Sequence record: OR525700
Direction: 5' to 3' (one strand)
From: Escherichia phage vB-Eco-KMB37
DNA length: 64,000 nucleotides
In this document: piece after piece, positions 1 to 64,000 of the stretch
Layout of the letters: every line of letters starts with the position of its first letter
Position numbering within the stretch: the stretch's first letter is position 1
Notes under the pieces: model-generated
Database searches by the model: none
What the model was told of the DNA's origin: nothing
What the model saw: the letters and a program-made list of their open reading frames with translations, nothing else
Position numbers and translations under genes: made by a program

Positions 1-9644: not shown

Positions 9645-12520
9645 TGTCAAGAATTAAGCACAGAATTGACAATGTTTTTCAACTGATCGATGGACATATT
9701 CAGTTCTTAGATCGTAATACAGGTTTAACTGTAGATCCTACAGTGCAACACTATGTATTAAACCCACAAAACGTTCTAGCTAATAACAGACACTTTATAA
9801 ACTGGACTGCTCAAGAAGGGCAACCAAACGGGGATGCTACAACAGAAGGTCAATCCGTGCTTATTCTTGGTTGCGCTTATGCATACCTAGCTTCCGGCGA
9901 TACAAAGTATTTAGACTCTGCTAAAAAATATTGGCAAGCCTATATAGATTACTTCTTTGGTGGTCAACCGATCCCCGATCCGCCAGCAAAATATCGCCCT
10001 AACTGGATTATTAACGGTAAAGAACCACGTCTTGCGCACTATCCTCTTACAGATGATGGCTACCCTACACACGGAGGTTTTAAGGGTAGCTTAATGACGT
10101 GGACTAACGGTAGAACAGTTATTCCTCATGGTGCTCCACATTGGGGAGAATACCTTGACAAAGCATGGTTTGCTTTTAATGGTAATCTAGGATGGAACTC
10201 TGTAAACGCTACAGTATATGCTGTTAATGCAGATGGTACAACAGATTGGTCTAAGAAGGGAGATCAATGGGATGTTGATTGGATCATTGATCGTCTAGGA
10301 CGTAAAGTTGATTGGGATGGAAATATCTTAGAAGAAGGTTTTCCAACATCTCAATACGGAACAGTTCAACTAAAAAATACTTCTGTAAACGGTACATATA
10401 AATTTAACTACGCGACTTGTAATCCTGTTGAACACGGTGGTTATTTAATGGAGCGTAACACTATGTGGCATAACAGACCAGTTAACGTTCCGGTAGAAAT
10501 GGGCTTTCAGGATAATGCGTCAGATGCTGAAACTTGGTGGTGTGATGCTAATTACCTGATGTACCAAATTACAGGGGAAAGAAAATATTGGCTATGCTGG
10601 CAGTCTTCACTGTTAGTGTGTCAAGATTATTCAAACATTGATATGTTTGATAAATTCTTCCGTAAGTCTACATATGCAACTATTCCGTTTACAGATGGCA
10701 TCTCTTACGATTATTCGTATCCGTCTACAGCAATACCTAAATATTCAAGAGATACTTTAGGTTATATTGTTATTAGACAAGATGTTGCTGCTCAAACAAC
10801 ATTAGAACAGCAAGCCATTTGGTTTAAAGTTGATCAGAACTCTAAGTTACGAGTTCAGTTCCAAGGTGTAGATGACGTAGGACATGGTATCCTTTTCCGT
10901 CCAGAATTGGAGCTAAGTAAGACCAAAGATGAAAATAACACAGTAACTTACCGTTGTGGTTTACCACTAGGTACAGCTAATATGACAAGCATGGATATTC
11001 CACTATCCAGCTTTATGAGAAGTACCCCTCCTAGTGGTGGAACATATATTATCGCAGATCCGCGAATTATTGTTGACTGGGGTGACAATACTGTGATACA
11101 ATATAAGTATGTAACAGGTATTGCTGGAACTAATAATGACCAGATTGTTACTGCATCAATGGATACGGATGGTGGTGTTACTGTTGGTTTTTGGTTAACT
11201 CCTACATCAAAAGCTAATGTTAAGTCTATTACATATAGAACATATGAAGATGACTTTAACATGACTATCACGGATGCTCAAGGTTGGAGATGGTGGGCTA
11301 TGCTGCCTAAAACGCAAGGGGCATGGAGTACGAAGACTTTATCAGCCTCTGCTTTTAAGTTAAGTGCTTACCAGCCTAATCATCCAGAAACAGATCCTAA
11401 ACCTTCAGCAATAAATCTTACTGCTGTAGATCAGGTAAATTTAGTTCTTGATACGGCTCCTGTCAATGGTTTAACAGGAACAATAGATTTCTATTGTATT
11501 AACGATGTACCTGAAAGATATTCGTCATCTTCTGGTGATGATTATACCATGTACTTCCGTATTACTGTACAGGCTTCAAGTCCTCATACTGCTAAGTTAG
11601 GTGATTGTACTATTATTGACTATAAGTTAAATAGTCTTAATTACACACCAGGAATAATTCCATTCTCTAATATCAGTGACCCAAACACTGCATTATACGA
11701 TGGATGGCGTGGTATTCCATACCCAGGATACCAGTATCCTTCCTTATACTGTTTCGCAGGTAGGGATATTGATTGGACACGTTTAAACAACAGTATTGAT
11801 TTCTTGTATGATGCTCAAATGTGGTTTTATAACACGTTTGATCCTGTGATGCCTGGGCCTATGGCACAAGCATATGTGTGGGATCGTTGGGATGCAAGAA
11901 AATACGGTGAACCTAATACGTTTACAATGAAACACTGGAATGAAAAAGCGTGGGATGGTTATGAAGCTCGTGCATTCTACTGTGCTTGTCATGCTGTATA
12001 CGAACTTGTACAAAGAGGAGAAACACCTCCTGAAAAACTAGTAACTGTTTGTAAAAATTGGATCAACTACCTTAAATGGTTCCAAGACAATAATGATGGA
12101 AGAACACCAACTATCTTTAACCCAGATGGTACAGTTCTTGCACCTATTGATGACTTTACTAGTCATATGTCTGCACTGTTTATGGCTGGTTGTTCAATCA
12201 TGGGCTTGGCAGGTTATGATTCACAAATTCCAAACATTGGTATTGTAGCAGACAGATGTTTTGATCTGATTCAGCAAAACTATATTGTGCTTTCCCCTAA
12301 CCATCCGATGAATGGTTCCTGGAGTGTTGCACCACGCCCAGATTCAGATAACGGAATGTTCTTTGGTTTCCATGCTGGAGAACTATTACGTGGTTTTGGT
12401 TTATATGCCTTGTATCGTAAACTAAACCCTCAAAACGCTTTACCAATTTTGGATAATAGTAACATACCAACACTAACTGTTCTAACTATGAATGATATTA
12501 GTGTTGATGTAACCAAATAA
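9644..12520 (+). CDS. large tail/baseplate structural protein
   Basis: 958 aa ORF in the baseplate block, start overlapping the upstream stop (ATGA-type coupling); no catalytic motif recognised. Confidence 0.5.
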   Translation: MSRIKHRIDNVFQLIDGHIQFLDRNTGLTVDPTVQHYVLNPQNVLANNRHFINWTAQEGQPNGDATTEGQSVLILGCAYAYLASGDTKYLDSAKKYWQAYIDYFFGGQPIPDPPAKYRPNWIINGKEPRLAHYPLTDDGYPTHGGFKGSLMTWTNGRTVIPHGAPHWGEYLDKAWFAFNGNLGWNSVNATVYAVNADGTTDWSKKGDQWDVDWIIDRLGRKVDWDGNILEEGFPTSQYGTVQLKNTSVNGTYKFNYATCNPVEHGGYLMERNTMWHNRPVNVPVEMGFQDNASDAETWWCDANYLMYQITGERKYWLCWQSSLLVCQDYSNIDMFDKFFRKSTYATIPFTDGISYDYSYPSTAIPKYSRDTLGYIVIRQDVAAQTTLEQQAIWFKVDQNSKLRVQFQGVDDVGHGILFRPELELSKTKDENNTVTYRCGLPLGTANMTSMDIPLSSFMRSTPPSGGTYIIADPRIIVDWGDNTVIQYKYVTGIAGTNNDQIVTASMDTDGGVTVGFWLTPTSKANVKSITYRTYEDDFNMTITDAQGWRWWAMLPKTQGAWSTKTLSASAFKLSAYQPNHPETDPKPSAINLTAVDQVNLVLDTAPVNGLTGTIDFYCINDVPERYSSSSGDDYTMYFRITVQASSPHTAKLGDCTIIDYKLNSLNYTPGIIPFSNISDPNTALYDGWRGIPYPGYQYPSLYCFAGRDIDWTRLNNSIDFLYDAQMWFYNTFDPVMPGPMAQAYVWDRWDARKYGEPNTFTMKHWNEKAWDGYEARAFYCACHAVYELVQRGETPPEKLVTVCKNWINYLKWFQDNNDGRTPTIFNPDGTVLAPIDDFTSHMSALFMAGCSIMGLAGYDSQIPNIGIVADRCFDLIQQNYIVLSPNHPMNGSWSVAPRPDSDNGMFFGFHAGELLRGFGLYALYRKLNPQNALPILDNSNIPTLTVLTMNDISVDVTK

Positions 12521-12528
12521 GGAAAATA

Positions 12529-14688
12529 ATGAAACAGGCTATTTTTACTGTAACTCGAAATACGAGAGTAAATGCCAGTTCATTCAGCTATAAGACCGTC
12601 GATGGAACGGCGGTCGCTGGTAGAGATTATGTAGCTAAACAGGGAACAGTAACGTTCCCTTCTGATGCAGATTCTGCTACTGTAGTGGTTGATGTATATG
12701 AACGTCCGGCAAACTCTTTAGATCTTTATTTTACTCTTGAGATTACTAGCATAAGTCAAAATAACATGATGATCAATGAAGAAATTCGTTGTGTTATTAC
12801 GACTAATCAATCGAATACGACCCCGCTAACTTGGCCTGTTGTGAAGTCTAGAATGTTTGATCCTAAGTTTTGGACAATAGATTCTCAAGCAACAGAAAGT
12901 TGTTCTATTATCTCTAATGGTGATTCTTTCACAGCAAGAATGGTTAATAGGACAGTGGCTGGTCTTGCTGGGATTATTTGGTCAACTTACGATAAATATG
13001 ATCACAAAGGATTAGGCTACCAAGAACATTCTGACTTAAGTAAAGAGAAACTTTGGTTTAAAATGGAACTTAGTCAAGGTGTTCCTGGATTAAAAGAAGA
13101 AAAATTAATACCATCCTTAACAGTGACACTGAAGGATGAAACAGTTCATTATGTATCTCTAAACTTTTATGCAGAAGAAGTTTCAGAGGATGGTAAAACA
13201 GCAACAATCAAACTAGATTTCTCAAATTTAAAATCTGGGCCAGAAAATGATATTGTTGTTGACACTACACAGATAGATAATATGTTCTTCTCCTTGATCT
13301 CAACGAGGTATCAAGAAATTGAAGATATTATTCCTGTAGACAATGAGGATCTTTCCTTTAAGTTTACCATACTGGAGCCTGATACTGGTTACAGTATGAT
13401 GAATATGGGTAATTTAAATGTTCCAGCACACACCATAAGAATGTGTACATCTTATGATGATATGTATAACCTGACCCCAGAGCGAGTTATTTCTAACACC
13501 TACAGATTAGGTTATAGGGATATGATTAACCACTATAATGGTATGTCACACTATTATCAGTTTAGTTGGGATGCTGGTTCTAATAAATGGGCTTTGAATA
13601 GAACAGAATATTTAAACCCAGCAACAGAAGCATGGTTTGATAATTTCCACGCTAATGCAAAAGCTATGGGCTACACAGTAATGAATTCCTTAAGTTTTGA
13701 ACTTATGAGTACAGTGTGTCCTGTAGAATGGGTACAACATACTTGGAATGATAATCTTGCTGCTACAGGTTATGAGCCACCAAGTTATGTTTTATCTCCT
13801 TCAATTGATGAAGGGATGGATTATTTACAAGGTGTAATAAATAAGATAGCTTCTATATCCGCTGCTAATGATCTTCCGGTTATTATTCAGGTTGGTGAAC
13901 CGTGGTGGTGGTATAACACAGCTACCAATCTACCGTGTATTTATGATTATACAACCAAAGTTGCATTTAATAATGAAACTGGATTGTATGCACAAGATGT
14001 TGGTACAGTTAAAAATTATAAAACTGGTACACCATATGATGAATATTATGCATTCCTATCTAAAACATTAGGACTGCGTGTTGCTAAATTTGCAACAGAT
14101 ACCAGATTAGCATATCCTGGAGCTAAAGTTACATTGTTACCATTTGTGCCATCCATTTTGGGTAATGGTATGATGGAGTTTGTTAACTTCCCTAAAGATT
14201 ATTATATCCCAGAAAACTTTGACTTTTATTGTTCAGAATGTTATGACTGGTTGTTGGAAGGTAAGATGGAAAGATCTTTCGACGCTATCACAATACCCAA
14301 TGAGCAACTAGGTTTTAGTTATGATAAGATACATTATCTTGCAGGGTTTGTTCCAGATGCAACTCTAGCACCATTATATGGCTTTGATCCTGAATCAGAC
14401 TACAGAACATACTTGTGGAAAATGATTATAGGTAATATTGTATTGAATGATCAGAAGTTTGTTGGTTTATATCAATACATATGGGCTTACCCACAAATAA
14501 TGCATGATTCAATAACTGTTCTTAATTCAAAATCCCAAGTGTTTTATATGGGTAATGTGCCTTTGAATTGCTACTTGCAAGATATCACTCTTAAACAGGT
14601 AAATGTTGAGATTGCCACTATAAGTGGAATTACATTAGCCACCAAATCTGGAGAAGATTTAGTAACAACACAAAAATTTTATATATAG
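12529..14688 (+). CDS. structural protein (baseplate or fibre associated)
   Basis: 719 aa ORF; RBS AAGGAAAA upstream; no motif recognised. Confidence 0.45.
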   Translation: MKQAIFTVTRNTRVNASSFSYKTVDGTAVAGRDYVAKQGTVTFPSDADSATVVVDVYERPANSLDLYFTLEITSISQNNMMINEEIRCVITTNQSNTTPLTWPVVKSRMFDPKFWTIDSQATESCSIISNGDSFTARMVNRTVAGLAGIIWSTYDKYDHKGLGYQEHSDLSKEKLWFKMELSQGVPGLKEEKLIPSLTVTLKDETVHYVSLNFYAEEVSEDGKTATIKLDFSNLKSGPENDIVVDTTQIDNMFFSLISTRYQEIEDIIPVDNEDLSFKFTILEPDTGYSMMNMGNLNVPAHTIRMCTSYDDMYNLTPERVISNTYRLGYRDMINHYNGMSHYYQFSWDAGSNKWALNRTEYLNPATEAWFDNFHANAKAMGYTVMNSLSFELMSTVCPVEWVQHTWNDNLAATGYEPPSYVLSPSIDEGMDYLQGVINKIASISAANDLPVIIQVGEPWWWYNTATNLPCIYDYTTKVAFNNETGLYAQDVGTVKNYKTGTPYDEYYAFLSKTLGLRVAKFATDTRLAYPGAKVTLLPFVPSILGNGMMEFVNFPKDYYIPENFDFYCSECYDWLLEGKMERSFDAITIPNEQLGFSYDKIHYLAGFVPDATLAPLYGFDPESDYRTYLWKMIIGNIVLNDQKFVGLYQYIWAYPQIMHDSITVLNSKSQVFYMGNVPLNCYLQDITLKQVNVEIATISGITLATKSGEDLVTTQKFYI

Positions 14689-14696
14689 GAGTAAAA

Positions 14697-15548
14697 ATGT
14701 CAACTACAATTACTAATTTACCCGAAACATCAAAAGTTAATGGTTCTGATTACCTGGTTTTAGACCAATCTGATAAGACTGTTAAAAGCACAGTTTCCAA
14801 CTTTCTTACTGACACTGGGGTGGTTTTAGCCACCCAGTTGAAAGATACAGATGGGGCATCTTTCATCAATACTTCTGACGGTGACTCTGTGCAGGTACAC
14901 CTAGATGCTATTGAGTCTGCTGCCCAAGTAACCACAAATTTGATTAAAGAAACCAATTCTGTAATTCCACCAGACTATAGTCGCCAACTTATTATTGGTG
15001 TTACTGATCGTGCGGGTGAAGCCAGTGCACAAATTCGTGCCGATGCTGGTAAAGGCGAAACTAATCCTATCCCCCAATGTATAGCAACTGACCCGGTAAC
15101 AGGAGAATTCTTTATTACTCGTGGATGGGATGCAATATCTCCTGTGTACGTTCATATTTATGACCGTAATTTTAACTTCCTTAAGGTTGTACGAGCTGGA
15201 GGTGGTTGGGGTGAGGGTATAGTTATCGGCTATGTTAATGGTGAACGTCGTATTGCAGTTAGTCGTGCATCTGCTGGGTATGCTGTTTATTCTTTACCGG
15301 CTACTGAAGACATTACTGGTTTAAATAGTGCAACTCTATTGTTTGAGCAGACTAGTGCTAACCAAGAGGCACAGCTTTCCAGTTATGGTAACTATGTAAC
15401 AATTCGCTGTTCTCATCTTGGTGATGACCGGTATATACGCCGCAGTCTGTATAGTGTGTATGACTTACAAGAATTTCTTACTACACCAGACCCAGTAAGA
15501 AAGAGTTTTATTCATTTCCCGTCTGACCAGATGAGTGGGGGGTATTGA
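14697..15548 (+). CDS. tail fibre protein, N-terminal portion (likely fragment of a split gene)
   Basis: 283 aa; N-terminal anchor-like module (ITNLPETSKVNGSDYLVLDQSDKTVKSTVSNFL); ends inside a G6 tract where the next ORF begins in the +1 frame. Confidence 0.55.
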   Translation: MSTTITNLPETSKVNGSDYLVLDQSDKTVKSTVSNFLTDTGVVLATQLKDTDGASFINTSDGDSVQVHLDAIESAAQVTTNLIKETNSVIPPDYSRQLIIGVTDRAGEASAQIRADAGKGETNPIPQCIATDPVTGEFFITRGWDAISPVYVHIYDRNFNFLKVVRAGGGWGEGIVIGYVNGERRIAVSRASAGYAVYSLPATEDITGLNSATLLFEQTSANQEAQLSSYGNYVTIRCSHLGDDRYIRRSLYSVYDLQEFLTTPDPVRKSFIHFPSDQMSGGY

Positions 15549-16761
15549 TACTAACTTCTTGGTTACTAAGTGTCAGGCAACTTGCCTTAGCCCTCGTGGG
15601 ATGGCTGGTCACAACGGTCAGACTTGGCACACTGTCAATGCTAACAGAGAGCTTCCGGGTTATCGCTTGCGATTCATTGAGGTATCTCATGGTGGTGATG
15701 TAATCACTAACCAAGTGCTGCATCCTAAATATGTGCTCGCTGAATATGCAAACAAAGGTTGGACACGTCCACTTGGTCAACCTTTAGATAATACGGAACC
15801 AGAAGGTATCTGCTACTCAAATGAGTATGGGTATGTCTGGCTTACAGTAATTTCTGAGCGAGTGTTTATTACCGCTCAGTATAATCCTGTACTGGCTGCC
15901 GAGTTGGATACTAATCGTGATTTAGACTTACGTGTGGCAGCTTTGCCACAGAGTAACAACCCAGGTAGTGCAAGATCTGTGTCAGCTAATGCCCCGATAG
16001 ATGATACTTCTGGTACTGCGTTGACTACCCCAGATGAAATTGTGGATATGATGCGTGCACGCCACTTACGTTACTACTCATGCTCACTCCGTAATGGATT
16101 AACTTTTGGTGATGTTTCTTTTACTGGAGACTACAATATGGCTGAGTTTGTATTGGTGGATGGAAACCAGTGTGCTGTCACTATCACCATTGAACGTAGT
16201 AATGTTCACCAGTTCTTCGCCTCTGGTGATACCCCAAGAAGATGGATGTATAGTGCAGTGCAGTATGGAGGTACTACATCTGATCAGGTAACAGGGGGTA
16301 GGACTTCTATGATCCAAATCGCACCAAATAACTTTGGGCAGATCAGGGTAGTTACCGCTGGCACTGGCAATCATACCCCGATGCAGTTTATAAGTAACCA
16401 GACAGCAGCAGTGGGGTCAATCACTATGACCAGCACTGCTACTGCATTCAACACTACATCGGATGAACGTCTTAAAGTGCTGCATGGCAATGTTCCAGAT
16501 GCTTTATCTATTATTGAATCTATGATTAATGACGGTGCAGTCCAGATGGCGGCATTTAAAGCTGATCCAGATAAAATATACCCTATGCTGATTGCCCAAC
16601 GCGTAGCTAAGTCTTGTGACTTTGCTGTAACTAAAGGTGATGGTGAGTATGGTGAAGAAGGATTCATCCCTGATATGGTAGATTACAGTAAACTTGTTCC
16701 ACTTTTGTTTGCTGCCATTATGCAGTTAAAAGCAAAGTTAGATGAGTGTGAAAGTAAGTAA
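15535..16761 (+). CDS. tail fibre protein, C-terminal portion with intramolecular chaperone (peptidase S74-like) domain
   Basis: 408 aa; C-terminal segment SDERLKVLHGNVPDALSIIESM...LVPLLFAAIMQLKAKLDE resembles the auto-cleaving C-terminal chaperone domain of tail fibres and endosialidases; GTG start inside the G tract. Confidence 0.6.
   Translation: MGGIDTNFLVTKCQATCLSPRGMAGHNGQTWHTVNANRELPGYRLRFIEVSHGGDVITNQVLHPKYVLAEYANKGWTRPLGQPLDNTEPEGICYSNEYGYVWLTVISERVFITAQYNPVLAAELDTNRDLDLRVAALPQSNNPGSARSVSANAPIDDTSGTALTTPDEIVDMMRARHLRYYSCSLRNGLTFGDVSFTGDYNMAEFVLVDGNQCAVTITIERSNVHQFFASGDTPRRWMYSAVQYGGTTSDQVTGGRTSMIQIAPNNFGQIRVVTAGTGNHTPMQFISNQTAAVGSITMTSTATAFNTTSDERLKVLHGNVPDALSIIESMINDGAVQMAAFKADPDKIYPMLIAQRVAKSCDFAVTKGDGEYGEEGFIPDMVDYSKLVPLLFAAIMQLKAKLDECESK
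15537..15542 (+). repeat. G6 homopolymer tract at the junction of two tail fibre ORFs
   Basis: GTGGGGGGT at 15535-15543; ORF 14697-15548 and ORF 15535-16761 are offset by +1; removing one G fuses them into one open frame of about 690 codons. Confidence 0.8.
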
Positions 16762-16768
16762 TAGTAAT

Positions 16769-16790
16769 CCCCTCTTCGGAGGGGTTCTTA
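16769..16790 (+). terminator. intrinsic terminator (UUCG tetraloop)
   Basis: CCCCTC-TTCG-GAGGGG followed by TTCTTAG. Confidence 0.6.
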
Positions 16791-16809
16791 GAAAAACAAA
16801 GAGGTACTT

Positions 16810-16959
16810 ATGAACGAGATGTTCTCACAAGGCGGTATTGCCCCAGGTACTACTGCCATTAGTCTTAGTGCTGCTGTACTTGTGCATTCAGCGGGTTCTG
16901 TAGACCTTGGGGAATTAGCTGTATCTTGTGATTTAAAAAGTAATGAGAACGCACCATGA
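16810..16959 (+). CDS. small hypothetical protein (49 aa)
   Basis: ATG preceded by AAAGAGG RBS; stop overlaps the ATG of the next gene (ATGA); not in the supplied ORF track because under 60 aa. Confidence 0.4.
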   Translation: MNEMFSQGGIAPGTTAISLSAAVLVHSAGSVDLGELAVSCDLKSNENAP

Positions 16960-17201
16960 GAAAATTTTTAATAGGTATGTTTTGTACATATCCTGATAAT
17001 AAAGTCAGTTCTACTAAAGTTTGGAATGCTATTGGTATGATTGTTATGTCCAGTATGTTTATTTATTTGGGAATTGATAAAGAAATTCCTGAATGGATGG
17101 GCTGGGCTTTTGTTTTTATGATCACACCATCCAGACTAATGAAGAATTTAATAGATTTACGTTGGGGCAGATCACCTGCCCCTGATAAGGAGGATAACTA
17201 A
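16956..17201 (+). CDS. small membrane protein
   Basis: 81 aa with two hydrophobic segments; translationally coupled to neighbours. Confidence 0.45.
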   Translation: MRKFLIGMFCTYPDNKVSSTKVWNAIGMIVMSSMFIYLGIDKEIPEWMGWAFVFMITPSRLMKNLIDLRWGRSPAPDKEDN

Positions 17202-18688
17202 TGGCAGATTATGGTTTAACAGATGCTGGTTTTGTAATTCCAACGTTTGATGATATTTTAAATAATTATATGACAGCATTGAAAAACACTTTCGGTGCAG
17301 ATACAGCTACATCTGAAGATACTGTCTTTGGTCAACTGTTTCGTATTATTGCATATACAGATTACACCCTTTGGGAAGGTATGCAAGGTGTTTACAATAC
17401 CCAAACCTTAGATGGTGCAGAAGGTATTTACCTTGATGAAATCTTCTCTAAAAGAGGTTTTTATCGTAAAGCTGCTTCTGCTGGTAGTGGTTATGCTTAT
17501 GTTAAATCTAACAATAAGGCAGCTTGGACTTATGAACTAAGCACAGATGTTTATTTTAATGCCGATAACGATTTGACATATTATGTCAGTGCACCAACAA
17601 TGTTGAATGCTAAGATTGGAGCATATACCATTTCTAAAGCAAACGCAACAGCTTCTGGTGAAACTTCTATTACTTTCTACATTCAAAGTGCTATTGATGG
17701 TGGTCTTAACAGTAAAACACTAAGTCCTAGCAATACAAACTTTATTTTAGATCTCACGAATTTCATTAAAGCTAACGTATCAACAACAGATCGTGCTTTA
17801 GTATGGAATGATGCTAGTAATGTTTATATGGGTTATAATCCAGAAGATAATGTTAACCCAATAGGTCTAGTAACACCAGTGAAATTTTACGCATCTATTG
17901 CAATTGGTACAAAATGGAGTGAAATTCCAGTTACGTGTTCAGACGTTGGTTATAATCCAGTAGGTACAGAAAGTATTACAGGTATTTCTTCAACGTTTAC
18001 AGGTTTTTTAGATACAGGTAACTTCTATCCATTCTCTCCAGGTACGGATGTTGAAACAGATGCAGAATTCCGCTCTCGTTTCAATGATAATATGGATGAA
18101 GCTAATGCTGCTACTCGTGCTGCTATTGTTAAAGCCCTGCTACTGACAGATGGTGTGACAAAGGTTAAGATTTATGATAACCCTACATTACATGATCAGG
18201 AACATGCTCCAGCTATGACATTCCAGACTATTGTGTATGGTGGTACAGCAGAAGAAGTTGCACAGGTTATTTATAATACTAAGCCTATTAACACCCTAAC
18301 CTATGGTACAACAGCAATTACTATCGTAACAGAAGATGGTGGTCAAGAAGTAATTCGTTTTTCTCCTGGTGACAATGCTGAATATTCACTTAAACTAGTA
18401 TATCAAACTGGCAATGGTAGTGTGTTAAGTACAACAGAAAGAGAAAATATTGTTTCTGCTCTTTCAAATCTACAGGCTTATTTTGAGTTAGGGTCAACAG
18501 TAACTAACGATCAGATAAAAGGTGTAATTTATTCTGCACTTGCGTTCGGACGCTTGACTTCTCTCCGTGTTTATGTTAAACTTAATACTGAGGATGACAG
18601 TAAATATAATGAGGGAGATATCACTCCAGCGTACAATGTTGTACCATCCTTTGACCTTGATAATATTTCCTACGAGTACGGAGTCTAA
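17201..18688 (+). CDS. baseplate J-like protein
   Basis: 495 aa; N-terminal region (GLTDAGFVIPTFDDILNNYMTALKNTFGADT...FGQLFRIIAYTDYTLWEG) typical of baseplate J/gp6-like proteins; followed by gpI-like and fibre genes. Confidence 0.55.
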   Translation: MADYGLTDAGFVIPTFDDILNNYMTALKNTFGADTATSEDTVFGQLFRIIAYTDYTLWEGMQGVYNTQTLDGAEGIYLDEIFSKRGFYRKAASAGSGYAYVKSNNKAAWTYELSTDVYFNADNDLTYYVSAPTMLNAKIGAYTISKANATASGETSITFYIQSAIDGGLNSKTLSPSNTNFILDLTNFIKANVSTTDRALVWNDASNVYMGYNPEDNVNPIGLVTPVKFYASIAIGTKWSEIPVTCSDVGYNPVGTESITGISSTFTGFLDTGNFYPFSPGTDVETDAEFRSRFNDNMDEANAATRAAIVKALLLTDGVTKVKIYDNPTLHDQEHAPAMTFQTIVYGGTAEEVAQVIYNTKPINTLTYGTTAITIVTEDGGQEVIRFSPGDNAEYSLKLVYQTGNGSVLSTTERENIVSALSNLQAYFELGSTVTNDQIKGVIYSALAFGRLTSLRVYVKLNTEDDSKYNEGDITPAYNVVPSFDLDNISYEYGV

Positions 18689-18690
18689 AA

Positions 18691-19320
18691 ATGGCAGTGA
18701 GTGTTGACCATGTGACAACGTGGGATAGTATCAATGAAGATGTTAAAGACCTACTGATTGAAGATTTTAAATCTTCTCCGAACATTGTCAAACTACTCTA
18801 CATCATTTCTAGCGAAAAACAAAAGATAGATCAGGCAATGATCTATCTTGCCAAACACCGCTTAATCTCTACTGCAACTGGTAAGTATTTAGATCTTATT
18901 GGTGAAGAGATGGGAATGGAAAGAAATGGTGCTACAGATGAAGAGTATCGTACAATATTAAAAATCAGGGCTTATCGTGTTGCGTCTTCTGGTACGCGAG
19001 ATGATATCATTGATATGTTCGCTCGTTTTACAGGAACAGAAAAAGAAACGATCAATACATACGTTGGATTAAATAAAACATTCGACGTATTCTTTTATAA
19101 TTTGTGTCTACAATCCGATCAGGCAGTAGCACAGTTACTTAACGTTTTCCCGATCCTAAGTAGTTATCGCTTAGGTGCGAAAGCGGGTGCAGCCTTTGGT
19201 TTCACTTCCTATTATGCCACAACTCCACCTCATGGTATAGGTGGTTTAGGTTCTCTTTACACAGAGGCTGAAGGAGATGATACAGGGCGAATGACTATGC
19301 TGATAGCTCAAATAGAATAA
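18691..19320 (+). CDS. baseplate/tail protein (gpI-like position)
   Basis: 209 aa ORF immediately after baseplate J-like gene; assignment by synteny. Confidence 0.4.
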   Translation: MAVSVDHVTTWDSINEDVKDLLIEDFKSSPNIVKLLYIISSEKQKIDQAMIYLAKHRLISTATGKYLDLIGEEMGMERNGATDEEYRTILKIRAYRVASSGTRDDIIDMFARFTGTEKETINTYVGLNKTFDVFFYNLCLQSDQAVAQLLNVFPILSSYRLGAKAGAAFGFTSYYATTPPHGIGGLGSLYTEAEGDDTGRMTMLIAQIE

Positions 19321-19333
19321 GGAGTTACTCTTA

Positions 19334-20314
19334 ATGGCAAAGCCACAATACTACCCTGACTGGGCGACACAAACAGTAACCCTCCCAGGAACGGGAAACA
19401 CAAACAAGATTAGACCAAAAGAAACCATCCGTAATGTTGGTATGGATTTTGGTCAGATTATGACTTGTGAAGAAATGAACTGGATCTTAAACAATATTGG
19501 GTCTTGGATTCGCTATATGCAAGATGAATTCTTCCCAACATTGCCTACCACATATCTTCCTATAGTCGGTACTAAAATTACAATGGCAGGTGATGCTACA
19601 GGTGAAGTTACATGGAATGGTAATGCTGCTGTAACACTATCTATTCAAGTAGTAGATAACAGCCATAATCACTTATCAGCTAACATTACAGACGCAACAT
19701 CGAACCAAGTTGTAGGAAATGTCCTTGTTAAGCGTGATAATGGTGGTGCTATCTATGCAGGTGATATTTACACTTGTGGTACAGGTGCTACAGATCCTGC
19801 AACATTATTTTTTAGAAACTATAATGGACAAACAGTAGGCAATATGTCTTCTGAACCAGGTGCAGGTGGTCAACTCTATATTTATAGAATAAATCCATCT
19901 ACTGGAGGAACATCTTGTGGAGTCCGTTTGTATGATGCAGGTTATGTTTTAATAGACAATCCTCGTTCTAATTCTGGTCAAGATACTGGCAATGGTAATG
20001 CTCTTGTAAGATTAGATTATCTTAACTCAAGACTAAACTCATTGCAAAGTACACTGCAAAATAATATTAACAACGTTAATAGCAACTTGCAAGGCCAAAT
20101 TAATAACATTAACAATAGAGTTTCTTCTGTTGTGTCTTCTATCCGTCTAGGTACACGTATTAAAGCTGGTGTATCTGAATCTCCTTTCTATGCTGGTCAC
20201 GTGATCACAGGTTGGGGTTTTGGTGATAAGAAAGAACTTCGTGGTGCTTGGTATTGGTCTGCTCCGCTACAATATTACATTAATGGTAGGTGGATAACAG
20301 TAACCAACGTTTAG
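19334..20314 (+). CDS. tail fibre protein
   Basis: 326 aa; N/Q/S-rich heptad-like coiled-coil stretch (LNSRLNSLQSTLQNNINNVNSNLQGQINNINNRVSS); followed by a tail-fibre-assembly-like gene. Confidence 0.5.
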   Translation: MAKPQYYPDWATQTVTLPGTGNTNKIRPKETIRNVGMDFGQIMTCEEMNWILNNIGSWIRYMQDEFFPTLPTTYLPIVGTKITMAGDATGEVTWNGNAAVTLSIQVVDNSHNHLSANITDATSNQVVGNVLVKRDNGGAIYAGDIYTCGTGATDPATLFFRNYNGQTVGNMSSEPGAGGQLYIYRINPSTGGTSCGVRLYDAGYVLIDNPRSNSGQDTGNGNALVRLDYLNSRLNSLQSTLQNNINNVNSNLQGQINNINNRVSSVVSSIRLGTRIKAGVSESPFYAGHVITGWGFGDKKELRGAWYWSAPLQYYINGRWITVTNV

Positions 20315-20326
20315 TAAGGAGAACAC

Positions 20327-20878
20327 ATGAAAAAAGATGTTATTTACACTGGCTTTGAACTATATCAACCAGAATTGACAGAAGAAAATGTCATCTATCT
20401 TTCAATAGGTGCTGGTTTTCTTAAAGATAAAGATGGTAATGATTGGTACGAAATTCAGAAATATTTATCCAAAAATTACCCTGATGCCTATTTCTTAACT
20501 CTAGATCACAACAATGTAGTTGTTGCAGCTACGAAAGATGTTTCTACATATTTTCCCGCTGGTCTTACTGTTCTTGTAACATACAATGTTCCAGATAAAA
20601 TAGAAGAAGAAAGCAACCTAGGGTCGTGGAGATATGACAATGGTAAGTTTATTTCTCATAATGGGTTTGCAATAGAAGATGCCAACCTTAAAATGGAAAA
20701 AGAATTAACTTGGGCCACAAATCAAATATCTGCAATTCAAGATTTAGAGGAATTACAAGGTTTATCTGAAGAACAAAAAGATTGGTTAGGAAAAGTTAAA
20801 CTCTATCGTGCAACATTAATTCAAATTAACGTTGAAGATGCACCTAATATAACTTGGCCTACAAGACCTAAGAAATAG
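20327..20878 (+). CDS. tail fibre assembly protein (Tfa/gpG-like chaperone)
   Basis: 183 aa; C-terminal segment AIQDLEELQGLSEEQKDWLGKVKLYRATLIQINVEDAPNITWPTRP matches the conserved C-terminal region of tail fibre assembly proteins. Confidence 0.6.
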   Translation: MKKDVIYTGFELYQPELTEENVIYLSIGAGFLKDKDGNDWYEIQKYLSKNYPDAYFLTLDHNNVVVAATKDVSTYFPAGLTVLVTYNVPDKIEEESNLGSWRYDNGKFISHNGFAIEDANLKMEKELTWATNQISAIQDLEELQGLSEEQKDWLGKVKLYRATLIQINVEDAPNITWPTRPKK

Positions 20879-20887
20879 GGGCAATGT

Positions 20888-21229
20888 ATGGAGCTAACAG
20901 AAGTATGGGATATCGCTAAAGAGGCGATTATCCCTCTTATTGGCGTAATCTGGGTGGTCTTCAAACAGAAGATAGATGATATGGCAAGTGATTTGGATAA
21001 AATGGAAGACAAATACCGCGAACTAGAAAAGAAGTTGGTGTTTGTTGAATCCACTTATGCTACCAAAGCAGAACTTGCTCAAATGCTTAACCAGATCAAC
21101 TCTACATTAATGGCAAATAATACTGCCTTAGAACAGAAGATTGAAAAAATAATGGATTTAAAAAATGCTCCTGTTCAATTAATGTTAGAGGAGATTACAA
21201 AGCGCACACAAAGTAAGGACAAAAATTAA
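20888..21229 (+). CDS. hypothetical coiled-coil protein with N-terminal membrane helix
   Basis: 113 aa; hydrophobic N-terminal segment followed by charged helical region. Confidence 0.4.
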   Translation: MELTEVWDIAKEAIIPLIGVIWVVFKQKIDDMASDLDKMEDKYRELEKKLVFVESTYATKAELAQMLNQINSTLMANNTALEQKIEKIMDLKNAPVQLMLEEITKRTQSKDKN

Positions 21230-23643
21230 TGGCGAATTTTCCAACATATCCTGCTACGACACTAGAACAAGGTGTTGATCTGGTTATATTCTCGTCTAAC
21301 CAGATGCATGATGTTATTAATGGGGATGCTACAGCAACTGTAGAAACCGAAACAGGTTTAATACCTACACTGCGTAAAGCACTTGTTGATAACTTCTTCT
21401 TTAAGAGTCCTGTTGCTTGGTCAGCAGGATCAACTGAAACTGTATTTAACCAGTTACGTTATTTTGAAAACGGTATCTTGAGTGGGTACTATTATGCCCC
21501 ATCTGCCACTACTGCTAACCCTGTACCTATGCAGGGTACACCTGTAGGAGACAGTAACTGGACTCTGTACGCTCTTAAAACTGAACAGTTAGCTTCAGAT
21601 GTGTATCCTTGGTATTTTAAAGGTGCTACAGGATATGAAACAGAAATCAGTCCTCCTTATATCTTTGATAATGCTATTGTCACCATTAACGGTGTAATTC
21701 AGATTCAAGGTGAAGCATTTACTATCAAAGATAGTAAAATTATTCTGGCAGAACCATTAGGTTTAGATCCGTCTACTGGTCTACCTAACAAATTGTTTGC
21801 TTTTATTGGTAAAACAACAGCCTCTACTTCTTACGTAGAGAAAAACCTTTTGTCATCTACCACTGGTGCAGCAATGGTTGGTCTTCCATCTGGAGGCAAC
21901 CTGTTACAAGCTCAATACTTTGTAACGCCTGAGCAGTTTGGTGCAATTGGTGATGGAGTTACCGATGATACTCAAGCAATTTTAAAAACCATTACTTTCG
22001 CTAACACGAATAACATTCAAGTACGTGCAGATAAGAATTATAGATTCACAAGCTCAATTGCTATGTCTGGTATTCGTTGGTATGGAGGTACATTCACTGG
22101 TAACGGTGGAACAATGATTTCTACTGTATCCTGTTGGATGGAAAACGTTCGCTTTGAAAAATGTTATGTTAAGATGTTAGGTGGCGATTGCCGATTCTAT
22201 CGTAATATCTTCTCCAATGCAACATCTACAGCAGCATTCTTAATGCAAGCAATGACAAGTGAAGGTACGTTGGACTTCAGTTACAACGAAATGTATGGTT
22301 GTAAATATGCGATCCTGCAACAAGGTACTGGAGAAGTAATGACCTACGGGCGTTACTCTAACAACTATATTCACGATATCAAAGGTGATGCTATTGAACT
22401 TAACGTAGTTCAAAAACACTACACTGAAGGTTTGATTATCGAGAATAACCACATTGCTAACGTAGATGCTTCTGGACAAGGGGCAAACTGGGGTATTGGT
22501 ATTGGTGTAGCAGGTAGTGGCCCATATGGTGTTGATGTTCCTGATTCACAATATGTACGTAACTTCAGTATCGTTGGGAATAGGGTTTACAATTGCCGTC
22601 AATGTTTACACGTTGAAATGGGTAAAAACTTCACGATACGTGATAATGAAGTTTATCCTAACACAGCAGTTTCAACAGGTACAGGTTTAACTACTTGTGG
22701 TGTTGCATTATACGGATGCCAAGATTTTGAAGTTGATGGTTTAACTGGTTATCTGCTTAATGATCCGTCTGTTTCAACACGCATGGTCTTTATTGATTGG
22801 GGTGTTAACAGTGGAAGATATGCGGGGCCACCAATTAACTTTACAATTAAGAATTTGGATATTCCAGAATCTTCAATTGAGATTGCAACATCTGGATCAG
22901 ATGCTTGGGAAAACTCTACAATTGTTAGTAACATCAATTGTAATGTTTTTAAATGGCGTGGGCTACCATCTAGCTCTACTTTTAATAATATTCGTTGCCG
23001 TAGTATTGACTTTATTGGTCAACACGGAAGCGGAGAAGGAAGTGGTGGCGGTTTCTATACTCGCAGCCAATTCACGTATATGAAGTGGGTAGGATGTACA
23101 GCACTTAGCGGAGATGAAACAACAGTTTCTTTTGCTAAAATCTACACTGATCGTTGCGATCAGGTTGGAAATAACTTTGGTGTTCCAACTGCTGTTGATG
23201 GTACAGGTCATCGTGGGCCAGTTTTAACTACTATTTCTGAACAATATTTTACAGCTTATGATGAATTCCCAGGTGGGCGTGAATTCCCTACTGGAACAGT
23301 TATTCATTGTGCAAGCGGTAAAAAACATGTTGTTACAGTAGGTGGTGCTTTCTTTAGTGCCAACGAGAAAATAAAAGCAACTGTTACAGGTCAAACCTAT
23401 CTACAGTCTAATGCTTTAAACTGGGCTAGTAATGGCTACGCTAAAGCAGCAGGTACTAAGATTGTTATTCCAGGTGCAGGTGCAAATGGCGGCGATCTTG
23501 TGACAACTATAGCACGTGCTACATATGTGACAAATAGTTTGTACACAATAGATATTGCAGATCCAATTGTAACACCTACAGCAGAGAATACACAAATCAA
23601 AGCTCTGAACCCTGTTACTTTTGTTACTGTCAATAATGCTTAA
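21229..23643 (+). CDS. tailspike-like protein with right-handed beta-helix (pectin-lyase-like) region
   Basis: 804 aa; repeated N/G-rich beta-strand motifs (NNHIANVDASGQGANWGIGIGVAGSG; NRVYNCRQCLHVEMGKNFTIRDNEVYPN) typical of parallel beta-helix depolymerases. Confidence 0.45.
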   Translation: MANFPTYPATTLEQGVDLVIFSSNQMHDVINGDATATVETETGLIPTLRKALVDNFFFKSPVAWSAGSTETVFNQLRYFENGILSGYYYAPSATTANPVPMQGTPVGDSNWTLYALKTEQLASDVYPWYFKGATGYETEISPPYIFDNAIVTINGVIQIQGEAFTIKDSKIILAEPLGLDPSTGLPNKLFAFIGKTTASTSYVEKNLLSSTTGAAMVGLPSGGNLLQAQYFVTPEQFGAIGDGVTDDTQAILKTITFANTNNIQVRADKNYRFTSSIAMSGIRWYGGTFTGNGGTMISTVSCWMENVRFEKCYVKMLGGDCRFYRNIFSNATSTAAFLMQAMTSEGTLDFSYNEMYGCKYAILQQGTGEVMTYGRYSNNYIHDIKGDAIELNVVQKHYTEGLIIENNHIANVDASGQGANWGIGIGVAGSGPYGVDVPDSQYVRNFSIVGNRVYNCRQCLHVEMGKNFTIRDNEVYPNTAVSTGTGLTTCGVALYGCQDFEVDGLTGYLLNDPSVSTRMVFIDWGVNSGRYAGPPINFTIKNLDIPESSIEIATSGSDAWENSTIVSNINCNVFKWRGLPSSSTFNNIRCRSIDFIGQHGSGEGSGGGFYTRSQFTYMKWVGCTALSGDETTVSFAKIYTDRCDQVGNNFGVPTAVDGTGHRGPVLTTISEQYFTAYDEFPGGREFPTGTVIHCASGKKHVVTVGGAFFSANEKIKATVTGQTYLQSNALNWASNGYAKAAGTKIVIPGAGANGGDLVTTIARATYVTNSLYTIDIADPIVTPTAENTQIKALNPVTFVTVNNA

Positions 23644-23648
23644 TTAAA

Positions 23649-23670
23649 AAAGGGGCGAAAGCCCCTTTAT
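23649..23670 (+). terminator. intrinsic terminator (GAAA tetraloop)
   Basis: AAAGGGGC-GAAA-GCCCCTTT followed by ATAAAA; ahead of the GTG start at 23686. Confidence 0.65.
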
Positions 23671-23685
23671 AAAAGGAGTAGTAAA

Positions 23686-25647
23686 GTGATTTTAACACGT
23701 CCAAATAGTGCCATTGCAGACATGGTAGAGTCTCGCTATAGAAAGCGTAGAAGTTTTGCAAGTGGTTTTACCTTAAGAGATGCTCGTGAAGCATTGCTCT
23801 TTGAAACTGACGGTAACTACTATCAGTGGAAAGGTTCTCTACCTAAAGTTGTACCTGCTAACTCTACTCCTACATCTACTGGAGGGATTTCAGATACAGC
23901 TTGGAAAAATGTGGGTAATGCAGATGACATTGCTCAAATAGAATCAGAATTAGATGCTATTGAAGCTGAAATTGAAGATCTTAGAGAATCCATTCCAGAA
24001 GCTGGTAAATCAGCTTACCAGATTGCCGTAGACAATGGTTTCCAAGGTACTGAGACAGACTGGTTGGCTTCTTTAAAAGGTGATCCAGGTGCTCCATTAA
24101 AGCTGCTAGGGACGCTATCTAATACCAACCAATTACCTACAACTGGAAACAATGCAGGAGATGCATGGATTGTAGGCGAGAATATGTATGCTTGGGATGG
24201 TACTGCTTGGAGAAAAGTAAACTCACAGGGGCCAGAAGGTAAATCAGCTTATCAAGTTTGGCTTGCAGCAGGAAACCAAGGTACAGAACTAGATTATCTT
24301 GCTTCAATTAAAGGTGATAAAGGGGAGCCTGGCCCAGAGGGGCCACAAGGTGTGCCAGGTAACAATGCTAATGGTTTTGATTACCAAGGTGCAGCTAATT
24401 CCGTTTCAGATCTTCCTTCTGCATCTCCTGGAAACACATCTCAAGCATGGAGTATTGGTACATATCTATACGTGTCAAACGGTGTAGAATGGATCAATAT
24501 GGGCGCTATAGTGGGGCCAAAAGGAGATAAAGGCGACAAAGGAGATAAGGGTAACACTGGTGATTCTGCTTATCAAGTCTGGTTAAATGCTGGTAACGTT
24601 GGTACTATTGACGAATATATTGCCTCTCTGAAAGGAGAAAAAGGTGATAAGGGAGACAAGGGTGATCAAGGTGAGCAGGGTATACAAGGCTTGACGGGGC
24701 CAACTGGTGCAGGGTTGACCATTATTGATATTCTGACTGACACTTCTGAACTACCACAAACTGGAGAAGATGGTGATGGTTATCTGATCAATAATGAACT
24801 TTGGGTTTGGTTGCAAGGAGCCACACAGTGGACAAATGTTGGTCGTTTAGCTGGTACTCCAATCACTGCAAAAGGACACGTTGCGTCTGCAAGTGCACTT
24901 CCTCCTACATCCAATTACGGTGATGCTTATCTGACGGAAGATACAGGTCATCTTTACATTTACACCTATGATGAACAAACTCAAACTGCTGAATATGTAG
25001 ATATGGGTAGTTTGAAAGGTGATAAGGGTGAGAAAGGTGACGCTGGTACTAATGGTACGGATGGTGCAACTTGGATTGTTAAAACAACAGATCCAATCTC
25101 TAGTGATGGTAAACAAGGGGATTATGCCTTTAATATCTCCACTGGCGAGGTGTTCTTAAAAACATCTGCAACTGCCTGGACTTCTCAAGGTACACTGCCT
25201 AGCATCACAGATGCACCTAGTGACGGTAAGATCTATGCTCGTAAAGATGGAACATGGGAAGAACTCACTAGTTCTGTAGATGGTCAAGATATAGTTCCAA
25301 CAAAAGTAACAACTAATTTTATAGAGGTTACAGCATACACCAACAACTCTGTTACAGGGGACTGGACACCTCCAGGAACACATAACATGAATGTGTTGAA
25401 TCTTACTGGTAACTCTACTATAAAAGCATGGCCTGGTGTCGAAGATAGCACAAAACCTAAACCATTCTCTGCAATAGTTTATCTTATCCAAGATGCCACT
25501 GGGGGTCATACTGTTACTTTAGATCCATCTTACAAAGTAATTGGTTCTAGTGATATTAATACAGATCCTAACGGAGTAACAATACTACAACTAACATATT
25601 GTGGTGTTGGTGATTACGTGGATGCTATTGTTGCTAAACGCACATAA
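23686..25647 (+). CDS. tail fibre protein with collagen-like Gly-X-Y repeats
   Basis: 653 aa; several Gly-X-Y blocks (GDKGEPGPEGPQGVPG; GPKGDKGDKGDKGNTGD; GEKGDKGDKGDQGEQGIQGLTGPTGAG; GDKGEKGDAGTNGTDG) separated by conserved spacer modules. Confidence 0.7.
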   Translation: MILTRPNSAIADMVESRYRKRRSFASGFTLRDAREALLFETDGNYYQWKGSLPKVVPANSTPTSTGGISDTAWKNVGNADDIAQIESELDAIEAEIEDLRESIPEAGKSAYQIAVDNGFQGTETDWLASLKGDPGAPLKLLGTLSNTNQLPTTGNNAGDAWIVGENMYAWDGTAWRKVNSQGPEGKSAYQVWLAAGNQGTELDYLASIKGDKGEPGPEGPQGVPGNNANGFDYQGAANSVSDLPSASPGNTSQAWSIGTYLYVSNGVEWINMGAIVGPKGDKGDKGDKGNTGDSAYQVWLNAGNVGTIDEYIASLKGEKGDKGDKGDQGEQGIQGLTGPTGAGLTIIDILTDTSELPQTGEDGDGYLINNELWVWLQGATQWTNVGRLAGTPITAKGHVASASALPPTSNYGDAYLTEDTGHLYIYTYDEQTQTAEYVDMGSLKGDKGEKGDAGTNGTDGATWIVKTTDPISSDGKQGDYAFNISTGEVFLKTSATAWTSQGTLPSITDAPSDGKIYARKDGTWEELTSSVDGQDIVPTKVTTNFIEVTAYTNNSVTGDWTPPGTHNMNVLNLTGNSTIKAWPGVEDSTKPKPFSAIVYLIQDATGGHTVTLDPSYKVIGSSDINTDPNGVTILQLTYCGVGDYVDAIVAKRT

Positions 25648-25650
25648 TCA

Positions 25651-25675
25651 AAGCCCCTTCGGGGGCTTATTGTTT
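25651..25675 (+). terminator. intrinsic terminator (UUCG tetraloop)
   Basis: AAGCCCC-TTCG-GGGGCTT followed by ATTGTTT. Confidence 0.7.
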
Positions 25676-25686
25676 AAGGAGATTAA

Positions 25687-28506
25687 ATGTATCCTATTCC
25701 TTTATTTATGTCAACAACATCAGCTTCAGTAGTAACAGCTACATCTATAACTACTTCCTCTATTGGTATTGCAATAGTTGGTGGTAAAAAACAACTGACA
25801 TACACAGTTACACCCGAAGATGGTGCGTTATTTGATATAGCTTTTTCATCTTCAGATGATACCAAAATGGTTATAGATAATAGTGGTATGATGGAGTTTG
25901 TTGCCGAAGGTGGTTTTGATGCAATAATGACAGCTAAAAATAATTTAGGTGCTGTCTTAACTGATCAATCTGGTGGTTATGCTTCAGAATTAAGTGTGTA
26001 CACTGAAAGTCTATCGGCTATGGATGTAGGCACTACTCAACAGTTGGTTGCTACAATCAGTCCAGAAGGTGCTAAAGACCTTCCAGATATGGTAATTACA
26101 TACACCACAACAGATCCAGAAGTAGCTACTGTAAGCCCTACAGGGTTAATAACTGCTCTTAAAGATGGCGGTTGCCGTATAGGTTGTACTGCAACGTATC
26201 AAGGAACAGTTGTGGCCTCTGATAGTTCTTATTTAGGTGTTAATGCTATTCCTGTTATTTCTAATGTAACAGCCGTGGCAAACAGCTATGGAGACGTTCG
26301 TGTTGCTTGGGATGTAGCTGATCCGCTAGACGGTGATACTTATACTGTAGAAGTATTAGATTTAAGTAATAATAGTGTTCAGTGGACTACAACAACCACG
26401 AATACTTACGCCTACTTTGATATCTCTGACTCTATTCCTCTTTATGGGTTTGCTCCAACATACCTTAAAATTAGCGTTAAGAGCACCAAAGCAGCAGCCG
26501 TTATCTTTAATAACTCAATAGCTACAGATGATTCGTTCATTAAAGAAGTTATTGTCTTTGCTGGACAAGATAACGTAAATGCACACTTTACAGAACTATC
26601 TGGTGCAAATAAAGCAGCAATGGGTAGCACAACAGCCCGTAATGCATATGCTACGCAACGTGGTTTAGCAAATGCTGAAGTTCTTCCGTTAAATACAGCT
26701 TCTGGATCATCAGCAGCAGATAAATATGCTGACGATAAAGCTGGAACAGGTACACCAGATAACTACTGGTATGATCTGGATAACACAGCAGATGGGCCAT
26801 GCTTAACTAACTTTATCACTAAAGTCACACCTTATGCAAGTAAGGTTAAAGCAATTATTTGGGGACAAGGTGAAAATGATGCTGTATCAGCATCTTCGAC
26901 TGTTGCAGGTAGGTACAGTAACACTACACGTTACCATGATGCTACGATAGCTATCTTTGATAAGATGCGTACAATAGTTCCTGCTTCTCAAGCAAAAATT
27001 GTTTGGCAGATCCTAGGACGTTCTTATTTATATGGTGTAGAAGTTAATGGTGTGGATTGGCAGAAGTACAGAAATGTACAAAGAACCATCTCTACAGCAC
27101 GTGATGATGTTATCATTGGTTCTTGGGTAGATGGTGCTGAACGTTACAGTGGTTATGTTTATGAAGAAGGTATTGATGGTCGTATCCATTATATTTCTTC
27201 TGTATACCAAACAGCAGCTACAAAACTTGCTAAATCAGCAGCAGACGGTACAGACTTAACATCAACGTCACCTGTTTGGGTTGATATGGCTGTTCCAACT
27301 GGAGCAACAGCTACTTCCCAACCTAATCAAGATACAATTTTAGCATGGGATGCTCAAGGCTATAGTAAACACTACTTCCGTAATATTAACGTCTTAACAG
27401 CATCTGTAGTAGCTGAACAAACGCTTAATACGAACAGTTATACGTTTACCTATGCAGATCAAGTAGAACAATATGGTTTTGCGGCAGGAACTACTATATT
27501 TGATGTTGCATATTATGACGAAGCAAATGATGTGTTATCTCCTTTAGTACGTTTTAATGTTAACGTTACAGCAGGAACAGTGGAAGACAAACCTGTCGTG
27601 ATGGATTATGACTTGACGCAAGAAACTCTTCCATCAGGTGTTCAGGCTAATGGCGGGAACTCTTTTGCTCGTGCTTCTGGAGATATACTTGTAGCCACTA
27701 ACACCTTGGTTGCTCCGTTGGAGTATGTTGGTACTACCCCTGTAGGTAGACGTGTAACAGCTAACACAGCCTCACAAATTTTTGTCAACAACGCCTTAAC
27801 AAGTGCAAGCCCGTGGGTAAAGACCAACTTAACTGTTGCAGCTTCGTCTGATAACTCTCCGGCTGGAACTACTGCCAATGTATTCAAATTAACTCCGACT
27901 ACAACCTCTGGTAGTCATATCTTAACTGCAACATATACTAACGCGTACAACATATACGCCGGACGTAACTGGTCTGCCTCTGTTTTCTTGAAAGCGAACG
28001 GGATTACTAAGGCCAAACTAAGATTACAAGCAGGGACTGAAGTTAATGAGGGTACTTTTGATTTAGCAGCAGGCACATTCACAGGAAGTGAAGCTAATAT
28101 TATATCTATGGGCAACGGTTGGTATCGTGCTATTCTGCATAAAACAGGGATAGCCAAACAGTCCTCCATAAGTTTTGAAATAATTGCCTTGGATGCAACT
28201 GGTGCGGAGATTTTCGCTGGAGATGGTACTAGTAACCTTGCAGTTTGGTTGCCACAGCTTGAAGGTGCTCCTACAGGACAAACATCAAAAGCTGGATCGC
28301 CTTTTGTCTGCACATATCCTGGAAATTTAGGAGGAGTATCCTTCACTATACCAAGGAACGGACATACTGGCGTGGATGTTTACTATTCCAACGGAGACGT
28401 TGTTCGTGACGTATTCTCTGGTACGGCATCTACTTGGACAATAAACTACTCCAGCTTGTACGATTGGGGATCAGTCTTTATTACAGGTTTGAAATATTAC
28501 GACTAA
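25687..28506 (+). CDS. large tail protein with Ig-like (Big_2-type) region and putative SASA-type carbohydrate esterase domain
   Basis: 939 aa; Ig-like segment around TATYQGTVVASDSSYLGVNAIPV; motifs FAGQDNVNAH and IWGQGENDA resemble the GQSN and QGE-D blocks of sialate-O-acetylesterase-like esterases; terminal gene of the structural arm. Confidence 0.4.
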   Translation: MYPIPLFMSTTSASVVTATSITTSSIGIAIVGGKKQLTYTVTPEDGALFDIAFSSSDDTKMVIDNSGMMEFVAEGGFDAIMTAKNNLGAVLTDQSGGYASELSVYTESLSAMDVGTTQQLVATISPEGAKDLPDMVITYTTTDPEVATVSPTGLITALKDGGCRIGCTATYQGTVVASDSSYLGVNAIPVISNVTAVANSYGDVRVAWDVADPLDGDTYTVEVLDLSNNSVQWTTTTTNTYAYFDISDSIPLYGFAPTYLKISVKSTKAAAVIFNNSIATDDSFIKEVIVFAGQDNVNAHFTELSGANKAAMGSTTARNAYATQRGLANAEVLPLNTASGSSAADKYADDKAGTGTPDNYWYDLDNTADGPCLTNFITKVTPYASKVKAIIWGQGENDAVSASSTVAGRYSNTTRYHDATIAIFDKMRTIVPASQAKIVWQILGRSYLYGVEVNGVDWQKYRNVQRTISTARDDVIIGSWVDGAERYSGYVYEEGIDGRIHYISSVYQTAATKLAKSAADGTDLTSTSPVWVDMAVPTGATATSQPNQDTILAWDAQGYSKHYFRNINVLTASVVAEQTLNTNSYTFTYADQVEQYGFAAGTTIFDVAYYDEANDVLSPLVRFNVNVTAGTVEDKPVVMDYDLTQETLPSGVQANGGNSFARASGDILVATNTLVAPLEYVGTTPVGRRVTANTASQIFVNNALTSASPWVKTNLTVAASSDNSPAGTTANVFKLTPTTTSGSHILTATYTNAYNIYAGRNWSASVFLKANGITKAKLRLQAGTEVNEGTFDLAAGTFTGSEANIISMGNGWYRAILHKTGIAKQSSISFEIIALDATGAEIFAGDGTSNLAVWLPQLEGAPTGQTSKAGSPFVCTYPGNLGGVSFTIPRNGHTGVDVYYSNGDVVRDVFSGTASTWTINYSSLYDWGSVFITGLKYYD

Positions 28507-28508
28507 TA

Positions 28509-28540
28509 AAAAAGGAGCCATTAGGCTCCTTTTCTTTTAT
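28509..28540. terminator. bidirectional intrinsic terminator at the convergence of the two gene arms
   Basis: AAAAAGGAGCC-ATTA-GGCTCCTTTTCTTTT: A-tract upstream and T-tract downstream of a perfect stem; lies between the last plus-strand gene and the last minus-strand gene. Confidence 0.75.
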
Positions 28541-28541
28541 C

Positions 28542-28973
28542 TTAATCAGTGAAAATTACGCTTACATCTTCTTTAGAAAAGAGTTTATGATCTTCACCTT
28601 TTGTCTCAAGAGTTTCATACAGGCTAAGAAGTTCTGAAACATCTTTCTCTACCAGTTTCTTCAATGTTGCAATTTTCTGTTTGCGACTCTTAATACGTTC
28701 AGCTACAACCTTACGCTGGTATCCGGCAGTACGATAACCTGAGAAAGTTACACCAGTAAGGCTTGCAGTTACAGGATCGTAATGACGTTCAATCTGAAAC
28801 TTATTAAAAGGTACAGCGTCATCACGAATAATCTTACCGCCATTACTTACTTGACGAAGACCAGTAACTTGTTCCAGTCGTGCCATAGAAATCTTTGGAG
28901 ACAGACCAGAGTCCAGGTTCATACCATTGTTAATCAGTGCTTTCAGGGTGATTTTGCTGTTCAGTGTACTCAT
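28542..28973 (-). CDS. hypothetical protein
   Basis: 143 aa; start at 28973 preceded by GGAGGAA RBS; 44 bp overlap with the 3-prime end of the methyltransferase gene. Confidence 0.45.
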   Translation of the reverse strand: MSTLNSKITLKALINNGMNLDSGLSPKISMARLEQVTGLRQVSNGGKIIRDDAVPFNKFQIERHYDPVTASLTGVTFSGYRTAGYQRKVVAERIKSRKQKIATLKKLVEKDVSELLSLYETLETKGEDHKLFSKEDVSVIFTD

Positions 28974-29661
28974 TTAGTCGTTCCTCCGCTTGCTTAAAAA
29001 TATTTACATCGGCTTCACAGCCTAAGTATTCTCTACCTGTTAAAAGTGCCGCAACTTGTGTTGTTGCACTTCCAGAGAAGAAGTCTAAGACTACATCTCC
29101 TTCGTTGGTGTGTATATTAATAAGGTCACAAAACAAAGTCAAGTGTTTTTGTGTTGGATGAAAACGATCTGCTCCTTGATAGATAGGATACTCAAACACA
29201 CCCTTATGGTAGGAAGCATTGAAGGTTGGTTTCGAACCTTTAACACAAACAATAGCCATCTCTTTAGCGTTACTAAGGTAGTTAACACCACTGTTGATGG
29301 GTACAGGGTTTGTTTTAATCCATTCGATAGTACGGAACATACGAAAACCAAGCGGTTCAAGGATTTCACGTAGCTCTTGGATCTTCCAGATATCATACCA
29401 AACTATGCAAGTACCACCTTTTCTAAGCACCCTGTAGGCTTCTTTGAATACTTCTTTAAAGTAAGGAATATCTACAACATCCCAGTCACCAAAGTTGTAA
29501 GATACACGGAATCTATCCGTATCTTTTCCAGTAGGCTCTCCAGACTGAAAATTTGTGTCACGAGAAATAGCATATGGTGGGTCAGTAAGAATCAAATCTA
29601 CACTATTGCTTTCGAGGGTTTGCAGGTAGTTTAATGCGGTGTTGTTTACAAATTCGCTCAT
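28930..29661 (-). CDS. DNA methyltransferase, N6-adenine/N4-cytosine beta class (orphan)
   Basis: 243 aa; DPPY motif (LILTDPPYAISRD) near N-terminus and FxGxG AdoMet motif (VLDFFSGSATT) near C-terminus; RBS AAGGAG; no adjacent restriction endonuclease. Confidence 0.8.
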   Translation of the reverse strand: MSEFVNNTALNYLQTLESNSVDLILTDPPYAISRDTNFQSGEPTGKDTDRFRVSYNFGDWDVVDIPYFKEVFKEAYRVLRKGGTCIVWYDIWKIQELREILEPLGFRMFRTIEWIKTNPVPINSGVNYLSNAKEMAIVCVKGSKPTFNASYHKGVFEYPIYQGADRFHPTQKHLTLFCDLINIHTNEGDVVLDFFSGSATTQVAALLTGREYLGCEADVNIFKQAEERLNEYTEQQNHPESTD

Positions 29662-29675
29662 TATATCTCCTTCAA

Positions 29676-29699
29676 AGAAAAGGAGCCGTTAGGCTCCTT
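29676..29699 (-). terminator. intrinsic terminator hairpin
   Basis: AAAAGGAGCC-GTTA-GGCTCCTT on plus strand; on the minus strand the stem is followed by TTTTCTTTG; near-identical stem to the hairpin at 28509-28540. Confidence 0.55.
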
Positions 29700-29721
29700 A
29701 TATTCACACAATATTTAACTA

Positions 29722-30669
29722 TTAGAAACAGTGCAGGAAGTTTCGACCATACTGCAAACCAATAGGAGCAAATGGGATATCATCATCGAAATCTTGAACA
29801 ACAGGTTCTGGTTCTTTCGGTGCTGGCTCTTTCTTCTCTACTTTTTTAGTTTCTTTCTTAACTTCTTGTACTGGGGTAGACATTCCACGGATAGCAGCAG
29901 CTACTTTATCAGACAAAGCAAGAACTTCACGAGCAGCTTCAATAATCTCTTCTGCCGTTACAGTTTTACCTGTATGATCACGACAAGCGTTAAGAATTGC
30001 GTGTCCAACTGAAGCACCAAGATCATAGTCAGTCACATCAACGCCACGATCTTTAGCAATTTCTGCTTTCAGAGTAACAGTTGCAGATTGTACCACACCA
30101 GCCAAGTCGAAAGCATCACCTTTCACACCAGCACGTAGAAGCTCCAGAGCGCCGTTTACAGCGTGTCCTGTTTCAATCCCTACGGTATCACGTTTTTTGT
30201 AGTTAGGCTTACTACCTTCGTTATTAGATGGCTTATTTCCACCTTTTGAAGAAGATTGTGCTTGCTGAACACCTTCTGTTGAAAGAATAGTGATTTTACC
30301 TTTAGAGGAATTGTAGTATGTTTTGCCATTCCATTCAGAAGGTTTAACATCCATAGTTAGTTCTACACCTTTTTCGATAGTAACCCACTTATCACCATCT
30401 TTAACTTGCAGGTTTTCATGTTCTGGATGCAGTTTAACTTCACCTAGGCTAACCCAAACACCTTTATCATCAGCACCAGCACCTTTCTCTTTAATAAGCA
30501 GGGATGCTTTGTGAGTTGATTCAATTTTCTTATCTGGCTGACCTGCAACCTTAATATAAGAGACTTTCATTTCATCAAACTTATCTAGTTTGACATATTC
30601 AACGATACCTTCAGCCCAGAATGCTTCTTTTTTAGTACGACGGTCGATTTCAGAATTAATTACTGGCAT
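29722..30669 (-). CDS. putative single-stranded DNA-binding protein with E. coli-type acidic tail motif
   Basis: 315 aa; contains DFDDDIPF (the canonical SSB C-terminal tail) 18 residues before the actual C-terminus, which also ends in Phe; lysine-rich linker before the motif; RBS GAGGAGAA. Confidence 0.45.
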   Translation of the reverse strand: MPVINSEIDRRTKKEAFWAEGIVEYVKLDKFDEMKVSYIKVAGQPDKKIESTHKASLLIKEKGAGADDKGVWVSLGEVKLHPEHENLQVKDGDKWVTIEKGVELTMDVKPSEWNGKTYYNSSKGKITILSTEGVQQAQSSSKGGNKPSNNEGSKPNYKKRDTVGIETGHAVNGALELLRAGVKGDAFDLAGVVQSATVTLKAEIAKDRGVDVTDYDLGASVGHAILNACRDHTGKTVTAEEIIEAAREVLALSDKVAAAIRGMSTPVQEVKKETKKVEKKEPAPKEPEPVVQDFDDDIPFAPIGLQYGRNFLHCF

Positions 30670-30685
30670 AAATTCTCCTCTATAA

Positions 30686-31084
30686 TTACATTACTTTAAC
30701 ACAAAACTCTCGTAAAAGAGTAGCGTCAGTTTCTTCCAACAGGTATTTACCAAGACCAATACCAAATCCTATTTCACCACTTTCAAAATGGAGGATTTGT
30801 ATCTTTTCTCCACCAAGGTTAATTACTTTTGCTTTTCCAGGATTATCCAAAACATCTCGTATTGTATCCTGTAGTAACATAAGTTCACGTTTTGTGATAG
30901 TGGTTTCAGATATCTCTTTGTTTTCTACTCTCACTGTTAAACGGTTGTATCCACCAAAGAGACATAGTATTTGAATAAAAAAGGTATTATCTTGAGGTTC
31001 AACATCTTTTTTAGTTAGCTCAAGACGATTAGTTTCTCTACTGTAGAACGTCTCGACTAAGATTTTAGAACGATTATCTGTCAT
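30686..31084 (-). CDS. hypothetical protein
   Basis: 132 aa ORF in the replication arm; no motif recognised. Confidence 0.4.
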   Translation of the reverse strand: MTDNRSKILVETFYSRETNRLELTKKDVEPQDNTFFIQILCLFGGYNRLTVRVENKEISETTITKRELMLLQDTIRDVLDNPGKAKVINLGGEKIQILHFESGEIGFGIGLGKYLLEETDATLLREFCVKVM

Positions 31085-31127
31085 TCAAGTCCTCATAATA
31101 ACACACAATTATAATGTTTGTCAACAC

Positions 31128-31742
31128 TTAAATTTTAAATTCTTCACTGTTAAATGAATCCAGTGTACGTACTTCTGGTTCTTTGGGAATGAAAACGTCT
31201 TTTACAAAGCGGAACATGGGGAAACGTTCTGCCATTTTACGGACGTGTGCTTCTTTACCTGTGTATCGGTGATTAATAGTACAAATATTAGTTTTCAGTG
31301 CAAATTCAAAATCTGGATGATATACATAATTTTGACCATCCCAGTAACACAAGCAAATAGCTACATCAAAGTTCCATACGATTTCACTGCGTACACCTTC
31401 TTCCATAATCATAAAGTTAAACTTAAGATCTTTATAGTATGCTTCAAATACCCATTTCAAATGTGGTAGTTCGGCATAAGTGTGTTCTGTTTGCTTAGTA
31501 AGTTGTTTAACATTACGTGCACCAACACCCAACATCAAAAATTTCTCTACTAATACGAGTGTATTGTGGTTAGGCATACGCAAGTAAATGTCAATATCTT
31601 GTGCAGGTTTCTCTAATCGCCAATCACGTACAGCGCCGCCAGCGACAATTGCAAACGGATCTACCAGTTGGCACATACGTAATACTTCTAAAGCTCGTAC
31701 TTTTTGATCTTCAATATTCATATTTTCTCCTATCGTTTCCAC
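31128..31742 (-). CDS. nucleotidyltransferase, CCA-adding / poly(A) polymerase head-domain family
   Basis: 204 aa; GGAVRD motif followed by DIDIY (G-G-x-V-R-D ... D-x-D catalytic signature of the Pol-beta-like tRNA nucleotidyltransferase family). Confidence 0.55.
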   Translation of the reverse strand: METIGENMNIEDQKVRALEVLRMCQLVDPFAIVAGGAVRDWRLEKPAQDIDIYLRMPNHNTLVLVEKFLMLGVGARNVKQLTKQTEHTYAELPHLKWVFEAYYKDLKFNFMIMEEGVRSEIVWNFDVAICLCYWDGQNYVYHPDFEFALKTNICTINHRYTGKEAHVRKMAERFPMFRFVKDVFIPKEPEVRTLDSFNSEEFKI

Positions 31743-32326
31743 TCTTTGTGTTGTTCTACATGCTCAAGCATTTCATTATATAGTGCTTTAAGATGTGGAA
31801 CAACTCTTTCATCTTCAGTTTCAAAGAATTTTGTAAGCTGTTCTGCCTTAGCTTTCAACCAGCAAAGATGCGCTTCAATTTCAGTATTAAAACGTCCCAG
31901 CGTTATAACACGTCCATCACGTTGAATATGGGCTTTATACTTTTTACGATCTTTTTCGTAACTACAGCCTACCATAGTTCCATGAGATCTTTTACTTACT
32001 CTATAAGCTAAGAACTTGTTAAGATCTCCTGTTACTAAAAGACAGGTATCGGGAGAGTAAACCCTCCCTCCTATAATATCTTTATCAAGTTCTAAGTTTT
32101 CCCAGTTATCCCAAGTTTGTAACCAGGAGTAGAAATTGGAGAACAACTTCCATTCTTCGCAAACCGTCACCCCATTATAACAAGGATCACGTTCTTGTTG
32201 ACAAGGGGAGTAACACCTCCCCAACATAGCCATCCATTTCATATAATGAGGTGTTAGTTTCCTACTGCCAGGTAGTGTACTTTCACCTTCCAAATCATTA
32301 ATACCTTCACCATATACTGTAAGCAT
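31730..32326 (-). CDS. AP2-domain DNA-binding protein (homing-endonuclease-associated type)
   Basis: 198 aa; N-terminal W/C-rich motif (YMKWMAMLGRCYSPCQQERDPCYNGVTVCEEWKLFSNF) and C-terminal AP2-like segment (YKAHIQRDGRVITLGRFNTEIEAHLCWLKAKA); adjacent to DNA polymerase. Confidence 0.4.
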   Translation of the reverse strand: MLTVYGEGINDLEGESTLPGSRKLTPHYMKWMAMLGRCYSPCQQERDPCYNGVTVCEEWKLFSNFYSWLQTWDNWENLELDKDIIGGRVYSPDTCLLVTGDLNKFLAYRVSKRSHGTMVGCSYEKDRKKYKAHIQRDGRVITLGRFNTEIEAHLCWLKAKAEQLTKFFETEDERVVPHLKALYNEMLEHVEQHKEWKR

Positions 32327-32353
32327 AAAAACTCCTTTAAAATCAAAGAGATG

Positions 32354-34933
32354 TCAGTGACAAGACGCCCATGAGTTACCAACATCGTAACCAGCAGTGA
32401 GAGGTACATTAAGATTGTAATACTCACCAGCTTTATTAACAGCGATAGATGCTAATTCTCCAGCACGACTATAGGCTGTAAACCAACCACCTTTTGGAGA
32501 TTCATGTACGTTAGCCCAAATCTTGCCAGTACGTTTCTCTTCCTCTTCTTTCCAGGCATTAACTTTATCCAAACATTCTTTATCAATTTTCTTTTGTTCT
32601 TCTGGATCATCAACTTGAGTCCAACCTAAAGATTCTTTAGAGAACCATTTAAAATGCACCAGATCACGAGTTACTTCAAGCTGTGCTTCATCGTGATATG
32701 CAATCATTTGTTGAACGAATGACTTATTTTTCCAGTCATCAACAAAAAAGTCAACAGCTAATCCTTCTTCTTCGATAAGATCGTCGTAGATAACCATTGC
32801 TCTTTTTGCACAAATAACACCACCACTCTGGAACAGAGAGTTAAGTATTGCGTGTGCAGATCGTGTAGGTACTTTTCTACCATCAATACCAAGAATGTAT
32901 TTCTTACCTGTTTTAACCCAAAAATCATGCAGACGTTCTTTAAGAAGCGCAAGAGGTTTTGCAGCTTCCCAGAAAGCATCGTATACAAGCTGTCCTGTAT
33001 ACATATCACTACCTATAGTTTTTGCTACTTTTGCAGCTTGAGCACCATAAGTAATACCATACTTAACAGATTTAGCAGGGCTTCGTTCAAACTTACGACC
33101 AATAGTGTCAGAAATACGTCGAGCCATCATTGTATGAACATCATTAGGTTTTTCCAATAATAGAGCATTACAATACTCGTGTGGTTCCTGCTCGTACCGC
33201 CAACAGTAGTGTGATTCTATTTTTGCCTCAAGAGAATCAAAGTCATAACCAATTTGGAAGTATTTTGGAACTTCTACACCAAATAAGTTACGCATTTCAT
33301 ATCCGTACAGAGATGTTACACGTGGGATATTTGCTACTAACCTATGTTTCATACGAGACGTAGCTGCATCACACGTTGCAGCAGGGGTTGGTATACGACC
33401 ATCAGCCCTTACTGCCGCCAGATAACCTTTATCGTAATCCTCTTCATCTTCTTCCCAATCCGCACCACCGCCTAGGATAGAGTTTCTACGATGTTTATAC
33501 GTAAGATATTGCACAATCTGCGTAGCATAAGGAAACTTTTCACCCAGTGCTTCCAAGTTAGGACAAATATCTTTCTCTTGCCCTTTTGTAAAGGAAGGGT
33601 TAGTAAGCACTTTAACACCACGACCTTTAGCCTTAGCAATACGATCTCTTAGTTTCCATTCCAAAGTTTCTGGTGTGCACTCCAGATGATCACATCTGTC
33701 CTGACAGAAGTTAGATGCTAATGTTTGATCAACATAGTCACGAATAGCTTTCTCCATTTGTGCTTCATCTTTCTTAATCTTAGTGCCAGATTTAAGAGTG
33801 ATATCTTTATCTTTGTATTCAGATGGACTCCAACCTAAACCAACTAACCAATTTTTAATATGTGTAGTGTCGTCTAAAGTAGCAGGTACTGTAGGATCAC
33901 AAATAGGTTCTTCTGCTGGAATAGGGAGTTTAAACTCTTTACCTAATGCAAATAACCACCAACCATCTTCTTTTTGTACAAGTTCGCCAGAATGTTTCTC
34001 TGCAAACTTTATCATGTTACTTGAAGGTTCACCATTCTTTTTAAACTGTAGTTTAGGTGGAATGAATGATTTCAAATAACCTTTAGTAGCAGGTTTGGGA
34101 GGTAGTACAGGTTCTGCCTCTAAACGACATGCTTCCATTCGAGCATCCAGATCACGAATATTATCTTCTGCTTGTTTCATATTGAAAGCAAAGCCACGGT
34201 GCTCTTGACGTGTAATAATATCCGCTACACGTTGTTCTAAGTTAAATGGTTCAGACCACTTATTATAATCACCCCACTCTTCCATCAAATAACGGAACAC
34301 TGCGGTGTTAGCTTTGTTATCGTAAATACAGTAATACAGCATATCTGCTGCAAATGTTTTAAATCTTTCAGTTTCAGGGATGTTTTTTCTAAAATCAATT
34401 TTAACATCCCCTCCAGCTTTCTTAGATAACTCTGCCAGACTATGACCACCGAAGCGATCAGGGTTTAGTGTCTTACTTAAGATCATAGTATCACAAATTT
34501 CAATGTTACTATTACCCCAAGTATTGTACTTAATACTGTAGTTGAGTTTAAAAAATAATTTAATTGCTAGTAAGTCAAAGTTAATGATGTTATGTCCAAC
34601 TACTTTGGTAATTTTATAGTTTGAATTACCTTTAAATTTACCTGTTCCATTTACAAAATCAGGAAAATCTTTAAGAGGGAAATGGGTATATTCTAAATGC
34701 TCATATTCCTCCAGTCGGTATTCATACTTTCCGTCAGTCTCAACATACGGACGACCATCGAAAAGATATTTATCACCATCATGGAAAGCAATAATCTCTC
34801 CAGTATCATGACTTTCGCACACAATACAGTGCATTGCAAAACTATCTTTTAAACGATATGGACTTGCCAAGTAATCTACACTTTCGTCATTAAGCAAGTT
34901 GTTACTTTCAATGTCGAAAGTAAAAGCTCCCAT
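32354..34933 (-). CDS. DNA polymerase, family A, with 3-prime-5-prime exonuclease domain
   Basis: 859 aa; Exo I-like FDIES near N-terminus, motif B-like KSVKYGITYGA, motif C-like YHDEAQ; RBS AAGGAGGGAG. Confidence 0.8.
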   Translation of the reverse strand: MGAFTFDIESNNLLNDESVDYLASPYRLKDSFAMHCIVCESHDTGEIIAFHDGDKYLFDGRPYVETDGKYEYRLEEYEHLEYTHFPLKDFPDFVNGTGKFKGNSNYKITKVVGHNIINFDLLAIKLFFKLNYSIKYNTWGNSNIEICDTMILSKTLNPDRFGGHSLAELSKKAGGDVKIDFRKNIPETERFKTFAADMLYYCIYDNKANTAVFRYLMEEWGDYNKWSEPFNLEQRVADIITRQEHRGFAFNMKQAEDNIRDLDARMEACRLEAEPVLPPKPATKGYLKSFIPPKLQFKKNGEPSSNMIKFAEKHSGELVQKEDGWWLFALGKEFKLPIPAEEPICDPTVPATLDDTTHIKNWLVGLGWSPSEYKDKDITLKSGTKIKKDEAQMEKAIRDYVDQTLASNFCQDRCDHLECTPETLEWKLRDRIAKAKGRGVKVLTNPSFTKGQEKDICPNLEALGEKFPYATQIVQYLTYKHRRNSILGGGADWEEDEEDYDKGYLAAVRADGRIPTPAATCDAATSRMKHRLVANIPRVTSLYGYEMRNLFGVEVPKYFQIGYDFDSLEAKIESHYCWRYEQEPHEYCNALLLEKPNDVHTMMARRISDTIGRKFERSPAKSVKYGITYGAQAAKVAKTIGSDMYTGQLVYDAFWEAAKPLALLKERLHDFWVKTGKKYILGIDGRKVPTRSAHAILNSLFQSGGVICAKRAMVIYDDLIEEEGLAVDFFVDDWKNKSFVQQMIAYHDEAQLEVTRDLVHFKWFSKESLGWTQVDDPEEQKKIDKECLDKVNAWKEEEEKRTGKIWANVHESPKGGWFTAYSRAGELASIAVNKAGEYYNLNVPLTAGYDVGNSWASCH

Positions 34934-35001
34934 TCTCCCTCCTTAAAATATTTCTAAAGTCTTAATTTGTTAATACTGTACCACAAATTAATTGTTTTGT
35001 A

Positions 35002-35019
35002 AAGGGGCTTTCGCCCCTT
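35002..35019 (-). terminator. GC-rich hairpin (candidate terminator)
   Basis: AAGGGGC-TTTC-GCCCCTT; on the minus strand the loop reads GAAA; flanking U-tract is weak. Confidence 0.45.
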
Positions 35020-35023
35020 CTTG

Positions 35024-35419
35024 TTATTTATTGTCAGCACTTAGTTGTACTTTAATAAGGCAATTAGGGACACCATTGGTATTTCTCAAGCCTACACGTT
35101 CAATTTTAACAGTGCCTGTCAAACCATTAAAAGTGGAAACAATGTTATTAATGTTTTCATCCTTACTAGTGATATCAAGAATAACTTTATCACTGACATT
35201 TTTCAACATACGATCTACAAGCTCTCCCACAAAACCACTGGTAGTTTGAATGAGAAGGTATAGACAACCATCCTCAAACCATAAATGTTCACCATAAGCA
35301 TAACCGTATGGTTCTAATTCTGATCCGTCTTGAAATTTAAACTTAGCAATAGTTTTCGTGTAATCATACGCTAAAGCAGAAGGGCATACCCCATAGAGGA
35401 TGTTTTCATTGTCTTTCAT
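35024..35419 (-). CDS. hypothetical protein
   Basis: Trimmed from ORF 35024-35548 to the internal ATG at 35419, which has an AAGGAG RBS and lies just after the upstream gene end (35430). Confidence 0.45.
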   Translation of the reverse strand: MKDNENILYGVCPSALAYDYTKTIAKFKFQDGSELEPYGYAYGEHLWFEDGCLYLLIQTTSGFVGELVDRMLKNVSDKVILDITSKDENINNIVSTFNGLTGTVKIERVGLRNTNGVPNCLIKVQLSADNK

Positions 35420-35429
35420 ATTTTTCTCC

Positions 35430-37202
35430 TTAATAAGAACCAGCAGAAATATTTTCTGGGTTACTTGTGTATTGATCGTAATCGTGAAGTGTAGCTGTTT
35501 TAATCTCATAGAAGAAACTACCTGCTGCACCAGTCTCTGAGAACTCACGGTTCTTTAGAATGTAGCAATATGTGCGGTTACGTTCCATAGGATCTTCAGC
35601 TTGTTTATCACGCTCCAGCGCAATTGTGATACCAGCACCTTTAGCAAGGAAGCTACTACCCATTGCATCATCTTCTACAATATGTTCATTACTATTGTTA
35701 GAAGACTTTTTAACGTGTGAAATTACAACAATGGTTATTGCGTACTCTTTCATAATGCGTTTCAGCCACGTCGCAAGTTCCTCTTGTTGTGACACGTCCA
35801 TACCAGAAAGCAAGTCAGAATAAGGGTCGATAACAAGAATGGTTACTCCGAAATAAATAATCATTTCCAGAACCTTCTCTTTAATCACATCTACGTTAGC
35901 TCCACGATCATCACAAACATAGAAACGTGGTGTTCCATCTTCTCGTTCGTAAAAATCACGAATCTTTTCTTCATTATCTTTTAAAATCTTTTCCTTCTCT
36001 TCTTTCGTTTTACGGTGAAGAGGGATATGCAAGAATGAAGACAGTAAGTTACGAGAATACTTCTTATACGTTGCCTCCAAAGATAAAATACCAAGAGTAT
36101 GTTCTGGGTGTGCAAGAATAATGTGTTTCGTAATCTCGTTAACCAACAGTGTCTTACCGATACTTGTTTTTGCAAGTATAACAGTAATTTCTTCTTCTAC
36201 CAAGCCTCCACCTAACATATTAGAAGCAACACGCATGAATGGAGGAAGGGTGATCATTTTAGCTTCCAGGCATTCCAAGGCTGCTTCATACAGTACGTTA
36301 GAAGCATAAACACCAGCAGGTGTGTACAGTTTAGCTTTGAAAAAGCGATCAATAAAATGATCAATTTTTCCTTCTACTAGTGCCTGGTTAGGATCTTTAA
36401 CATCCGTTAGTTCCATCACGTAAACTTTATTACGTGGTAAGATTTTAACACATTTCTCAACTGCTGCACGTCCAGCTTCATCATTATCCATACATAGAAC
36501 AATCTTTTTAAATTGATCTAAGAATTTATAACGATGTTGAAGCTGCTTATGCAGAGATGTTTCGCCACAAGTACCAGATACTACAGCAGGAACAGGATAT
36601 TTACCACCCTTGTTATAATCTTTTAGCATCTGTGTTGCAGCCAGCATATCGTGTTCACCACCAACGATTAGAATAGTACCGCTGTGGTTACGATATTTAA
36701 ACTCCCCAAAAAGATCACAATCCTTTCCTGTTTCACCGATAGGATGTGAGAAATCTTTTGGATCGATACGTTGTTTATACCCAGCAATATTGTAATCTTT
36801 AGTTGTAGGGTACAGTGTTGAAATTACTTCGCCAGTAGCTTCATCGTACATATAACGTACACCGAAAGGCTTAGAGATATCTTCACGAATACCGCGATAA
36901 CCTTTTGGATTAGTTCCAGTGCTGGCTTTTAGTTTATCATGTACTTCTGGATTAAACTCACTACCCAAGATATCCTCCTCTTCAATTTCTTCGCCGTGTG
37001 CATTTAACCATTTTTGATCAGGGATAGTAAAGCCACAAGAAAAACAATGTGCGCCTCGATGGTCTTCATCGGCATCTAAGCCATATACCATCAAATTGTT
37101 TTGTGATCGATCACGCCCTCCTTTCATACAACGAGGACACCCAGTATGTCCTTCTTGACTTAGATCAATGTTATACCCATATTTATTTACAACATAAGAC
37201 AC
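35430..37202 (-). CDS. DNA primase-helicase (zinc-finger/TOPRIM primase fused to DnaB-like helicase)
   Basis: 590 aa; N-terminal CPRC...CFSC zinc motif, TOPRIM-like region (IVGGEHDMLAA, CMDNDEAG), Walker A (AKTSIGKT) in C-terminal half; GTG start with AGGAG RBS. Confidence 0.75.
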   Translation of the reverse strand: MSYVVNKYGYNIDLSQEGHTGCPRCMKGGRDRSQNNLMVYGLDADEDHRGAHCFSCGFTIPDQKWLNAHGEEIEEEDILGSEFNPEVHDKLKASTGTNPKGYRGIREDISKPFGVRYMYDEATGEVISTLYPTTKDYNIAGYKQRIDPKDFSHPIGETGKDCDLFGEFKYRNHSGTILIVGGEHDMLAATQMLKDYNKGGKYPVPAVVSGTCGETSLHKQLQHRYKFLDQFKKIVLCMDNDEAGRAAVEKCVKILPRNKVYVMELTDVKDPNQALVEGKIDHFIDRFFKAKLYTPAGVYASNVLYEAALECLEAKMITLPPFMRVASNMLGGGLVEEEITVILAKTSIGKTLLVNEITKHIILAHPEHTLGILSLEATYKKYSRNLLSSFLHIPLHRKTKEEKEKILKDNEEKIRDFYEREDGTPRFYVCDDRGANVDVIKEKVLEMIIYFGVTILVIDPYSDLLSGMDVSQQEELATWLKRIMKEYAITIVVISHVKKSSNNSNEHIVEDDAMGSSFLAKGAGITIALERDKQAEDPMERNRTYCYILKNREFSETGAAGSFFYEIKTATLHDYDQYTSNPENISAGSY

Positions 37203-37214
37203 ATGATTCTCCTA

Positions 37215-37484
37215 CTAAAATGATTCGTTTGTCTCCATAATATATTGCATTTCCAAATCTTCCATATGTTTCTTAAATTGGTAAACAATTTCCGATGGGG
37301 AAATATCTATATCAAAAAGTTCTTTTGTACCAGAATAAAATCTAATACCATCAACAATAAGACCACCATAATAATCCCAATCACTTTCTCGTGAGAAAGG
37401 GTTAGGTTCTTCATAATAGTAATCTACTTCAACAATAATAGGTTCTTTATTATCTTGTTTATACTCAAAATCAAAAGTGTTCAT
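37215..37484 (-). CDS. hypothetical protein
   Basis: 89 aa acidic protein; translationally coupled to the downstream glycosyltransferase gene. Confidence 0.4.
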   Translation of the reverse strand: MNTFDFEYKQDNKEPIIVEVDYYYEEPNPFSRESDWDYYGGLIVDGIRFYSGTKELFDIDISPSEIVYQFKKHMEDLEMQYIMETNESF

Positions 37485-38428
37485 TATAAATCCTCGATAA
37501 GCAGTCTGCGGGTTTCATTTAAATCATCAATATTGTAGTTATCTCTTACATACTTAGCAAGAGCCAATCCTTTCTCAATACAAACATCAGGAGATTCGAT
37601 TAAGTATTCTACAATATCTTTCCACTCTTTAACTGAATCAGCAAAGAAGATTAGATCTTTAAATTCTTCAGTATAGTAGTTCTCTCGTGGTGAACAAACA
37701 AGTGGCAAACCTTTAGCACCAGCTTCAAGAATTTTTAAATTACTTTTGGCATTATTAAAATGATTATTTACTAACGGAGCTATGGAGATTTGATGACCAT
37801 CGTATGCTTCCATATAACACTCATAAGGACGAATACCTTCATAAACACAATCTGGTTGAATATCTTCTTTAATTTGCAACCATTGAGCACTACTTAACTC
37901 TTCGTGATCTCTACGAAATCCACATAAAGTTAAATCTTTACCAAAATCAGGAAGAATTGCTAAATCATGTTTATGTGTTTCACTTCCCGCCCAAACCAGT
38001 GGACTTTTAGAATAACGGTCTTTCGTAAGAACAAACTGTCCTTCATCAAAAGGTAATCCGTTAGGCACAATATGTACATTATCATTGTATTGGCTTAATT
38101 CAACCTTTAATGCCGGAGTTGTTGTAGTTACAAGATCGCTTCTTTCAAGGAACCATTTTAGGTCATCTCGGATTTGATTTTCAAATAGTCCTTCAAGCAT
38201 ATGCCCTTCAGGAATAATTAAAGAATCATCCAGATCCATTACCAATTTAAACCCAAGTTGTTTAAGAGCCAGGAAACCTGGCTTTCCACGTGTTGGTACT
38301 CCATTGAACACAAAAATATTATGCTTAGGATTAATGGTCAGTTTGCGTTTATATGGCAAAATGATCCTATGAAAATCACATACACTATACTTTTCATTTC
38401 CGCGTGTGTCAAGAATAATATTAGGCAT
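37484..38428 (-). CDS. glycosyltransferase, GT-B fold (paralogue 1)
   Basis: 314 aa; C-terminal motif SNLKILEAGAKGLPLVCSP resembles the GT-B (GT1/GT4-like) nucleotide-sugar binding region; clear paralogue of the next gene; RBS AAGGAG. Confidence 0.5.
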   Translation of the reverse strand: MPNIILDTRGNEKYSVCDFHRIILPYKRKLTINPKHNIFVFNGVPTRGKPGFLALKQLGFKLVMDLDDSLIIPEGHMLEGLFENQIRDDLKWFLERSDLVTTTTPALKVELSQYNDNVHIVPNGLPFDEGQFVLTKDRYSKSPLVWAGSETHKHDLAILPDFGKDLTLCGFRRDHEELSSAQWLQIKEDIQPDCVYEGIRPYECYMEAYDGHQISIAPLVNNHFNNAKSNLKILEAGAKGLPLVCSPRENYYTEEFKDLIFFADSVKEWKDIVEYLIESPDVCIEKGLALAKYVRDNYNIDDLNETRRLLIEDL

Positions 38429-38439
38429 ATAACTCCTTG

Positions 38440-39414
38440 TTAAAGACTTTCAATAACTTGACGACGCAGTTCATTGGCATCTGCAAGATTATAATTAAGA
38501 CGAACGTGTTCTGCAAGCATCATACCACGATCTTCTGTGTATCTAGGGTTCCTCATTAGCTTGACAACTTCATAATGCCAAGATGCTTTAGAATCTGCAT
38601 AGATAACAGCCTTTGCATCTACCGGATTGAAGTACGGCAGCACAGGAGAACAGATAATAGGAAGACCCTTTGCACCTGCTTCCAAAATCTTCAAATTGCT
38701 TTTACAGTTGTTGAAGTCATTATCTACCAGGGGAGCAATTGCAATACTGTGACCGTCATACACAGACATATACTCACCTAAATTTTTAATAGCTGGTTTA
38801 TACTGTGCATTTGGAATTTTACGTTTTATTTTAACCCACTCCGCAGTAGTTAGATACTGACTGTTATTTCCAACAGGTGCAGAAGGATACACTTCATACC
38901 CTGCAATTGTCAATAGTGTATCATCAAATGTATTAGCTACAAGAGATAAATCAGGCTCGTGGCTTGCTCCTCCAGCCCAGATAATAGGCGTGTCAGAATT
39001 ACGGTCTTTTGTCAAAGTAAATTGACCTTCGTCGTAAGGTAGTGCGTTTCTAATTACGACAACATTACGGTTTAAATGACGAATTTTGTAAGCTAGGTAT
39101 TCTGTTGTTACAGTAACAACATCTGCTAACTTAACCATCTCTACAATAGTCTTTGAATGATTAGTAAATACGCCAGCCATATAATGTTCAGGATTAAGTG
39201 AATAAAAGTCATCTAAATCAACAATAATCTTAACACCTTGTGCTTTCAGACGTTTAACCTCATCTGATCCACGAGAATACACTCTATTAAAAACTAAAAC
39301 GTCTTTCTTAGGCTTAAACGTATTTCCCGCAAATGGCATTACAATACGATGGTAATCACAACCACTGCCTAACTTATTATCACACTTAAGTACAGGAGTA
39401 TTAGGATTTACCAT
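38440..39414 (-). CDS. glycosyltransferase, GT-B fold (paralogue 2)
   Basis: Start trimmed to ATG at 39414 (GAGGAGG RBS); shares blocks with paralogue 1 (YDEGQFTLTKDR, SNLKILEAGAKGLPIICSP). Confidence 0.5.
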   Translation of the reverse strand: MVNPNTPVLKCDNKLGSGCDYHRIVMPFAGNTFKPKKDVLVFNRVYSRGSDEVKRLKAQGVKIIVDLDDFYSLNPEHYMAGVFTNHSKTIVEMVKLADVVTVTTEYLAYKIRHLNRNVVVIRNALPYDEGQFTLTKDRNSDTPIIWAGGASHEPDLSLVANTFDDTLLTIAGYEVYPSAPVGNNSQYLTTAEWVKIKRKIPNAQYKPAIKNLGEYMSVYDGHSIAIAPLVDNDFNNCKSNLKILEAGAKGLPIICSPVLPYFNPVDAKAVIYADSKASWHYEVVKLMRNPRYTEDRGMMLAEHVRLNYNLADANELRRQVIESL

Positions 39415-40087
39415 ATTTTTGAGCCTCCTCATAAGAGATAAAAGTTTTACCATTGCGAAGATCCTCCAGAGATTGTTTATATTGTTCCCAGTTTACACCA
39501 ATCCCCTGTTCTTTCTCTTCTTTTGACAGATTCGCAAAAGGTAAAGGATTGTCTCCAAATACATCATCAGGATGGATAAACGCCATAATTCGAATAGGGC
39601 ATGGCACGCCTTGAATACCTCGGTTCAAACCTGCCAGTGGAACGCGATGAATCCACTCTGCATCTTCATATCCATAACCGTGGGTGTATGAACGGAAATA
39701 GCCAGCTTTCTCAATAACTGCACGGGAATACATACCAAACTGGCACATACCTAGTTCCCAAATAACCACTTCCCCTTCAATACCTTTTACTTTATCTTTA
39801 AAGTATTCAGGCATACCAAAGAAATCCCAACCATTTTCCTTCGCTTGTTTTACAAAATATGTTTCCCAACCTTGAACAACAGGATAGCAATCATCATCAA
39901 AAATAAACCAGTAATCATACCCTTCATCATAAAACTTTTTCATCAGTTCATTACGAGCATATGCAACACCTTTTCGTTCCCGATCATACTGTACAACAAA
40001 AGTAGCATTAGGATCAGTCACAAGATAATCTTTAAGAGGACGCTTACCTACAGTAATAACACCAACACCAATTTTTGTATTTTCCAA
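39401..40087 (-). CDS. glycosyltransferase family 2-like (GT-A fold)
   Basis: 228 aa; GVGVITVGKR N-terminal strand, ARNELMKKF, DXD motif FDDDC, and GYGYEDAEW block typical of GT2 enzymes; TTG start with AAGGAG RBS. Confidence 0.6.
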   Translation of the reverse strand: MENTKIGVGVITVGKRPLKDYLVTDPNATFVVQYDRERKGVAYARNELMKKFYDEGYDYWFIFDDDCYPVVQGWETYFVKQAKENGWDFFGMPEYFKDKVKGIEGEVVIWELGMCQFGMYSRAVIEKAGYFRSYTHGYGYEDAEWIHRVPLAGLNRGIQGVPCPIRIMAFIHPDDVFGDNPLPFANLSKEEKEQGIGVNWEQYKQSLEDLRNGKTFISYEEAQKYGKS

Positions 40088-40096
40088 AATAACTCC

Positions 40097-40660
40097 TTAA
40101 ATAATTTTATTCATGTCTTGACAATGTAAAAGGTGTGAAATAGCTTTTCTAGGATCATCATTACCTAAACGGTATGTGTGAAATAAGTATAACCCACGTA
40201 GTAAACCTAGCCTTTTATTGTTAGCGTGTAATGCTTTAGAGAAAATTATATCAAACTGTATTGATCTTTCCTCAAAAGGGATTTCATTCCACAGGCTCTT
40301 ACGAAAGAGAAGAAAGAATCCTGCTAAGATAGCATCTGTAGGTACTTCCTCTATTGAGTTTCCCCATTCTAGATGTGCTCTTTTTGCAATCTCAATGTGG
40401 TGTAATATATTTGGATCTTCACTTCTTTCATTATTAAATAATTGATATGTTGATCCCAATCTATTACAAGATGCACCAAGAACATCAAAATCAGGATTTG
40501 AACGGACTATTGATTCCAGCCAAGCAGGTTGTTCTGGAAGAAGAAACATTGTATCAATGTCTCTTAGGCAAATCCAACTATCTTCTGGTAAGACACTTAT
40601 TGTGTCATTGATACCTTTTCCAATATCCCCAGAAAGATAGGGAGTTATGTGAAATATCAT
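40097..40660 (-). CDS. putative nucleotide-sugar transferase-like protein
   Basis: 187 aa; contains D-x-D-like motif (ICLRDIDTMF); assignment tentative and partly based on its position in a run of glycosyltransferase genes. Confidence 0.3.
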   Translation of the reverse strand: MIFHITPYLSGDIGKGINDTISVLPEDSWICLRDIDTMFLLPEQPAWLESIVRSNPDFDVLGASCNRLGSTYQLFNNERSEDPNILHHIEIAKRAHLEWGNSIEEVPTDAILAGFFLLFRKSLWNEIPFEERSIQFDIIFSKALHANNKRLGLLRGLYLFHTYRLGNDDPRKAISHLLHCQDMNKII

Positions 40661-40717
40661 ACTCCCTCCGTATTATTACTTTAGCATTTTTAGACTAAAA
40701 AGTCCAAATGGTTTTAC

Positions 40718-40912
40718 CTATTGATTACGTTTTGCGAGTTCCATTTGGATAGCTAAACTGTGATCTCGTGCTTCCATATACTCTTTATATGTTTCATTAA
40801 GATGATCACGACAAACATCACGCAGTTTAATCAGTTTATCTGTAGGGATACCACTAAGATCATCCCAAGATTTTACAACTTCACCAGTATCATTGATCCC
40901 AATGGTTTTCAT
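40718..40912 (-). CDS. hypothetical protein
   Basis: 64 aa ORF in the minus-strand operon. Confidence 0.35.
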   Translation of the reverse strand: MKTIGINDTGEVVKSWDDLSGIPTDKLIKLRDVCRDHLNETYKEYMEARDHSLAIQMELAKRNQ

Positions 40913-41168
40913 CTACAACCTCCTTAATTGCTACAGCACAGTTTTTGCAGATACACTGCCCTTTACCTTTAGAAATCTGGATGTAAGGTTCATTTTCATT
41001 TTCGCCCTTACGTGAGTCATATATTACAGAATTGAAGCACACAACGCAAATATTTTTTAAGATTGTATACTTATCAACTTTCTTTTTTGTTTTAAAGTTA
41101 ACTTCAATAACATCAGCCATCAGTGTAACACTCCCAGTATGTTGCTTTGTAACATAACCATAGAACAT
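40890..41168 (-). CDS. hypothetical zinc-ribbon protein
   Basis: 92 aa; two Cys pairs (CVVCFNS ... CICKNC). Confidence 0.4.
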   Translation of the reverse strand: MFYGYVTKQHTGSVTLMADVIEVNFKTKKKVDKYTILKNICVVCFNSVIYDSRKGENENEPYIQISKGKGQCICKNCAVAIKEVVDENHWDQ

Positions 41169-41398
41169 TCAACATTATCGTGACTACGTGAAAAACGTTC
41201 CCAAACATCTTCATCGACTCGTAAAGCTATACAAGGATAGACGTTATCATTGATCATTTCAATTGAATAAACATCCACATTGTCTTCGTCTTCGATGAAC
41301 ATCATTGCAAACTGTTCTAAATGTTTCCTAATGTAATGTACATCCTCTTCTGTAAGACCAATAACAAGATAACTTGCAACGATAACGCCATCTTTCAT
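41120..41398 (-). CDS. hypothetical protein
   Basis: 92 aa acidic ORF. Confidence 0.35.
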   Translation of the reverse strand: MKDGVIVASYLVIGLTEEDVHYIRKHLEQFAMMFIEDEDNVDVYSIEMINDNVYPCIALRVDEDVWERFSRSHDNVECSMVMLQSNILGVLH

Positions 41399-41408
41399 CT
41401 ATATCTCC

Positions 41409-41918
41409 TTAGCGATAGAATTGATGTTCTTTGTAGCGGTACACTAGAACCATATCTTTTTCCCAGTGTGCTCTTATTGTAGATTTTTTAAAGTATAATG
41501 CTCCTTTTGTAATATCTAATGCAATTCGTAATTCTGGAAAATGGTTATCGAGATAAAGTAGACGTTCTGCTATAGCTTTAGCGTCTTTCCACTTATCGTG
41601 TTCCATAACGTTGAATGTCTTTGTGTAAGAGAATTGTCCTTTCTGAAACAAAACTTCTTTTATAGTATCAGGGAAATATGAATCTCTAGCCCTATTCAAT
41701 ACTACATTACCAACAGCAGACATACCGCGCTTTCCTTGATTACGACTTTCTGCATAGATTGCACAAGCTAATAGATTTTCTTTACTATCACGCTTTGTAC
41801 ACTTGTGAACTACTTTAGCAGTTTTTACGTTTGCAGCTTCGGCTTGCGCCACAACAGGTGTAAATGTAAAAGCAGTTAAGGATAGTAACGCAATTGCGAC
41901 AAAGGTTTTTATTGACAA
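41409..41918 (-). CDS. cell wall hydrolase, SleB-like (candidate endolysin) with N-terminal signal peptide
   Basis: 169 aa; hydrophobic N-terminus ending AQAEA; core LLACAIYAESRNQGKRGMSAVGNVVLNRARDSYFPDTIKEVLFQKGQFSY matches the SleB/Hydrolase_2 family; RBS AGGAGG. Confidence 0.6.
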   Translation of the reverse strand: MSIKTFVAIALLSLTAFTFTPVVAQAEAANVKTAKVVHKCTKRDSKENLLACAIYAESRNQGKRGMSAVGNVVLNRARDSYFPDTIKEVLFQKGQFSYTKTFNVMEHDKWKDAKAIAERLLYLDNHFPELRIALDITKGALYFKKSTIRAHWEKDMVLVYRYKEHQFYR

Positions 41919-41949
41919 ACTTGCCTCCTATTTTGTTAAACGAACTTTT

Positions 41950-41978
41950 ATTGTAACACAGAAGAGGCTATTTTGCAA
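41950..41978 (-). promoter_or_regulatory. candidate sigma70-type promoter for the hydrolase gene
   Basis: On the minus strand: -35 TTGCAA (41973-41978), 17 bp spacer, -10 TACAAT (41950-41955). Confidence 0.45.
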
Positions 41979-41980
41979 GT

Positions 41981-42001
41981 GGAGGGGGACTATCCCCCTC
42001 T
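41981..42001 (-). terminator. GC-rich hairpin (candidate terminator)
   Basis: GGAGGGGGA-CTA-TCCCCCTC; downstream U-tract weak. Confidence 0.4.
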
Positions 42002-42010
42002 TACACTCTG

Positions 42011-42613
42011 TTAGATATTGTAAACCTTTGTATGAGTTACTACATCATCTTCTACAAAATCAATACGTTCTTGATCCGTGACTAGTGCAGACAACACTTT
42101 AAATTTAATTTTTACACGTTCAAAAGCTGGTTGACCATCTTTAAGATAATTATGTTCGGTTGTCACTGTCTTGTTTACAAAATCAACTTTTGCTTTACCG
42201 TTTTCGCGTAGGTGGAATGTTTTTCCTGCTTTGTACACAATTTCAACATTACCTTCGAGAGTAATTCCTTCAAAAAGTTCACCCTCTTCTTCATTTTCTT
42301 CACTTTTGAACAGACGACGAAACTCTTCCATATCAAGATAAACAACATCTTCAGAATAACTATCAGTAAGATATGTCTTACCCTCCATCAACCCGAAATA
42401 TTGCCAGATTGCCGAATAAACATCACTAGATGATCCAAGGGTTTCTCTGAGTTTAGTTCCACGGATTACTTCATAAACTTCAAAATTGAAACCAGACTGC
42501 AAAGCATCAAACAGCACATCACTAACTTCTAAAGCATAATCTTCATTGTTGTCAATATCTACAAGAAAATTGCCGCTGCGAATAAGTTTTTGACCTTCTA
42601 AAGTAATACTCAT
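42011..42613 (-). CDS. hypothetical protein
   Basis: 200 aa; RBS GAGGAGAAAA; no motif recognised. Confidence 0.45.
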   Translation of the reverse strand: MSITLEGQKLIRSGNFLVDIDNNEDYALEVSDVLFDALQSGFNFEVYEVIRGTKLRETLGSSSDVYSAIWQYFGLMEGKTYLTDSYSEDVVYLDMEEFRRLFKSEENEEEGELFEGITLEGNVEIVYKAGKTFHLRENGKAKVDFVNKTVTTEHNYLKDGQPAFERVKIKFKVLSALVTDQERIDFVEDDVVTHTKVYNI

Positions 42614-42640
42614 TGTTTTCTCCTCTTTTATTTCAAATAT

Positions 42641-42656
42641 GCGCCCCGAAGGGCGC
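42641..42656 (-). terminator. intrinsic terminator (UUCG tetraloop on minus strand)
   Basis: GCGCCC-CGAA-GGGCGC on plus strand; minus strand has a U-rich tail (AUAUUUGAAAU). Confidence 0.5.
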
Positions 42657-42677
42657 TATGATTTATTACTTGACGTA

Positions 42678-43274
42678 TTACTCGAACCAATCGTCGCCAG
42701 CGCCAAACGCTTTAACTACATCGTAAATGTCAAGCCCAGCCTTACCTACACCATATGCTTTCAGTTTCCATTCGCTATCTTCTCGCACCAGGGAGGCAAC
42801 GTGGCAAATGGTGTTACCTGCAAGTTCTGGAGCCAAGAAGTCAAAGTCCAGCAGTTCAACATTACGTTCATCATCGAAGATTTTAAGGAAACCTTCGGTA
42901 GCGTGACCAAGGCGTTTCTTACCCGTTTCGTCATCAATAGTAATTACGAATGCAATTTCCTGTGCTTCAGCAGAGATATTATCCAGTGTAACATCAATCT
43001 GCTCCATCTGTCCTACACCATCACGAACATCTTCACCTGCAAAAGTAGAACGTTCAGGATCAAATTTCTGCGCGTAGCACACCAGGTGACGAGGAGACAA
43101 CAGTTCCGGCAGACCAGATGCATTGTGTCGGCAAATCAGAGCACTAACATCCAGATCCAGTTTTTCGTTAGATTTCCAAGAGAATTCCAGACGAATGCGT
43201 TTCAGTGCTGGTGCGATCTTTTTCAGAGAAACTTTTTCGCTAGAACCTTTTTTCAGGGAAATTTTCTGAGTCAT
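42678..43274 (-). CDS. terD: TerD-domain protein (tellurium-resistance TerD family)
   Basis: 198 aa; N-terminal ISLKKGSSEKVSLKK, central GEDVRDGVGQMEQIDVTLD and C-terminal EDSEWKLKAYGVGKAGLDIYDVVKAFGA blocks match the TerD fold pattern; RBS AAGGAG. Confidence 0.65.
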   Translation of the reverse strand: MTQKISLKKGSSEKVSLKKIAPALKRIRLEFSWKSNEKLDLDVSALICRHNASGLPELLSPRHLVCYAQKFDPERSTFAGEDVRDGVGQMEQIDVTLDNISAEAQEIAFVITIDDETGKKRLGHATEGFLKIFDDERNVELLDFDFLAPELAGNTICHVASLVREDSEWKLKAYGVGKAGLDIYDVVKAFGAGDDWFE

Positions 43275-43311
43275 AATTTATTATCTCCTTTGTTGTTAAT
43301 TTACGTTGTCT

Positions 43312-43339
43312 ATTTTACTAATCTTTTCTACAAAGTCAA
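43312..43339 (-). promoter_or_regulatory. candidate sigma70-type promoter upstream of the TerD gene
   Basis: On the minus strand: -35 TTGACT (43334-43339), 16 bp spacer, -10 TAAAAT (43312-43317), about 40 nt upstream of the start codon. Confidence 0.5.
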
Positions 43340-43346
43340 GCGTTTT

Positions 43347-44141
43347 TTACGCTTTTGCTCCGAATTTTTTAACCCACTCACCAAACTCTTCGGATAACAG
43401 TTTATCGTAAAGTTCTTCATCAGACAAGGACAAATCTGCAATACCGATAAAATCAACATTATCGTATTCTTTTGCCAAGTCTTTCAGGAATTTAAAGTTT
43501 GCATTACCTACACCAACCATAAACCAGTAAACAGGCGTATTGCGGTGTTTGTTCAGTAAGCTACGTACTGCTGAAGTATCCATGTTCTCCCCGTCAGTTT
43601 GGAAGAAAATCATTGCAGGAGTACGATCAACTTGTGCATCAGTATCTACAACCTGTTCTACAACAGTACGTGTTACTTCTACAAGTTCTTTTTTACCAGT
43701 TAGTTTAGCAAGGAAACCCTTAGCTGGGACTTCTTCATACTCAACAACTTCGCGTGTAATATTTTTCATAGGTACACTACCGAAGTATGTATCATAGATC
43801 TCTTGCATTACTGGAGCATAAGCAGTACCACCGTTGATGCAAACATTAGACATGCAAGAGCCGACATAATCATCATACACATCAGCCGTTGCAGGAGGCA
43901 GTTCAAAAGAAGAACTATTGAAAGCCCACATGTCAATCTGTGCATTATCATCAAACTTCATACCAAACGGCAGCAGTTTACCTACAAAATCACTAACAGT
44001 GCCATCACGATACAGCTCACACATACTACCCGAAATATCTAAGGCGCTACCGACACGAAGAACAACATCGTTAATCTTTTTCTTACGCAGAGATACAGTA
44101 AGAGTTTCTTGACGTTTTTTAAGACTGATTTTATTGGACAT
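43347..44141 (-). CDS. von Willebrand factor A (vWA) domain protein, TerY-like context
   Basis: 264 aa; MIDAS-like DxSxS motif (DISGSM) and downstream T and D positions; N-terminal ISLKK...VSLRKK resembles the TerD N-terminal signature. Confidence 0.55.
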   Translation of the reverse strand: MSNKISLKKRQETLTVSLRKKKINDVVLRVGSALDISGSMCELYRDGTVSDFVGKLLPFGMKFDDNAQIDMWAFNSSSFELPPATADVYDDYVGSCMSNVCINGGTAYAPVMQEIYDTYFGSVPMKNITREVVEYEEVPAKGFLAKLTGKKELVEVTRTVVEQVVDTDAQVDRTPAMIFFQTDGENMDTSAVRSLLNKHRNTPVYWFMVGVGNANFKFLKDLAKEYDNVDFIGIADLSLSDEELYDKLLSEEFGEWVKKFGAKA

Positions 44142-44142
44142 A

Positions 44143-44412
44143 TTATTTCCCCTTTCTGAGTGTAATGTTAGTAACTTCTAAATCCACTTCTACCATTTCT
44201 GTATCATATGAAATACAGCTAAGTTGACCTCTTTGTGAACCGTTCAGACACATTGCTTGGTTTGTATTAACTTTAATAAACACTAAGTTTCTGAACGTAT
44301 CTAAACCAGAATCTTGATACGCAACATAATATACGAATGTATCACCTGCGTCAAGTTCTCCAAAACATTTAGGTTCATCTGATTTATCGTCTTTGATATT
44401 AAATTTAAGCAC
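44143..44412 (-). CDS. hypothetical protein
   Basis: 89 aa; translationally coupled within the operon. Confidence 0.35.
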   Translation of the reverse strand: MLKFNIKDDKSDEPKCFGELDAGDTFVYYVAYQDSGLDTFRNLVFIKVNTNQAMCLNGSQRGQLSCISYDTEMVEVDLEVTNITLRKGK

Positions 44413-44968
44413 TGTCTTCTCCTTTACCTGCTCTCAAACCTAAATAGAAAGCCTCTCTGGTGATCTTTTGCAACTCGTTTAAAGAGATAGTTACAACTAA
44501 ATCATCTTCAATTTCTAGCTTTGAGTCTTCTTCTGTCTCAATGCAAGTATTATGCACTTTGTGGTAAGGATTGTCAACACGTTTAAATTTATTATTTTCA
44601 GTGCTGAAGAAGCAATCTGGATCTTCTTCTCCATCACCCCAGCCCTGGTTAGGGTCTTCTTCAGATCTTTCTGTTGGGATCTCACCTGTAAAGTGCTCTT
44701 CTAATACCATAGCGATACCATCTCCAAGATCGGAAGAGAACATCAAATTACAAACTTCTTCCCAAGGCATAGACCACTTAAAACTTTTACGATTGCCATG
44801 TTTATCTTCTTCGTTAGAGAAAACACTACCATAGCTATCATAATTGCCATACATCTCTTCAACAACTTTACCACCTTTCAAAAGAAATAGGTAGCAAGGA
44901 GAGCCATCGAAAGAGGTAGAAAGAGCAGCATTACCAGACTCTTTGCACAAGAAACTAAAACACCCCAT
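44405..44968 (-). CDS. hypothetical acidic protein
   Basis: 187 aa; D/E-rich, no motif recognised. Confidence 0.4.
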   Translation of the reverse strand: MGCFSFLCKESGNAALSTSFDGSPCYLFLLKGGKVVEEMYGNYDSYGSVFSNEEDKHGNRKSFKWSMPWEEVCNLMFSSDLGDGIAMVLEEHFTGEIPTERSEEDPNQGWGDGEEDPDCFFSTENNKFKRVDNPYHKVHNTCIETEEDSKLEIEDDLVVTISLNELQKITREAFYLGLRAGKGEDSA

Positions 44969-45168
44969 TATACACCAGCCTTAAGATCAATTAAAGCCAA
45001 AGTTGTTTCAGAATGTGTTTGCTCGTCTACAGGTGCAGTCATATGATAATACAAAAAGTCTTCGGCATCATACCAATCTGACTCTTGACCTTGTTTCCAA
45101 CCATCAATGAAAGCATCTTCCATAATGGTTTGTAATTCTTCACGAGTTAAGTGAATATCTTTATTCAT
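44968..45168 (-). CDS. hypothetical protein
   Basis: 66 aa. Confidence 0.35.
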   Translation of the reverse strand: MNKDIHLTREELQTIMEDAFIDGWKQGQESDWYDAEDFLYYHMTAPVDEQTHSETTLALIDLKAGV

Positions 45169-45401
45169 TACACATTCTCCTCTTTTACCAATTCCATCGT
45201 TGAACTATCAAAACCATCTTTAGAAGAATAGGTATAGACAGAACGTAGTTCTCGCAGGACAGTAAACACATTAGGATCATCTAACCAAGCATCCTGGAGG
45301 AGAACATAACGATCTTCATTGTCGTACTGGACAGCGATCATAGAACCAGACAGTTTGTAAATTTTAATATTCATAATATATTTCTCCTTAAAGTAGACCA
45401 C
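45168..45401 (-). CDS. hypothetical protein
   Basis: 77 aa. Confidence 0.35.
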   Translation of the reverse strand: MVYFKEKYIMNIKIYKLSGSMIAVQYDNEDRYVLLQDAWLDDPNVFTVLRELRSVYTYSSKDGFDSSTMELVKEENV

Positions 45402-46491
45402 GTTTAACAGTTTGAATCATACCATCTTCAAGAGATTGCACTTCTTGAATGTAATCAATACGAGCAGCACGGGCTTCAGTGTTGATCCGATTAGTTTCTT
45501 CCAACATTTTAACTAAGTTTTCTTGATCGCGACGTAATGTTTCAATATCCAATACTTGACGATTAGCAAGTTGCGTAGCTTCAATTTGGTTTTGTGCAGC
45601 CAGATCACTACCCATTGCAATAGCAGCATTAAACTCATTCAGTACATTGTTCTGTGTATCGGCTGCTTTCTTCTGGCGTAGACTTTCAATATACATAGAA
45701 AAGTTTGCAGAGTAAGCAGGAATAACATTATTCACAATGTTACGTGCTGATCGCATCAAACTTGCAGATACTTTCTGCATACTTTGTACACGTGGCCCCA
45801 TCTGAACACACAGTAAACGCAAGGCTTTCAGGTCTGCAATACGAATTTCAAGCAGATCCATAGTATCACGAGTACGTTGACGCTCTTCTACTTCATTTTC
45901 AGGTAGTGTATTAAGGCGAACTTCTTCTTTTTCATAAGTAGCTGTTAGAAGCTCTATATCCCTGTTTAAGCTAAGAGCATATTTTGCAATAGCCTCTTCT
46001 AAACGTTGCAGATATCGTAAAGAATCTTCTTCTTTTTTCAAATCTGTTTGGAGTGTCTTTACCAAACCTTCAATACGATTATTGATGGTGTCAAATTCAC
46101 CAAACAAATCTTCTTTCATACCTAATACTTTCTTAACTAGCTTACCTAAGCCTTTAGATTGTTTAATAGAGTTAGGATCAAGTTGCTTTGCTTGCTTAAT
46201 AAGTGCAGTTAAACGTTCACTCATTTCATCTCCCTGAGATGAACGCTGGTGTTTAAGCACTTCAGCATTAAGGTTACGAAGAGTAAGTCCTGCATCAGCA
46301 CCAACTTGTTCAATCTCTTCACGAGACATTGGAGGCAGCATTTGTACAGGTCGTGCAACAGCAGGGGCATATACAGGGCTTGCATCCATAGCACTTGGAG
46401 CAAACAAAGACTTACTTTTTTCTGTTGTTGCCGTGAATACACTCATTTCAGACGGTTTGCTTTTTACGGCACTGATAAAAGGACTGGACAT
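45388..46491 (-). CDS. TelA-like toxic-anion-resistance family protein
   Basis: 367 aa; long predicted coiled-coil architecture with disordered N-terminus, similar in size and organisation to TelA/KlaA proteins; GGAGGAA RBS; sits within a TerC/TerD neighbourhood. Confidence 0.45.
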   Translation of the reverse strand: MSSPFISAVKSKPSEMSVFTATTEKSKSLFAPSAMDASPVYAPAVARPVQMLPPMSREEIEQVGADAGLTLRNLNAEVLKHQRSSQGDEMSERLTALIKQAKQLDPNSIKQSKGLGKLVKKVLGMKEDLFGEFDTINNRIEGLVKTLQTDLKKEEDSLRYLQRLEEAIAKYALSLNRDIELLTATYEKEEVRLNTLPENEVEERQRTRDTMDLLEIRIADLKALRLLCVQMGPRVQSMQKVSASLMRSARNIVNNVIPAYSANFSMYIESLRQKKAADTQNNVLNEFNAAIAMGSDLAAQNQIEATQLANRQVLDIETLRRDQENLVKMLEETNRINTEARAARIDYIQEVQSLEDGMIQTVKRGLL

Positions 46492-46559
46492 TCAATTTCC
46501 TCCATATTCTTTAGTAGATGGTGATACCTCTGTACCACCATCATAACACAAATTAAGTA

Positions 46560-47411
46560 TTAAACAAACATATCTAAATAATTTGTAGTAATAAATGCTC
46601 CATCTGCTTCCAGATTAACATAACCAGTAGCATTAGTGGTTAAGAAATCCAGATCGAAGGACTCTTTAACACCCCGTACCTCAACACGAGAGATATCGAA
46701 TACAGGTAGTGTAACAGCCTCTTCGTGCAATACCGTACCTTTGTAGGTTGCCTTAATGATAAACTTGATATTACCCGTTCCCGCATCATACAAAACACTT
46801 TCAAACCCTTTGAGAGTATACTTATCACCAGAAGTGAAGTGCAAAGTTGCTTTGTTTACAGTACGTTTTTTACGAGGAGTTCCTTTCACACGTTTATGAT
46901 CACTACGTTTTTTGTATTTAGGAGTGAATACAAACGATACACTCTCAAGAAAGGTATCAACATCAAGGATTTCAATATCCTCTGTTGCAGCAAATTTTGA
47001 AGTCGTTGCATCAAAATGCTTTCCCCTGCGATCATACATAAAGATATCAAACCGATCTTCTAAATCAAACAAATTATGTATCTTAATTTCAGAATGCTTG
47101 CACATTGCAGCAACCTTAAACTCTTCAAAACGTGGGTGTTCTACAAGCTCTTCAAGTTTTACACCAAAGACAGTATATTGTTTCGAAGTTTTTTCTGGCG
47201 TTGGCACTACAGAAGCATAATCACCGATTGCGCTTTTAAAGCAAAATTGTTCTTGACCTGTATTTTTACCAACGAATTTACAGTATTCGTCATCGTGCAT
47301 ACTTTCTTTGGTAGTACCAACAAACTCAAAACCATCTTTATTCTTCTCAAGAATTTCTTGATTAAAGATCCAACCTTCCAGGCGATACACTTTACCAACT
47401 TCTAGTTTCAT
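46560..47411 (-). CDS. hypothetical protein
   Basis: 283 aa; no motif recognised; lies between TelA-like and lipoprotein genes. Confidence 0.45.
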   Translation of the reverse strand: MKLEVGKVYRLEGWIFNQEILEKNKDGFEFVGTTKESMHDDEYCKFVGKNTGQEQFCFKSAIGDYASVVPTPEKTSKQYTVFGVKLEELVEHPRFEEFKVAAMCKHSEIKIHNLFDLEDRFDIFMYDRRGKHFDATTSKFAATEDIEILDVDTFLESVSFVFTPKYKKRSDHKRVKGTPRKKRTVNKATLHFTSGDKYTLKGFESVLYDAGTGNIKFIIKATYKGTVLHEEAVTLPVFDISRVEVRGVKESFDLDFLTTNATGYVNLEADGAFITTNYLDMFV

Positions 47412-47446
47412 CTGTTTCTCCTTCTTATTTAATCTGTATTAAATTA

Positions 47447-48037
47447 TTAACGACGACGTGAGCTACTAAAACTACGTTTCGACGAAGAATAACTTTTCGA
47501 AGACTTACTATAAGAGCTAATAGGGCTTGAGTAAGACTTACGAGCAGAGTAATTACTATTCACTTTTGTTGTTGATGGGCGTGAATACGTTTGTACACTT
47601 TGCTGCTTAATTGTGTTTTGTTTAGTGGTTGTATATGTATTCCCTTGTTTATCATAAAAACTATGCTTTTGTGTTGTATATGCTTTACTGTTAGTTGTAG
47701 GAGCAGCATTGTTATTAATAATTGTTGTGTTGCTACCACCATCTCTATAACCACCACCGCCACTATTACCACTCAACATATGACCAAGAAGCATACCTGT
47801 AGCAAACTCACCTACACCAGAAGAACCACTGCCGCCTCCTTGCACAACAACTGTTGAAGGTTGTGCAGGTGCTGCTTGAACAACTTGAGGTGCAGGTTGA
47901 TTTACATACTGTTCATCTACCATCTGATTTGGTGTTTGTTGGTAACGTTGGTTTTGTACACTTTCAGAATCATCACAACCTACCAGCAATGCACTACCTA
48001 AAACAACTGCAACAATAAAAGATTTAATGTTTTTCAT
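47447..48037 (-). CDS. lipoprotein with Q/S/T/G-rich low-complexity region
   Basis: Start trimmed to ATG at 48037 (RBS GAGAGGG); signal peptide with lipobox LVGC (MKNIKSFIVAVVLGSALLVGCDD); S/T/Y-rich C-terminus. Confidence 0.55.
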   Translation of the reverse strand: MKNIKSFIVAVVLGSALLVGCDDSESVQNQRYQQTPNQMVDEQYVNQPAPQVVQAAPAQPSTVVVQGGGSGSSGVGEFATGMLLGHMLSGNSGGGGYRDGGSNTTIINNNAAPTTNSKAYTTQKHSFYDKQGNTYTTTKQNTIKQQSVQTYSRPSTTKVNSNYSARKSYSSPISSYSKSSKSYSSSKRSFSSSRRR

Positions 48038-48230
48038 TTGTAACCCTCTCATTTAAAGTCTCAACACAATTTTTAAAATCTCTAGAGAAACAATACATCT
48101 GTTCTCCGTTCCTGTTGATAGTAATTGTATGGTTATCAATATATGTTGTCAATATAAAAATCAAACAAAATAGCCCTAAAGCAAAACAAATATTTTCAAA
48201 CAGAATCCAAAGAACACGTAAAACCACCAT
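48024..48230 (-). CDS. small membrane protein (tentative)
   Basis: 68 aa with a central hydrophobic helix; overlaps the lipoprotein start by 14 bp. Confidence 0.3.
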   Translation of the reverse strand: MVVLRVLWILFENICFALGLFCLIFILTTYIDNHTITINRNGEQMYCFSRDFKNCVETLNERVTNEKH

Positions 48231-48245
48231 CAGATCACCTCAATA

Positions 48246-48263
48246 AAGCCCCCGAAGGGGCTT
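48246..48263 (-). terminator. intrinsic terminator (UUCG tetraloop on minus strand)
   Basis: AAGCCCC-CGAA-GGGGCTT on plus strand; minus strand downstream UUAUUG. Confidence 0.6.
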
Positions 48264-48269
48264 AATGAA

Positions 48270-49247
48270 TTAAGCAACAGCCTGGTCTTCTTTTTCAGGG
48301 AAGATTAAACTTGCAATAACACCCAGCCCCAGAGTACCTAACACAATATACATACTGATCGTCGGATCAATGTGTGCTGGCAGGAAACTCACTTTTGCGT
48401 GCAGAGTTTCTGCAAACGGGTGATACATCAGTTTTACACCCACAAATACCAGGACTACGATAACTGCTTTCTCCAGATGAACCAAATATTTCAGTGCAAC
48501 ACTAAGGACAAAGAACAGAGCACGTAGACCTAAAATTGCACACAGCATTGAAGAAAATACAAGCAGAGGTTCTTGTGTAACTGCAATTACTGCTGGAACA
48601 GAGTCTACTGCAAAGATTACGTCAACCATTTCCATTACGAACACACAAACCAATGCAGGAGTTGCTACACGAACACCATTTTTGATTGTGAAGAACTTCT
48701 CACCATCCATCTGATCAGATACAGGGAACAGCTTACGAACAATGCGAGTAGCCCAGTGTTTAGAATAATCAACTTCTGCGTCATTATCTCCAGCGAATAC
48801 CATTTTAGCTGCACAGAAAAGGATGACAGCACCGAAGAAGATATTAACATACCAGCCCAAACTCAACAAGTAAGTGCCTACTGCTACAAACACACCTCGG
48901 AAGACAATCGCACCTGCAATACCCCAAAGTAGAATCTTGTGTTGCAAGTGTGTGCTTTTAATACCAAAACTTGCGAATACTGCCACAAATACTACTAAGT
49001 TATCTACAGAAAGAGATTTCTCCAACACATACCCACTCAAGAACAAGCTCGCAAAATCAGCACCGTGTTGGAAGTATACAAAACCATAGTAGGCTAACGA
49101 TACTCCAATCCAGAAAATTGACCAGCCAATTGCAGATTTAAATGAAATTTCTTTGTTTTCTCTGTGTCCAAAGAAATCAATACAAATCGACAAGACTAAA
49201 ATACCCACTAAAACAACCACATCAATAATTGGGAAACCCAGTTGCAT
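48270..49247 (-). CDS. terC: TerC-family integral membrane protein
   Basis: 325 aa with multiple transmembrane segments; duplicated TerC signature blocks (LEKSLSVDNLVVFVAVF and FAVDSVPAVIAVTQEPLLVFSSMLCAILGLRALFFVL). Confidence 0.75.
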   Translation of the reverse strand: MQLGFPIIDVVVLVGILVLSICIDFFGHRENKEISFKSAIGWSIFWIGVSLAYYGFVYFQHGADFASLFLSGYVLEKSLSVDNLVVFVAVFASFGIKSTHLQHKILLWGIAGAIVFRGVFVAVGTYLLSLGWYVNIFFGAVILFCAAKMVFAGDNDAEVDYSKHWATRIVRKLFPVSDQMDGEKFFTIKNGVRVATPALVCVFVMEMVDVIFAVDSVPAVIAVTQEPLLVFSSMLCAILGLRALFFVLSVALKYLVHLEKAVIVVLVFVGVKLMYHPFAETLHAKVSFLPAHIDPTISMYIVLGTLGLGVIASLIFPEKEDQAVA

Positions 49248-49265
49248 TCTTTTCTCCTCTTTAAT

Positions 49266-49284
49266 GCGGAGGACAATCCTCCGC
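49266..49284 (-). terminator. GC-rich hairpin (candidate terminator)
   Basis: GCGGAGG-ACAAT-CCTCCGC; immediately upstream of the TerC RBS on the minus strand. Confidence 0.4.
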
Positions 49285-49324
49285 TCTATGTTGTATACTA
49301 TAAACTGTTTTTAAAGAAAGTCAA

Positions 49325-49573
49325 CTAGTTCAGTTCTGTAATTTTAAGTTTATCTTCTTTGTTAATAATAGGGAAAGCTACAGCATCACCTACATCATCA
49401 ATAAAGCAAACAGCAAGACCACCTTCCACTTTGCTAACTTGACCATTAAAGGCGTGATACGGGGCAGGAACAATATCTCCATCTTCAAGGAGAATAGCCT
49501 CATAAACCTTACCAATAGTACAATCACGAGTGTTTTTAAATTTTTCAAGCACTTCAACATTTACTTTACGCAT
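49325..49573 (-). CDS. hypothetical protein
   Basis: 82 aa. Confidence 0.4.
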   Translation of the reverse strand: MRKVNVEVLEKFKNTRDCTIGKVYEAILLEDGDIVPAPYHAFNGQVSKVEGGLAVCFIDDVGDAVAFPIINKEDKLKITELN

Positions 49574-49587
49574 ATAAAGATCCTCTC

Positions 49588-49794
49588 TTATTTGTTAGAT
49601 TGAAAGATACCACGAAGTACCGCAAGAATGAACGTCACACAGACTACACTCCAAAACGTTACAGGAACATGATGCCAGTCTAAACCGATAATGTCAATCA
49701 TATAGTTGTATGCTAAAAGCAGTAGCCAACTAGGGATTAACACAATCAAGAACACAACAATAAAACAACCTAATACTGCTAAAACACCTGCCAT
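49588..49794 (-). CDS. small membrane protein
   Basis: 68 aa with two hydrophobic helices. Confidence 0.45.
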   Translation of the reverse strand: MAGVLAVLGCFIVVFLIVLIPSWLLLLAYNYMIDIIGLDWHHVPVTFWSVVCVTFILAVLRGIFQSNK

Positions 49795-49803
49795 ACTTTC
49801 TCC

Positions 49804-50520
49804 TTATTTCAGTTTGTAAACAATTACATTTAAACCTTTGTTCACTAGAGTTTCTTCGATCATAAGTTTTACAATATTCCAAGAACCTCCAGCCAAACCA
49901 CAACCAAGCATTGGTAAACCTACAATTTTACCGCCTGAAGATACAACATCGTCTCCCATACTATCTAATGCATTGTAGATAGCTTCATAATTCAGGTCAC
50001 GCTTACCTTCCTCACGACGACTATAACCATATTGTCCATATAAATTATAAATTGTCAAATTGTTTTCTGTATACTTAGTAAACGTACCTAATTTTTTATA
50101 ATCACCACGTTTAGTGGCACAATCTGCTTTAAACGCACCAGGCCACTTGCTTTTAATTTTTGGTGCAATACCACTACCCATAGTGCAAAAACAGTTACAG
50201 CAGTGTGCTATAGCGTCTATATCGCCTCTCTCGGCTGCTGCTAAAAGATCACCGTGTACCTCAATGATACCTGCTGGATAACTTGTTACAATTTCATCTT
50301 CCCAGTACATTTTCTCTACACCACCGATCAGTGCAAAGTTTTGTGTAATGCGATCATCAATATAATTAAGACCTGAAACATACACAGCATATTCATCCTG
50401 TGCTGTAATGCCTTGTACACGAATTCTTAAGACACCATCTTTATCTGTTGCTACACGCCCAAAATCTTTTTCTGTAATATTGGTGATAGGATCTCCGAAA
50501 GTCATCACTTTATTAGACAT
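49804..50520 (-). CDS. macro-like (ADP-ribose-binding/processing) domain protein, tentative
   Basis: Start trimmed to ATG at 50520 (RBS AAAGGGGA); glycine-rich blocks AIAHCCNCFCTMGSGIAPKIK and GLPMLGCGLAGG loosely resemble macro-domain phosphate-binding loops; assignment uncertain. Confidence 0.3.
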   Translation of the reverse strand: MSNKVMTFGDPITNITEKDFGRVATDKDGVLRIRVQGITAQDEYAVYVSGLNYIDDRITQNFALIGGVEKMYWEDEIVTSYPAGIIEVHGDLLAAAERGDIDAIAHCCNCFCTMGSGIAPKIKSKWPGAFKADCATKRGDYKKLGTFTKYTENNLTIYNLYGQYGYSRREEGKRDLNYEAIYNALDSMGDDVVSSGGKIVGLPMLGCGLAGGSWNIVKLMIEETLVNKGLNVIVYKLK

Positions 50521-51370
50521 AATAATCCCCTTTAACATTAGATTTGTTGATAATGTTGCTTTCAAAAAATTGACGCAGGAAATCAAAGTTCTCTTTGTAT
50601 TTTTCAATATTATTGTAACCTTCTGCAAGGCAACCAAAGAACAGTTGTTCTACATAATACAAAGGAAGTTGTGAAAGTGCAATTTTAAAATCAACTTCGC
50701 TTTGACTCATTAGATACTTAATAGGACGAACCAAACATTTAGCATCAGTTTCTTGCTTAATCATTTTAATAAAAGCTGCCAGGTTATTGATATAGTTGAA
50801 GTTAAGCGCAGCTTCGGTGTTGGCTTCTGTACCTTCATACTTTGCAAAGTACAGGAAAAACGTATCGTTTTCAACACCTTCTTTGTCTAAAATTTCAATA
50901 AGTTTTTCTTCGTGTGTTCCTGTAATATTAACATCATCAATGAAAATCAGAGTTTTATTACCCCAGAAATCACGATTGATAGAGAAAGTGTCACCATCGA
51001 TCAAAGCCTTACGATCTTCTTTGCTAAGAAATCCATAATCATTGATATAACTCACTTTACGATGAACGATATCCCACTCTACTGCTTTACCTCCTTTGAT
51101 AGAGATTAGGTAGTTGAGGTGATCTACAAAATGTTCAGATAACACTGTAGCTGCATTTTTCACATAGTTATATGGAGATGGAATAACAACAAAACTTTCA
51201 TTTACTAGTCGTTCTTCATATTTAGAAAAGAAACTTTCAGCCAGAATGCGTCCCATTCTTTTTGCTGCCTGGTTACTACCAAACTTTAGTTTGGAATAAT
51301 CTGCAATGTTAAATTTTGCTTCCTTCAGATTAGTAAAAGTATTAGCAAAATGTTGAATTTGATTACGCAT
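50513..51370 (-). CDS. phosphoribosyltransferase (type I PRTase) domain protein
   Basis: 285 aa; PRPP-binding loop LIFIDDVNITGTHEEK (hydrophobic-DD-x-x-TG-T); RBS AAGAGGAA. Confidence 0.6.
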   Translation of the reverse strand: MRNQIQHFANTFTNLKEAKFNIADYSKLKFGSNQAAKRMGRILAESFFSKYEERLVNESFVVIPSPYNYVKNAATVLSEHFVDHLNYLISIKGGKAVEWDIVHRKVSYINDYGFLSKEDRKALIDGDTFSINRDFWGNKTLIFIDDVNITGTHEEKLIEILDKEGVENDTFFLYFAKYEGTEANTEAALNFNYINNLAAFIKMIKQETDAKCLVRPIKYLMSQSEVDFKIALSQLPLYYVEQLFFGCLAEGYNNIEKYKENFDFLRQFFESNIINKSNVKGDYYV

Positions 51371-52019
51371 TAATAAGTTCCTCTTTTTTAAGTTTAGCCA
51401 ACAAGTCTTCTGGATTAATAATATGACAGAACTTCATCCCTGTGTCAACAGCTTTTCCATCATAAATCAAACTATCTCCAACGTGTAAAATCTCCTCTGG
51501 TGCGAGATCAAACGTTACCATTTCATCAAAAGAGAGTTTAAAAAACCTAGGATCTGGTTTACACAAACAAAACTCATCAGAGAAATGCATAAAGTCAAAT
51601 GGTAATTTTGTTAAGCCAGAATATACAGCTAAGAAACTACCTGGTACAAAATTAGTATTGCTCTTAATACTCAAAGAATAGGTTGAACTTAGCTCTTCCA
51701 ACTTCTTGCAAAGCTCAGGGTTCAATATTGGAGGATGTTTTATAAACATTGCTAAACAGTCTCTTTTTAACCCATCTACTTTATCAAGATCAATGTTCAA
51801 ACGAGTAGAAAGTGTTTCCCAAGCATTTCTAGACGTTCCACAAATACCTTTTTCTGCTTTTAAATCCAGGAGAGTTTTTACCTCTTTATACACGGTAGCT
51901 GCTTCTACCTCAGAACAAGAGGCATACTCGGCAATAACCTTGTTACGCTCTTCTGCATACAAGGGATTAGCAGTAATAAGAGTATTCCATACATCAAAAG
52001 AAATATGCTTAACAGTCAT
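51363..52019 (-). CDS. HAD-superfamily hydrolase
   Basis: Start trimmed to ATG at 52019 (GGAGGA RBS); motif I ISFDVWNTLI and motif IV-like HVGDSLIYDGKAVD. Confidence 0.5.
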   Translation of the reverse strand: MTVKHISFDVWNTLITANPLYAEERNKVIAEYASCSEVEAATVYKEVKTLLDLKAEKGICGTSRNAWETLSTRLNIDLDKVDGLKRDCLAMFIKHPPILNPELCKKLEELSSTYSLSIKSNTNFVPGSFLAVYSGLTKLPFDFMHFSDEFCLCKPDPRFFKLSFDEMVTFDLAPEEILHVGDSLIYDGKAVDTGMKFCHIINPEDLLAKLKKEELINA

Positions 52020-52021
52020 TT

Positions 52022-52177
52022 TTAATCCTCCGTCCAAAAGAATATCATCTGCTTAATTTTATTAATCTCTTGACGTAGTAACTTTCCAGCATGTGATTGA
52101 TCTTTAAGATTTGCAGCAAGAGTTTCAAGCTCCGTTAGTTTTTCCTGGATAGCTTTATATTCATCATCTGTAAGCAT
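52022..52177 (-). CDS. small hypothetical coiled-coil protein (51 aa)
   Basis: ATG at 52177 preceded by AAAGGGGAAGAAA; stop 2 nt before the HAD start; not in the supplied ORF track because under 60 aa. Confidence 0.4.
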   Translation of the reverse strand: MLTDDEYKAIQEKLTELETLAANLKDQSHAGKLLRQEINKIKQMIFFWTED

Positions 52178-52188
52178 TTTCTTCCCCT

Positions 52189-52392
52189 TTAGAATGGTAA
52201 TCTTTGTATATCACTTGTCCCCACACCAAGAAGTCTAGCAATATCCTTATCTAAAAGCAACTCTTTTTGTTCTAAAATGTTAATCAGATCTCCTAATACT
52301 TCTTTAATGTCACGATCATTTTTAGCAACGTGACCACCTGCTGTATCAACTTTATCTTTAAAAACAAAATAATGATCCATAATACCCTCCAT
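52189..52392 (-). CDS. hypothetical protein
   Basis: 67 aa; RBS GGAGGG. Confidence 0.4.
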   Translation of the reverse strand: MEGIMDHYFVFKDKVDTAGGHVAKNDRDIKEVLGDLINILEQKELLLDKDIARLLGVGTSDIQRLPF

Positions 52393-52398
52393 ACAAAT

Positions 52399-52420
52399 AA
52401 AGGAGGCTTTCGCCTCCTTT
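52399..52420 (-). terminator. intrinsic terminator (GAAA tetraloop on minus strand)
   Basis: AAAGGAGGC-TTTC-GCCTCCTTT on plus strand; minus strand followed by AUUUGUAU. Confidence 0.7.
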
Positions 52421-52426
52421 TATCAC

Positions 52427-53587
52427 TTAGTAAGAACGACCACCAAACACATACTCTGTGTAGTTTTTACGTTCTTTGTTTTTAATAACAACTTCAATGT
52501 TGTTACCTTTATCATCGGTGAACATAAAGTGATAACCGTCACCACCCATTGTACGAATGTGTTTTTCATCATACGTTAGCAAGATACGGTCTACACCCCA
52601 GTAATAGTCACCTTCTTCATCTTTATCTTCTACGGTAACAATCCCTTCCATTTCAGGAAGATGCTCTTCTCCTAACTTATGGTCTACAGCTACAACATAA
52701 CGATTACCGCTAAACAAACCTTGTGCTGTCATACCGTCAATATCGGTATCTGACGAAACATCTGCTGTACGATCTACACCGTTAACTTTCAGAAGTTTAA
52801 CTTCTTTTGCAGCATAGCGGTGTTCAGTAATACTGATACCCATTAATGCAAGTGCATCAGAGAATTTGTCATTAGGGTAACGGTTAAGTTCTTCTACTAA
52901 TGACTGAACAATATCAAAGTTCAAATCCACGGAGAGATTATAAAGCGTTTCAAAATCTGGTAAGAAGGCTTTGTTCTCCAGATTTTTAGCCAGATAATCA
53001 TCCATAGTAGCTTTAGGTAGTTTCTTATAGCTAAAACTGTAGAAAATACGGCTAGGACGATTACGCAAAAATTCTGATACATAACCATCATTTTTAGTCA
53101 ATACAAACAGTTTGTCATAACCACCAACACCATCCAGCAGGGTAAGCAGACCATCTTGTGCATCTTTTTCAGCATACAGTTTATCAAATTCATCAATCAT
53201 AATCATCACAGGTTGTGTGATTTTAGACATAAAATTGATAAAGCCTTCACCATTAAAAGCACTACCGATAGAAATAGTAGGAATACCCATTTCACGAAGA
53301 GCAGAAGACAGCATTTTAGCTTGCAAAGTTTTACCGCTACCTTTCGTACCCTCAAGGAGAACACCTGTGTTTTTACCTTTGCGGCTAAGGAACGTCTTGA
53401 TAATACGTTCTGATTTATCATCAGTATCACCGTATGTTACTGAAGGAACTTCCATATCGTTTTTAGGATACAGGAAGAACTCACCACTTTGAGTAACACC
53501 TACACCAAAAGTTCCTGCTGGAATTTCTTCAATATCTGTACCAGATTTCTGACGCAGGAAGATTTGATTGCCGAATACTGTAAACAT
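52427..53587 (-). CDS. AAA+ family ATPase
   Basis: 386 aa; Walker A GTKGSGKT and Walker B VMIMIDEFD. Confidence 0.6.
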   Translation of the reverse strand: MFTVFGNQIFLRQKSGTDIEEIPAGTFGVGVTQSGEFFLYPKNDMEVPSVTYGDTDDKSERIIKTFLSRKGKNTGVLLEGTKGSGKTLQAKMLSSALREMGIPTISIGSAFNGEGFINFMSKITQPVMIMIDEFDKLYAEKDAQDGLLTLLDGVGGYDKLFVLTKNDGYVSEFLRNRPSRIFYSFSYKKLPKATMDDYLAKNLENKAFLPDFETLYNLSVDLNFDIVQSLVEELNRYPNDKFSDALALMGISITEHRYAAKEVKLLKVNGVDRTADVSSDTDIDGMTAQGLFSGNRYVVAVDHKLGEEHLPEMEGIVTVEDKDEEGDYYWGVDRILLTYDEKHIRTMGGDGYHFMFTDDKGNNIEVVIKNKERKNYTEYVFGGRSY

Positions 53588-53607
53588 AGTTTTCTCCTCT
53601 ATTTAAT

Positions 53608-54078
53608 TTAGTCAGATTCCCAAATGTTGTCTTTCTTAACCCACATTCGTTGATTATCTGAGCCTCTATAACGTTTCGTTGTTGGTTGATTCATATCATA
53701 CTTACCATCTATCACTATGTCAACCAGTTTTTTAATTTTCTCTGGAATTTCTTCAAAAAGATATCCTGTGTATAAGACAATATCTTTTTTGTTTCCAAAA
53801 CAATCTCTTACCTTCTCAAGAACATACGCTACAGTGTCAATGTTCTCTTTGTCAAGAGGTTCACCACCTAAAACTGTTAATCCTTTAATGAAAGGTCGAG
53901 ATAAATCTTCCAAAATAAGATCTAATGTTTCAGCAGTGAACTCTTGTCCGTAATTATACGACCAGGCTTTCTGGTTAAAGCAGCCACGGCAACCGTGGCT
54001 ACAACCGCTCACCCACAAAGAGCATCTTACACCGTCACCGTTGAGCATGTCAACAGGTTCATATCCGGCGTAATTCAA
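53608..54078 (-). CDS. nrdG: anaerobic ribonucleoside-triphosphate reductase activating protein (radical SAM)
   Basis: 156 aa; cysteine cluster GCSHGCRGC (CxxxCxxC) near N-terminus; 4 bp overlap with the upstream nrdD stop. Confidence 0.8.
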   Translation of the reverse strand: MNYAGYEPVDMLNGDGVRCSLWVSGCSHGCRGCFNQKAWSYNYGQEFTAETLDLILEDLSRPFIKGLTVLGGEPLDKENIDTVAYVLEKVRDCFGNKKDIVLYTGYLFEEIPEKIKKLVDIVIDGKYDMNQPTTKRYRGSDNQRMWVKKDNIWESD

Positions 54079-55874
54079 AAATGTTTCTCCCTTTCTAGTA
54101 CCTCTTGCATTTTACCTTTGTTATAAGGGCGAGAGTTAGGGGCAGAAAGGTATCCTGACACTCTTCTGATCACAGATATGGATTCTTCTTCATGATTACC
54201 GCAACTTGGACACTCGAAGCCTTTAGCCGTTGCTTTAAATTCACCATGAAAACCACATTTGAAACACTGATCTACAGGTTGGTTCACGCCAAAATAAGGA
54301 ATTTTATTGTAGGCATAATCTACAAGAGTTTCCAGTGCTTGCAAGTTATTTTTAAGGTTTGGTGTTTCTACATAACCTATGTTCCCACCATTACTAATTT
54401 GTGCAAAACCTTCCTCATAATCCCACTTTTGGAACGGGGTAGTGTGCATCCATACAGGTTGATGGAAAGAGTTTGTCAAGTAGTCACGATCAATAGAGCC
54501 AGGATAGCGATCATTTAACGCTTTGGCAAATTTATAGCACAAGGATTCTGCTGGTGTTCCATACAAACTAAAAGCTAAACCAGAACGTTCTTTAAATGTG
54601 CAACAGATATCCTTCATATATTGAAGGATGTTTTTACCCATTGCTTTTGGATTGGTGTTATTTGGGTATAAAATCTCCATAGCTTCTGCTAAACCTACAT
54701 AACCGATACTAATAGAGGCATAACCACCTTCAAATAGTTTACCAATCTCTTCATTAGCTTTTAGTCGAGCTAAAGCACCTTCCATAAACAATGTAGGGTT
54801 TTGAGATGCTTTGGTATGTCTAATACGGTTAACACGTAGCATATGTGCCTTATACGCCATCTCCATATGTTGTTCCAACAGTTCAGTAAATAAGATGCCC
54901 TTTTCACGGGACTCTGCTGCAATGATAGGTAAGTTTAAAGAAACTACGCCTAAGTTGAAACGACCATCATATTTTTCACCTTGCTCTGTTGCATAGTATG
55001 ACAAGAAGCTACGGCAACCCATGCTTGTAACGCGACCATCTGAAGATCCTGTAACTTCTTTGTTTAAAGGTACAGAGATAAAATCAGGATAAATGCGTTC
55101 AGCACAACACTCCATTGCCAGTTGCTTCAAATCATAATTTGGATCGCCAGCTTTCATGTTAACACCATCTTCCAAGAAGAAGATAACTTTAGGAAACACA
55201 GGAGTTACCCTATCTTTTCCCAATCCTTGTTTGTGCACCATTAGGTAGTTTTTAGTGATCATTCTACCAAAAGCAGAGGTATCCAAACCTAAACTAATTG
55301 TTATAAAAGGTGACTGACCATTTACACTCATTAGAGTGTTCACCTGGTAGATTAAAGTTTGCATTGCATCATAGACCTGTTTATCTACCATACGCATAGC
55401 AATATCATAATCGCCAACATCGGCATATATTTTATTAAAACTTGCTTTAACGTATTGACTAAGCCCAGTATCAACATGTGCACAAGTTTGTCCACCATAT
55501 TGGCTAGAAGCTACTGCTTGAATAATTTGAGTTAGGACAGTAGTTGCTACGCCAATAGATTTTGGTTTTTCAATATGCGCATTACCAATACGGAAACCGT
55601 TCTCAAGCATATCTTGGTAATTTACCAGGCAACAATTAGTTAGAGGTGAGAGTAAATAATCTAAATCGTGAATGTGACCATACCCACTCTTATGCCATTC
55701 TGCCAGATCTTCCGGTAAAATATGGGTCATTGCCATGTGCTTGCTTAGGATACCTGCTAGTAAGTCTCGGTGAGTATTAACAATCATTGCAGGTTTGTTT
55801 GCATTTTCACGAGTAAATTCTTCGGATGTTTGTTCGAGGAATCCGATTACATCCTCATATAGTTTTTGGGTCAT
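54075..55874 (-). CDS. nrdD: anaerobic ribonucleoside-triphosphate reductase (class III, glycyl radical)
   Basis: C-terminal zinc ribbon CFKCGFHGEF...CPSCGNHEEE and glycyl-radical motif RRVSGYL; start set at ATG 55874 (GGAGGA RBS) rather than 55904, which lies inside a terminator hairpin. Confidence 0.85.
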   Translation of the reverse strand: MTQKLYEDVIGFLEQTSEEFTRENANKPAMIVNTHRDLLAGILSKHMAMTHILPEDLAEWHKSGYGHIHDLDYLLSPLTNCCLVNYQDMLENGFRIGNAHIEKPKSIGVATTVLTQIIQAVASSQYGGQTCAHVDTGLSQYVKASFNKIYADVGDYDIAMRMVDKQVYDAMQTLIYQVNTLMSVNGQSPFITISLGLDTSAFGRMITKNYLMVHKQGLGKDRVTPVFPKVIFFLEDGVNMKAGDPNYDLKQLAMECCAERIYPDFISVPLNKEVTGSSDGRVTSMGCRSFLSYYATEQGEKYDGRFNLGVVSLNLPIIAAESREKGILFTELLEQHMEMAYKAHMLRVNRIRHTKASQNPTLFMEGALARLKANEEIGKLFEGGYASISIGYVGLAEAMEILYPNNTNPKAMGKNILQYMKDICCTFKERSGLAFSLYGTPAESLCYKFAKALNDRYPGSIDRDYLTNSFHQPVWMHTTPFQKWDYEEGFAQISNGGNIGYVETPNLKNNLQALETLVDYAYNKIPYFGVNQPVDQCFKCGFHGEFKATAKGFECPSCGNHEEESISVIRRVSGYLSAPNSRPYNKGKMQEVLEREKHF

Positions 55875-55893
55875 TAATCCTCCGTGGAAAATA

Positions 55894-55916
55894 AAAGCCA
55901 GCATTAAGCTGGCTTT
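55894..55916 (-). terminator. intrinsic terminator
   Basis: AAAGCCAGC-ATTAA-GCTGGCTTT on plus strand; minus strand followed by UAUUUUCC. Confidence 0.7.
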
Positions 55917-55963
55917 AGGGTGGATCTTTATTTTAAATCTTTTTCGTAAGATTGTCCTTGATC

Positions 55964-56914
55964 TTAGTCAAGGTTTTTGGTAATACGTGTACAACCGTCA
56001 GAAGTCAAACCGTCAACTTGAGTTTCCCAAGTACCATGAATATTTCGGAACAATGTTGTTACACCTTTTGGTTCATTAATAATGATTGCCATAACAAGTT
56101 TAGGATCGATAACAGACATAATCTTTTCCTCAATACCCTCTGTAATAACATTATTGCGCACAATATTAATTGCATCTTCTTGTACAGTAAGAACACTTAC
56201 GTTCTTAAGAGTATATACCTGCTGTGTAGTGTAAATAATACGAACATAACTTACAGAACGAGTAGGCACAGGTTTACGCGGTCGGCGAAAACGTGGTTTT
56301 GGTGAAGATTCAGTCTTACTTTCATTTTTTGAATAATACTCCTCAAACAGTTTAGTAAATGTTTTTACATCAACTACAAACCGATCTTTCCTATATGGAG
56401 AATTCTTATGTGCACCATTAATACCACTGTTTTCATCGAAGAAAGTAATGTTTTCTTCAGTTGAATACATTAGATAATGCTCTGCATTTTTCCAATGTGG
56501 TTGTGGACAACGAGGATTACAAACGGAAAGCAAATAATTAATATTTTCTTCCGTGGCCTCAGTATCCAGGAAACACGTATTATGCACAGTCAGTTGTACT
56601 TTTTCAGCCATATCCTTTTCTTTATCCTCTTTAGCAAGATACTCAGTACGAATAATTTCCAGAAAATTTTCAGGTGTTACTTCCATAAATGTATATTCAG
56701 GATGAAGTTCCATATATTCAAATCCACAACCATCTAATTGCTGTAGAAAGTTAGGGTAGAAGAACAAGTCATTAACACTGTGAATCAGATCATTGATTTC
56801 TGCTTCAGACGTGTAACCAAAACTTTTGTGAATTGCCTCGTTAAGAATATGCAGGATACCCATCTCTTCTGCTGCTTTTTTAACTTCCAGTTTATTAGCG
56901 TAAAATGCAATCAT
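55964..56914 (-). CDS. hypothetical protein
   Basis: 316 aa; basic P/R/K-rich C-terminal half; no motif recognised. Confidence 0.45.
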   Translation of the reverse strand: MIAFYANKLEVKKAAEEMGILHILNEAIHKSFGYTSEAEINDLIHSVNDLFFYPNFLQQLDGCGFEYMELHPEYTFMEVTPENFLEIIRTEYLAKEDKEKDMAEKVQLTVHNTCFLDTEATEENINYLLSVCNPRCPQPHWKNAEHYLMYSTEENITFFDENSGINGAHKNSPYRKDRFVVDVKTFTKLFEEYYSKNESKTESSPKPRFRRPRKPVPTRSVSYVRIIYTTQQVYTLKNVSVLTVQEDAINIVRNNVITEGIEEKIMSVIDPKLVMAIIINEPKGVTTLFRNIHGTWETQVDGLTSDGCTRITKNLD

Positions 56915-56931
56915 TATGTTCTCCTTCTAAA

Positions 56932-57366
56932 TTAGTTTAAAATTTCTTTTGCAATGGTAGAAGCAAGTTTTCCATCATATTGATTCGGATACTCTGCTTT
57001 AAGGTGTTTCATCATATCTGGCATTTTCTTACCTGTCAAGGCAAATTCTTCAGCAATAGCTCGAAGATCATCTTCAGATAGCATTTCTGGTAAATATTTC
57101 TCCAGAGTGGTGATATCACGCATAGCTCGCTCACATTTGCTAAGGGAAGCATTAACTTTCTTAAGTGAGTCTAGTTCCTCTTTAGCGTGTGCAATACCAA
57201 TCTTAACAATGTTAATCATAATATCGTCTTCTGATTTGTTTAGATTTGCCTTTTGAGTACGAGCAAGGTCAAACTCACCAATAATATTAGTTAACAAAGC
57301 AAAAGCACCCTTATCGGTTGTACGTGCTAAGATACGATCTGCTTTCATTTGTGTCACAATAGACAT
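56932..57366 (-). CDS. GatB/YqeY-domain protein
   Basis: 144 aa; C-terminal LEKYLPEMLSEDDLRAIAEE...KKMPDMMKHLKAEYPNQYDGKLASTIAKEIL matches the YqeY family pattern. Confidence 0.65.
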   Translation of the reverse strand: MSIVTQMKADRILARTTDKGAFALLTNIIGEFDLARTQKANLNKSEDDIMINIVKIGIAHAKEELDSLKKVNASLSKCERAMRDITTLEKYLPEMLSEDDLRAIAEEFALTGKKMPDMMKHLKAEYPNQYDGKLASTIAKEILN

Positions 57367-57378
57367 TCTATTCTCCTT

Positions 57379-57951
57379 TTATTTGCTAATGCTTTGAATG
57401 TTATTTACAACACGGTTTATTGCCAGTGAAGCCCTAGGCTCTGCAATACCTGTTGCATAGATATAAGGATGACCTTTTGGAGACTCCCTCATACCGAATG
57501 AACCTAATTCTAAACCATATTCATCCTCTACGTCAACCCCAATATTAGTGGGTACTAAATATGTTTTAACTCCATAATAAGTAGAGAAGAAACAGCGCAT
57601 AGAGTTAGCATACTCTTCAATTGTAGCATCAGGGTAGAACTCAATCAACTCCAATTTCAAGAAAATATTAAAATGAGTATCATCTAAATTTTCTTCTGTA
57701 CGATAACATGGTGTTAGTGCCATATACGGATTACCTGCTGCAAATTCAAAACCATCCTTCTCCATTTGCAGGAAAGATTGTTCTGCACTAGCTACATAGT
57801 ATTTACCGTTAGGATGCCCTAATGGGCGATCCTCTTTATTTTCTGGTAGTGTGTACGCCAGTATATCAGCATCCACGAGATATGGAACTTCCAACATTTG
57901 TGCAAACCGACCATAGTAATCAATAGCTTGAGCTATTACTGCAACATTCAT
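57379..57951 (-). CDS. hypothetical protein
   Basis: 190 aa; no motif recognised. Confidence 0.4.
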   Translation of the reverse strand: MNVAVIAQAIDYYGRFAQMLEVPYLVDADILAYTLPENKEDRPLGHPNGKYYVASAEQSFLQMEKDGFEFAAGNPYMALTPCYRTEENLDDTHFNIFLKLELIEFYPDATIEEYANSMRCFFSTYYGVKTYLVPTNIGVDVEDEYGLELGSFGMRESPKGHPYIYATGIAEPRASLAINRVVNNIQSISK

Positions 57952-58199
57952 GATCGACCTCCGCTACGGAATGCACGTTTAGTAATGTTTGACATAGTGA
58001 TCAAATCTTGAAGCGTCATCTCAGGAAAATGCTGTTCAAGAACACCTTCAACAGCGCCTACAATATCTGATAACTCAATAAGTTGCATCAGCTTGCAATC
58101 TTGATCAATAGCATCTTGAAGTTCATAAAGCTCTTCTTGAATCTTAGCAACAGAACCATATTCCTCTTTGCTAATCTCCTTCAAATGATACCCTGCCAC
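57948..58199 (-). CDS. MazG-like nucleotide pyrophosphohydrolase, tentative
   Basis: 83 aa all-helical protein with EELYELQDA and ELSDIVGAVEG blocks resembling the MazG/HisE E-x-x-E metal-binding helices. Confidence 0.35.
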   Translation of the reverse strand: MAGYHLKEISKEEYGSVAKIQEELYELQDAIDQDCKLMQLIELSDIVGAVEGVLEQHFPEMTLQDLITMSNITKRAFRSGGRS

Positions 58200-58210
58200 T
58201 TTAACCCCCC

Positions 58211-59947
58211 TTAGTTTACCAGTTTATTTATGTCTGGTAAAAGATTTATTTCACCTAAAAAATCACCTTCACCTTCCTCTAGCCAACTCTCATATGCTTG
58301 TGCATGATTATAGTTACCATCAAAAGAATCTGCAACAAATTTTTCTACAGTTTTTCGAGATGTGCCAGTGCCAAATACACCAAGTTTAATACCATTGATC
58401 GGTAAAGTGGTACTTGCGGGTACTTTCTCTGTTGCAACACGGTTGATATCTATAATCTCCTGTACGGTTGTGTTCCATTGTAAGCATTTAACACAACGGG
58501 TATGCGCTACATACAGTAGGTTTCGCTCTGCCTCTTCTAGTCCTACCCACTCACCAGTCTTTTTATCATAGTTGGAAGGAAAATCATTAGCAACAATAAC
58601 CTGATCCCACTCCAAACCTTTAGACTTATGTGCTGTAGTCAGTGTGACTTTTGCTGTAGGAGAGTTTCTATGCGTTCTAAGTGTATGTGCTATAGTGTTT
58701 GCCTTGCCAGAAACTACGATGTTTAACAAGCGTTTAGCATCTGGATCAGCCTCTGCACACTCAACAAATTCATTCCAGTCTGCGTAAGGTAATACAGTTT
58801 CATGTTTTACTTTCTCAATATCTCCTCTCCGAAGAGCATTAACACTATCTACCATAGAGATAAAATCCCTGGTATCTACGTTAATAATAATTTCTTCCCC
58901 ATCTGCAATACGATCCATTGCCTCCATAAGCAAGGTTAAATTCTTGCGAAAGATGATAGTGTAAGGTTTTGTATAGTCTACAACATCTGATTTGTAGCTA
59001 CCTACTACAGTATCAAAGCCTTTACCAACCAAAGGATGACGCAAAGGTTCTTTATCACTTAAAATCATATTCGCAATGTTTGCCACTTTGGGGCCAAAAC
59101 GGAAGCAAGCAGTTAATGGAAGCTCTGCCCCATATGTAGAGGTTTCCTTCATCATATTTTGGCTTCCACGGAACTGGTAGATGCTCTGATATTCATCTCC
59201 CACCACCACTACTTGTTTTGCAGATTTAGCATTTCGCAGAATAGACAAGAATGCAGGGTTAACATCCTGGAATTCATCCCCAAAGATAATGTCATAACCA
59301 AGATCAGCACCTGATAACTCAAACAATTTTACATAGGTGTCATGCGTCATCAAAGTATCTGTGTTAGGATCAATGCGCTCTCGCCACAATTGTTTTGCAT
59401 ACTTAACTACTTCTGTAATTAGTTTGTGTTCGTTAATACCTTTTCTTTTAATATCTGCAAGATGTACACCAGGAAAATGTTTACGGCTGATAAAAGGATC
59501 ATCCGAAAATTCAAACTTACCTACGGTTTGCTTGATCATTAAACCAATCATAGCACGAGTTAAAAGTGTTTTCCCTCGCTTATCAATAAGATTATTAATC
59601 TTAAATTTCTTTGCTATCTCACTACCTGTACCTGCAACGTTAACATACTGTCCTTCTGGTCGTGACAGTTTTGCACGTAAACGATGATCCAGGAATTGAT
59701 AGCAAATGGAATGCAATGTACGGCATTCTACATTTGGTGGCATCTTACGCCGTGCTTCTTCTGCCATGCTTTTATTGAAAGCTAAGTAAAGAATGCGATC
59801 TTCTGTACTGTTAGCCAGCAAATAAAGTGTTGACGTTTTGCCTGACCCAGATTTAGCTTGGATAGTTAAAAAGCGATGATCTGGAAAAGCCTCCTTAATA
59901 GCTGTTTGCTCTTCTGTTGGAGTAAAACTCAACTCTTTCTTAGCCAT
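58211..59947 (-). CDS. UvrD/Rep-family superfamily 1 DNA helicase
   Basis: Start trimmed to ATG at 59947 (RBS AGAGAGG); Walker A AKSGSGKTSTL, FGDEFQD, and VVVGDEYQSIYQFRG motif. Confidence 0.75.
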   Translation of the reverse strand: MAKKELSFTPTEEQTAIKEAFPDHRFLTIQAKSGSGKTSTLYLLANSTEDRILYLAFNKSMAEEARRKMPPNVECRTLHSICYQFLDHRLRAKLSRPEGQYVNVAGTGSEIAKKFKINNLIDKRGKTLLTRAMIGLMIKQTVGKFEFSDDPFISRKHFPGVHLADIKRKGINEHKLITEVVKYAKQLWRERIDPNTDTLMTHDTYVKLFELSGADLGYDIIFGDEFQDVNPAFLSILRNAKSAKQVVVVGDEYQSIYQFRGSQNMMKETSTYGAELPLTACFRFGPKVANIANMILSDKEPLRHPLVGKGFDTVVGSYKSDVVDYTKPYTIIFRKNLTLLMEAMDRIADGEEIIINVDTRDFISMVDSVNALRRGDIEKVKHETVLPYADWNEFVECAEADPDAKRLLNIVVSGKANTIAHTLRTHRNSPTAKVTLTTAHKSKGLEWDQVIVANDFPSNYDKKTGEWVGLEEAERNLLYVAHTRCVKCLQWNTTVQEIIDINRVATEKVPASTTLPINGIKLGVFGTGTSRKTVEKFVADSFDGNYNHAQAYESWLEEGEGDFLGEINLLPDINKLVN

Positions 59948-59948
59948 T

Positions 59949-60425
59949 TCAACCTCTCTTAATTTGTTTAACAAGCATAGGAACAAAATCTCGTTTTAAA
60001 ATTTGTTCAATAATGTGATCAGGTAGCTGTTGGAAATTATAATTAAACGCTACTGTCTCACCTTTAGGTGTTTCTACCCGCACATATAACATGTTACGAA
60101 GTTTATCCACTTGTGCTGTATATTCTAAACCACGTAATTGATGCATTGCAAACATCAAATCATCAGTTTCAGTTTGGAATCTATCATTTGCTTGCATTAA
60201 GGACAAGGTAAAAGGTAGATTTTCCCTAAGAGCCACCTTCTTAGGAACTAGTGAAGGAAAATACTCCCCAATAACTTCCTGTGTAAGCTGAATACACTCT
60301 TTTTCAAGCTGGTTTTGTTCCTTGAGTTCACAAACACTTTTTTGTAAAGTGTTAACCTCTTTTTGCAAAGCTGCTAGTTGAGCACTTAACTTTCTTTTTT
60401 GATTACGACCAAAACGTTTAGACAT
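59949..60425 (-). CDS. hypothetical protein
   Basis: 158 aa; N-terminal basic coiled coil. Confidence 0.4.
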   Translation of the reverse strand: MSKRFGRNQKRKLSAQLAALQKEVNTLQKSVCELKEQNQLEKECIQLTQEVIGEYFPSLVPKKVALRENLPFTLSLMQANDRFQTETDDLMFAMHQLRGLEYTAQVDKLRNMLYVRVETPKGETVAFNYNFQQLPDHIIEQILKRDFVPMLVKQIKRG

Positions 60426-60433
60426 ATTTCCCC

Positions 60434-60949
60434 CTAGTAAAACCCTTTAACAATCTGTATTAACTCGGCACAACGGTTGACCAACTTTTCCTCATACAAT
60501 ACACGTTGTGGCATATGTTGTATAATATACTCCATTTGCTCATGCCATGTCCACTTTTCTTTTTTGTCTGGGATAACATCACTAGCACGAGAATTATCTT
60601 TTAATGTTTGTATAATCCAATTGCTTGGAAAGTGCTCTCCACCTTTCTTAAATGGTTTATAGTGGCCTAGAGTGAATTGAGAATCCCCTGTTAGAGCACC
60701 CAATTTATTTAGATGGATAATCAAACTACGAAACACATAATATTCATAGATGTTATCCACCGTATAGCAAGCATAATATTTCAAGATGCCCTTATCTCGC
60801 GGATACTTACCAACATCCAGATTGCACCAGTTGACATTTTCTGGATCATATTGGTGTTCCTTAAGCCATATTTCTCTTTCATCAAAGTCTGGATATATTA
60901 CCGCCCTGCTTACAGAGTCAACAAGTGGAGATTGAGCATCAAAAAACAT
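60434..60949 (-). CDS. hypothetical protein
   Basis: 171 aa. Confidence 0.4.
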   Translation of the reverse strand: MFFDAQSPLVDSVSRAVIYPDFDEREIWLKEHQYDPENVNWCNLDVGKYPRDKGILKYYACYTVDNIYEYYVFRSLIIHLNKLGALTGDSQFTLGHYKPFKKGGEHFPSNWIIQTLKDNSRASDVIPDKKEKWTWHEQMEYIIQHMPQRVLYEEKLVNRCAELIQIVKGFY

Positions 60950-60970
60950 TATATTTTCCTTATTGGTTTG

Positions 60971-61336
60971 TTAAACGTTTTCTAAATCTTTTAAGGCATT
61001 ACCCAACGTTAGAACAATAACATCGTTTGCTGCCTCTTCCCCATTGATATTGGTGAAATTTGGTGTGACAAAAGTAACCATATAAAACTCGTCAACCTGG
61101 AAGATAGCAATAACACCATCCATCTTAACATCTTGACGAAAGGAAAAACCAATCATCTTCTCTTGCAAAGGCATATCCCCTTCCTTCATTACCGCTAGGG
61201 AGTTTTCAGGAATGTTATATTTATCTGCTCCGATGTAGATGTACGTAATGTTATCTTTATCGTGATGATACAGGGTTGCTTTTTCCATATCTAAACCTGA
61301 CAGATCAAATACGTTAATTTCTTGTGTAGTCTTCAT
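60971..61336 (-). CDS. hypothetical protein
   Basis: Start trimmed to ATG at 61336 with GGAGG RBS. Confidence 0.4.
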   Translation of the reverse strand: MKTTQEINVFDLSGLDMEKATLYHHDKDNITYIYIGADKYNIPENSLAVMKEGDMPLQEKMIGFSFRQDVKMDGVIAIFQVDEFYMVTFVTPNFTNINGEEAANDVIVLTLGNALKDLENV

Positions 61337-61700
61337 AAATATCCTCCCAAATCCAATAATCATCTGTGTAAGTAGGATGCCTTTTATCCCACTCTGCTCT
61401 AGCCCAAGCAACCGCTGCTACCAACACATCACCATGACAAGGTTGAGGTGCGCAGAAGCAAACTAAGTCTTTCCCTTCTAATTCTAACAAATCCTCAAGA
61501 GTGATTTTACCACAACGAATTTGTTCCCACAACCACTCTTTATATCTTTGTATAGTTGACCCTCGTGGTTCATCATCCTTTAACTTAAAAGGATTTGCAA
61601 ACTTTGAGGCTTTTAACCCCATATGAGGCATAGCTCTGCCAATGTACACTGCACCTTCAGGTATTACTTTACCTAAGTGGTAAAAATTTAATACTTTCAT
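61314..61700 (-). CDS. DUF4326-like protein
   Basis: Start trimmed to ATG at 61700; motifs YIGR...ANPF and LVCFCAPQPCHGDVL typical of DUF4326. Confidence 0.45.
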   Translation of the reverse strand: MKVLNFYHLGKVIPEGAVYIGRAMPHMGLKASKFANPFKLKDDEPRGSTIQRYKEWLWEQIRCGKITLEDLLELEGKDLVCFCAPQPCHGDVLVAAVAWARAEWDKRHPTYTDDYWIWEDIYEDYTRN

Positions 61701-61701
61701 A

Positions 61702-62052
61702 TTAACCCAAACACATCTGTGCAATCAAGCCCTGTATAAATTTATTAGCTTCTTTACTGTCGTAGTCAGTCTCTTCTGGATATCCATCTTCATCGTACAC
61801 AACTGTACCTTCAATATACCCTGCCTCAATTAAGGCGCGGATCATATCAAATTGCCAGCATGAGTTACCAAATGGACGTTTACCATTAAAACACTCTTCT
61901 TCTCTCCATAACGTAGAGAGTAGTTGTCGGAAATATTCCCGTACAGTGACAGTACCAAGATCTGAATCCTCAAACATAACATCCAGGGCATCAGGATTGC
62001 TTTTCTCTACATAAGGAATATATTTAACACCATTAATAGTTACATCAAGCAT
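61702..62052 (-). CDS. hypothetical protein
   Basis: 116 aa acidic protein. Confidence 0.4.
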   Translation of the reverse strand: MLDVTINGVKYIPYVEKSNPDALDVMFEDSDLGTVTVREYFRQLLSTLWREEECFNGKRPFGNSCWQFDMIRALIEAGYIEGTVVYDEDGYPEETDYDSKEANKFIQGLIAQMCLG

Positions 62053-62415
62053 TTATTTCTCCTTATCATCATATTCTAAGAACATATCTGCACGATATGC
62101 TTTACGCTCTTCAAACCTAGCAGGATCTACAACAATAAGCAATACAAGGTTAACATCCAAATACTTCTTAACAAATAGAAATAAATCTTTTCCACAGTTA
62201 AAACCTACACCAGTATAGGCATCCCCATATTGATCTACTGATTTAATCTTCTTACTAACCGTACACTCTATGCTATTCTTTTCTTCTTGGTATAAGGCTT
62301 TCCCACCCCAATATGTAAAGAATTTAGTACCGTCAGCACCAAGTTTAAAACCCTCTGTTGCATGTCCAGCAAATGAAAGTAAACATAACCAAGTGATCAT
62401 CAGGTACTTTAGCAT
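62053..62415 (-). CDS. secreted hypothetical protein
   Basis: Start trimmed to ATG at 62415; N-terminal signal peptide MLKYLMITWLCLLSFAGHA. Confidence 0.4.
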   Translation of the reverse strand: MLKYLMITWLCLLSFAGHATEGFKLGADGTKFFTYWGGKALYQEEKNSIECTVSKKIKSVDQYGDAYTGVGFNCGKDLFLFVKKYLDVNLVLLIVVDPARFEERKAYRADMFLEYDDKEK

Positions 62416-62416
62416 T

Positions 62417-62899
62417 TTAACCACCCAATTGCAAATGTTTAGAAAGAACAATATCCCATTGATCACCACAACCGTTATCTATGCGGAACATAATGTACGT
62501 ATCATCTTCTTCTACGACATATAATACCTCATAGGAATTACAACAGCCTTCCCAATTTTTAACAGCCTCTGGTGTATCATGTGTAAAAATTTCATTACCA
62601 TCGTATGACCAAAACAAAGGGGTAAGGTTTTCGAAGGTCAGTGAAGTAGGGTTTACTTCATCTTTAACTGCTTCCTCATATTCTTTATGCGTTTGTACTG
62701 CTTTAGTTAGTGTACTCATGTCTATCTCCTTTTCTCCTTCTTGACTATGGAGGGTAGCAAACTCTCTAAACTCCACTTCACGCCATGTTTTCAGGTAGTG
62801 CTTTATAATTTTATCAACATCTGCCTGTTCAACATTACTTTTCAAGCAATAGTAATCATGGTCTTCGCCCATTCTACCCCATATGCTATACATTGTCAT
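62417..62899 (-). CDS. hypothetical protein
   Basis: 160 aa. Confidence 0.4.
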   Translation of the reverse strand: MTMYSIWGRMGEDHDYYCLKSNVEQADVDKIIKHYLKTWREVEFREFATLHSQEGEKEIDMSTLTKAVQTHKEYEEAVKDEVNPTSLTFENLTPLFWSYDGNEIFTHDTPEAVKNWEGCCNSYEVLYVVEEDDTYIMFRIDNGCGDQWDIVLSKHLQLGG

Positions 62900-63167
62900 C
62901 TGATTGATCCTTTACATTGTTCTTGGCATACACAGGAATAACATCGTCGTGATCTTTATTACTTTCATCTGTTAAAGCCCAAAACAATTTACCTGCTGGA
63001 TGTTTAAAGGTGTAAGCAATAGGTTCCTCTTCCTGGGCTTCTTTGCTACGGATACCATCCCGCCAGGCAAGCCAAGTGTAGATCATCACTTCTTGACGTT
63101 CTTCTTCATTAGGCCACATATGTGGTGGAAAGTTTTTATCAAACCATTGCTTAAATTCTTCAGTCAT
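62886..63167 (-). CDS. hypothetical protein
   Basis: 93 aa; RBS AAGGAG. Confidence 0.4.
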   Translation of the reverse strand: MTEEFKQWFDKNFPPHMWPNEEERQEVMIYTWLAWRDGIRSKEAQEEEPIAYTFKHPAGKLFWALTDESNKDHDDVIPVYAKNNVKDQSDDNV

Positions 63168-63177
63168 AGTCTACTCC

Positions 63178-63342
63178 TTAGCGTACAAAGTTAACTTCTG
63201 CTTCTTTCAGCTTTGACACTTCTACATAACCACCATGATCATCTTTAATCCATTCTTTTCCTTTACGGATGATAACAGGATATGTAGAGTGAGTAAGTTT
63301 AGGTACAGATCTTTTTGTTTTAGTGATAGAAATGTTTTGCAT
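63178..63342 (-). CDS. small hypothetical protein (54 aa)
   Basis: ATG at 63342 preceded by AAGGAG; not in the supplied ORF track because under 60 aa. Confidence 0.4.
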   Translation of the reverse strand: MQNISITKTKRSVPKLTHSTYPVIIRKGKEWIKDDHGGYVEVSKLKEAEVNFVR

Positions 63343-63370
63343 AGTAATCTCCTTAGTAAACTTTACATAG

Positions 63371-63399
63371 AGTTTAGATTATTTAGTAGGTAGAGTCAA
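63371..63399 (-). promoter_or_regulatory. candidate sigma70-type promoter
   Basis: On the minus strand: -35 TTGACT (63394-63399), 17 bp spacer, -10 TAAACT (63371-63376), upstream of the 63342 start. Confidence 0.45.
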
Positions 63400-63402
63400 T
63401 AA

Positions 63403-63669
63403 TTAATTACCGTTAGATCTGTACTCTGTCTTCCATTCACAATGGTAAACTTCAACAGGTTCTAACTTCCAATGTTCAGGAACTAATTCAGGACAATATC
63501 TACAAAAGAGAAATAGATAGATAACTAAGACAGGTATTAAATAGTAAAATGGTATACGATCATAACCATACTTACGAGATAACATATAGACATATAGATA
63601 GGGTATAACAATTAATCCTATAACTATAAGTAAGAAGAGAAGTATAAACCTTAGTGTAGTAACATCCAT
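63403..63669 (-). CDS. small membrane protein
   Basis: 88 aa with two hydrophobic helices; RBS AGGAGAA. Confidence 0.45.
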   Translation of the reverse strand: MDVTTLRFILLFLLIVIGLIVIPYLYVYMLSRKYGYDRIPFYYLIPVLVIYLFLFCRYCPELVPEHWKLEPVEVYHCEWKTEYRSNGN

Positions 63670-63834
63670 AGTATTCTCCTATACAGTAATATACTCTGTT
63701 CCTGCCCCCTCCATGAGTGACAGGAACAATATCTATAGAGAATACTAACTCGCTTCGCTCGTCACCTTTCAGGTTTAGGGTAGCATGTTTTTCTGAAAAA
63801 GTCAATACTCTCCACAAAACTTTACAAAATACTT

Positions 63835-64000
63835 TTACATAGGTACAACAGAGTCTGTTTTGAAGTCGTACATATGATTTACGCCTGTGATTTTTGACAT
63901 AGAGATTGCACGTTTAACACCTGCAATTACCTGGTCTGTCTTCTTAATCTCTTCACGGAACTTACGTACAGTTAGAGAGAAGAAACGATGATCCATCCAT
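63835..64000 (-). CDS. hypothetical protein, 3-prime end only (gene continues beyond window)
   Basis: Open minus-strand frame from the window edge to a TAA stop at 63835-63837. Confidence 0.3.
   Translation of the reverse strand, partial: WMDHRFFSLTVRKFREEIKKTDQVIAGVKRAISMSKITGVNHMYDFKTDSVVPM

Follow-up and report, generated by a model that had tools for sequence, protein, structure and literature searches.

The closest described counterpart of the tailspike gene analyzed here is gp143 of phage phi92, the endosialidase EndoN92. The two have in common their genomic position, an N-terminal anchor of about 55 amino acids, an exchangeable receptor-binding body, and a C-terminal chaperone-type domain of the self-cleaving kind. 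For the G homopolymer at which the reading frame of our gene is interrupted, other described systems lend themselves to comparison. Programmed +1 frameshifting, known from the prfB gene of E. coli and from structural genes of the Listeria phage PSA, takes place at conserved sites in which a slippery codon adjoins a stop or a rare codon; in prfB, an upstream Shine-Dalgarno (SD) sequence is present as well. Contingency loci usually possess eight or more G's, and the polyG tracts of Campylobacter phages are reportedly long, conserved, and demonstrably hypermutable. In the Fletchervirus phages of Campylobacter, phase variation of receptor-binding proteins (RBPs) via polyG tracts has been described (Sorensen et al., 2021, as cited in PMC10579305 and PMC10877375), and there, as in the gene studied here, a G homopolymer in a phage RBP gene decides whether the full protein is made.

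The window, the 64-kb stretch of DNA that we analyzed from Escherichia phage vB-Eco-KMB37 (KMB37; OR525700), is assigned by its sequence to the phi92-like genus Justusliebigvirus and is 98% identical to phage alia; on the same grounds, its broken tailspike locus is equated with the exchangeable slot of phi92 gp143. The upstream neighbor (12529-14688) encodes a gp142-like, non-contractile-tail-sheath-like protein with NCTSP domains, and the downstream neighbor (17201-18688) encodes a Baseplate_J protein. The tailspike gene is flanked on one side by the gp142-like NCTSP gene and on the other by the gp144/gp145 baseplate genes, the same gene order that is found in phi92, UAB_1, and alia. The features of the tailspike locus described below are carried by the plus strand. 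An SD sequence read from the DNA, AGGAG (14687-14691), lies 6 nt upstream of the ATG start codon of the tailspike gene, and the calculated energy of its duplex with the anti-SD sequence (-6.8 kcal/mol) is close to the median found for structural genes of the same phage (-6.5 kcal/mol). Just 3' of the stop codon, a GC-rich, terminator-like hairpin (CCCCTCTTCGGAGGGG; 16769-16784) forms the conserved downstream boundary of the exchangeable module, and homology to alia picks up again at position 16767. A conserved terminator motif 3' of RBP genes has been described (PMC10408124).

At its N-terminus, the spike carries the conserved virion-anchor module of about 55 amino acids (14697-14861) that is typical for proteins encoded in the phi92 gp143 slot and that corresponds to the tail protein family PHROG 23437. 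This anchor (MSTTITNLPETSKVNGSDYLVLDQ...) is 91-98% identical over the first 50-57 or so residues (7-8% of the query) to the tailspikes of phAPEC8-type phages (including P0058), ESCO8, and BME3. The anchor is also matched, in all cases through the N-terminal 7-12%, by more than 70 tailspikes of the Stephanstirmvirinae whose bodies are unrelated.

The remainder of the protein was assessed with an AF2 model of P0001, a homolog of 686 amino acids that possesses the same phi92-like anchor and the same downstream genes (locus L001) and that, like P0002-P0012, reads through the junction at which the KMB37 gene is interrupted. The model represents a monomer and was computed from a 43-sequence alignment (pLDDT 83); a 13-sequence alignment yielded an unusable model (pLDDT 52). 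As judged from this model, the intact product of about 687 amino acids would normally consist of an N-terminal baseplate anchor, a helical stem, a five-bladed β-propeller, a β tower, and a C-terminal, putatively self-cleaving chaperone. Strands are found at P0001 residues 96-394, and the predicted receptor-binding propeller, for which Foldseek searches provide further evidence, spans positions 14982-15927 of the window, with the frameshift situated inside blade 4. The junction residues 282-285 lie in a low-pLDDT loop between two strands (268-273 and 292-297). The break falls inside a propeller blade, and neither half should be able to fold alone.

The best Foldseek matches of the model were the RBPs of the Staphylococcus phages phi11 (Gp45) and 80alpha (PDB 5efv, 6v8i; E-values of 4e-12 to 6e-12), followed by generic propellers. 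These proteins may resemble the modeled spike in their layout of a stem, a five-bladed propeller platform, and a tower, but the sequence identity is just 12-13%, the global TM score amounts to only 0.29-0.34, and they are baseplate proteins of siphoviruses infecting Gram-positive hosts. We know of no C-terminal S74 chaperone in either of them. A phmmer search of the PDB with the whole spike returned no match. The spike differs from EndoN92 as well: a sialidase and a β-helix form the body of EndoN92, whereas an unrelated five-bladed propeller and a tower are present here; the chaperone domain is of another, shorter subtype (BLASTP against the EndoN92 C-terminal domain was not significant, and hhalign aligned 23 columns); and the KMB37 gene is frameshifted. 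The propeller-type receptor-binding module is rare and uncharacterized: a set of 5.8 billion proteins contains 12 protein clusters with it, and about 50,000 sequenced phages lack it. It occurs on at least four anchors: the phi92-like type, the Tail_spike_N type, that of an SU10/N4-like podophage, and the N-terminus of P0008, which represents a fourth kind. The gene for P0008 lies on an E. coli contig of 4.9 Mb, presumably within a prophage.

The C-terminal domain (16459-16758; SDERLK...LIAQRV...VDYSKLVPLL, followed by a coiled coil) had been interpreted in the initial annotation as an intramolecular chaperone, and family-profile, fold, and PHROG matches bear this out, classifying it as a divergent member of Peptidase_S74. 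Through this domain, the family profile reaches about 30,000 proteins; PF13884 scored above cut-off in 8 of 10 sampled profile matches, and at the matched stretch in seven of the eight matches that were confined to the C-terminal domain. Fold matches in BFVD are named "intramolecular chaperone auto-processing domain", and the C-termini of PHROG tail fibers match at E-values of 5e-9 to 1e-7. Like the S74 domains of the K1F endosialidase (CIMCD) and of the L-shaped tail fiber pb1 of T5, the domain is C-terminal, opens with an S-D-x-R-x-K motif in which Ser and Lys are spaced five residues apart, and continues with helices and a terminal coiled coil; profile homology extends to thousands of S74-bearing tail fibers. 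The motif SDERLK (16459-16476) would provide the putative Ser-Lys dyad. Among the 13 aligned sequences, both D588 and K592 are invariant, with S587 nearly invariant; when 43 sequences are aligned, conservation of S587 and D588 is at least 90%. Unlike these established S74 domains, the spike domain obtained no PF13884 score in direct Pfam searches with the 126-amino-acid C-terminus, ORF2, or P0001, even at E ≤ 10, and its cleavage is to be regarded as putative. Compared directly by hhalign with endosialidase-type C-terminal domains, it gave a weak alignment (52%, 23 columns), and when the PDB was searched with the domain by phmmer, only spurious matches to PPR repeats were obtained.

In KMB37, this single architecture is distributed over two reading frames. 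ORF1 (14697-15548) starts with ATG, encodes 283 amino acids, aligns to residues 1-282 of P0001, and ends with Y-TGA two codons past a G-run. ORF2 (15535-16761) comprises 408 codons when counted from a GTG; it encodes the remaining part of the propeller, the β tower, and the chaperone domain, and is 95% identical to P0002 across this region. The initial annotation had described the two ORFs as meeting in a G6 run (15537-15542) with an offset of +1, and all of this was confirmed from the DNA: ORF2 is shifted by +1 against ORF1, the overlap of 11 nt surrounds the run, and the run, which homologs do not possess, holds one extra, frame-shifting G. The first ORF had been viewed as the anchor module; an anchor it does contain, but in addition the helical stem and the first three-and-a-fraction blades of the propeller. 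Because the ORF2 frame is closed by a TGA at 15532-15534 and ORF1 terminates at the TGA at 15546-15548, the frame change joining the two must sit within 15535-15545, which is essentially the G-run. Deletion of one G yields a continuous ORF of 687 codons, in good agreement with the earlier estimate of about 690; it reads ...DQMSGGIDTNF... across the junction (junction peptide ...FIHFPSDQMSGGIDTNFLVTK). Only two runs of G or C of at least six nucleotides are present in the 64 kb (G6 at 15537-15542 and C6 at 58205-58210), so that it is not by chance that the junction falls on such a run.

Comparison with homologs supports the earlier proposal that ORF1 and ORF2 are parts of one polypeptide. All 12 protein homologs that cover the junction are single polypeptides with the sequence ...FPSDQMSGGIDTNF..., the predicted DQMSGGIDTNF matches every close homolog, and P0014, a relative with 30% identity, is likewise uninterrupted; the suggested comparison with related fibers thus returned the fused form in each case. 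Most of the full-length proteins among 29 more distant relatives that match the body at E ≤ 1e-30 do so in one junction-spanning stretch. The G-run is found in none of the seven homologous DNAs, each of which is a contiguous ORF with AGT GGT GGT ATT, AGC GGT GGC ATC, AGC GGC GGT GTT, or AGC AGC GGA CAA at the site; because all seven use GGT/GGC (or AGC GGA) codons, the tract is not conserved. Sequence and profile searches of the 5.8-billion-protein set detected no split gene, with the profile returning only the same 12 clusters, and the exact 283-amino-acid ORF1 product has no match on record. The DNA pattern of the junction, with any tract length allowed, was not present in IMG/VR or JGI metagenome contigs, and hence no relative with G5 or G6 was found there. 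The DNA of the spike body had no match in 50,697 phage records (near and distant search modes) or in complete E. coli genomes; tblastn with the tailspike matched nothing beyond the N-terminal anchor, and a peptide-pattern scan of IMG/VR returned distant relatives and chaperone-domain-only matches, nothing else. A literature search for a reported frameshift in phi92-like tailspikes yielded nothing relevant.

Taken by itself, ORF2 is without decay: changes specific to the window are nonsynonymous and synonymous at a ratio of 12:36 downstream and 3:7 upstream of the break, and further stop codons are missing. The interruption is best read as an ordinary frameshift, caused either by a recent mutation or by a sequence error, and not as a built-in switch. 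An error in the consensus, which would have over-called by one base a true G5 (AGT GGG GGT ATT) in an intact gene, is a possibility to be taken seriously, although we consider it distinctly the less probable of these two causes. The lesion alters by 1 nt the length of the gene's longest G-run, which is a classic type of error; the perfect preservation of ORF2, with no relaxed selection, is what one expects of an intact gene; and no other assembly (public proteins, IMG/VR, JGI metagenomes) carries the split form. Against such an error speaks the otherwise clean record of the sequence, on account of which the assembly error raised in the initial annotation, while possible, is disfavored. In the alignment with alia, which covers about 62 kb, no indel other than the additional G in the tailspike gene breaks a reading frame, and 55 of 62 homopolymers of at least six nucleotides have the same length in both phages. 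The comparison comprises 15 indel positions; the six isolated 1-nt homopolymer indels all lie between genes, and the indels inside genes are in-frame on balance. The two run-length differences that we tested (C6 at 58205 and C5 at 63705) recur in independent genomes. This is the pattern of variation filtered by selection rather than of random error, and a generally homopolymer-noisy assembly was rejected on these grounds; a platform noisy enough to miscall G5 should also have erred at some of the intragenic A/T runs, which number roughly 60.

The remaining explanations attribute a function to the split. In an evolved contingency switch, the G-tract would be retained so that slipped-strand mispairing toggles the RBP in the phage population; an in-frame homopolymer whose length sets the frame (G6 off, G5 in-frame), a full restoration of the gene by reversion from G6 to G5, and the documented polyG-dependent expression of phage RBPs fit this proposal. 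But the tract of KMB37 is missing from seven of seven homologous DNAs and is hence no conserved feature, a G6 is short for a hypermutable tract, other in-frame G5/G6 runs in homologs show no sign of a role, and the occurrence of just two G/C runs of this length in 64 kb reveals no tendency of KMB37 toward such tracts. In its length of 6 nt, its restriction to this one genome, and its absence from homologs, it differs from the Fletchervirus system; the slipped-strand switch put forward in the initial annotation is therefore not supported, and we regard it as quite improbable. Marginally better, though still improbable, are the chances of a young but working switch, in which G5 (on) and G6 (off, with an anchor-only plug) would coexist and interconvert by polymerase slippage. 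Programmed ribosomal frameshifting, with the ribosome slipping by +1 at the first GGG or by -2 at the second, would provide the full-length spike alongside a short protein with only the anchor, at a set ratio. Judged by its sequence, GGG GGG would permit perfect re-pairing of tRNA-Gly in both directions, with either shift leading into the ORF2 frame; as at the prfB and PSA sites, a +1 change is what is needed. Moreover, the +1 product would be identical to the SGGID of the homologs, and the G-run is SD-like. Yet all homologs are unshifted single ORFs without a slippery run, the next 100 nt are no more stably folded than shuffled controls (z = -0.69), the 0-frame stop is placed one codon past the run instead of adjoining the slip codon, and no in-frame rare or stop codon occupies the A-site at the run. 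The pairing of a slippery codon with an adjacent stop or rare codon, as in prfB and PSA, and the upstream SD sequence of prfB are neither conserved nor present in KMB37, and with no conserved slippery run and no stimulatory RNA structure, the recoding that had also been suggested appears very unlikely. The same low likelihood applies to two genuine genes whose products would assemble non-covalently into a working spike; translation of ORF2 would then begin either at GTG 15535, by termination-reinitiation, or at TTG 15559, with the G-run serving as SD. The 11-nt stop/start overlap is compatible with translational coupling, the SD-like run has a TTG 16 nt downstream, and ORF2 is intact. However, the split lies inside a propeller blade, no homolog is split, no such form exists among the 5.8 billion proteins searched, and the anti-SD energies of GTG 15535 (+0.4 kcal/mol) and ATG 15601 (+1.3 kcal/mol) led us to reject a ribosome-binding site of its own for ORF2 at either start. 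No promoter-like site on the plus strand was found near ORF2.

With a probability of roughly 0.58, we favor the view that a real +1G frameshift has very recently inactivated an accessory tailspike that the phage can do without, and that slippage could revert it; a plain inactivating mutation of this kind was absent from the options (switch, recoding, assembly error) considered in the initial annotation. We infer that the mutation is real and not a consensus error, and that the function of the spike has been lost. A synonymous T-to-G change in the GGT GGT codons would have created the G-run, and slippage would then have added one G, resulting in GGG GGG plus one extra base; the frame would shift inside the propeller blade, and translation would terminate two codons later. 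The state of KMB37 is two steps away from the sampled homologs, a T-to-G change followed by the gain of a G, and an intermediate with G5 was not seen. The product of 283 amino acids keeps the anchor, but half of the propeller is lost, as is the chaperone on which folding of the trimer depends; the spike is therefore expected to be non-functional. Such a loss would be tolerated because phi92-like phages carry several other spikes and fibers and would not need the gp143-slot spike on many hosts, and by analogy the spike gene is probably dispensable on the host of KMB37. In phage ESCO9, which was grown on DH5alpha, the gp143 slot is reduced to an 82-amino-acid remnant. For Justusliebigvirus, a multivalent "Swiss army knife" type of adsorption and NGR-glycan-mediated infection have been reported (PMC11984140, PMC11990801). 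The full protein might be restored at low frequency, either by a change from G6 to G5 in the DNA or by rare +1 or -2 ribosomal slips on GGG GGG; this reversibility would be a by-product of the sequence and not an evolved device.

If the young G6 switch were true, it would represent bet-hedging by a multivalent phi92-like coliphage over one of its RBPs, and would give the polyG system of Campylobacter phages an E. coli-phage equivalent, seen as it first arises. With a recent loss-of-function frameshift as the preferred reading, the appropriate annotation of the locus is a single disrupted tailspike gene, given either as a pseudogene or with a corrected sequence, and not two proteins or a recoding site, and for host-range prediction KMB37 should be treated as a phage that probably lacks one of its spikes. 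The frameshift itself matters little; the more useful by-product of its analysis is the spike module, and the receptor of the propeller would be worth testing with the intact homologs.

ORF1 (14697-15548, + strand; 283 aa) begins with an ATG 8 nt past the stop codon of the gene upstream and is preceded by an AGGAG Shine-Dalgarno sequence (14687-14691, + strand), while ORF2 (15535-16761, + strand; 408 codons counted from a GTG) lies in the +1 frame relative to it. Because the ORF2 frame is blocked directly upstream by a TGA (15532-15534) and ORF1 is terminated by another (15546-15548), the two frames can be joined only within the 11 nt that hold a GGGGGG run (15537-15542, + strand). A re-reading of the sequence confirmed the coordinates, the G6 run and the offset reported in the initial annotation, and its expectation of a single frame of about 690 codons upon loss of one G was borne out by a 687-codon ORF with ...FPSDQMSGGIDTNFLVTK... 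at the junction. The window holds only two G/C runs of at least six bases, so chance does not explain why one of them lies exactly at the junction. The other one is a C6 run (58205-58210) just 3' of the stop codon of a UvrD-type helicase gene on the minus strand.

That the two ORFs normally constitute one polypeptide had been proposed before, and the homologues checked are indeed fused and read through the junction. The repaired protein, in which ORF1 and ORF2 are joined by removal of one G, was compared with 5.8 billion proteins; 12 clusters cover the junction (46-95% identity), the remaining matches being restricted to the N-terminal anchor. These homologues (P0001-P0012) are all continuous over the junction, where they possess ...FPSDQMSGGIDTNF... 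or a variant thereof. P0001 (686 aa, 90% identity, 100% coverage) has the same phi92-type anchor, and its locus carries the same small genes downstream as the window; P0002 and P0003 possess a Tail_spike_N anchor, P0004-P0006 are adjoined by SU10/N4-like podophage genes, and P0008 is encoded on a 4.9-Mb E. coli contig, presumably by a prophage. The alignment is also unbroken across the site in P0014, a relative with a 30% identical body, a phi92 anchor and a canonical Peptidase_S74 domain. When 1.84 billion representatives were scanned exhaustively with HMMER, 29 proteins scored at E<=1e-30, and most of the full-length matches align the body in one piece over the junction.

At the DNA level, the junction was compared in seven homologues. 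It reads AGT GGT GGT ATT in three of them, AGC GGT GGC ATC in two, and AGC GGC GGT GTT and AGC AGC GGA CAA in one each; a G-run longer than two was found at the junction in none of the seven. Compared with the commonest form, the window (AGT GGG GGG T ATT) has GG in place of one T; a synonymous GGT-to-GGG change would create a G5 run, to which one additional G would have been added. Given the lack of a G-run in these homologue DNAs, the tract is private to the window's genome, and this is the main argument against both a programmed frameshift and an evolved contingency tract.

By its sequence, the window belongs to Justusliebigvirus (phi92-like, Stephanstirmvirinae); positions 17000-41000 align with Escherichia phage alia in one unbroken piece at 98.2% identity. 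The split gene is flanked by a gene with non-contractile tail sheath protein domains (12529-14688) and by a Baseplate_J gene (17201-18688), an order that matches gp142, gp143, gp144 and gp145 of phi92 and is also found in UAB_1 and alia. This conserved order places the split gene in the gp143 slot, which in phi92 is occupied by an endosialidase tailspike that has an intramolecular chaperone at its C-terminus. Similarity to relatives at the nucleotide level is limited to the first ~150 nt of the tailspike gene and returns at 16767, just past the stop codon and next to a conserved hairpin (16769-16784). This is the usual layout in which an exchangeable body lies between a conserved anchor and a conserved 3' hairpin (compare PMC10408124). 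Two small overlapping ORFs follow (16810-16959, 49 aa; 16956-17201, 81 aa); they are conserved in alia, UAB_1 and the P0001 locus and are variously annotated as 'tail protein', 'membrane protein' or 'baseplate J-like'. Three records labelled as Campylobacter jejuni phages (MG065650 'Campylobacter phage B15', MG065639 A150 and MG065645 A145; genomes of ~146-151 kb) are 91-99% identical to the phi92-like backbone of the window over the matched stretches; they look like records with a wrong host label or from contaminated preparations.

The C-terminal SDERLK domain of ORF2 had been ascribed to an intramolecular chaperone. Pfam gave no match to it even at E<=10, BLASTP revealed no significant similarity to the phi92 chaperone, and the local hhalign alignment with endosialidase-type chaperone domains was confined to 23 columns around the motif (probability 52%). 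Nearly all of the roughly 30,000 proteins picked up by the family profile match it through this domain; Peptidase_S74 scores above the Pfam cut-off in 8/10 sampled matches, and in seven sampled proteins that match by the C-terminal domain only it lies inside the matched stretch. The very C-terminal ends of PHROG tail-fibre families align to the domain (best E 5e-9), matching BFVD structures are mostly labelled 'intramolecular chaperone auto-processing domain', and in the S-x4-K dyad of the family alignment D and K are invariant and S nearly so. On this profile, PHROG, BFVD and dyad evidence, we accept the domain as a putative, divergent member of the intramolecular chaperone auto-processing class.

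AlphaFold with 13 sequences gave an unusable model (pLDDT 52); for P0001, a 43-sequence alignment that included distant relatives raised pLDDT to 83. The model comprises a disordered N-terminus (residues 1-41), helices (30-87), twenty beta strands forming five four-stranded blades (96-394), a beta 'tower' (426-585) and C-terminal helices (601-685). The top Foldseek matches in the PDB are the Staphylococcus phage receptor-binding proteins of phi11 (5efv) and 80alpha (6v8i), with E about 5e-12 at a global TM of only about 0.3, followed by generic beta-propellers. Junction residues 282-285 lie in the fourth blade, in a loop of low confidence that connects strands 268-273 and 292-297, so that ORF1 would encode about three and a quarter blades in addition to the anchor and the stem. 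ORF2 would provide the rest of the propeller, the tower and the chaperone, and neither product is predicted to be a complete domain. The modeled body (14982-16458) is a rare module of five-bladed beta-propeller plus tower: it was not found in 50,697 phage records or in complete E. coli genomes, and was represented by only 12 clusters among the 5.8 billion proteins (P0001-P0012; loci L001-L003 and L007-L010). It is attached to four different N-termini: the phi92-like one, Tail_spike_N, that of the homologues beside SU10/N4-like podophage genes, and that of P0008. This putative receptor-binding module of the propeller type is shared by horizontal transfer between phages that differ widely.

Assembly reliability was gauged indirectly, through indels relative to alia. 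The aligned ~62 kb are 98% identical and contain 15 indel positions. The six isolated sites at which a run differs by a single base (6783, 16785, 41992, 58205, 60427 and 63705) are all intergenic, whereas random consensus errors would mostly hit genes, the genome being mostly coding. Within genes, the indels consist of a 12-nt in-frame insertion and of two clusters whose members compensate one another, so that the frame is kept; the insertion (42664-42675; TATTACTTGACG beside TATTACTCGA) looks like an imperfect tandem duplication. C6 at 58205 and C5 at 63705 are each one base longer than in alia. Most relatives have C5 at the former site, and its C6 length is common to at least five independent genomes (PD114, ZYD, Eryne, J-01 and VEcB), and is therefore a real intergenic polymorphism; the C5 length at 63705 recurs in ECGD1 and UAB_1. 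Among runs of at least six bases, 55/62 equal alia in length, the others being substitutions or intergenic variants. The tailspike G6 is thus the sole frame-breaking indel of the window in an otherwise reliable assembly, which favors a real lesion over a one-base consensus error in an intact gene. ORF2 has no further stops, and the ratio of nonsynonymous to synonymous window-specific changes is 12:36 downstream of the break and 3:7 upstream. ORF2 shows no decay; the lesion, if real, is hence very recent, but an intact ORF2 also fits an artefact. General homopolymer noise can be dropped as a source of the suspected assembly error; overall, we rate a real lesion about twice as likely as an artefact. 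The window-specific substitutions cluster at ~15715-16065 (tailspike residues 340-456) and are mostly synonymous, this segment holding 36/36 synonymous and 11/12 nonsynonymous changes downstream of the break. Compared block by block, the gene is a mosaic in its identity to the homologues (locus L002 is nearest over the 3' end and L001 over the anchor), and the segment may be a recombinant one from an unsampled lineage.

Shine-Dalgarno sequences are strong in the structural genes of this phage (anti-SD duplex, median -6.5 kcal/mol); GTG 15535 (+0.4 kcal/mol) and ATG 15601 (+1.3 kcal/mol) lack one, and no promoter-like site was found on the + strand upstream of ORF2. Only the G-run itself resembles an SD (about -6 to -7 kcal/mol against the anti-SD), and an in-frame TTG (15559) lies 16 nt downstream of it; this region (15537-15561) could possibly act as a weak internal start for an N-terminally truncated product. 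On GGG GGG, tRNA-Gly can pair again if it slips by +1 from the first codon, which yields SGGID as in the homologues, or by -2 from the second, which yields SGGGID; low-level leakiness is therefore plausible. Programmed frameshifting, as also envisaged in the initial annotation, is characterized by conservation and a stimulator; here the run is private, the 100 nt downstream fold no better than shuffled sequence (z = -0.69), and nothing points to efficient, selected recoding. With the polyG phase variation of Campylobacter phages (cited in PMC10579305) the only likeness is that a G-run sets the frame. The window's G-tract is not conserved, its absence from 7/7 homologue DNAs speaking against the evolved phase-variable switch once suggested. 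A G6 run is also shorter than the tracts usual in contingency loci. That it represents a nascent reversible on/off switch is quite improbable; in its workings the locus resembles any receptor-binding gene of a phage that is shifted out of frame at a homopolymer.

A genuine loss of this spike would be tolerable: in this genus, several tailspikes and fibres are produced side by side, and K-12 can be infected by way of other receptors (PMC11984140, PMC11990801). In Escherichia phage vB_EcoM_ESCO9 (OM386654), propagated on DH5alpha, the slot holds an 82-aa remnant (L012:2798-3046) that keeps anchor residues 1-46 and then runs on out of frame, and the following small gene is partly deleted as well; hence there are hosts on which the slot is dispensable. 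On the sequence evidence, we read the locus as a single disrupted tailspike gene in the gp143 slot, and the annotation should show it as such; the predicted propeller spike module would be its sole mildly novel element.

Follow-up and report, generated by a model that had tools for sequence, protein, structure and literature searches.

An SGNH/SASA-fold domain with aspartate in place of the nucleophile serine and an exchangeable C-terminal module in a tail fibre protein of a phi92-like phage

The window, by which we mean the whole 64,000-nucleotide stretch of Escherichia phage vB-Eco-KMB37 (record OR525700) that was analysed, belongs to a Justusliebigvirus, a phi92-like myophage of the Stephanstirmvirinae. 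The final gene of its plus-strand tail module encodes a 939-aa protein and is followed by convergent minus-strand genes, confirming both the open reading frame and the terminal position proposed in a preliminary description made from the sequence. The gene and its immediate surroundings comprise the following features.

25651..25668, plus strand: GC-rich, terminator-like hairpin (putative; a pattern match from a consensus scan)
25676..25681, plus strand: Shine-Dalgarno sequence AAGGAG, 5 nt upstream of the ATG, read from the sequence
25687..28506, plus strand: coding sequence of the 939-aa tail fibre/adhesin protein, with ATG start; orthologue of PaulScherrer bas60_0037
28510..28533, unstranded: 10-bp hairpin flanked on either side by runs of T/A, from a consensus scan, between the 939-aa gene and the convergent minus-strand gene

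The first hairpin separates the gene from that of a collagen-repeat fibre (stop at 25647), while the second looks like a bidirectional terminator in its sequence and corresponds in place to a terminator annotated in phages Paula and vB_Eco_PATM. A search for Rfam families across 25000-29200 returned zero matches, and an antisense ORF at 27915..28346 (143 aa) was treated as spurious, there being no conserved copy in JohannJBalmer. The protein matches PHROG profiles 32204 and 11922, both 'tail protein', with E-values of 0 and 4.5e-225, respectively. Approximately 25 phages carry an annotated gene with 97-99% identity to this one, and intact 939-aa versions occur in at least 25 GenBank phages and, at 96-98% identity, in 28 public-assembly clusters of 939 aa. 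It is nonetheless dispensable in two phages: gp152 and gp153 of phi92 are its broken remnants, in which 218 nt are deleted, the frame is shifted and the C-terminal module is absent, and the ALITA copy is interrupted by a stop at codon 720.

Comparison of the encoded protein with its relatives resolves it into a series of modules, listed here from the N-terminus with the key positions of the central domain.

25687..25746, plus strand: N-terminal peptide, residues 1-20 (MYPIPLF...), from a comparison of N-termini
25747..26256, plus strand: two Big_2 Ig-like domains, residues ~21-190 (Pfam PF02368)
26257..26526, plus strand: linker domain, residues 191-280, from BLASTP colinearity
26527..27279, plus strand: SGNH/SASA-fold esterase-like domain, residues 281-531
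26569..26571, plus strand: codon GAT for Asp295 at the block I nucleophile position (GQSN in the family, GQDN here), from profile alignment
26860..26880, plus strand: block III, the oxyanion-hole block, W392-GQGEND-398, equivalent to QGESD of 1ZMB and 2APJ
27187..27189, plus strand: codon CAT for His501 at the block V catalytic base position ('RIHY'), retained and aligned with the conserved His of the family
27280..27576, plus strand: second linker domain, residues 532-630 (in PHROG 15324, residues 452-631 align with profile positions 910-1091 of 1393)
27577..28503, plus strand: exchangeable C-terminal module, residues 631-939, from allele divergence and homology
27784-28275, plus strand: GTA head-spike-fibre-type domain, residues 700-863 (NCBIfam NF048003, E 6.7e-19; score 69.1 bits, cutoff 36)

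The M(Y/F)PIPxF N-terminus is kept across three different module architectures (the N-termini of P0048, P0037 and P0034) and may be a virion-attachment element, a role suggested by analogy with the RcGTA head-spike fibre Rcc01080, which is anchored via its N-terminal 10 residues and binds capsular polysaccharide experimentally (PMC10218006). The Ig-like repeats of the preliminary description correspond to a Pfam Big_2 match in two stretches (E 2e-13, 50.5 bits, cutoff 22.8). Both elements recur in the TfpM1-type tail proteins of Phapecoctavirus and 'Wecvirus' (~890 aa, for example in phage tuntematon), which combine M(F/Y)PIPxF with a Big_2 pair, the latter 56-74% identical between the 939-aa protein and the RCC1-type tail proteins of Phapecoctavirus. 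Unlike the 939-aa protein, TfpM1 carries an RCC1-like beta-propeller ahead of the Big_2 pair and no SGNH cassette. The C-terminal module is also found in P0037 and phAPEC8-type proteins, at 42% and ~62% identity, respectively. TfpM1 has been scored as absent from Justusliebigvirus (PMC12695924); the 939-aa gene nonetheless shares three TfpM1 modules.

The central portion of the protein has a different set of relatives. BLASTP reveals colinearity of residues 194-630 with P0143 614-1082 and of residues 177-608 with P0196 615-1070, and the first linker, probably a beta-sandwich, forms the opening part of a cassette arranged colinearly with N4-like gp65. The second linker corresponds by homology to the stretch C-terminal to the SASA-like domain in N4-type sheath proteins, and its end marks a recombination boundary. 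N4 gp65 (PDB 9LC0, 9YF4/5/T; Pfam NCTSP-type) is both a non-contractile tail sheath and a receptor-binding protein, with which the 939-aa protein has in common a SASA-like domain with beta-rich flanks in colinear order. The two differ in that the 939-aa protein contains a single SGNH-like copy instead of two, begins with the Stephanstirmvirinae-type MYPIPxF followed by Big_2, and lacks NCTSP_N (PF23844) and TIM-barrel_NCTSP (PF23845), both of which are found in a separate ORF of the window, 12529..14688 (E 4.6e-21 and 1.3e-81, respectively). The N4 gp65 domains are thus split over two separate fibres in phi92-like myophages and, as the phage has a contractile tail, the 939-aa protein cannot build an N4-type sheath.

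The relationship to gp65 emerges only through profiles or structure. Word-indexed homologue searches with the domain alone or with a six-sequence profile recovered only fragments, and residues 190-640, used as a single sequence, gave no PDB match at E<=0.01. Homologues of the esterase-like domain were consequently gathered by exhaustive HMMER search, and the profile of this domain family matches N4 gp65 with an E-value of 1.5e-70. The structure model, which is of high confidence, displays the three-layer alpha/beta/alpha SGNH fold, in agreement with the preliminary description, which had called for structure prediction of this region. It had also proposed a SASA-type esterase domain, to be verified by an HMM search, and here the outcome is divided. 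The protein itself scores below the Pfam gathering cutoff for SASA (PF03629) of 24.8 bits, with 14.3 bits over its full length and 17.0 for the domain alone, while 24 of the 33 aligned family members do match (best 56.7 bits, E 3.5e-15). The fold and the homology stand, and the catalytic serine is absent. The two motifs singled out at the outset, FAGQDN (residues 291-296) and WGQGEND (392-398), are present and cannot be ascribed to chance, since they are located in conserved blocks of a family that matches N4 gp65 and SASA.

Inspection of these blocks (as defined in PMC10792757) pinpoints the departure from a canonical site. The serine of GQSNM is the nucleophile (PMC12313940), and serine occupies this column in 58 of the 73 aligned domain copies. 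The 939-aa protein has Asp295, which in the model opens the helix after strand beta1 (residues 287-293). FAGQDN is invariant in 31/31 near-full-length relatives, and reaching a serine codon from GAT takes 2 nt changes or more. Profile alignment indicates that the oxyanion-hole residues Gly340 (block II) and Q394-G-E-N397-D398 (block III) are kept, as are Gln294, Asn296 and His501, the last positioned in the model just ahead of the C-terminal helix of the domain; the serine alone is missing. Compared with the SASA or 'putative acetylxylan esterase-like' SGNH esterases (1ZMB, 2APJ and NanS, 3PT5), the domain is therefore distinguished by Asp295 at block I, by its sub-cutoff score and by its embedding in a phage fibre; as in NanS, the His-3 position is not occupied by an acid residue. 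The domain is also the most conserved part of the protein, with 100% amino acid identity between alleles and a dN/dS of ~0.09 (from only 13 differences), within a range of 0.09-0.31 across all domains.

The distribution of the substitution in the domain family suggests how it may have arisen. In a neighbour-joining tree the Asp proteins form a single clade nested among GQSN/His proteins, and the His is retained in 30 of 31 copies that have the Ser but in only 3 of 11 that lack it (Fisher p 1.2e-5). The Av-05-type sister proteins, which read GGDN, are also without the Gly of block II and the Gln of block III, have exchanged the His for Gln in two of three cases, and are 33-39% identical to Ser-bearing relatives, compared with 42-51% for the domain in the window; these sisters with a decayed site lack the C-terminal module as well. 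A precedent for incomplete motifs is N4 gp65, where the first SASA-like copy is without block V and the second is without block I and has Tyr for His. The ancestor of the domain would have been a genuine GQSN-type carbohydrate esterase, in which serine was presumably replaced by Asp295 before the Justusliebigvirus and Avunavirus-type proteins diverged from their common ancestor.

The C-terminal module presents a sharply different evolutionary picture. Alleles share 97-100% identity upstream and 54-72% in residues 631-939, with a sharp boundary at ~residue 630 that separates 2-3% nucleotide divergence from 33% (dS 1.49). Matches to PDB sequences align residues 641-937 with residues 166-455 of Sf11 gp17 (E 1.9e-19) and residues ~690-862 with RcGTA Rcc01080 (E 1.4e-12). 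The module is therefore homologous to parts of Rcc01080 (NF048003; 6TB9) and of the C-terminal appendage on the distal tail protein gp17 of Shigella phage Sf11 (9OCC), parts that are unresolved in the solved structures, so that the likeness is known from sequence. The host particles differ from the present one, as do the attachment sites, namely the capsid vertex and the siphophage tail tip. A model of the module built from a 4-row alignment has a low pLDDT (56.7), and its Foldseek matches, to Pa193 and E217 baseplate chains, combine an E-value of 1e-6 with a TM of only 0.29. Homology is accordingly what points to a lectin-like nature, and residues 700-863 are a putative determinant of polysaccharide-binding specificity.

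We consider it somewhat better than an even chance that the protein is an accessory side fibre or adhesin of modular build, one domain of which stems from an esterase but has no catalytic function. Its modules would run from the MYPIPxF peptide, by which the protein may be held on the virion, through two Big_2 spacers and a linker-SGNH-linker cassette, related by descent to the distal half of receptor-binding 'sheath' proteins of the N4 gp65 type and arranged in the same order, to the exchangeable, beta-rich C-terminal module, which would give strain-specific, reversible binding of surface polysaccharide. The SGNH-like domain most likely no longer deacetylates and would probably be a rigid and conserved bead with a structural or glycan-docking role. 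An accessory role is supported by the disrupted gene of phi92 and the stop codon of ALITA. A parallel is Oskar OSK (5A4A), likewise an SGNH-like fold with Asp for the block I Ser (GDDFM), which is a non-enzymatic binding domain and the sole non-Ser case in a survey of SGNH structures (PMC10792757). OSK differs in having lost the entire triad, in binding RNA and in being an animal germ-plasm protein, whereas here the Ser alone is replaced, in a phage fibre; the resemblance is an analogy and not close homology.

The alternatives differ chiefly in what they ask of the former active site. That the SGNH-like bead and the Ig-like domains act purely as a spacer, holding the C-terminal binding module off the baseplate while the former active site is free of ligand, fits the beads-on-a-string architecture and the homologous N4 gp65 domains, which form part of the sheath wall despite incomplete motifs. 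We regard this as unlikely, as retention of Gly340, Asn397 and His501 together with complete identity of the domain is more constraint than a spacer needs, and the absence of the C-terminal module from the sisters with decayed sites argues that the bead is not merely the stalk of that module.

The enzymatic, receptor-modifying role envisaged in the preliminary description loses ground with the replacement of the nucleophile by Asp295, which makes a loss of catalysis the likelier outcome. In its strongest form, it would hold that the domain is an active SASA-type carbohydrate O-acetylesterase on O-antigen or capsule, with Asp295 acting alongside His501 as nucleophile or general base. Such a view can draw on the confidently modelled fold, on catalytic blocks that are intact bar the Ser, on strict conservation and slower evolution than the sister branch, and on the automated annotation of the ALITA gene as 'tail carbohydrate esterase'. 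We find it doubtful, given that none of the enzymes in the SGNH survey has Asp here and that its lone Asp case is non-catalytic (PMC10792757), that loss of Ser accompanies loss of His in the family, that the sisters sharing the Asp went on to lose the His and oxyanion residues, and that the Pfam SASA score of the domain falls short of the cutoff. The trimeric spikes of the G7C gp63.1 type (4QNL) carry a catalytic Ser-His(-Asp) SGNH domain, and gp63.1 itself has the canonical Ser; the 939-aa protein is without it, and gp63.1 and other SGNH esterase tailspikes belong to a different SGNH subfamily and are distant structural matches. Prokhorov et al. 2017 describe gp63.1 as an active O-antigen deacetylase. 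The papers on rV5 and BME3 contain no proteomic or functional data on the 939-aa protein.

Counter to a non-catalytic domain, high conservation, a near-complete site and a closer likeness to Ser-bearing relatives than the sisters show could equally be expected of a site that remains functional, in binding or in Asp catalysis. Asp nucleophiles occur in other hydrolase superfamilies, namely haloalkane dehalogenases and HAD phosphatases. It is conceivable, if improbable, that Asp295, His501 and the intact oxyanion hole constitute a working active site. Alternatively, the site may have turned into a lectin pocket that holds O-acetylated host glycans without cleaving them.

We give little credence to a role of the protein as the NGR- or NfrA-recognising element of Justusliebigvirus, which would follow from the cassette it has in common with gp65, the receptor-binding protein of N4, and from the need of Bas60-62, like N4, for the NGR pathway (PMC8669472; PMC11990801). 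The NGR-associated domain, with the GMSHY motif in the gp65 TIM barrel, maps to the phi92 gp142 orthologue (bioRxiv 10.64898/2026.04.02.716166), which is the separate protein of ORF 12529..14688, and an NGR- or NfrA-binding role was rejected on this ground. Moreover, Eryne possesses the gene (99.2% identity in the SGNH-like domain) yet is reported to recognise NGR poorly (PMC11984140), whereas tblastn of the SGNH-like domain matched Justusliebigvirus and Av-05, with no Vequintavirus (such as rV5) among the matches listed, and Vequintavirus phages depend on NGR all the same (PMC8669472; bioRxiv 10.64898/2026.04.02.716166). A decaying or dispensable remnant without present function, or a non-virion protein, is equally remote: the broken gene of phi92 and the nonsense codon of ALITA are outweighed by the intact copies in at least 25 GenBank phages and 28 assembly clusters, by a strong ribosome-binding site, by a dN/dS of 0.31 or less in every domain, and by the allelic exchange of the C-terminal module, as expected for a receptor-binding protein under diversifying pressure.

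The phi92-like phages are models of multivalent, very broad host recognition as well as therapy candidates, and sorting enzyme fibres from adhesin fibres matters for the engineering of their host range. The automated esterase label, based on the fold alone, is probably wrong because the nucleophile is missing, while the clean recombination boundary at the end of the second linker is usable for module swapping. Should the Asp site prove active, SGNH chemistry would be extended by a first SGNH-fold carbohydrate esterase or transferase with Asp for the Ser nucleophile, fixed and strongly conserved in one clade of phage fibres. If instead the domain binds without cleaving, it would plainly illustrate how an esterase can be converted into a lectin within a receptor-binding protein of a phage.

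The gene at 25687..28506 closes the plus-strand tail module, in the following setting.

21229..23643, upstream: colanidase-tailspike orthologue
23686..25647, upstream: fibre with a Tail_spike_N domain and collagen repeats
25651-25668: terminator-like hairpin, predicted by pattern
5 nt before the ORF, plus strand: Shine-Dalgarno sequence AAGGAG, read from the sequence
25687..28506, plus strand: ORF of 939 codons, uninterrupted in the window sequence
28510-28533: terminator-like hairpin, predicted by pattern
Downstream, convergent: replication and methylase genes

Both motifs singled out in the preliminary description are present in the 939-aa protein (FAGQDN, residues 291-296; WGQGEND, residues 392-398), and Pfam identifies two Big_2 Ig-like domains (E 2e-13) along with a SASA match that stays below threshold (14.3 bits vs a cutoff of 24.8), so that the observation of a protein combining Ig-like repeats with these motifs was right as written. 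The context of several receptor-binding proteins that it suggested is the multivalent phi92 apparatus described before. At the nucleotide level the gene is 97-99% identical to its counterparts in at least 25 E. coli phages belonging to Justusliebigvirus, a genus of phi92-like myophages in the Stephanstirmvirinae; ALITA, inny, alia and PaulScherrer/Bas60 are among them. Database labels conflict: 'tail protein', 'lateral tail fiber protein with intimin and glycosidase domains', 'non-contractile tail sheath' and, in ALITA, 'tail carbohydrate esterase'.

Searched exhaustively with HMMER against 1.84 billion proteins, residues 275-535 matched only 78 cluster representatives, and an alignment of 33 of the sequences found yielded an AlphaFold2 model of the esterase-like domain with a pLDDT of 95.8 and a pTM of 0.92. 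Foldseek placed the 'non-contractile tail sheath' chains of the N4 receptor-binding protein gp65 first (TM 0.79-0.80, E 1e-13), with dozens of SGNH/GDSL esterases ranked below them. The Pfam SASA model, which the 939-aa protein itself fails to reach, is matched by 24 of the 33 family members (best 56.7 bits, E 3.5e-15). On the model, the Foldseek ranking and the matches of these relatives, the domain has an esterase fold, and the SASA-type assignment proposed from the sequence alone is correct.

The block I motif in the family alignment is GQSN, and 58 of the 73 domain copies aligned have Ser in the column of Asp295. In the domain model beta1 ends at Gly293 and the helix begins at residue 295, with Asp295 predicted to occupy the canonical nucleophile position. 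The nucleophile of SASA-domain CE20 esterases is the Ser of the GQSNM block (PMC12313940), which is also block I of 1ZMB and 2APJ (PMC10792757). According to PMC10792757, SGNH structures always have Ser here, the sole exception being the Oskar OSK domain, a non-enzyme in which Asp takes its place, as it does in the 939-aa protein. Asp295 is found in 31/31 near-full-length relatives and in JohannJBalmer, a phage with a different C-terminal allele, and its GAT codon is at least two substitutions away from any Ser codon. With the nucleophile Ser replaced by Asp295, the proposal of an enzyme deacetylating O-antigen or capsule is probably wrong. The other site residues are retained (Gln294, Asn296, Gly340, Q394-G-E-N-D398 and His501); an active esterase using Asp295 in place of Ser appears rather improbable.

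Among the 42 domain copies that span blocks I, III and V, 30 of the 31 with Ser also carry His, vs only 3 of the 11 without Ser (Fisher p 1.2e-5). In a neighbour-joining tree the 939-aa protein and its sisters, the Av-05-type proteins (GGDN in block I), form one clade nested among GQSN/His proteins, and the Ser-to-Asp change therefore happened once, in the ancestor of this clade. In the Av-05-type branch decay has gone further, with block II Gly replaced by Ile/Ala, block III Gln by Leu and, in two of three proteins, His by Gln. Of the two SASA-like copies in N4 gp65, the first lacks block V; the second is missing block I, and Tyr stands where His would be. This co-loss, decay and incompleteness suggest that in phage receptor-binding proteins this esterase fold has repeatedly become a non-catalytic module. 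The slow evolution of the window lineage speaks against this reading: its identity to Ser-bearing relatives is 42-51%, vs 33-39% for the Av-05-type sisters, and its SGNH-like domain is 100% conserved between alleles. The former active site may therefore still matter, through binding or non-canonical catalysis. That the domain is a purely structural bead seems unlikely to us.

In the C-terminal module, residues 700-863 match the NCBIfam 'phage head spike fiber domain' NF048003 (69.1 bits vs a cutoff of 36). Two further matches are at the sequence level: residues 641-937 with a C-terminal appendage, unresolved in the structure, of gp17, the distal tail protein of Sf11 (E 1.9e-19), and residues ~690-862 with Rcc01080, the head-spike fibre of RcGTA (E 1.4e-12), for which capsular polysaccharide binding was shown experimentally and whose anchor is its first 10 residues (PMC10218006). 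The AlphaFold2 model of the module was of low quality (pLDDT 56.7), and nothing interpretable came out of the fold search run with it. Alleles are 97-100% identical over residues 1-630 and only 54-72% over residues 631-939; against JohannJBalmer, nucleotide divergence rises from 2-3% to 33% (dS 1.49) at the residue-630/631 boundary, a jump that reads as the signature of an exchanged specificity module. The variable region also holds an antisense ORF (27915..28346, minus strand, 143 aa), probably spurious since it is not conserved in JohannJBalmer.

The nearest GQSN-bearing relatives are gp65-like NCTSP-type proteins (NCTSP_N, TIM barrel and SASA-like domains). Residues 194-630 are colinear with 614-1082 of the N4-like relative P0143, and residues 177-853, including the C-terminal fibre-type domain, with 615-1419 of the relative P0196. 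The 939-aa protein has its M(Y/F)PIPxF N-terminal peptide and its Big_2 pair in common with Phapecoctavirus RCC1-type ('TfpM1') and Av-05-type proteins. It is therefore a mosaic: the N-terminus and Ig-like domains are those of a Stephanstirmvirinae fibre, the linker-SGNH-linker cassette is of gp65 type, and the tip is exchangeable. Whereas N4 gp65 unites NCTSP_N, TIM barrel and SASA-like domains, its N-terminal half lies in a separate ORF of the window phage, so that the gp65 domains are divided between two proteins.

12529..14688, plus strand: 719-aa protein with Calx-beta, NCTSP_N and TIM-barrel_NCTSP (E 1.3e-81) domains; phi92 gp142 orthologue with a GMSHY motif at nt 13540

The gp142 orthologue has been proposed as an NGR-glycan binder, with GMSHY as the motif that would bind the glycan (2026 preprint, bioRxiv 10.64898/2026.04.02.716166). 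In a 2025 taxonomy paper Justusliebigvirus is scored as lacking TfpM1 (PMC12695924); with the N-terminal peptide and Big_2 pair common to both, and the C-terminal module also present in relatives such as phAPEC8 and P0037, the 939-aa gene looks like a mosaic counterpart of TfpM1 rather than its absence.

Two overlapping ORFs in different frames (14697..15548 and 15535..16761, plus strand; 283 and 408 aa) lie in the variable tailspike slot, occupied in phi92 by gp143 (endosialidase). They have close relatives in the phage collection only for the first ~270 nt and no Pfam match; they represent a tailspike allele that is either new or frameshifted. Three 'Campylobacter phage' records with C. jejuni as host (~146-151 kb) resemble these E. 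coli phages: C3 (MG065656) and A145 (MG065645) carry an SGNH-like domain 99.6-100% identical to that of E. coli Justusliebigvirus phages, and B15 (MG065650) shows a 95.6% match to the start of the tailspike slot, which is conserved. Their stated host looks doubtful, and they are possibly contaminant phages. The DNA polymerase ORF (32354..34933, minus strand) encodes 859 aa, equal in size to that of ALITA; since the gene has 3315 nt in phi92 and in PaulScherrer, where it is annotated as intein-containing, the window phage appears to lack the intein.

The phi92 copy of the 939-aa gene has a 218-nt out-of-frame deletion and an additional frameshift and ends after residue ~628, without the C-terminal module; gp152 and gp153 are its fragments (8387-10049 of the phi92 locus L003; FR775895.2 91320-92982). 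The BME3 paper describes the 939-aa fibre as common to the genus 'except for phage phi92'. In ALITA a TAA at codon 720 (14158-14160 of its locus, L001) interrupts the gene, and its two pieces are annotated as 'tail carbohydrate esterase' and 'tail protein'. With these two copies broken, the protein is accessory under laboratory propagation, though elsewhere the gene is intact and its dN/dS of 0.09-0.31 indicates purifying selection.

Databases already contained the gene, annotated at the level of its fold; new are the replacement of the nucleophile and the phylogenetic pattern of that change, together with the colinearity with gp65 and the recombination boundary. We lean towards reading the protein as an accessory adhesin fibre in which two parts would be at work: an esterase-derived domain, conserved but without its nucleophile, and an exchangeable tip of capsule-binding type, the latter giving specificity.

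What the first reader, a model, noticed from the sequence alone, without database searches (positions are those of the whole stretch)
29722..30669. SSB-like protein with an internal E. coli-type DFDDDIPF tail followed by an 18-residue extension
The acidic motif DFDDDIPF matches the bacterial SSB C-terminal tail used to recruit replication and repair partners, but here it is followed by 18 more residues (APIGLQYGRNFLHCF) that again end in Phe. The N-terminal body does not obviously resemble the E. coli SSB OB-fold. The protein could be a phage SSB that recruits host SSB-interacting proteins, a decoy that titrates them, or a gene whose original stop codon was lost.
Basis: partly seen in the sequence, partly recalled or inferred. 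Interest (0 to 1): 0.55.

Follow-up and report, generated by a model that had tools for sequence, protein, structure and literature searches.

The report
Capped SSB tail spread by endonuclease
A coliphage replication protein carries the E. coli SSB docking tail followed by a conserved 15-residue "cap" that recurs on many unrelated phage replication proteins, is under strong selection, and in related phages travels with a homing endonuclease gene, so it is a real and apparently undescribed peptide module, not a lost stop codon.

Summary
The ORF (29722..30669, minus strand, 315 aa) is real. It contains DFDDDIPF at residues 293-300, identical to the last 8 residues of E. coli SSB. The extension that follows is 15 residues, not 18.

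The window is a Justusliebigvirus-type myovirus, and the gene lies in its replication operon. The predicted structure has one OB fold, a four-helix bundle and a disordered tail. The family is PHROG 4477. A 2026 preprint calls its rV5-type member Bas52_0087 an SSB-like trigger of the DRT10 defence.

The same cap follows an acidic tip on canonical SSBs, several other phage DNA-binding families and a primase-helicase. It never occurs without a tip.

Between the window and phage Mt1B1_P17, the cap has dS about 1.0 and dN 0.

In near-identical phages, cap plus a Zn-finger homing endonuclease is a presence/absence cassette whose left junction is at the Phe codon. The window keeps the cap and an 11-codon endonuclease stub.

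What the cap does is unknown. It removes the free Phe carboxylate that host partners are reported to anchor.

The parts
29722..30669 (-). Whole gene: 315-aa SSB-like protein of the PHROG 4477 family
   Evidence: ORF. PHROG 4477 match E 2.2e-101, with the profile ending at residue 300. At least 50 phage genomes are >=99% identical over residues 1-315.
30265..30669 (-). Residues 1-135: predicted OB-fold domain
30190..30264 (-). Residues 136-160: low-complexity disordered linker
   Evidence: pLDDT 43-67; poorly conserved.
29884..30189 (-). Residues 161-262: four-helix bundle, the most conserved part of the family, with internal repeat TG.ETGHAVNGA / LGASVGHAILNA
   Evidence: Helices 163-179, 186-208, 215-230 and 239-260, pLDDT 89-97. 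Invariant G164, G168, G218, G222, A228. dN 0.125 versus 0.34 for the OB domain. Aligns to residues 252-408 of Bas52_0087; the DRT10 escape mutation D252V corresponds to D161.
29794..29883 (-). Residues 263-292: K/E/P-rich intrinsically disordered linker
   Evidence: pLDDT 48-61; dN 0.58, unconstrained.
29770..29793 (-). Residues 293-300: DFDDDIPF acidic tip, identical to the E. coli SSB C-terminus but internal here
   Evidence: dN 0.
29725..29769 (-). Residues 301-315: APIGLQYGRNFLHCF, the conserved 'cap' (subtype A)
   Evidence: Present in 21 of 100 family members, in 42+6 viral contigs on other protein bodies and in 46 cluster representatives of 1.84 billion. dS 1.04, dN 0 versus phage Mt1B1_P17. 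Disordered in both AF2 runs.
29715..29750 (-). 11-codon stub (MVETSCTVSNS*) in the +1 frame: remnant of the start of a Zn-finger/HNH homing endonuclease ORF, with its ATG inside the Tyr307-Gly308 codons
   Evidence: Mt1B1_P17 (L006) has MVETSCIASKVCFKCG... at the same place. The two sequences diverge at the SSB stop codon.
29680..29699 (-). Intrinsic-terminator hairpin AAGGAGCC-TAAC-GGCTCCTT + T-run ending the replication operon
   Evidence: The same hairpin follows the SSB stop in L002 and follows the HNH gene in L004 and L006.

Best explanation
The gene encodes the phage's SSB-type replisome protein. It consists of one OB fold, a family-specific four-helix bundle, a flexible linker and a copy of the host SSB acidic tip. 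The extra 15 residues are not an accident. They are a conserved short linear motif (a 'cap', typically A-P-[IV]-G-L-Q-Y, two or three variable residues, then a hydrophobic end) that is only ever found directly after a [D/E]x[I/V/L/T]PF tip at the extreme C-terminus of phage ssDNA-binding and replisome proteins.

Shown:
- The peptide, not the DNA, is what is conserved.
- It is as old as the gene body in this lineage.
- In enterobacterial myoviruses it is gained and lost together with a free-standing Zn-finger homing endonuclease gene. That gene's ORF starts inside the cap codons, and its conserved body begins on the stop codon.
- The window's lineage has lost the nuclease and kept the cap.

Inferred:
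- The cap originated as a functional add-on to SSB tips.
- A homing endonuclease family that targets tip/cap-coding DNA then carried it, by co-conversion, onto other tip-bearing genes.
- Mechanistically, the cap makes Phe300 an internal residue. This abolishes the alpha-carboxylate that host partner pockets are reported to anchor. The composite tip+cap therefore probably changes which partners dock: it may gate or weaken classical host SSB-partner binding, add a second hydrophobic contact for a conserved host or replisome partner, or both.
For: Identity and context. Fold. Independent report of the family as SSB-like.

Cap conservation and distribution:
- 21 of 100 family members carry it, down to about 30% identity.
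- It also occurs on PHROG 44 canonical SSBs, PHROG 7364, PHROG 3284, a body weakly matching PHROG 24909, a PHROG 239 primase-helicase and further bodies.
- It is always C-terminal and always follows a tip.

Selection:
- Window versus L006: 6 synonymous and 0 non-synonymous changes in 15 codons. dS is 1.04 against 0.86 for the body, and dN is 0 against 0.34 (OB) and 0.125 (helix bundle).
- Third-position entropy is 0.95-1.8 bits with positions 1-2 almost fixed.
- Caps on unrelated bodies differ mostly at third positions.

Cassette behaviour:
- L006 and L011 are 99.3% identical for 1,884 nt, up to within one base of the end of the Phe codon.
- Among 60 listed rV5-like genomes, 31 match residues 1-423 (with cap); most of these list an endonuclease gene under the match, the rest being unannotated or showing an extra unnamed ORF. 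The other 29 match only 1-408 and list none under the match.
- The RudolfGeigy / WalterGehring / EmilHeitz allelic series shows 7-9 differences in the last 24 nt of the tip codons, against at most 4 in any other 24-nt window.
- The endonuclease body starts on the stop codon in every cap-linked case examined.
- There is a degradation series: full gene, a stub of roughly 35-48 aa of HNH similarity (L026, L046), and the 11-codon stub in the window.

Requirement for the free carboxylate: PMC10164576.
Against: No biochemical data exist for this protein or for any capped tip, so ssDNA binding and partner binding are inferred. The partner of the cap is unknown. AF2 gives no structure or intramolecular contact for it, and nothing in the PDB resembles it. 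The invariance of APIGLQY in the DNA-pattern sample is partly by ascertainment, although the family-based sample is not. The dN/dS figure for the window's own cap rests on six substitutions. Most homologues work without a cap (78 of 100), so it is dispensable for the core function. Endonuclease genes also sit at this site without a cap (L027, L038, WalterGehring), and most subtype-B caps have no endonuclease. The direction of causation between cap and endonuclease is therefore not settled. DRT10 is reported to restrict Stephanstirmvirinae as a group, which argues against the cap simply abolishing the tip-related trigger.
Confidence: 0.6

Rival explanations
1. Neutral scar. The 15 codons are only the 5' end of a homing-endonuclease cassette (ribosome-binding region, start codon, first codons of the nuclease) that fused in frame to the SSB gene. 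After the nuclease was deleted, the read-through peptide persisted without any function of its own.
For: In this family the cap co-occurs with the endonuclease. The nuclease ATG lies in the cap's Tyr-Gly codons and a stub of the nuclease ORF survives in the window. The breakpoint between near-identical phages is at the Phe codon.
Against: At dS about 1 the cap has dN 0, as tight as the tip itself. The observed changes are synonymous in the SSB frame and non-synonymous in the nuclease frame. 18 distinct subtype-B caps, found on canonical SSBs and several other bodies, have no endonuclease nearby yet keep the motif. A single nonsense mutation would restore a normal tip, yet at least 50 genomes of this clade keep all 315 codons.
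Confidence: 0.12
2. The cap serves the endonuclease. The peptide is a docking site on SSB (or on the helicase-primase) for the cassette's own Zn-finger nuclease, bringing it to ssDNA and replication forks or restraining it. On this view the cap is selected as part of the selfish element, not for the phage.
For: The cap is tightly linked to one particular N-terminal Zn-finger module even where the nuclease domain differs: HNH in Mt1B1_P17 and GAP31, another domain in EmilHeitz. The WalterGehring nuclease has a different N-terminal module and sits there without a cap. The cassette has placed tip+cap on a helicase-primase in GAP31.
Against: The window clade and most subtype-B carriers have a conserved cap but no such nuclease nearby, and none was found anywhere in this 64-kb window. 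Without the nuclease the peptide should then decay, and it has not. However, the time since the nuclease was lost in the window lineage is unknown.
Confidence: 0.12
3. Protective cap or insulator. The cap exists to stop the phage protein's host-like tip from engaging host SSB partners (ExoI, RecQ, PriA and others) or tip-linked immune surveillance, while retaining the acidic tail's intramolecular role. It does not bind anything itself.
For: The free alpha-carboxyl is described as one of the most important contacts for partner binding (PMC10164576). An uncapped family member is required for DRT10 activation, in a pathway modulated by ExoI. Several other defence systems are reported to sense phage SSBs.
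Against: Simple blocking would not need a 7-residue near-invariant core conserved across hosts from Escherichia to Vibrio and Pseudoalteromonas; almost any extension would do. DRT10 is reported to protect against Stephanstirmvirinae, the window's subfamily, as well. Per-phage values were not available.
Confidence: 0.12
4. Degron or processing signal. The hydrophobic C-terminal end (…HCF, …NCM, …YAL) targets the protein for proteolysis, or the Phe-Ala bond is cleaved to release a normal tip at a chosen time.
For: All caps end in small-then-hydrophobic residues and are disordered. Such ends can act as protease tags (general knowledge, not tested here).
Against: No evidence for cleavage or instability. 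The conserved core APIGLQY lies next to the tip, not at the end, which is not expected for a C-terminal degron.
Confidence: 0.04

Closest known systems
E. coli SSB C-terminal tip (SSB-Ct, DDDIPF) and its partner-docking mechanism
   Same: Identical 8-residue sequence DFDDDIPF, preceded by a disordered linker and an OB-fold DNA-binding domain. Many family members copy up to 14 residues of the host tail (SNEPPMDFDDDIPF).
   Different: The motif is internal here: Phe300 is followed by 15 more residues, so the alpha-carboxyl that partner pockets anchor is absent. The OB domain has no detectable sequence similarity to PF00436. There is also an extra four-helix bundle.
Bas52_0087 (QXV84166.1) of Escherichia phage RudolfGeigy, the 'SSB-like' trigger of the DRT10 defence (bioRxiv 10.64898/2026.04.29.721553)
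   Same: Same protein family. BLASTP of the window protein against bas52_0087 gives E 2.4e-15 (helix bundle plus tail) and 2.8e-14 (OB). Both share the four-helix bundle, disordered tail and FDDDIPF-type tip, and have the same position in a PolA replication module.
   Different: Bas52_0087 has two OB folds (408 aa), ends exactly at IPF and has no cap. The preprint does not mention capped alleles or the endonuclease polymorphism.
Acidic Phe-terminated tails of T7 gp2.5 (SSB) and gp4 (primase-helicase) that dock on the T7 DNA polymerase (textbook knowledge, recalled, not tested here)
   Same: The same tail module appears on both an SSB-type protein and a gp4-type primase-helicase in phages with a PolA-type polymerase (GAP31, L090/L091/L095). 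The protein ends in an aromatic or hydrophobic residue.
   Different: In the window only the SSB-like protein has it. The final residues are hydrophobic, not acidic. The same cap occurs in phages that appear to lack their own polymerase (40-56 kb contigs), which argues against a phage polymerase as the universal partner.
Free-standing phage homing endonucleases that sit beside conserved replication genes: I-KsaII in Staphylococcus phage polA, and T4 SegG next to gene 32 (recalled, not tested)
   Same: Presence/absence polymorphism among near-identical genomes, a recoded target next to the insertion, and a modular DNA-binding plus nuclease architecture.
   Different: Here the element's ORF starts inside the coding sequence of the neighbouring gene, and it travels with a selected peptide extension of that gene. 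The window retains only an 11-codon stub.

Membership tests
Bacterial-type SSB (Pfam PF00436) | Sequence match to the SSB OB-domain profile | tested here: not met
   No Pfam family at E<=1. No PDB sequence hit at E<=10. tblastn of the E. coli SSB OB domain against the window gives no hit.
Bacterial-type SSB (Pfam PF00436) | OB-fold DNA-binding domain | tested here: met
Bacterial-type SSB (Pfam PF00436) | Acidic tip DDDIPF at the extreme C-terminus with a free Phe carboxylate | tested here: not met
   The motif is present at 293-300 but is followed by 15 residues.
Bacterial-type SSB (Pfam PF00436) | Cooperative ssDNA binding and homo-oligomerisation | not testable with these tools
   Needs purified protein (EMSA, SEC-MALS).
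PHROG 4477 / Bas52_0087-like SSB-like proteins | Profile match across the helix bundle and tail | tested here: met
   E 2.2e-101. 100 homologues found. BLASTP to bas52_0087 gives E 2.4e-15 and 2.8e-14.
PHROG 4477 / Bas52_0087-like SSB-like proteins | Four-helix bundle with conserved TG..GHA.N.A / YD.GASVGHA.LNA motifs | tested here: met
   The preprint's Fig. S6 legend describes the same bundle.
PHROG 4477 / Bas52_0087-like SSB-like proteins | Position in the primase-helicase / PolA replication module | tested here: met
PHROG 4477 / Bas52_0087-like SSB-like proteins | Required for DRT10 activation | not testable with these tools
   Shown genetically only for Bas52_0087.
Free-standing homing endonuclease cassette (PHROG 2340-type Zn-finger/HNH) | Intact endonuclease ORF next to the target gene | tested here: not met
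   The window has only the stub MVETSCTVSNS* (29715-29750). No homologue was found anywhere in the window. The ORF is intact in L004, L006, L023, L068, L077, L079 and GAP31.
Free-standing homing endonuclease cassette (PHROG 2340-type Zn-finger/HNH) | Presence/absence polymorphism with sharp junctions in otherwise near-identical genomes | tested here: met
   Met in relatives: L006/L011 at 99.3% identity, and the rV5-like series.
Free-standing homing endonuclease cassette (PHROG 2340-type Zn-finger/HNH) | Recoded (cleavage-resistant) target sequence in element-bearing alleles | tested here: inconclusive
   There are 7-9 differences in the last 24 nt of tip codons against at most 4 in any other window. 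This is consistent with a recoded target, but the cleavage site is unknown.
Free-standing homing endonuclease cassette (PHROG 2340-type Zn-finger/HNH) | Site-specific cleavage of the empty allele and homing in mixed infection | not testable with these tools
   Needs enzyme assays and phage crosses.
T7 gp2.5/gp4-type polymerase-docking tails | Acidic tail ending in an aromatic residue on both the SSB and the primase-helicase | tested here: not met
   The window primase-helicase (35430..37202) ends ...NPENISAGSY with no tip. The feature is met only in other phages (GAP31, L091).

The most novel reading that the evidence does not exclude
The cap is a previously unrecognised short linear motif that converts the universal bacterial SSB tip into a different composite docking signal. 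It would re-target phage SSBs and helicase-primases to a specific conserved host or replisome partner, or shield them from tip-linked host nucleases and immune surveillance such as the ExoI/DRT10 axis. It would be disseminated among unrelated replication genes by a homing endonuclease family that homes to tip-coding DNA and uses the cap codons for its own translation start. In other words, a selfish element acts as a vehicle for a functional protein tag.
Probability: 0.35. Interest if true: 0.8.

Novelty: new variant of a known kind. Interest (0 to 1): 0.62.

Why it matters
The SSB C-terminal tip is the central hub through which bacterial genome-maintenance enzymes find ssDNA. Its free terminal Phe carboxylate is regarded as essential for that docking. 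A conserved, selected class of phage proteins in which the tip is deliberately internalised challenges the assumption that a phage DDDIPF means host-partner recruitment. The 2026 DRT10 work makes that assumption for this very family.

The data also provide a ready-made natural experiment. BASEL phages that are 97-99% identical differ by no cap (Bas52, Bas48), endonuclease only (Bas51), or cap plus endonuclease (Bas49). Stephanstirmvirinae such as this window carry cap only. That series makes the effect of the cap on partner binding, replication and defence triggering directly testable.

Separately, a homing endonuclease that overlaps and extends the coding sequence of its neighbour, and appears to move a peptide tag between an SSB and a helicase-primase, is an unusual way for a selfish element to remodel host-gene function.

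Tried and rejected
1. Downstream partner gene. I first suspected the window's 143-aa ORF (28542..28973) would be the gene that co-occurs with the cap. It does not: the downstream genes in L004 and L006 are unrelated HNH nucleases.

2. Single conserved neighbour for all capped SSBs. Rejected: neighbours vary, with MT-A70 methylase at +10, RdgC-like at +9 to +11, HNH at -1 to -28, and others. Methyltransferase adjacency is frequent but spans different methylase families, so I did not pursue it as a binding partner.

3. Cap younger than the gene body (recent horizontal acquisition in the window lineage). Rejected: dS of the cap (1.04) is about that of the body (0.86).

4. Cap conservation explained by the overlapping nuclease frame. 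Rejected: the substitutions are synonymous in the SSB frame and non-synonymous in the +1 frame.

5. Intramolecular docking of the cap. Not seen: a second AF2 run with only capped homologues still gave pLDDT below 50.

6. Cap detached from a tip. Relaxed DNA scans and an exhaustive profile search found none.

8. Literature search for the motif strings found nothing. The HK620 SSB paper concerns an ordinary terminal tail.

9. Capped canonical SSBs in E. coli genomes: essentially absent.

10. Resemblance of the cap to clamp-binding (QL[SD]LF), PIP-box or FtsZ C-terminal peptides was considered from memory. The spacing does not fit, so these were not adopted.

11. A +1 frameshift producing an SSB-nuclease fusion at the TAA-G junction was considered. 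There is no slippery sequence, and an upstream ATG was identified in the cases where the start was examined, so I did not adopt it.

12. Per-phage DRT10 sensitivities of capped versus uncapped BASEL phages could not be extracted, because the data are only in a figure.
Full report
OBSERVATION. The ORF exists as stated: 29722..30669 on the minus strand, ATG start, 315 aa, ending ...KEPEPVVQDFDDDIPFAPIGLQYGRNFLHCF. DFDDDIPF occupies residues 293-300. It is identical to the last eight residues of E. coli SSB, which I checked against PDB chain 1eqq_A (…SNEPPMDFDDDIPF). The extension is 15 residues (nt 29725-29769), not 18. No Pfam family and no PDB sequence matches the protein. The only strong profile hit is PHROG 4477, 'unknown function' (E 2.2e-101), and that profile ends exactly at residue 300.

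WHERE IT IS. The window is about 98.6% identical to Escherichia phage alia and relatives (Justusliebigvirus; genomes of about 147 kb). At least 50 deposited phage genomes encode the same 315-aa protein at >=99% identity. It is mostly annotated 'hypothetical' and occasionally 'SSB'. The gene lies near the end of the replication operon: primase-helicase, PolA-type polymerase, nucleotidyltransferase, a conserved 132-aa ORF, then this gene. An intrinsic-terminator hairpin follows at 29699..29680. A Dam-like methyltransferase and a 143-aa ORF come after the hairpin. Close relatives L002, L004 and L006 lack those two genes.

WHAT THE PROTEIN IS. AlphaFold2 with a 44-sequence alignment gives mean pLDDT 81.8. 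The model has two confident domains and a disordered tail:
- an all-beta domain (residues 1-130);
- a four-helix bundle (163-260);
- disordered segments at about 136-160 and 263-315.

An April 2026 preprint describes Bas52_0087 of phage RudolfGeigy as 'SSB-like'. It reports two OB folds, a four-helix bundle, a disordered C-terminus and an FDDDIPF 'C-tip'. The gene is required for activation of the DRT10 defence, a pathway modulated by ExoI (SbcB). I confirmed that bas52_0087 is a homologue of the window protein (BLASTP E 2.4e-15 and 2.8e-14 for two segments). Its escape mutation D252V aligns with the window's near-invariant Asp161. The SSB-like nature of the family is therefore supported, and already reported. 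ssDNA binding has not been shown for any member.

THE EXTENSION IS A CONSERVED MOTIF. Of 100 homologues, 78 end at the IPF. Another 21 carry 14-17 further residues, and one has a single extra residue. These extensions are not random. About 15 of the 21 have the core A-P-[IV]-G-L-Q-Y and the rest have close variants (for example SPLGLQY, ASLGLQY, APIGLPY). A hydrophobic end follows, and the motif persists at about 30% overall identity.

A degenerate DNA pattern for IPF-AP[IV]GLQY found 42 viral contigs, and a relaxed pattern added 6 more. The carriers include:
- canonical E. coli-type SSBs, with OB domains 53-85% identical (PHROG 44);
- PHROG 7364 SSBs;
- PHROG 3284;
- a body weakly matching PHROG 24909;
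- a gp4-type primase-helicase (PHROG 239, E 3.5e-163).

An exhaustive profile search of 1.84 billion cluster representatives found 46 matches. All are at the extreme C-terminus, all follow a [D/E]x[ILVT]PF tip, and they sit on still more bodies. The cap was never found without a tip.

It is rare in cells. Only 8 of about 185,000 species genomes carry it (Vibrio, Pseudoalteromonas, Oceanisphaera, Providencia, Glaciecola and others). The canonical-SSB form is essentially absent from 5,426 complete E. coli genomes.

Two subtypes are visible. Subtype A has 15-17 residues ending [HY][AC][ILF]; the window belongs here, and its carriers are enterobacterial myoviruses. Subtype B has 14 residues, roughly P[AQ]LL[NML]C[MI], and is found mostly on canonical SSBs. 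No paper in the searchable library contains the motif strings, and no PDB chain matches the cap.

SELECTION. Between the window and L006 (Escherichia phage Mt1B1_P17; proteins 63% identical), the 15 cap codons differ at six sites, all synonymous. That gives dS 1.04 and dN 0. The comparison values are OB domain dS 0.86 / dN 0.34, helix bundle 0.86 / 0.125, linker dN 0.58 and tip dN 0. With about 24% of sites synonymous, six of six synonymous changes has a probability of about 2e-4 under neutrality. The cap is therefore as old as the gene body in these lineages and as constrained as the tip.

The changes are non-synonymous in the overlapping +1 frame, so the constraint is on the SSB frame. Across all capped loci, third-position entropy is 0.95-1.8 bits while positions 1-2 of the core are almost fixed. 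This is partly by ascertainment. Near-identical caps on unrelated bodies differ mainly at third positions, for example 7 of 8 differences between rV5-type L097 and canonical-type L063.

LINK TO A HOMING ENDONUCLEASE. In relatives with a subtype-A cap, the next gene is often a 142-207-aa nuclease with an N-terminal Zn-finger module (C-x-K-C-G…EFYKH…DGH-x-NKCK-x-C). Among distinct subtype-A caps with enough downstream sequence, 6 have the nuclease and 8 do not; for subtype B the split is 1 (a stub) versus 18. The nuclease falls in PHROG 2340, 'endonuclease'. Its C-terminal half resembles the region annotated I-KsaII in Staphylococcus phage polA, and rV5-like genomes annotate their version as a 'putative homing endonuclease'.

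In every cap-linked case examined, the nuclease's conserved K-x-C-x-K-C-G begins on the SSB stop codon (T-AAG). Its ATG lies inside the cap codons, often in the Tyr-Gly codons (TATGG).

The same terminator hairpin follows the SSB stop in L002 (no cap), the nuclease gene in L004 and L006, and the cap stop in the window. These are three allelic states at one site.

L006 and L011 are 99.3% identical for 1,884 nt, up to within one base of the end of the Phe codon, and unrelated beyond it.

Within rV5-like Vequintavirus (gene 96-100% identical), 31 listed genomes match residues 1-423 with the cap. Most of them have an endonuclease annotated under the match; the remainder are unannotated or show an extra unnamed ORF. 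The other 29 match only 1-408 and show no endonuclease under the match. The BASEL phages give a clean series:
- RudolfGeigy/Bas52 and CarlMeissner/Bas48: tip, then stop.
- WalterGehring/Bas51: recoded tip (FDDSIPF), stop, and a nuclease with a different N-terminal module 9 nt later.
- EmilHeitz/Bas49: tip (FCDDIPF) + cap + nuclease, as a 652-nt insert.

In both nuclease-bearing alleles the last 24 nt of tip codons carry 7-9 differences from the empty allele. No other 24-nt window in the gene has more than 4. The cassette therefore appears to bring its own tip codons.

In Cronobacter phage GAP31 the same nuclease (mis-annotated gp25) overlaps the end of the helicase-primase gene, which ends DFDNDTPF-APIGLQYANHAIYAL. 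Related contigs have the capped helicase-primase without the nuclease.

A degradation series exists: full nuclease, then stubs of roughly 35 aa of HNH similarity (L026, L046), then the window's 11-codon stub MVETSCTVSNS*. That stub matches the start of the Mt1B1_P17 nuclease (MVETSCIASKVCFKCG) up to the stop codon. No intact copy of either nuclease type exists in the window.

SYNTHESIS. Shown:
- The gene is a member of an SSB-like family with a host-type tip.
- The extension is a conserved, selected peptide that always rides on a tip.
- In this group of phages, cap and endonuclease form a gain/loss cassette whose left junction is at the Phe codon (the right junction is defined only in the rV5-like series).
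- The window lineage has lost the nuclease and kept the cap.

Inferred: the cap is an independent functional add-on. It is conserved in many lineages with no nuclease nearby. A homing endonuclease family that exploits the conserved tip/cap-coding DNA has probably spread it by co-conversion, even onto a helicase-primase.

Mechanistic inference: partner pockets for the SSB tip bury the Phe side chain and anchor its alpha-carboxyl on a 'basic lip', described as one of the most important contacts (PMC10164576). In the window protein that carboxyl is a peptide bond. Classical docking should therefore be weakened or altered, and the composite tip+cap probably has its own specificity. The cap stays disordered in two AF2 runs, as expected for an intermolecular linear motif. 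I could not identify the partner.

RIVALS.
- A neutral scar or lost stop codon conflicts with dN 0 at dS about 1 and with the nuclease-free subtype-B carriers.
- A docking site for the cassette's own nuclease fits the linkage to one Zn-finger module, but not the long-term conservation where no such nuclease is nearby.
- A pure blocking cap fits the carboxylate argument and the DRT10/ExoI story, but does not explain a near-invariant 7-residue core. DRT10 is also reported to restrict Stephanstirmvirinae.
- A degron or processing signal is untested.

COMPARISON AND NOVELTY. It works like an SSB with a partner-docking tail, and it is a member of PHROG 4477 / the Bas52_0087 family. It is not a member of PF00436 by sequence. 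It fails the defining 'tip at the free C-terminus' criterion of bacterial SSBs. The SSB-like fold and the tip of this family are already reported (preprint, 2026). I did not find the cap, its distribution across unrelated proteins, its selection signature, or its coupling to a homing endonuclease described anywhere in the searchable literature. I rate it a new variant of a known kind.

Noticed in passing
window 31730..32326 (-): A 198-aa HNH endonuclease ORF (PHROG 953, E 5.8e-74) lies between the nucleotidyltransferase and the PolA polymerase gene. Phage Eryne (L001) has only a 31-aa ORF at that position, so this is a second patchy homing-endonuclease-type insertion in the same operon. Some relatives are annotated with split or intein-containing polymerases.
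   Followed up: partly
window 28542..29661 (-): A Dam-like N6/N4 methyltransferase (28930..29661) and a 143-aa PHROG 20244 ORF (28542..28973) lie after the operon terminator. They are absent in relatives L002, L004 and L006, where convergent tail-fibre genes follow directly. Methyltransferase genes of several families also lie within 1.5 kb downstream of many subtype-B capped SSBs. Whether this is more than synteny was not tested.
   Followed up: partly
window 29884..30189 (-), residues 161-262: The four-helix bundle contains an internal sequence repeat (TGIETGHAVNGA / LGASVGHAILNA) with invariant Gly/His/Asn. It is the most conserved domain of the family. The DRT10 escape mutation D252V of Bas52_0087 aligns to the window's Asp161. 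Its function (oligomerisation or partner binding) is unknown.
   Followed up: partly
window 30686..31084 (-): A 132-aa ORF (PHROG 16560, unknown function) immediately upstream is conserved next to the SSB-like gene in all close relatives, whatever their cap status (L002, L004, L006).
   Followed up: no
L096 2519..3016 (Cronobacter phage GAP31, GAP31_256): This gene is annotated 'baseplate wedge protein gp25' but is a Zn-finger/HNH endonuclease overlapping the end of the helicase/primase gene. It is an annotation error in the public record.
   Followed up: yes
L074 (IMG/VR contig 3300020046_003745, 4 kb): A 635-aa ORF joins a portal-like N-terminal part to a Q-rich linker plus tip plus cap. It is probably an assembly chimera or a recombinant and was not pursued.
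   Followed up: no
phage records MG065635, MG065644, MG065655 etc.: About 20 records named 'Campylobacter phage' are 98-99% identical in this gene to rV5-like coliphages, which suggests mislabelled or contaminant genomes.
   Followed up: no
PDB 2xel, 2jhr, 3mnq, 7b1a: Dictyostelium myosin-2 motor-domain constructs end in SNEPPMDFDDDIPF, the E. coli SSB tail, apparently as an engineered tag. This is a reminder that database hits to the tip alone do not imply SSB function.
   Followed up: no

Follow-up and report, generated by a model that had tools for sequence, protein, structure and literature searches.

The chlorovirus PBCV-1 carries genes for nucleotide-sugar enzymes as well as for several glycosyltransferases, some of them rhamnosyltransferases, and with this machinery (A064R and others) it glycosylates its major capsid protein in the cytoplasm. 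Among phages, glycosylation of the virion is described for mycobacteriophage Che8 (Freeman et al. 2023, in the summary given by PMC11256854). The Che8 slot of gp108-110 is made up of the glycosyltransferases, an HNH gene and the genome end. DNA is a target in other phages, some of which have DNA glycan pathways with multiple glycosyltransferases (bioRxiv 2023.12.21.572611), and rhamnosylation of hydroxymethylated nucleotides has been proposed by Olsen et al. 2020 (PMC7552041). Here we compare with these systems a run of four genes, A to D, in a 64-kb window, by which we mean the whole stretch of DNA analyzed. Its source is a phi92-like myovirus (Justusliebigvirus), in which the cassette equals phi92 gp163-166. 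Glycosyltransferase labels are already present in RefSeq and PHROGs and a role has already been speculated on in print; the advance is a set of narrower hypotheses, and no new kind of system is described.

Gene layout and predicted enzymes

The first-pass annotation had placed four glycosyltransferase-like genes at 37484-40660. All four open reading frames are present on the minus strand at exactly these positions, and the family label is upheld by profile matches (A, B, C and D to PHROGs) and by GT-A models for C and D. Each gene is preceded by a Shine-Dalgarno sequence, the spacers or overlaps are at most 14 nt, no terminator was predicted inside the cluster, and no transmembrane segment was found in A, B, C or D. 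Three of the proteins are acidic (A, C and D, pI 5.1-5.6) and B is mildly basic (pI 8.2-8.9). Strong purifying selection acts on all four genes, with dN/dS of 0.02-0.05 against phage PaulScherrer. In the window the cassette is part of the replication and host-takeover arm, not of the structural region. The primase-helicase is close by, as had been noted, but not immediately adjacent to gene A: a conserved, acidic 89-aa open reading frame (orf89, 37215-37484, minus strand, pI 4.1; phrog_4240, function not known in PHROGs) sits between them, its start overlapping the stop of A. It holds this place between the last GT-B gene and the primase-helicase in nearly all Stephanstirmvirinae-like loci, and among the viral loci compared it is not beside the glycosyltransferase module in distant phages; its membership of the cassette is uncertain.

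The proposed duplication of a GT-B gene is well founded, since A (37484-38428, minus strand, 314 aa) and B (38440-39414, minus strand, 324 aa) share 41% identity (E=1e-81). Both match phrog_7162 'glycosyltransferase' (E=2e-145 for A, 6e-149 for B); A passes the gathering score of Pfam Glyco_trans_1_2 (PF13524; 26.8 vs 25 bits), B has weak, sub-threshold matches to Glyco_trans_1_4 and 1_2 (18.0 and 14.4 bits), and many homologues of the two carry precomputed PF13524 or PF13692 matches. By these profiles A and B are predicted GT-B-fold enzymes of the GT4-like clan. The C-terminal nucleotide-sugar domain of the family profile weakly matches the retaining enzymes MshA and TreT, the latter a trehalose synthase, and E-values against the PDB are about 0.01. 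The family differs from such enzymes in being short (314-324 aa), in its distinctive N-terminal domain with an invariant DLDD/H76, and in its EX7E motif, where the second Glu is invariant (E235, 'KILEAGAKG') and the first is replaced by Ala227, beside the invariant K228 and S229. The BASEL label 'putative disaccharide synthase' probably traces to the resemblance to MshA and TreT. An alternative start of B at 39453 would give 337 aa; the shorter start is favored by the 328-aa reading frame in Phapecoctavirus-like loci (L012, L013) and by the 324-aa length of the largest homologue cluster. Every single-copy GT-B in other loci has B, never A, as its best match, and A is missing from Klebsiella phage 05F01, L004 and L022, each with a single GT-B. 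Judged from these relationships, B is the predicted ancestral partner of C and A the younger duplicate.

Gene C (39401-40087, minus strand, 228 aa) begins with TTG downstream of an AAGGAG Shine-Dalgarno sequence and matches phrog_2456 (E=2e-79). Its motif WFIFDDDCYP contains F63, D64, D65 and D66, which, like YGxED, are invariant in 17 homologues. An AF2 model (pLDDT 89.6) has a Foldseek probability of 1.0 to GT-A enzymes, with STIV A197, WrtF, TarP and ColGalT1 among the matches; for C and D alike these represent generic GT-A resemblance, with TM below 0.5. C is thus modeled as a GT-A-fold, DxD glycosyltransferase. The earlier reading of C as clearly GT2-type was right about the DxD motif (FDDDC) and overstated the family, there being no PF00535 match at E<=1. 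Weak matches among the 17 homologues fall to TAGT (11/17), GT2 (5/17) and Glyco_transf_7C (4/17), which suggests that C is related to GT2-like GT-A families while, by threshold, not being a member of Pfam Glycos_transf_2. The C family comprises 1,562 protein clusters at E<=1e-3. It has a single match in 185,579 representative bacterial genomes, 76% identical to C, and that match looks like a Phapecoctavirus-type phage fragment.

The last gene, D (40097-40660, minus strand, 187 aa; equivalent to phi92 gp166 and bas60_0051), was rightly suspected of encoding a sugar transferase: it matches phrog_14179 (E=5e-113), and its AF2 model (pLDDT 92.9) has a GT-A fold with an invariant D34-x-D36 and H161. 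Pfam and NCBIfam gave no match. In the PDB the top-ranking fold match, a weak one, is the TDP-rhamnose transferase RmlT of L. monocytogenes (E=2e-4, TM 0.47, 16% identity), which makes D a candidate rhamnosyltransferase. An RmlB-like dehydratase/epimerase is encoded inside the cassette, beside D, in L004 and L022, and the phage under study has its own RmlBACD genes for dTDP-L-rhamnose about 70 kb from the cassette, outside the window. Across 50,697 phage records the counts for RmlA and C are nearly equal: at >=95% identity there are 54 records with RmlA homologues and 55 with C homologues, and at 60-80% there are 72 and 71, respectively. Among the matches listed both occur in the same genera, Justusliebigvirus and Phapecoctavirus, and Klebsiella phage 05F01 has both. 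Among sequenced phages, the cassette and the phage dTDP-L-rhamnose pathway co-occur in Stephanstirmvirinae.

C and a GT-B gene are adjacent in nearly all viral loci compared (exceptions L027 and L029), and the two are naturally fused in P0168 and P0169 as one protein of 550 aa. The pair is a conserved two-enzyme core that recurs in unrelated viral contigs. A multi-step glycan, as the first-pass annotation suggested, is plausible from gene content because A-D are predicted to be co-transcribed, the C/GT-B pair is conserved and sometimes fused, and the cassette shares its subfamily with the dTDP-rhamnose pathway.

DNA bases as acceptor

The enzymes might glycosylate hydroxymethylated or otherwise activated bases of the phage DNA, possibly at rare motif-specific sites, and so evade nucleases. 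Several observations are consistent with this: the predicted co-transcription of the cassette with primase-helicase and DNA polymerase genes, the presence of Dcm-like and Dam-like methyltransferases in the genome, a weak match of C to the PHROG of the T-even beta-glucosyl-HMC-alpha-glucosyltransferase, the proposal of Olsen et al. (PMC7552041) and the precedents for DNA glycans built by several glycosyltransferases (bioRxiv 2023.12.21.572611). The top Pfam match of C is moreover TAGT, the TET-associated DNA glycosyltransferase (PF20691). This match fails the gathering threshold (24.1 vs 27.5 bits) and is limited to residues 16-79, the generic DxD half of the domain; the best TAGT E-value among the 17 homologues tested is 3.9e-5.

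Nor did the proteins scanned include an enzyme that would prepare a base for glycosylation. The thymidylate synthase of the genome is ThyX-like, so that a ThyA-fold hydroxymethylase is absent; none of 30 mid-size hypothetical proteins scanned matches TET/JBP, 2OG-oxygenase or ThyA families; and the Dcm-like methyltransferase lies about 60 kb from the cassette with no oxygenase as neighbor. The acidity of A, C and D likewise argues against a DNA substrate, as does the occurrence of the same pair in lambdoid-type contigs (marked by Rep-O, NinB/G, RusA, Q and an S24 repressor), where DNA-modification families are absent among the 25 of 33 neighbor families listed. In the BASEL phenotyping, phi92-like phages were 'exceptionally susceptible' to RM systems, their putative dTDP glycosylation machinery notwithstanding (PMC8594841). 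Base glycosylation for anti-restriction, the first function that had been suggested for the cassette, is unlikely on these grounds, and for the DNA reading as a whole, rare sites included, we see very little prospect. Glycosylated DNA should not be presumed in these restriction-sensitive phages.

Virion proteins, host envelope and other acceptors

The glycosyltransferase module abuts terminase, head or tail genes in six to seven further lineages of phages. One contig (L031) has the order D-C-B, two small open reading frames, TerL, major head protein and portal; another (L028) runs from a tail fibre gene through B, C and an HNH endonuclease to TerL, portal, protease and major head protein; and in a third (L026) about 1.3 kb separates C-B-D from the downstream genes for tail terminator, major tail protein and tape measure. 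In L024, L030 and L032 the C-B pair precedes terminase and portal within the late region, following the endolysin in L030 and the Q antiterminator in L032. In Streptomyces phage Zuko a sugar epimerase and a GT-B homologue precede TerL, portal and major capsid protein. Virion proteins and host surface polymers were the other two targets that the first-pass annotation had suggested, and by analogy this company favors virion proteins as the acceptor. Accessory 'moron' genes, too, are commonly found in the slot just upstream of terminase, and 35-50% of small phage genomes is structural, so that six to seven of about ten contexts near morphogenesis genes amounts to only moderate enrichment.

We propose that A-D form a single cytoplasmic glycosylation pathway, co-transcribed with the primase-helicase, in which C and B would be the ancient two-enzyme core and D (a small GT-A) and A (the duplicated GT-B) would contribute additional sugars. 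In one step or more, that of D being the likeliest, the donor would probably be dTDP-L-rhamnose from the phage's own RmlBACD. The acceptor would be other than DNA, most likely at least one abundant protein of the virion (capsid, decoration, sheath or fibres). As in mycobacteriophage Che8, it would be modified in the cytoplasm, either ahead of assembly or while assembly is under way, and the particle would gain a short, rhamnose-containing O-glycan coat. We infer all three of donor sugars, order of steps and acceptor, and we put the whole pathway forward tentatively, as a possibility that still falls somewhat short of probable. A literature search found no report of glycosylated phi92-like virions, and the sheath protein has an S/N-rich C-terminal tail, the single possible acceptor feature looked at, but cassette-bearing Phapecoctavirus lacks it.

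The main rival to virion glycosylation is remodeling of the host envelope, whereby rhamnose-containing side chains would be added, at the cytoplasmic face of the inner membrane, to a host glycan linked to lipid (the LPS core, ECA or NGR glycan, or an O-antigen or capsule intermediate). The phage would thereby mask its own receptors, block superinfection and avoid losing progeny on cell debris. Phi92-like phages do need surface glycans, namely LPS core glucose and the NGR glycan (PMC8594841; PMC11990801). The GT4-like GT-B clan to which A and B are assigned is typical of LPS and exopolysaccharide assembly, and fold neighbors of the cassette enzymes decorate cell-wall polymers (the phage-encoded TarP, RmlT, WrtF and heparosan/chondroitin synthases). 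The mildly basic B and the typical moron slot of the pair in lambdoid contigs point the same way. Against this, all of the enzymes except B are acidic, neither a transmembrane nor an amphipathic anchor was found, a flippase, polymerase or Gtr-type partner is likewise missing, and the module is inside or flush with tail and head genes in L026 and L028. The lambdoid pair is, furthermore, on the late-gene strand, so that expression is expected just before lysis and not in the lysogen, and the near-absence of the C family from 185,579 bacterial genomes is unexpected for lysogenic conversion. We regard envelope remodeling as doubtful, if worth keeping in view.

The surroundings of the cassette in its own lineage raise a further alternative, in which the acceptor would be a host protein, modified in effector-like fashion, or a small molecule, for instance the nucleoside-like metabolite suggested for the neighboring Ter/PRTase/HAD module, and the purpose would be host takeover or counter-defence. 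A Ter-type cluster (Hydrolase_2, TerD, vWA-TerF, TelA, TerC) adjoins the cassette in nearly all Stephanstirmvirinae-like loci, with macrodomain, phosphoribosyltransferase and HAD genes further along in PaulScherrer, and there are fold matches to the protein-O-glycosyltransferases LH3, ColGalT1 and ppGalNAc-T. This linkage is, however, confined to one phage lineage and may simply be shared ancestry; no Ter homologue was detected beside the cassette in L004 or beside the module in distant phages. Searches of Pfam and NCBIfam gave no similarity to EarP/NleB-type effector glycosyltransferases, and a rhamnose pathway with four dedicated enzymes points to a target that is abundant and stoichiometric. 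An acceptor of this kind seems to us unlikely.

Glycosylation of virion proteins would have consequences beyond this phage. The broader form of the proposal, that C/GT-B, supplemented by D and A, is a cassette for virion glycosylation that moves between phages and that phi92-like and phAPEC8-like particles bear a rhamnose O-glycan built from dTDP-rhamnose of phage origin, is more speculative still, although conceivable. If this is true, phages of Gram-negative bacteria would have their first known system of virion glycosylation, and the roughly 1,560 GT-A clusters would make particle glycosylation far commoner than the known actinobacteriophage cases. A testable generalization is that a conserved, sometimes fused GT-A/GT-B pair lies beside morphogenesis genes in several unrelated lineages. 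Phage therapy counts phi92-like and phAPEC8-like phages among its broad-host-range candidates, and a glycan coat would alter how the particle is recognized by antibodies and cleared, as well as its stability and adsorption, effects reported for mycobacteriophages; the target of the cassette is therefore of practical interest.

Comparison with described glycosylation systems

The TAGT and 5hmC-glycan pathways and the T4 alpha- and beta-glucosyltransferases resemble the cassette in being phage enzymes of the GT-A and GT-B types whose genes lie near replication genes, in some cases as runs of several. The sole match of the cassette to a T-even DNA glycosyltransferase family covers 43 residues (phrog_842), and, unlike the TAGT pathways, the phi92-like cassette has no TET/JBP or hydroxymethylase partner among the proteins scanned and belongs to an RM-hypersensitive phage. 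TarP, from an S. aureus prophage, and RmlT share the GT-A fold with DxD, and TarP is among the best fold matches of C; identities are nevertheless only 12-18% with TM 0.45-0.5, both are far larger, oligomeric enzymes, and their acceptor, polyribitol-phosphate, is missing in E. coli. PBCV-1 offers the parallel of virus-encoded nucleotide-sugar enzymes combined with several glycosyltransferases. It differs from the phi92-like cassette in being a virus of eukaryotes, in the N-linkage of its glycans and in the multidomain build of its enzymes, which are absent from the best 50 PDB fold matches listed for C and D.

Che8 gp108-110 likewise form a small cassette of soluble phage glycosyltransferases. 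The phi92-like system differs in its Gram-negative host, its position in the replication arm and its full dTDP-rhamnose pathway. BLASTP of A-D against gp108-110 gave only E >=0.39, and hhalign of C with gp108, C with gp109 and D with gp110 gave probabilities below 1% for all three pairs. Glycosyltransferase domains at the same locus of other Cheoctovirus phages (BobaPhett gp104) do match C weakly, at about 26% identity and E ~1e-7. The C/GT-B module of most lineages outside Stephanstirmvirinae occupies the same slot as the Che8 genes, just upstream of HNH and terminase or head genes.

Organization and identity of the cassette

The four glycosyltransferase genes, called D, C, B and A here, are arranged head to tail on the - strand of the window at 40097-40660 (D), 39401-40087 (C, with a TTG start), 38440-39414 (B) and 37484-38428 (A). 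After A comes an 89-aa ORF (orf89, 37215-37484, -) whose start overlaps the stop of A and whose very acidic product (pI 4.1) belongs to phrog_4240, and then the primase-helicase gene (35430-37202, -). Every cassette gene has a good Shine-Dalgarno sequence, the gaps between adjacent genes measure 9-12 nt and the overlaps 1-14 nt, and the block contains no terminator-like site. Promoter and terminator scans of the region gave no excess over shuffled sequences and no signal within the cluster, and Rfam and repeat searches of the region returned no matches. For B a second in-frame ATG lies at 39453; the shorter coordinates of the first-pass annotation are more likely, because the equivalent ORF in Phapecoctavirus-like loci has just 328 aa and the commonest homologue cluster 324 aa. 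Low dN/dS ratios between the window and Escherichia phage PaulScherrer (Bas60), of 0.036 for A, 0.030 for B, 0.049 for C and 0.022 for D, show that all four genes are functional.

A and B are paralogous GT-B enzymes (41% identity, E=1e-81), as the first-pass annotation had proposed. Both match phrog_7162 (E<1e-145), A clears the Pfam gathering score for Glyco_trans_1_2, and among PDB sequences the profile of the A/B family has weak matches to the GT4 enzymes MshA and TreT, in their C-terminal domains; single-sequence and profile searches of the same sequences gave no useful match for A, C or D. In C, the motifs F-DDD and YGxED are invariant, and the predicted fold is GT-A (AlphaFold pLDDT 89.6). 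Among solved structures this model comes closest to STIV A197, WrtF, TarP and collagen galactosyltransferase, and a fold search of BFVD returned generic viral GT-A proteins that are uninformative on function. Pfam matches of C to TAGT, GT2 and Glyco_transf_7C are marginal in every case. D has no match in Pfam or NCBIfam and is modeled as a minimal GT-A enzyme (pLDDT 92.9) with invariant D34-x-D36 and H161. The annotation of four glycosyltransferase genes thus holds on ORFs, on folds and families, and on dN/dS, and we conclude that they are real glycosyltransferases forming one pathway.

Positions 37000-41000 of the window share 98-99% nucleotide identity with phages of the genus Justusliebigvirus (subfamily Stephanstirmvirinae), namely Escherichia phages alia, phi92 and PaulScherrer and about 50 more, with at least 80% of the query covered in 52 of the 56 matching records. 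The cassette corresponds to phi92 gp163-166. RefSeq labels all four genes “glycosyltransferase”, and the BASEL record labels two as “putative disaccharide synthase” and two as “putative glycosyltransferase”; the cassette is therefore previously annotated, and it has been commented on in two papers, with no experimental work on gp163-166-type genes found in the literature searched. The present analysis adds the core GT-A/GT-B pair and the natural fusion of its two enzymes, the family's size, and the finding that one phage subfamily has both the cassette and the dTDP-L-rhamnose (rml) pathway. Among the records matching the window are GenBank MG065639, MG065655, MG065656, MG065644 and MG065689, labeled “Campylobacter phage” with C. 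jejuni as host. They either share >95% identity with phi92-like phages of E. coli or match the same proteins as closely as rV5-like phages do, and their host labels look doubtful.

Directly upstream of the cassette, at 41409-46491 (-) and continuing past that point, is a Ter-type cluster of stress-response genes. It includes a secreted Hydrolase_2/SleB-like cell-wall hydrolase with a signal peptide (41409-41918, -), TerD (42678-43274, -), a vWA-TerF-like protein (43347-44141, -) and TelA (45388-46491, -). TerC and Band_7 are present in relatives, and macrodomain, phosphoribosyltransferase and HAD genes occur farther along in PaulScherrer. The DNA polymerase gene of the window (32354-34933, -) encodes 859 aa without an intein; an intein is present in the 1104-aa polymerases of PaulScherrer and viral contig L011, and the BASEL record annotates another in the UvrD-like helicase.

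A GT-A/GT-B core across phages

We compared 23 viral contigs encoding a C homologue, together with several contigs found by exact protein look-up. Nearly all Stephanstirmvirinae-like loci have the order D-C-B-A-orf89-primase/helicase-DNA polymerase, in which orf89 separates the final GT-B gene from the primase-helicase, and have a Ter-type cluster upstream. The more distant large phages of contigs L004 and L022, as well as Klebsiella phage 05F01, carry D-C-single GT-B. A C homologue directly adjoins a GT-B homologue in nearly all more distant loci (the exceptions being L027 and L029), and D accompanies this pair in L026 and L031. Since every single-copy GT-B is closest to B and not to A, C and B make up the ancestral core, and A is a more recent duplicate.

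An exhaustive profile search for the C family among 1.84 billion representative proteins returned 1,562 clusters at E<=1e-3 and 575 at E<=1e-10. Two of the best 150 matches, the 550-aa proteins P0168 and P0169, are natural fusions of an N-terminal C-like domain (residues 2-215) with an A/B-like GT-B domain (profile E=4e-30 and 2e-28), and such fusions are independent evidence that C and the GT-B enzyme work together. Of the representatives from this search whose gene context was looked up, most lie on contigs of 1-8 kb, whose neighborhoods had no informative genes. Scanning 185,579 bacterial genomes with one degenerate peptide pattern for C, which is a weak negative, gave a single match; this looks like a Phapecoctavirus-type phage fragment and therefore adds no context from a prophage or host locus.

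Rhamnose genes and the probable sugar donor

RmlB, RmlA, RmlC and RmlD are encoded in the phi92-like genome beside its ribonucleotide reductase genes, beyond the window and about 70 kb away from the cassette, as Olsen et al. 2020 already pointed out. Homologues of RmlA in sequenced phages comprise 54 records at >=95% identity and 72 at 60-80%, and those of C comprise 55 and 71, respectively. These totals, and the genera among the matches listed rather than individual records, are the basis on which co-occurrence was judged: the same two genera account for both proteins, and the other RmlA matches are mostly stray bacterial-like records. Klebsiella phage 05F01 likewise has both C and rmlBACD. 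It has a single GT-B, which rules out that the GT-B duplication arose jointly with the rml genes. All these phages are related, and the co-occurrence could therefore mirror shared descent. A gene for an NAD-dependent sugar-nucleotide dehydratase/epimerase of 354-356 aa is inserted between D and C in L004 (2667-3737) and L022 (8619-9683), and its product is RmlB-like, with 27-30% identity to RmlB. The top solved-structure match of the D model is RmlT, a TDP-rhamnose transferase of Listeria, although this match is weak (TM 0.47, 16% identity). Taken together, the co-occurrence, the dehydratase within the cassette and the resemblance of the D fold to RmlT point to dTDP-rhamnose as the likeliest donor in one step or more.

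Candidate acceptors

Glycosylation of modified bases in the phage DNA was the first possibility listed by the first-pass annotation, ahead of virion proteins and host polymers, and has also been speculated on by Olsen et al. The evidence gathered here makes it highly improbable. The annotated “thymidylate synthase” of PaulScherrer (bas60_0224, 323 aa; 16025-16996 of its record, beyond the window) is divergent, and its sole family match is to the FAD-dependent ThyX, weakly (35.5 bits, cut-off 87.9), and not to the ThyA fold. All pyrimidine hydroxymethylases known so far derive from the ThyA fold. Among 30 mid-size hypothetical proteins genome-wide, including the neighbors of a Dcm-like methyltransferase, none matches the TET/JBP, 2OG-oxygenase or ThyA families. 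C falls below the TAGT threshold, and the aligned part is only the generic DxD half of the domain. Lambdoid-type phages that carry Rep-O, NinB/G, RusA, a Q antiterminator and an S24 repressor also have the glycosyltransferase pair, and there no DNA-modification family is found among the 25/33 neighbor families shown. Membership of C in TAGT is thus ruled out by score and by context, and the claim for DNA bases was not upheld, although a rare, motif-specific modification could in the strict sense still be accommodated.

Remodeling of a host envelope glycan to mask receptors would agree with the fold neighbors of the cassette enzymes and with the glycan-centered biology of phi92-like phages. However, the cassette has neither membrane features nor Gtr/Wzx-type partners, lambdoid contigs carry the module on the late strand, and the C family is nearly missing from the 185,579 bacterial genomes scanned with one peptide pattern; we regard this acceptor as unlikely. 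A different acceptor, for instance a host protein or some metabolite tied to the neighboring Ter/PRTase/HAD genes, appears slightly less likely still.

Beyond Stephanstirmvirinae, the module adjoins morphogenesis genes in six to seven lineages. L031 carries D-C-B, two small ORFs, large terminase, major head protein and portal. L028 carries a tail-fibre protein, B, C, a small ORF, an HNH homing endonuclease, large terminase, portal, protease and major head protein. L024, L030 and L032 carry C-B in their late regions, ahead of terminase and portal, and preceded by an endolysin in L030 and a Q antiterminator in L032. In L026, C-B-D lies ~1.3 kb upstream of genes for a tail terminator, major tail protein and tape measure. 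Streptomyces phage Zuko has a nucleotide-sugar epimerase, a GT-B homologue (E=1e-16), terminase, portal and major capsid protein. The slot upstream of the terminase is a favored accessory-gene site, and the enrichment is moderate because structural genes occupy a large share of small phage genomes. This context fits a late-acting, virion-directed function.

No hydrophobic segment occurs in any of the four cassette proteins, of which B is mildly basic and the other three are acidic (pI 5.1-5.6). Soluble cytoplasmic enzymes, the morphogenesis context and the abundance of a target that would justify a dedicated sugar pathway lead us to favor virion proteins, tentatively, as the acceptor. The analysis thereby gives reasons to turn from DNA modification to a protein as the acceptor, probably one belonging to the virion. 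The phi92-like tail sheath (772-2178, +) ends in an S/N-rich low-complexity extension (NRTANSQNSNSSTVSS), which is missing in Phapecoctavirus SKA64, and the rV5-like sheath has a different C-terminus. Weighed as a putative site of glycosylation, the extension was ruled out as a correlate of the cassette, since SKA64 has the cassette without it.

Mycobacteriophage Che8 offers a virion-glycosylation system for comparison, in which the original paper reportedly attributes the glycans to phage glycosyltransferases and also describes a glycosylated tail tube. Its capsid proteins bear covalently attached glycans, according to the summary in PMC11256854. A-D differ in having no detectable sequence homology to the experimentally studied Che8 enzymes. 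The likeness is one of gene position: the three Che8 glycosyltransferase genes (gp108-110) lie just before an HNH endonuclease at the genome end, and the module elsewhere lies beside head and terminase genes. Outside its own subfamily, the only homologues of C in cultured phages are ~350 mycobacteriophage glycosyltransferase domains at this same Che8 gp108-110 locus, as exemplified by BobaPhett gp104 (~26% identity, E~1e-7).
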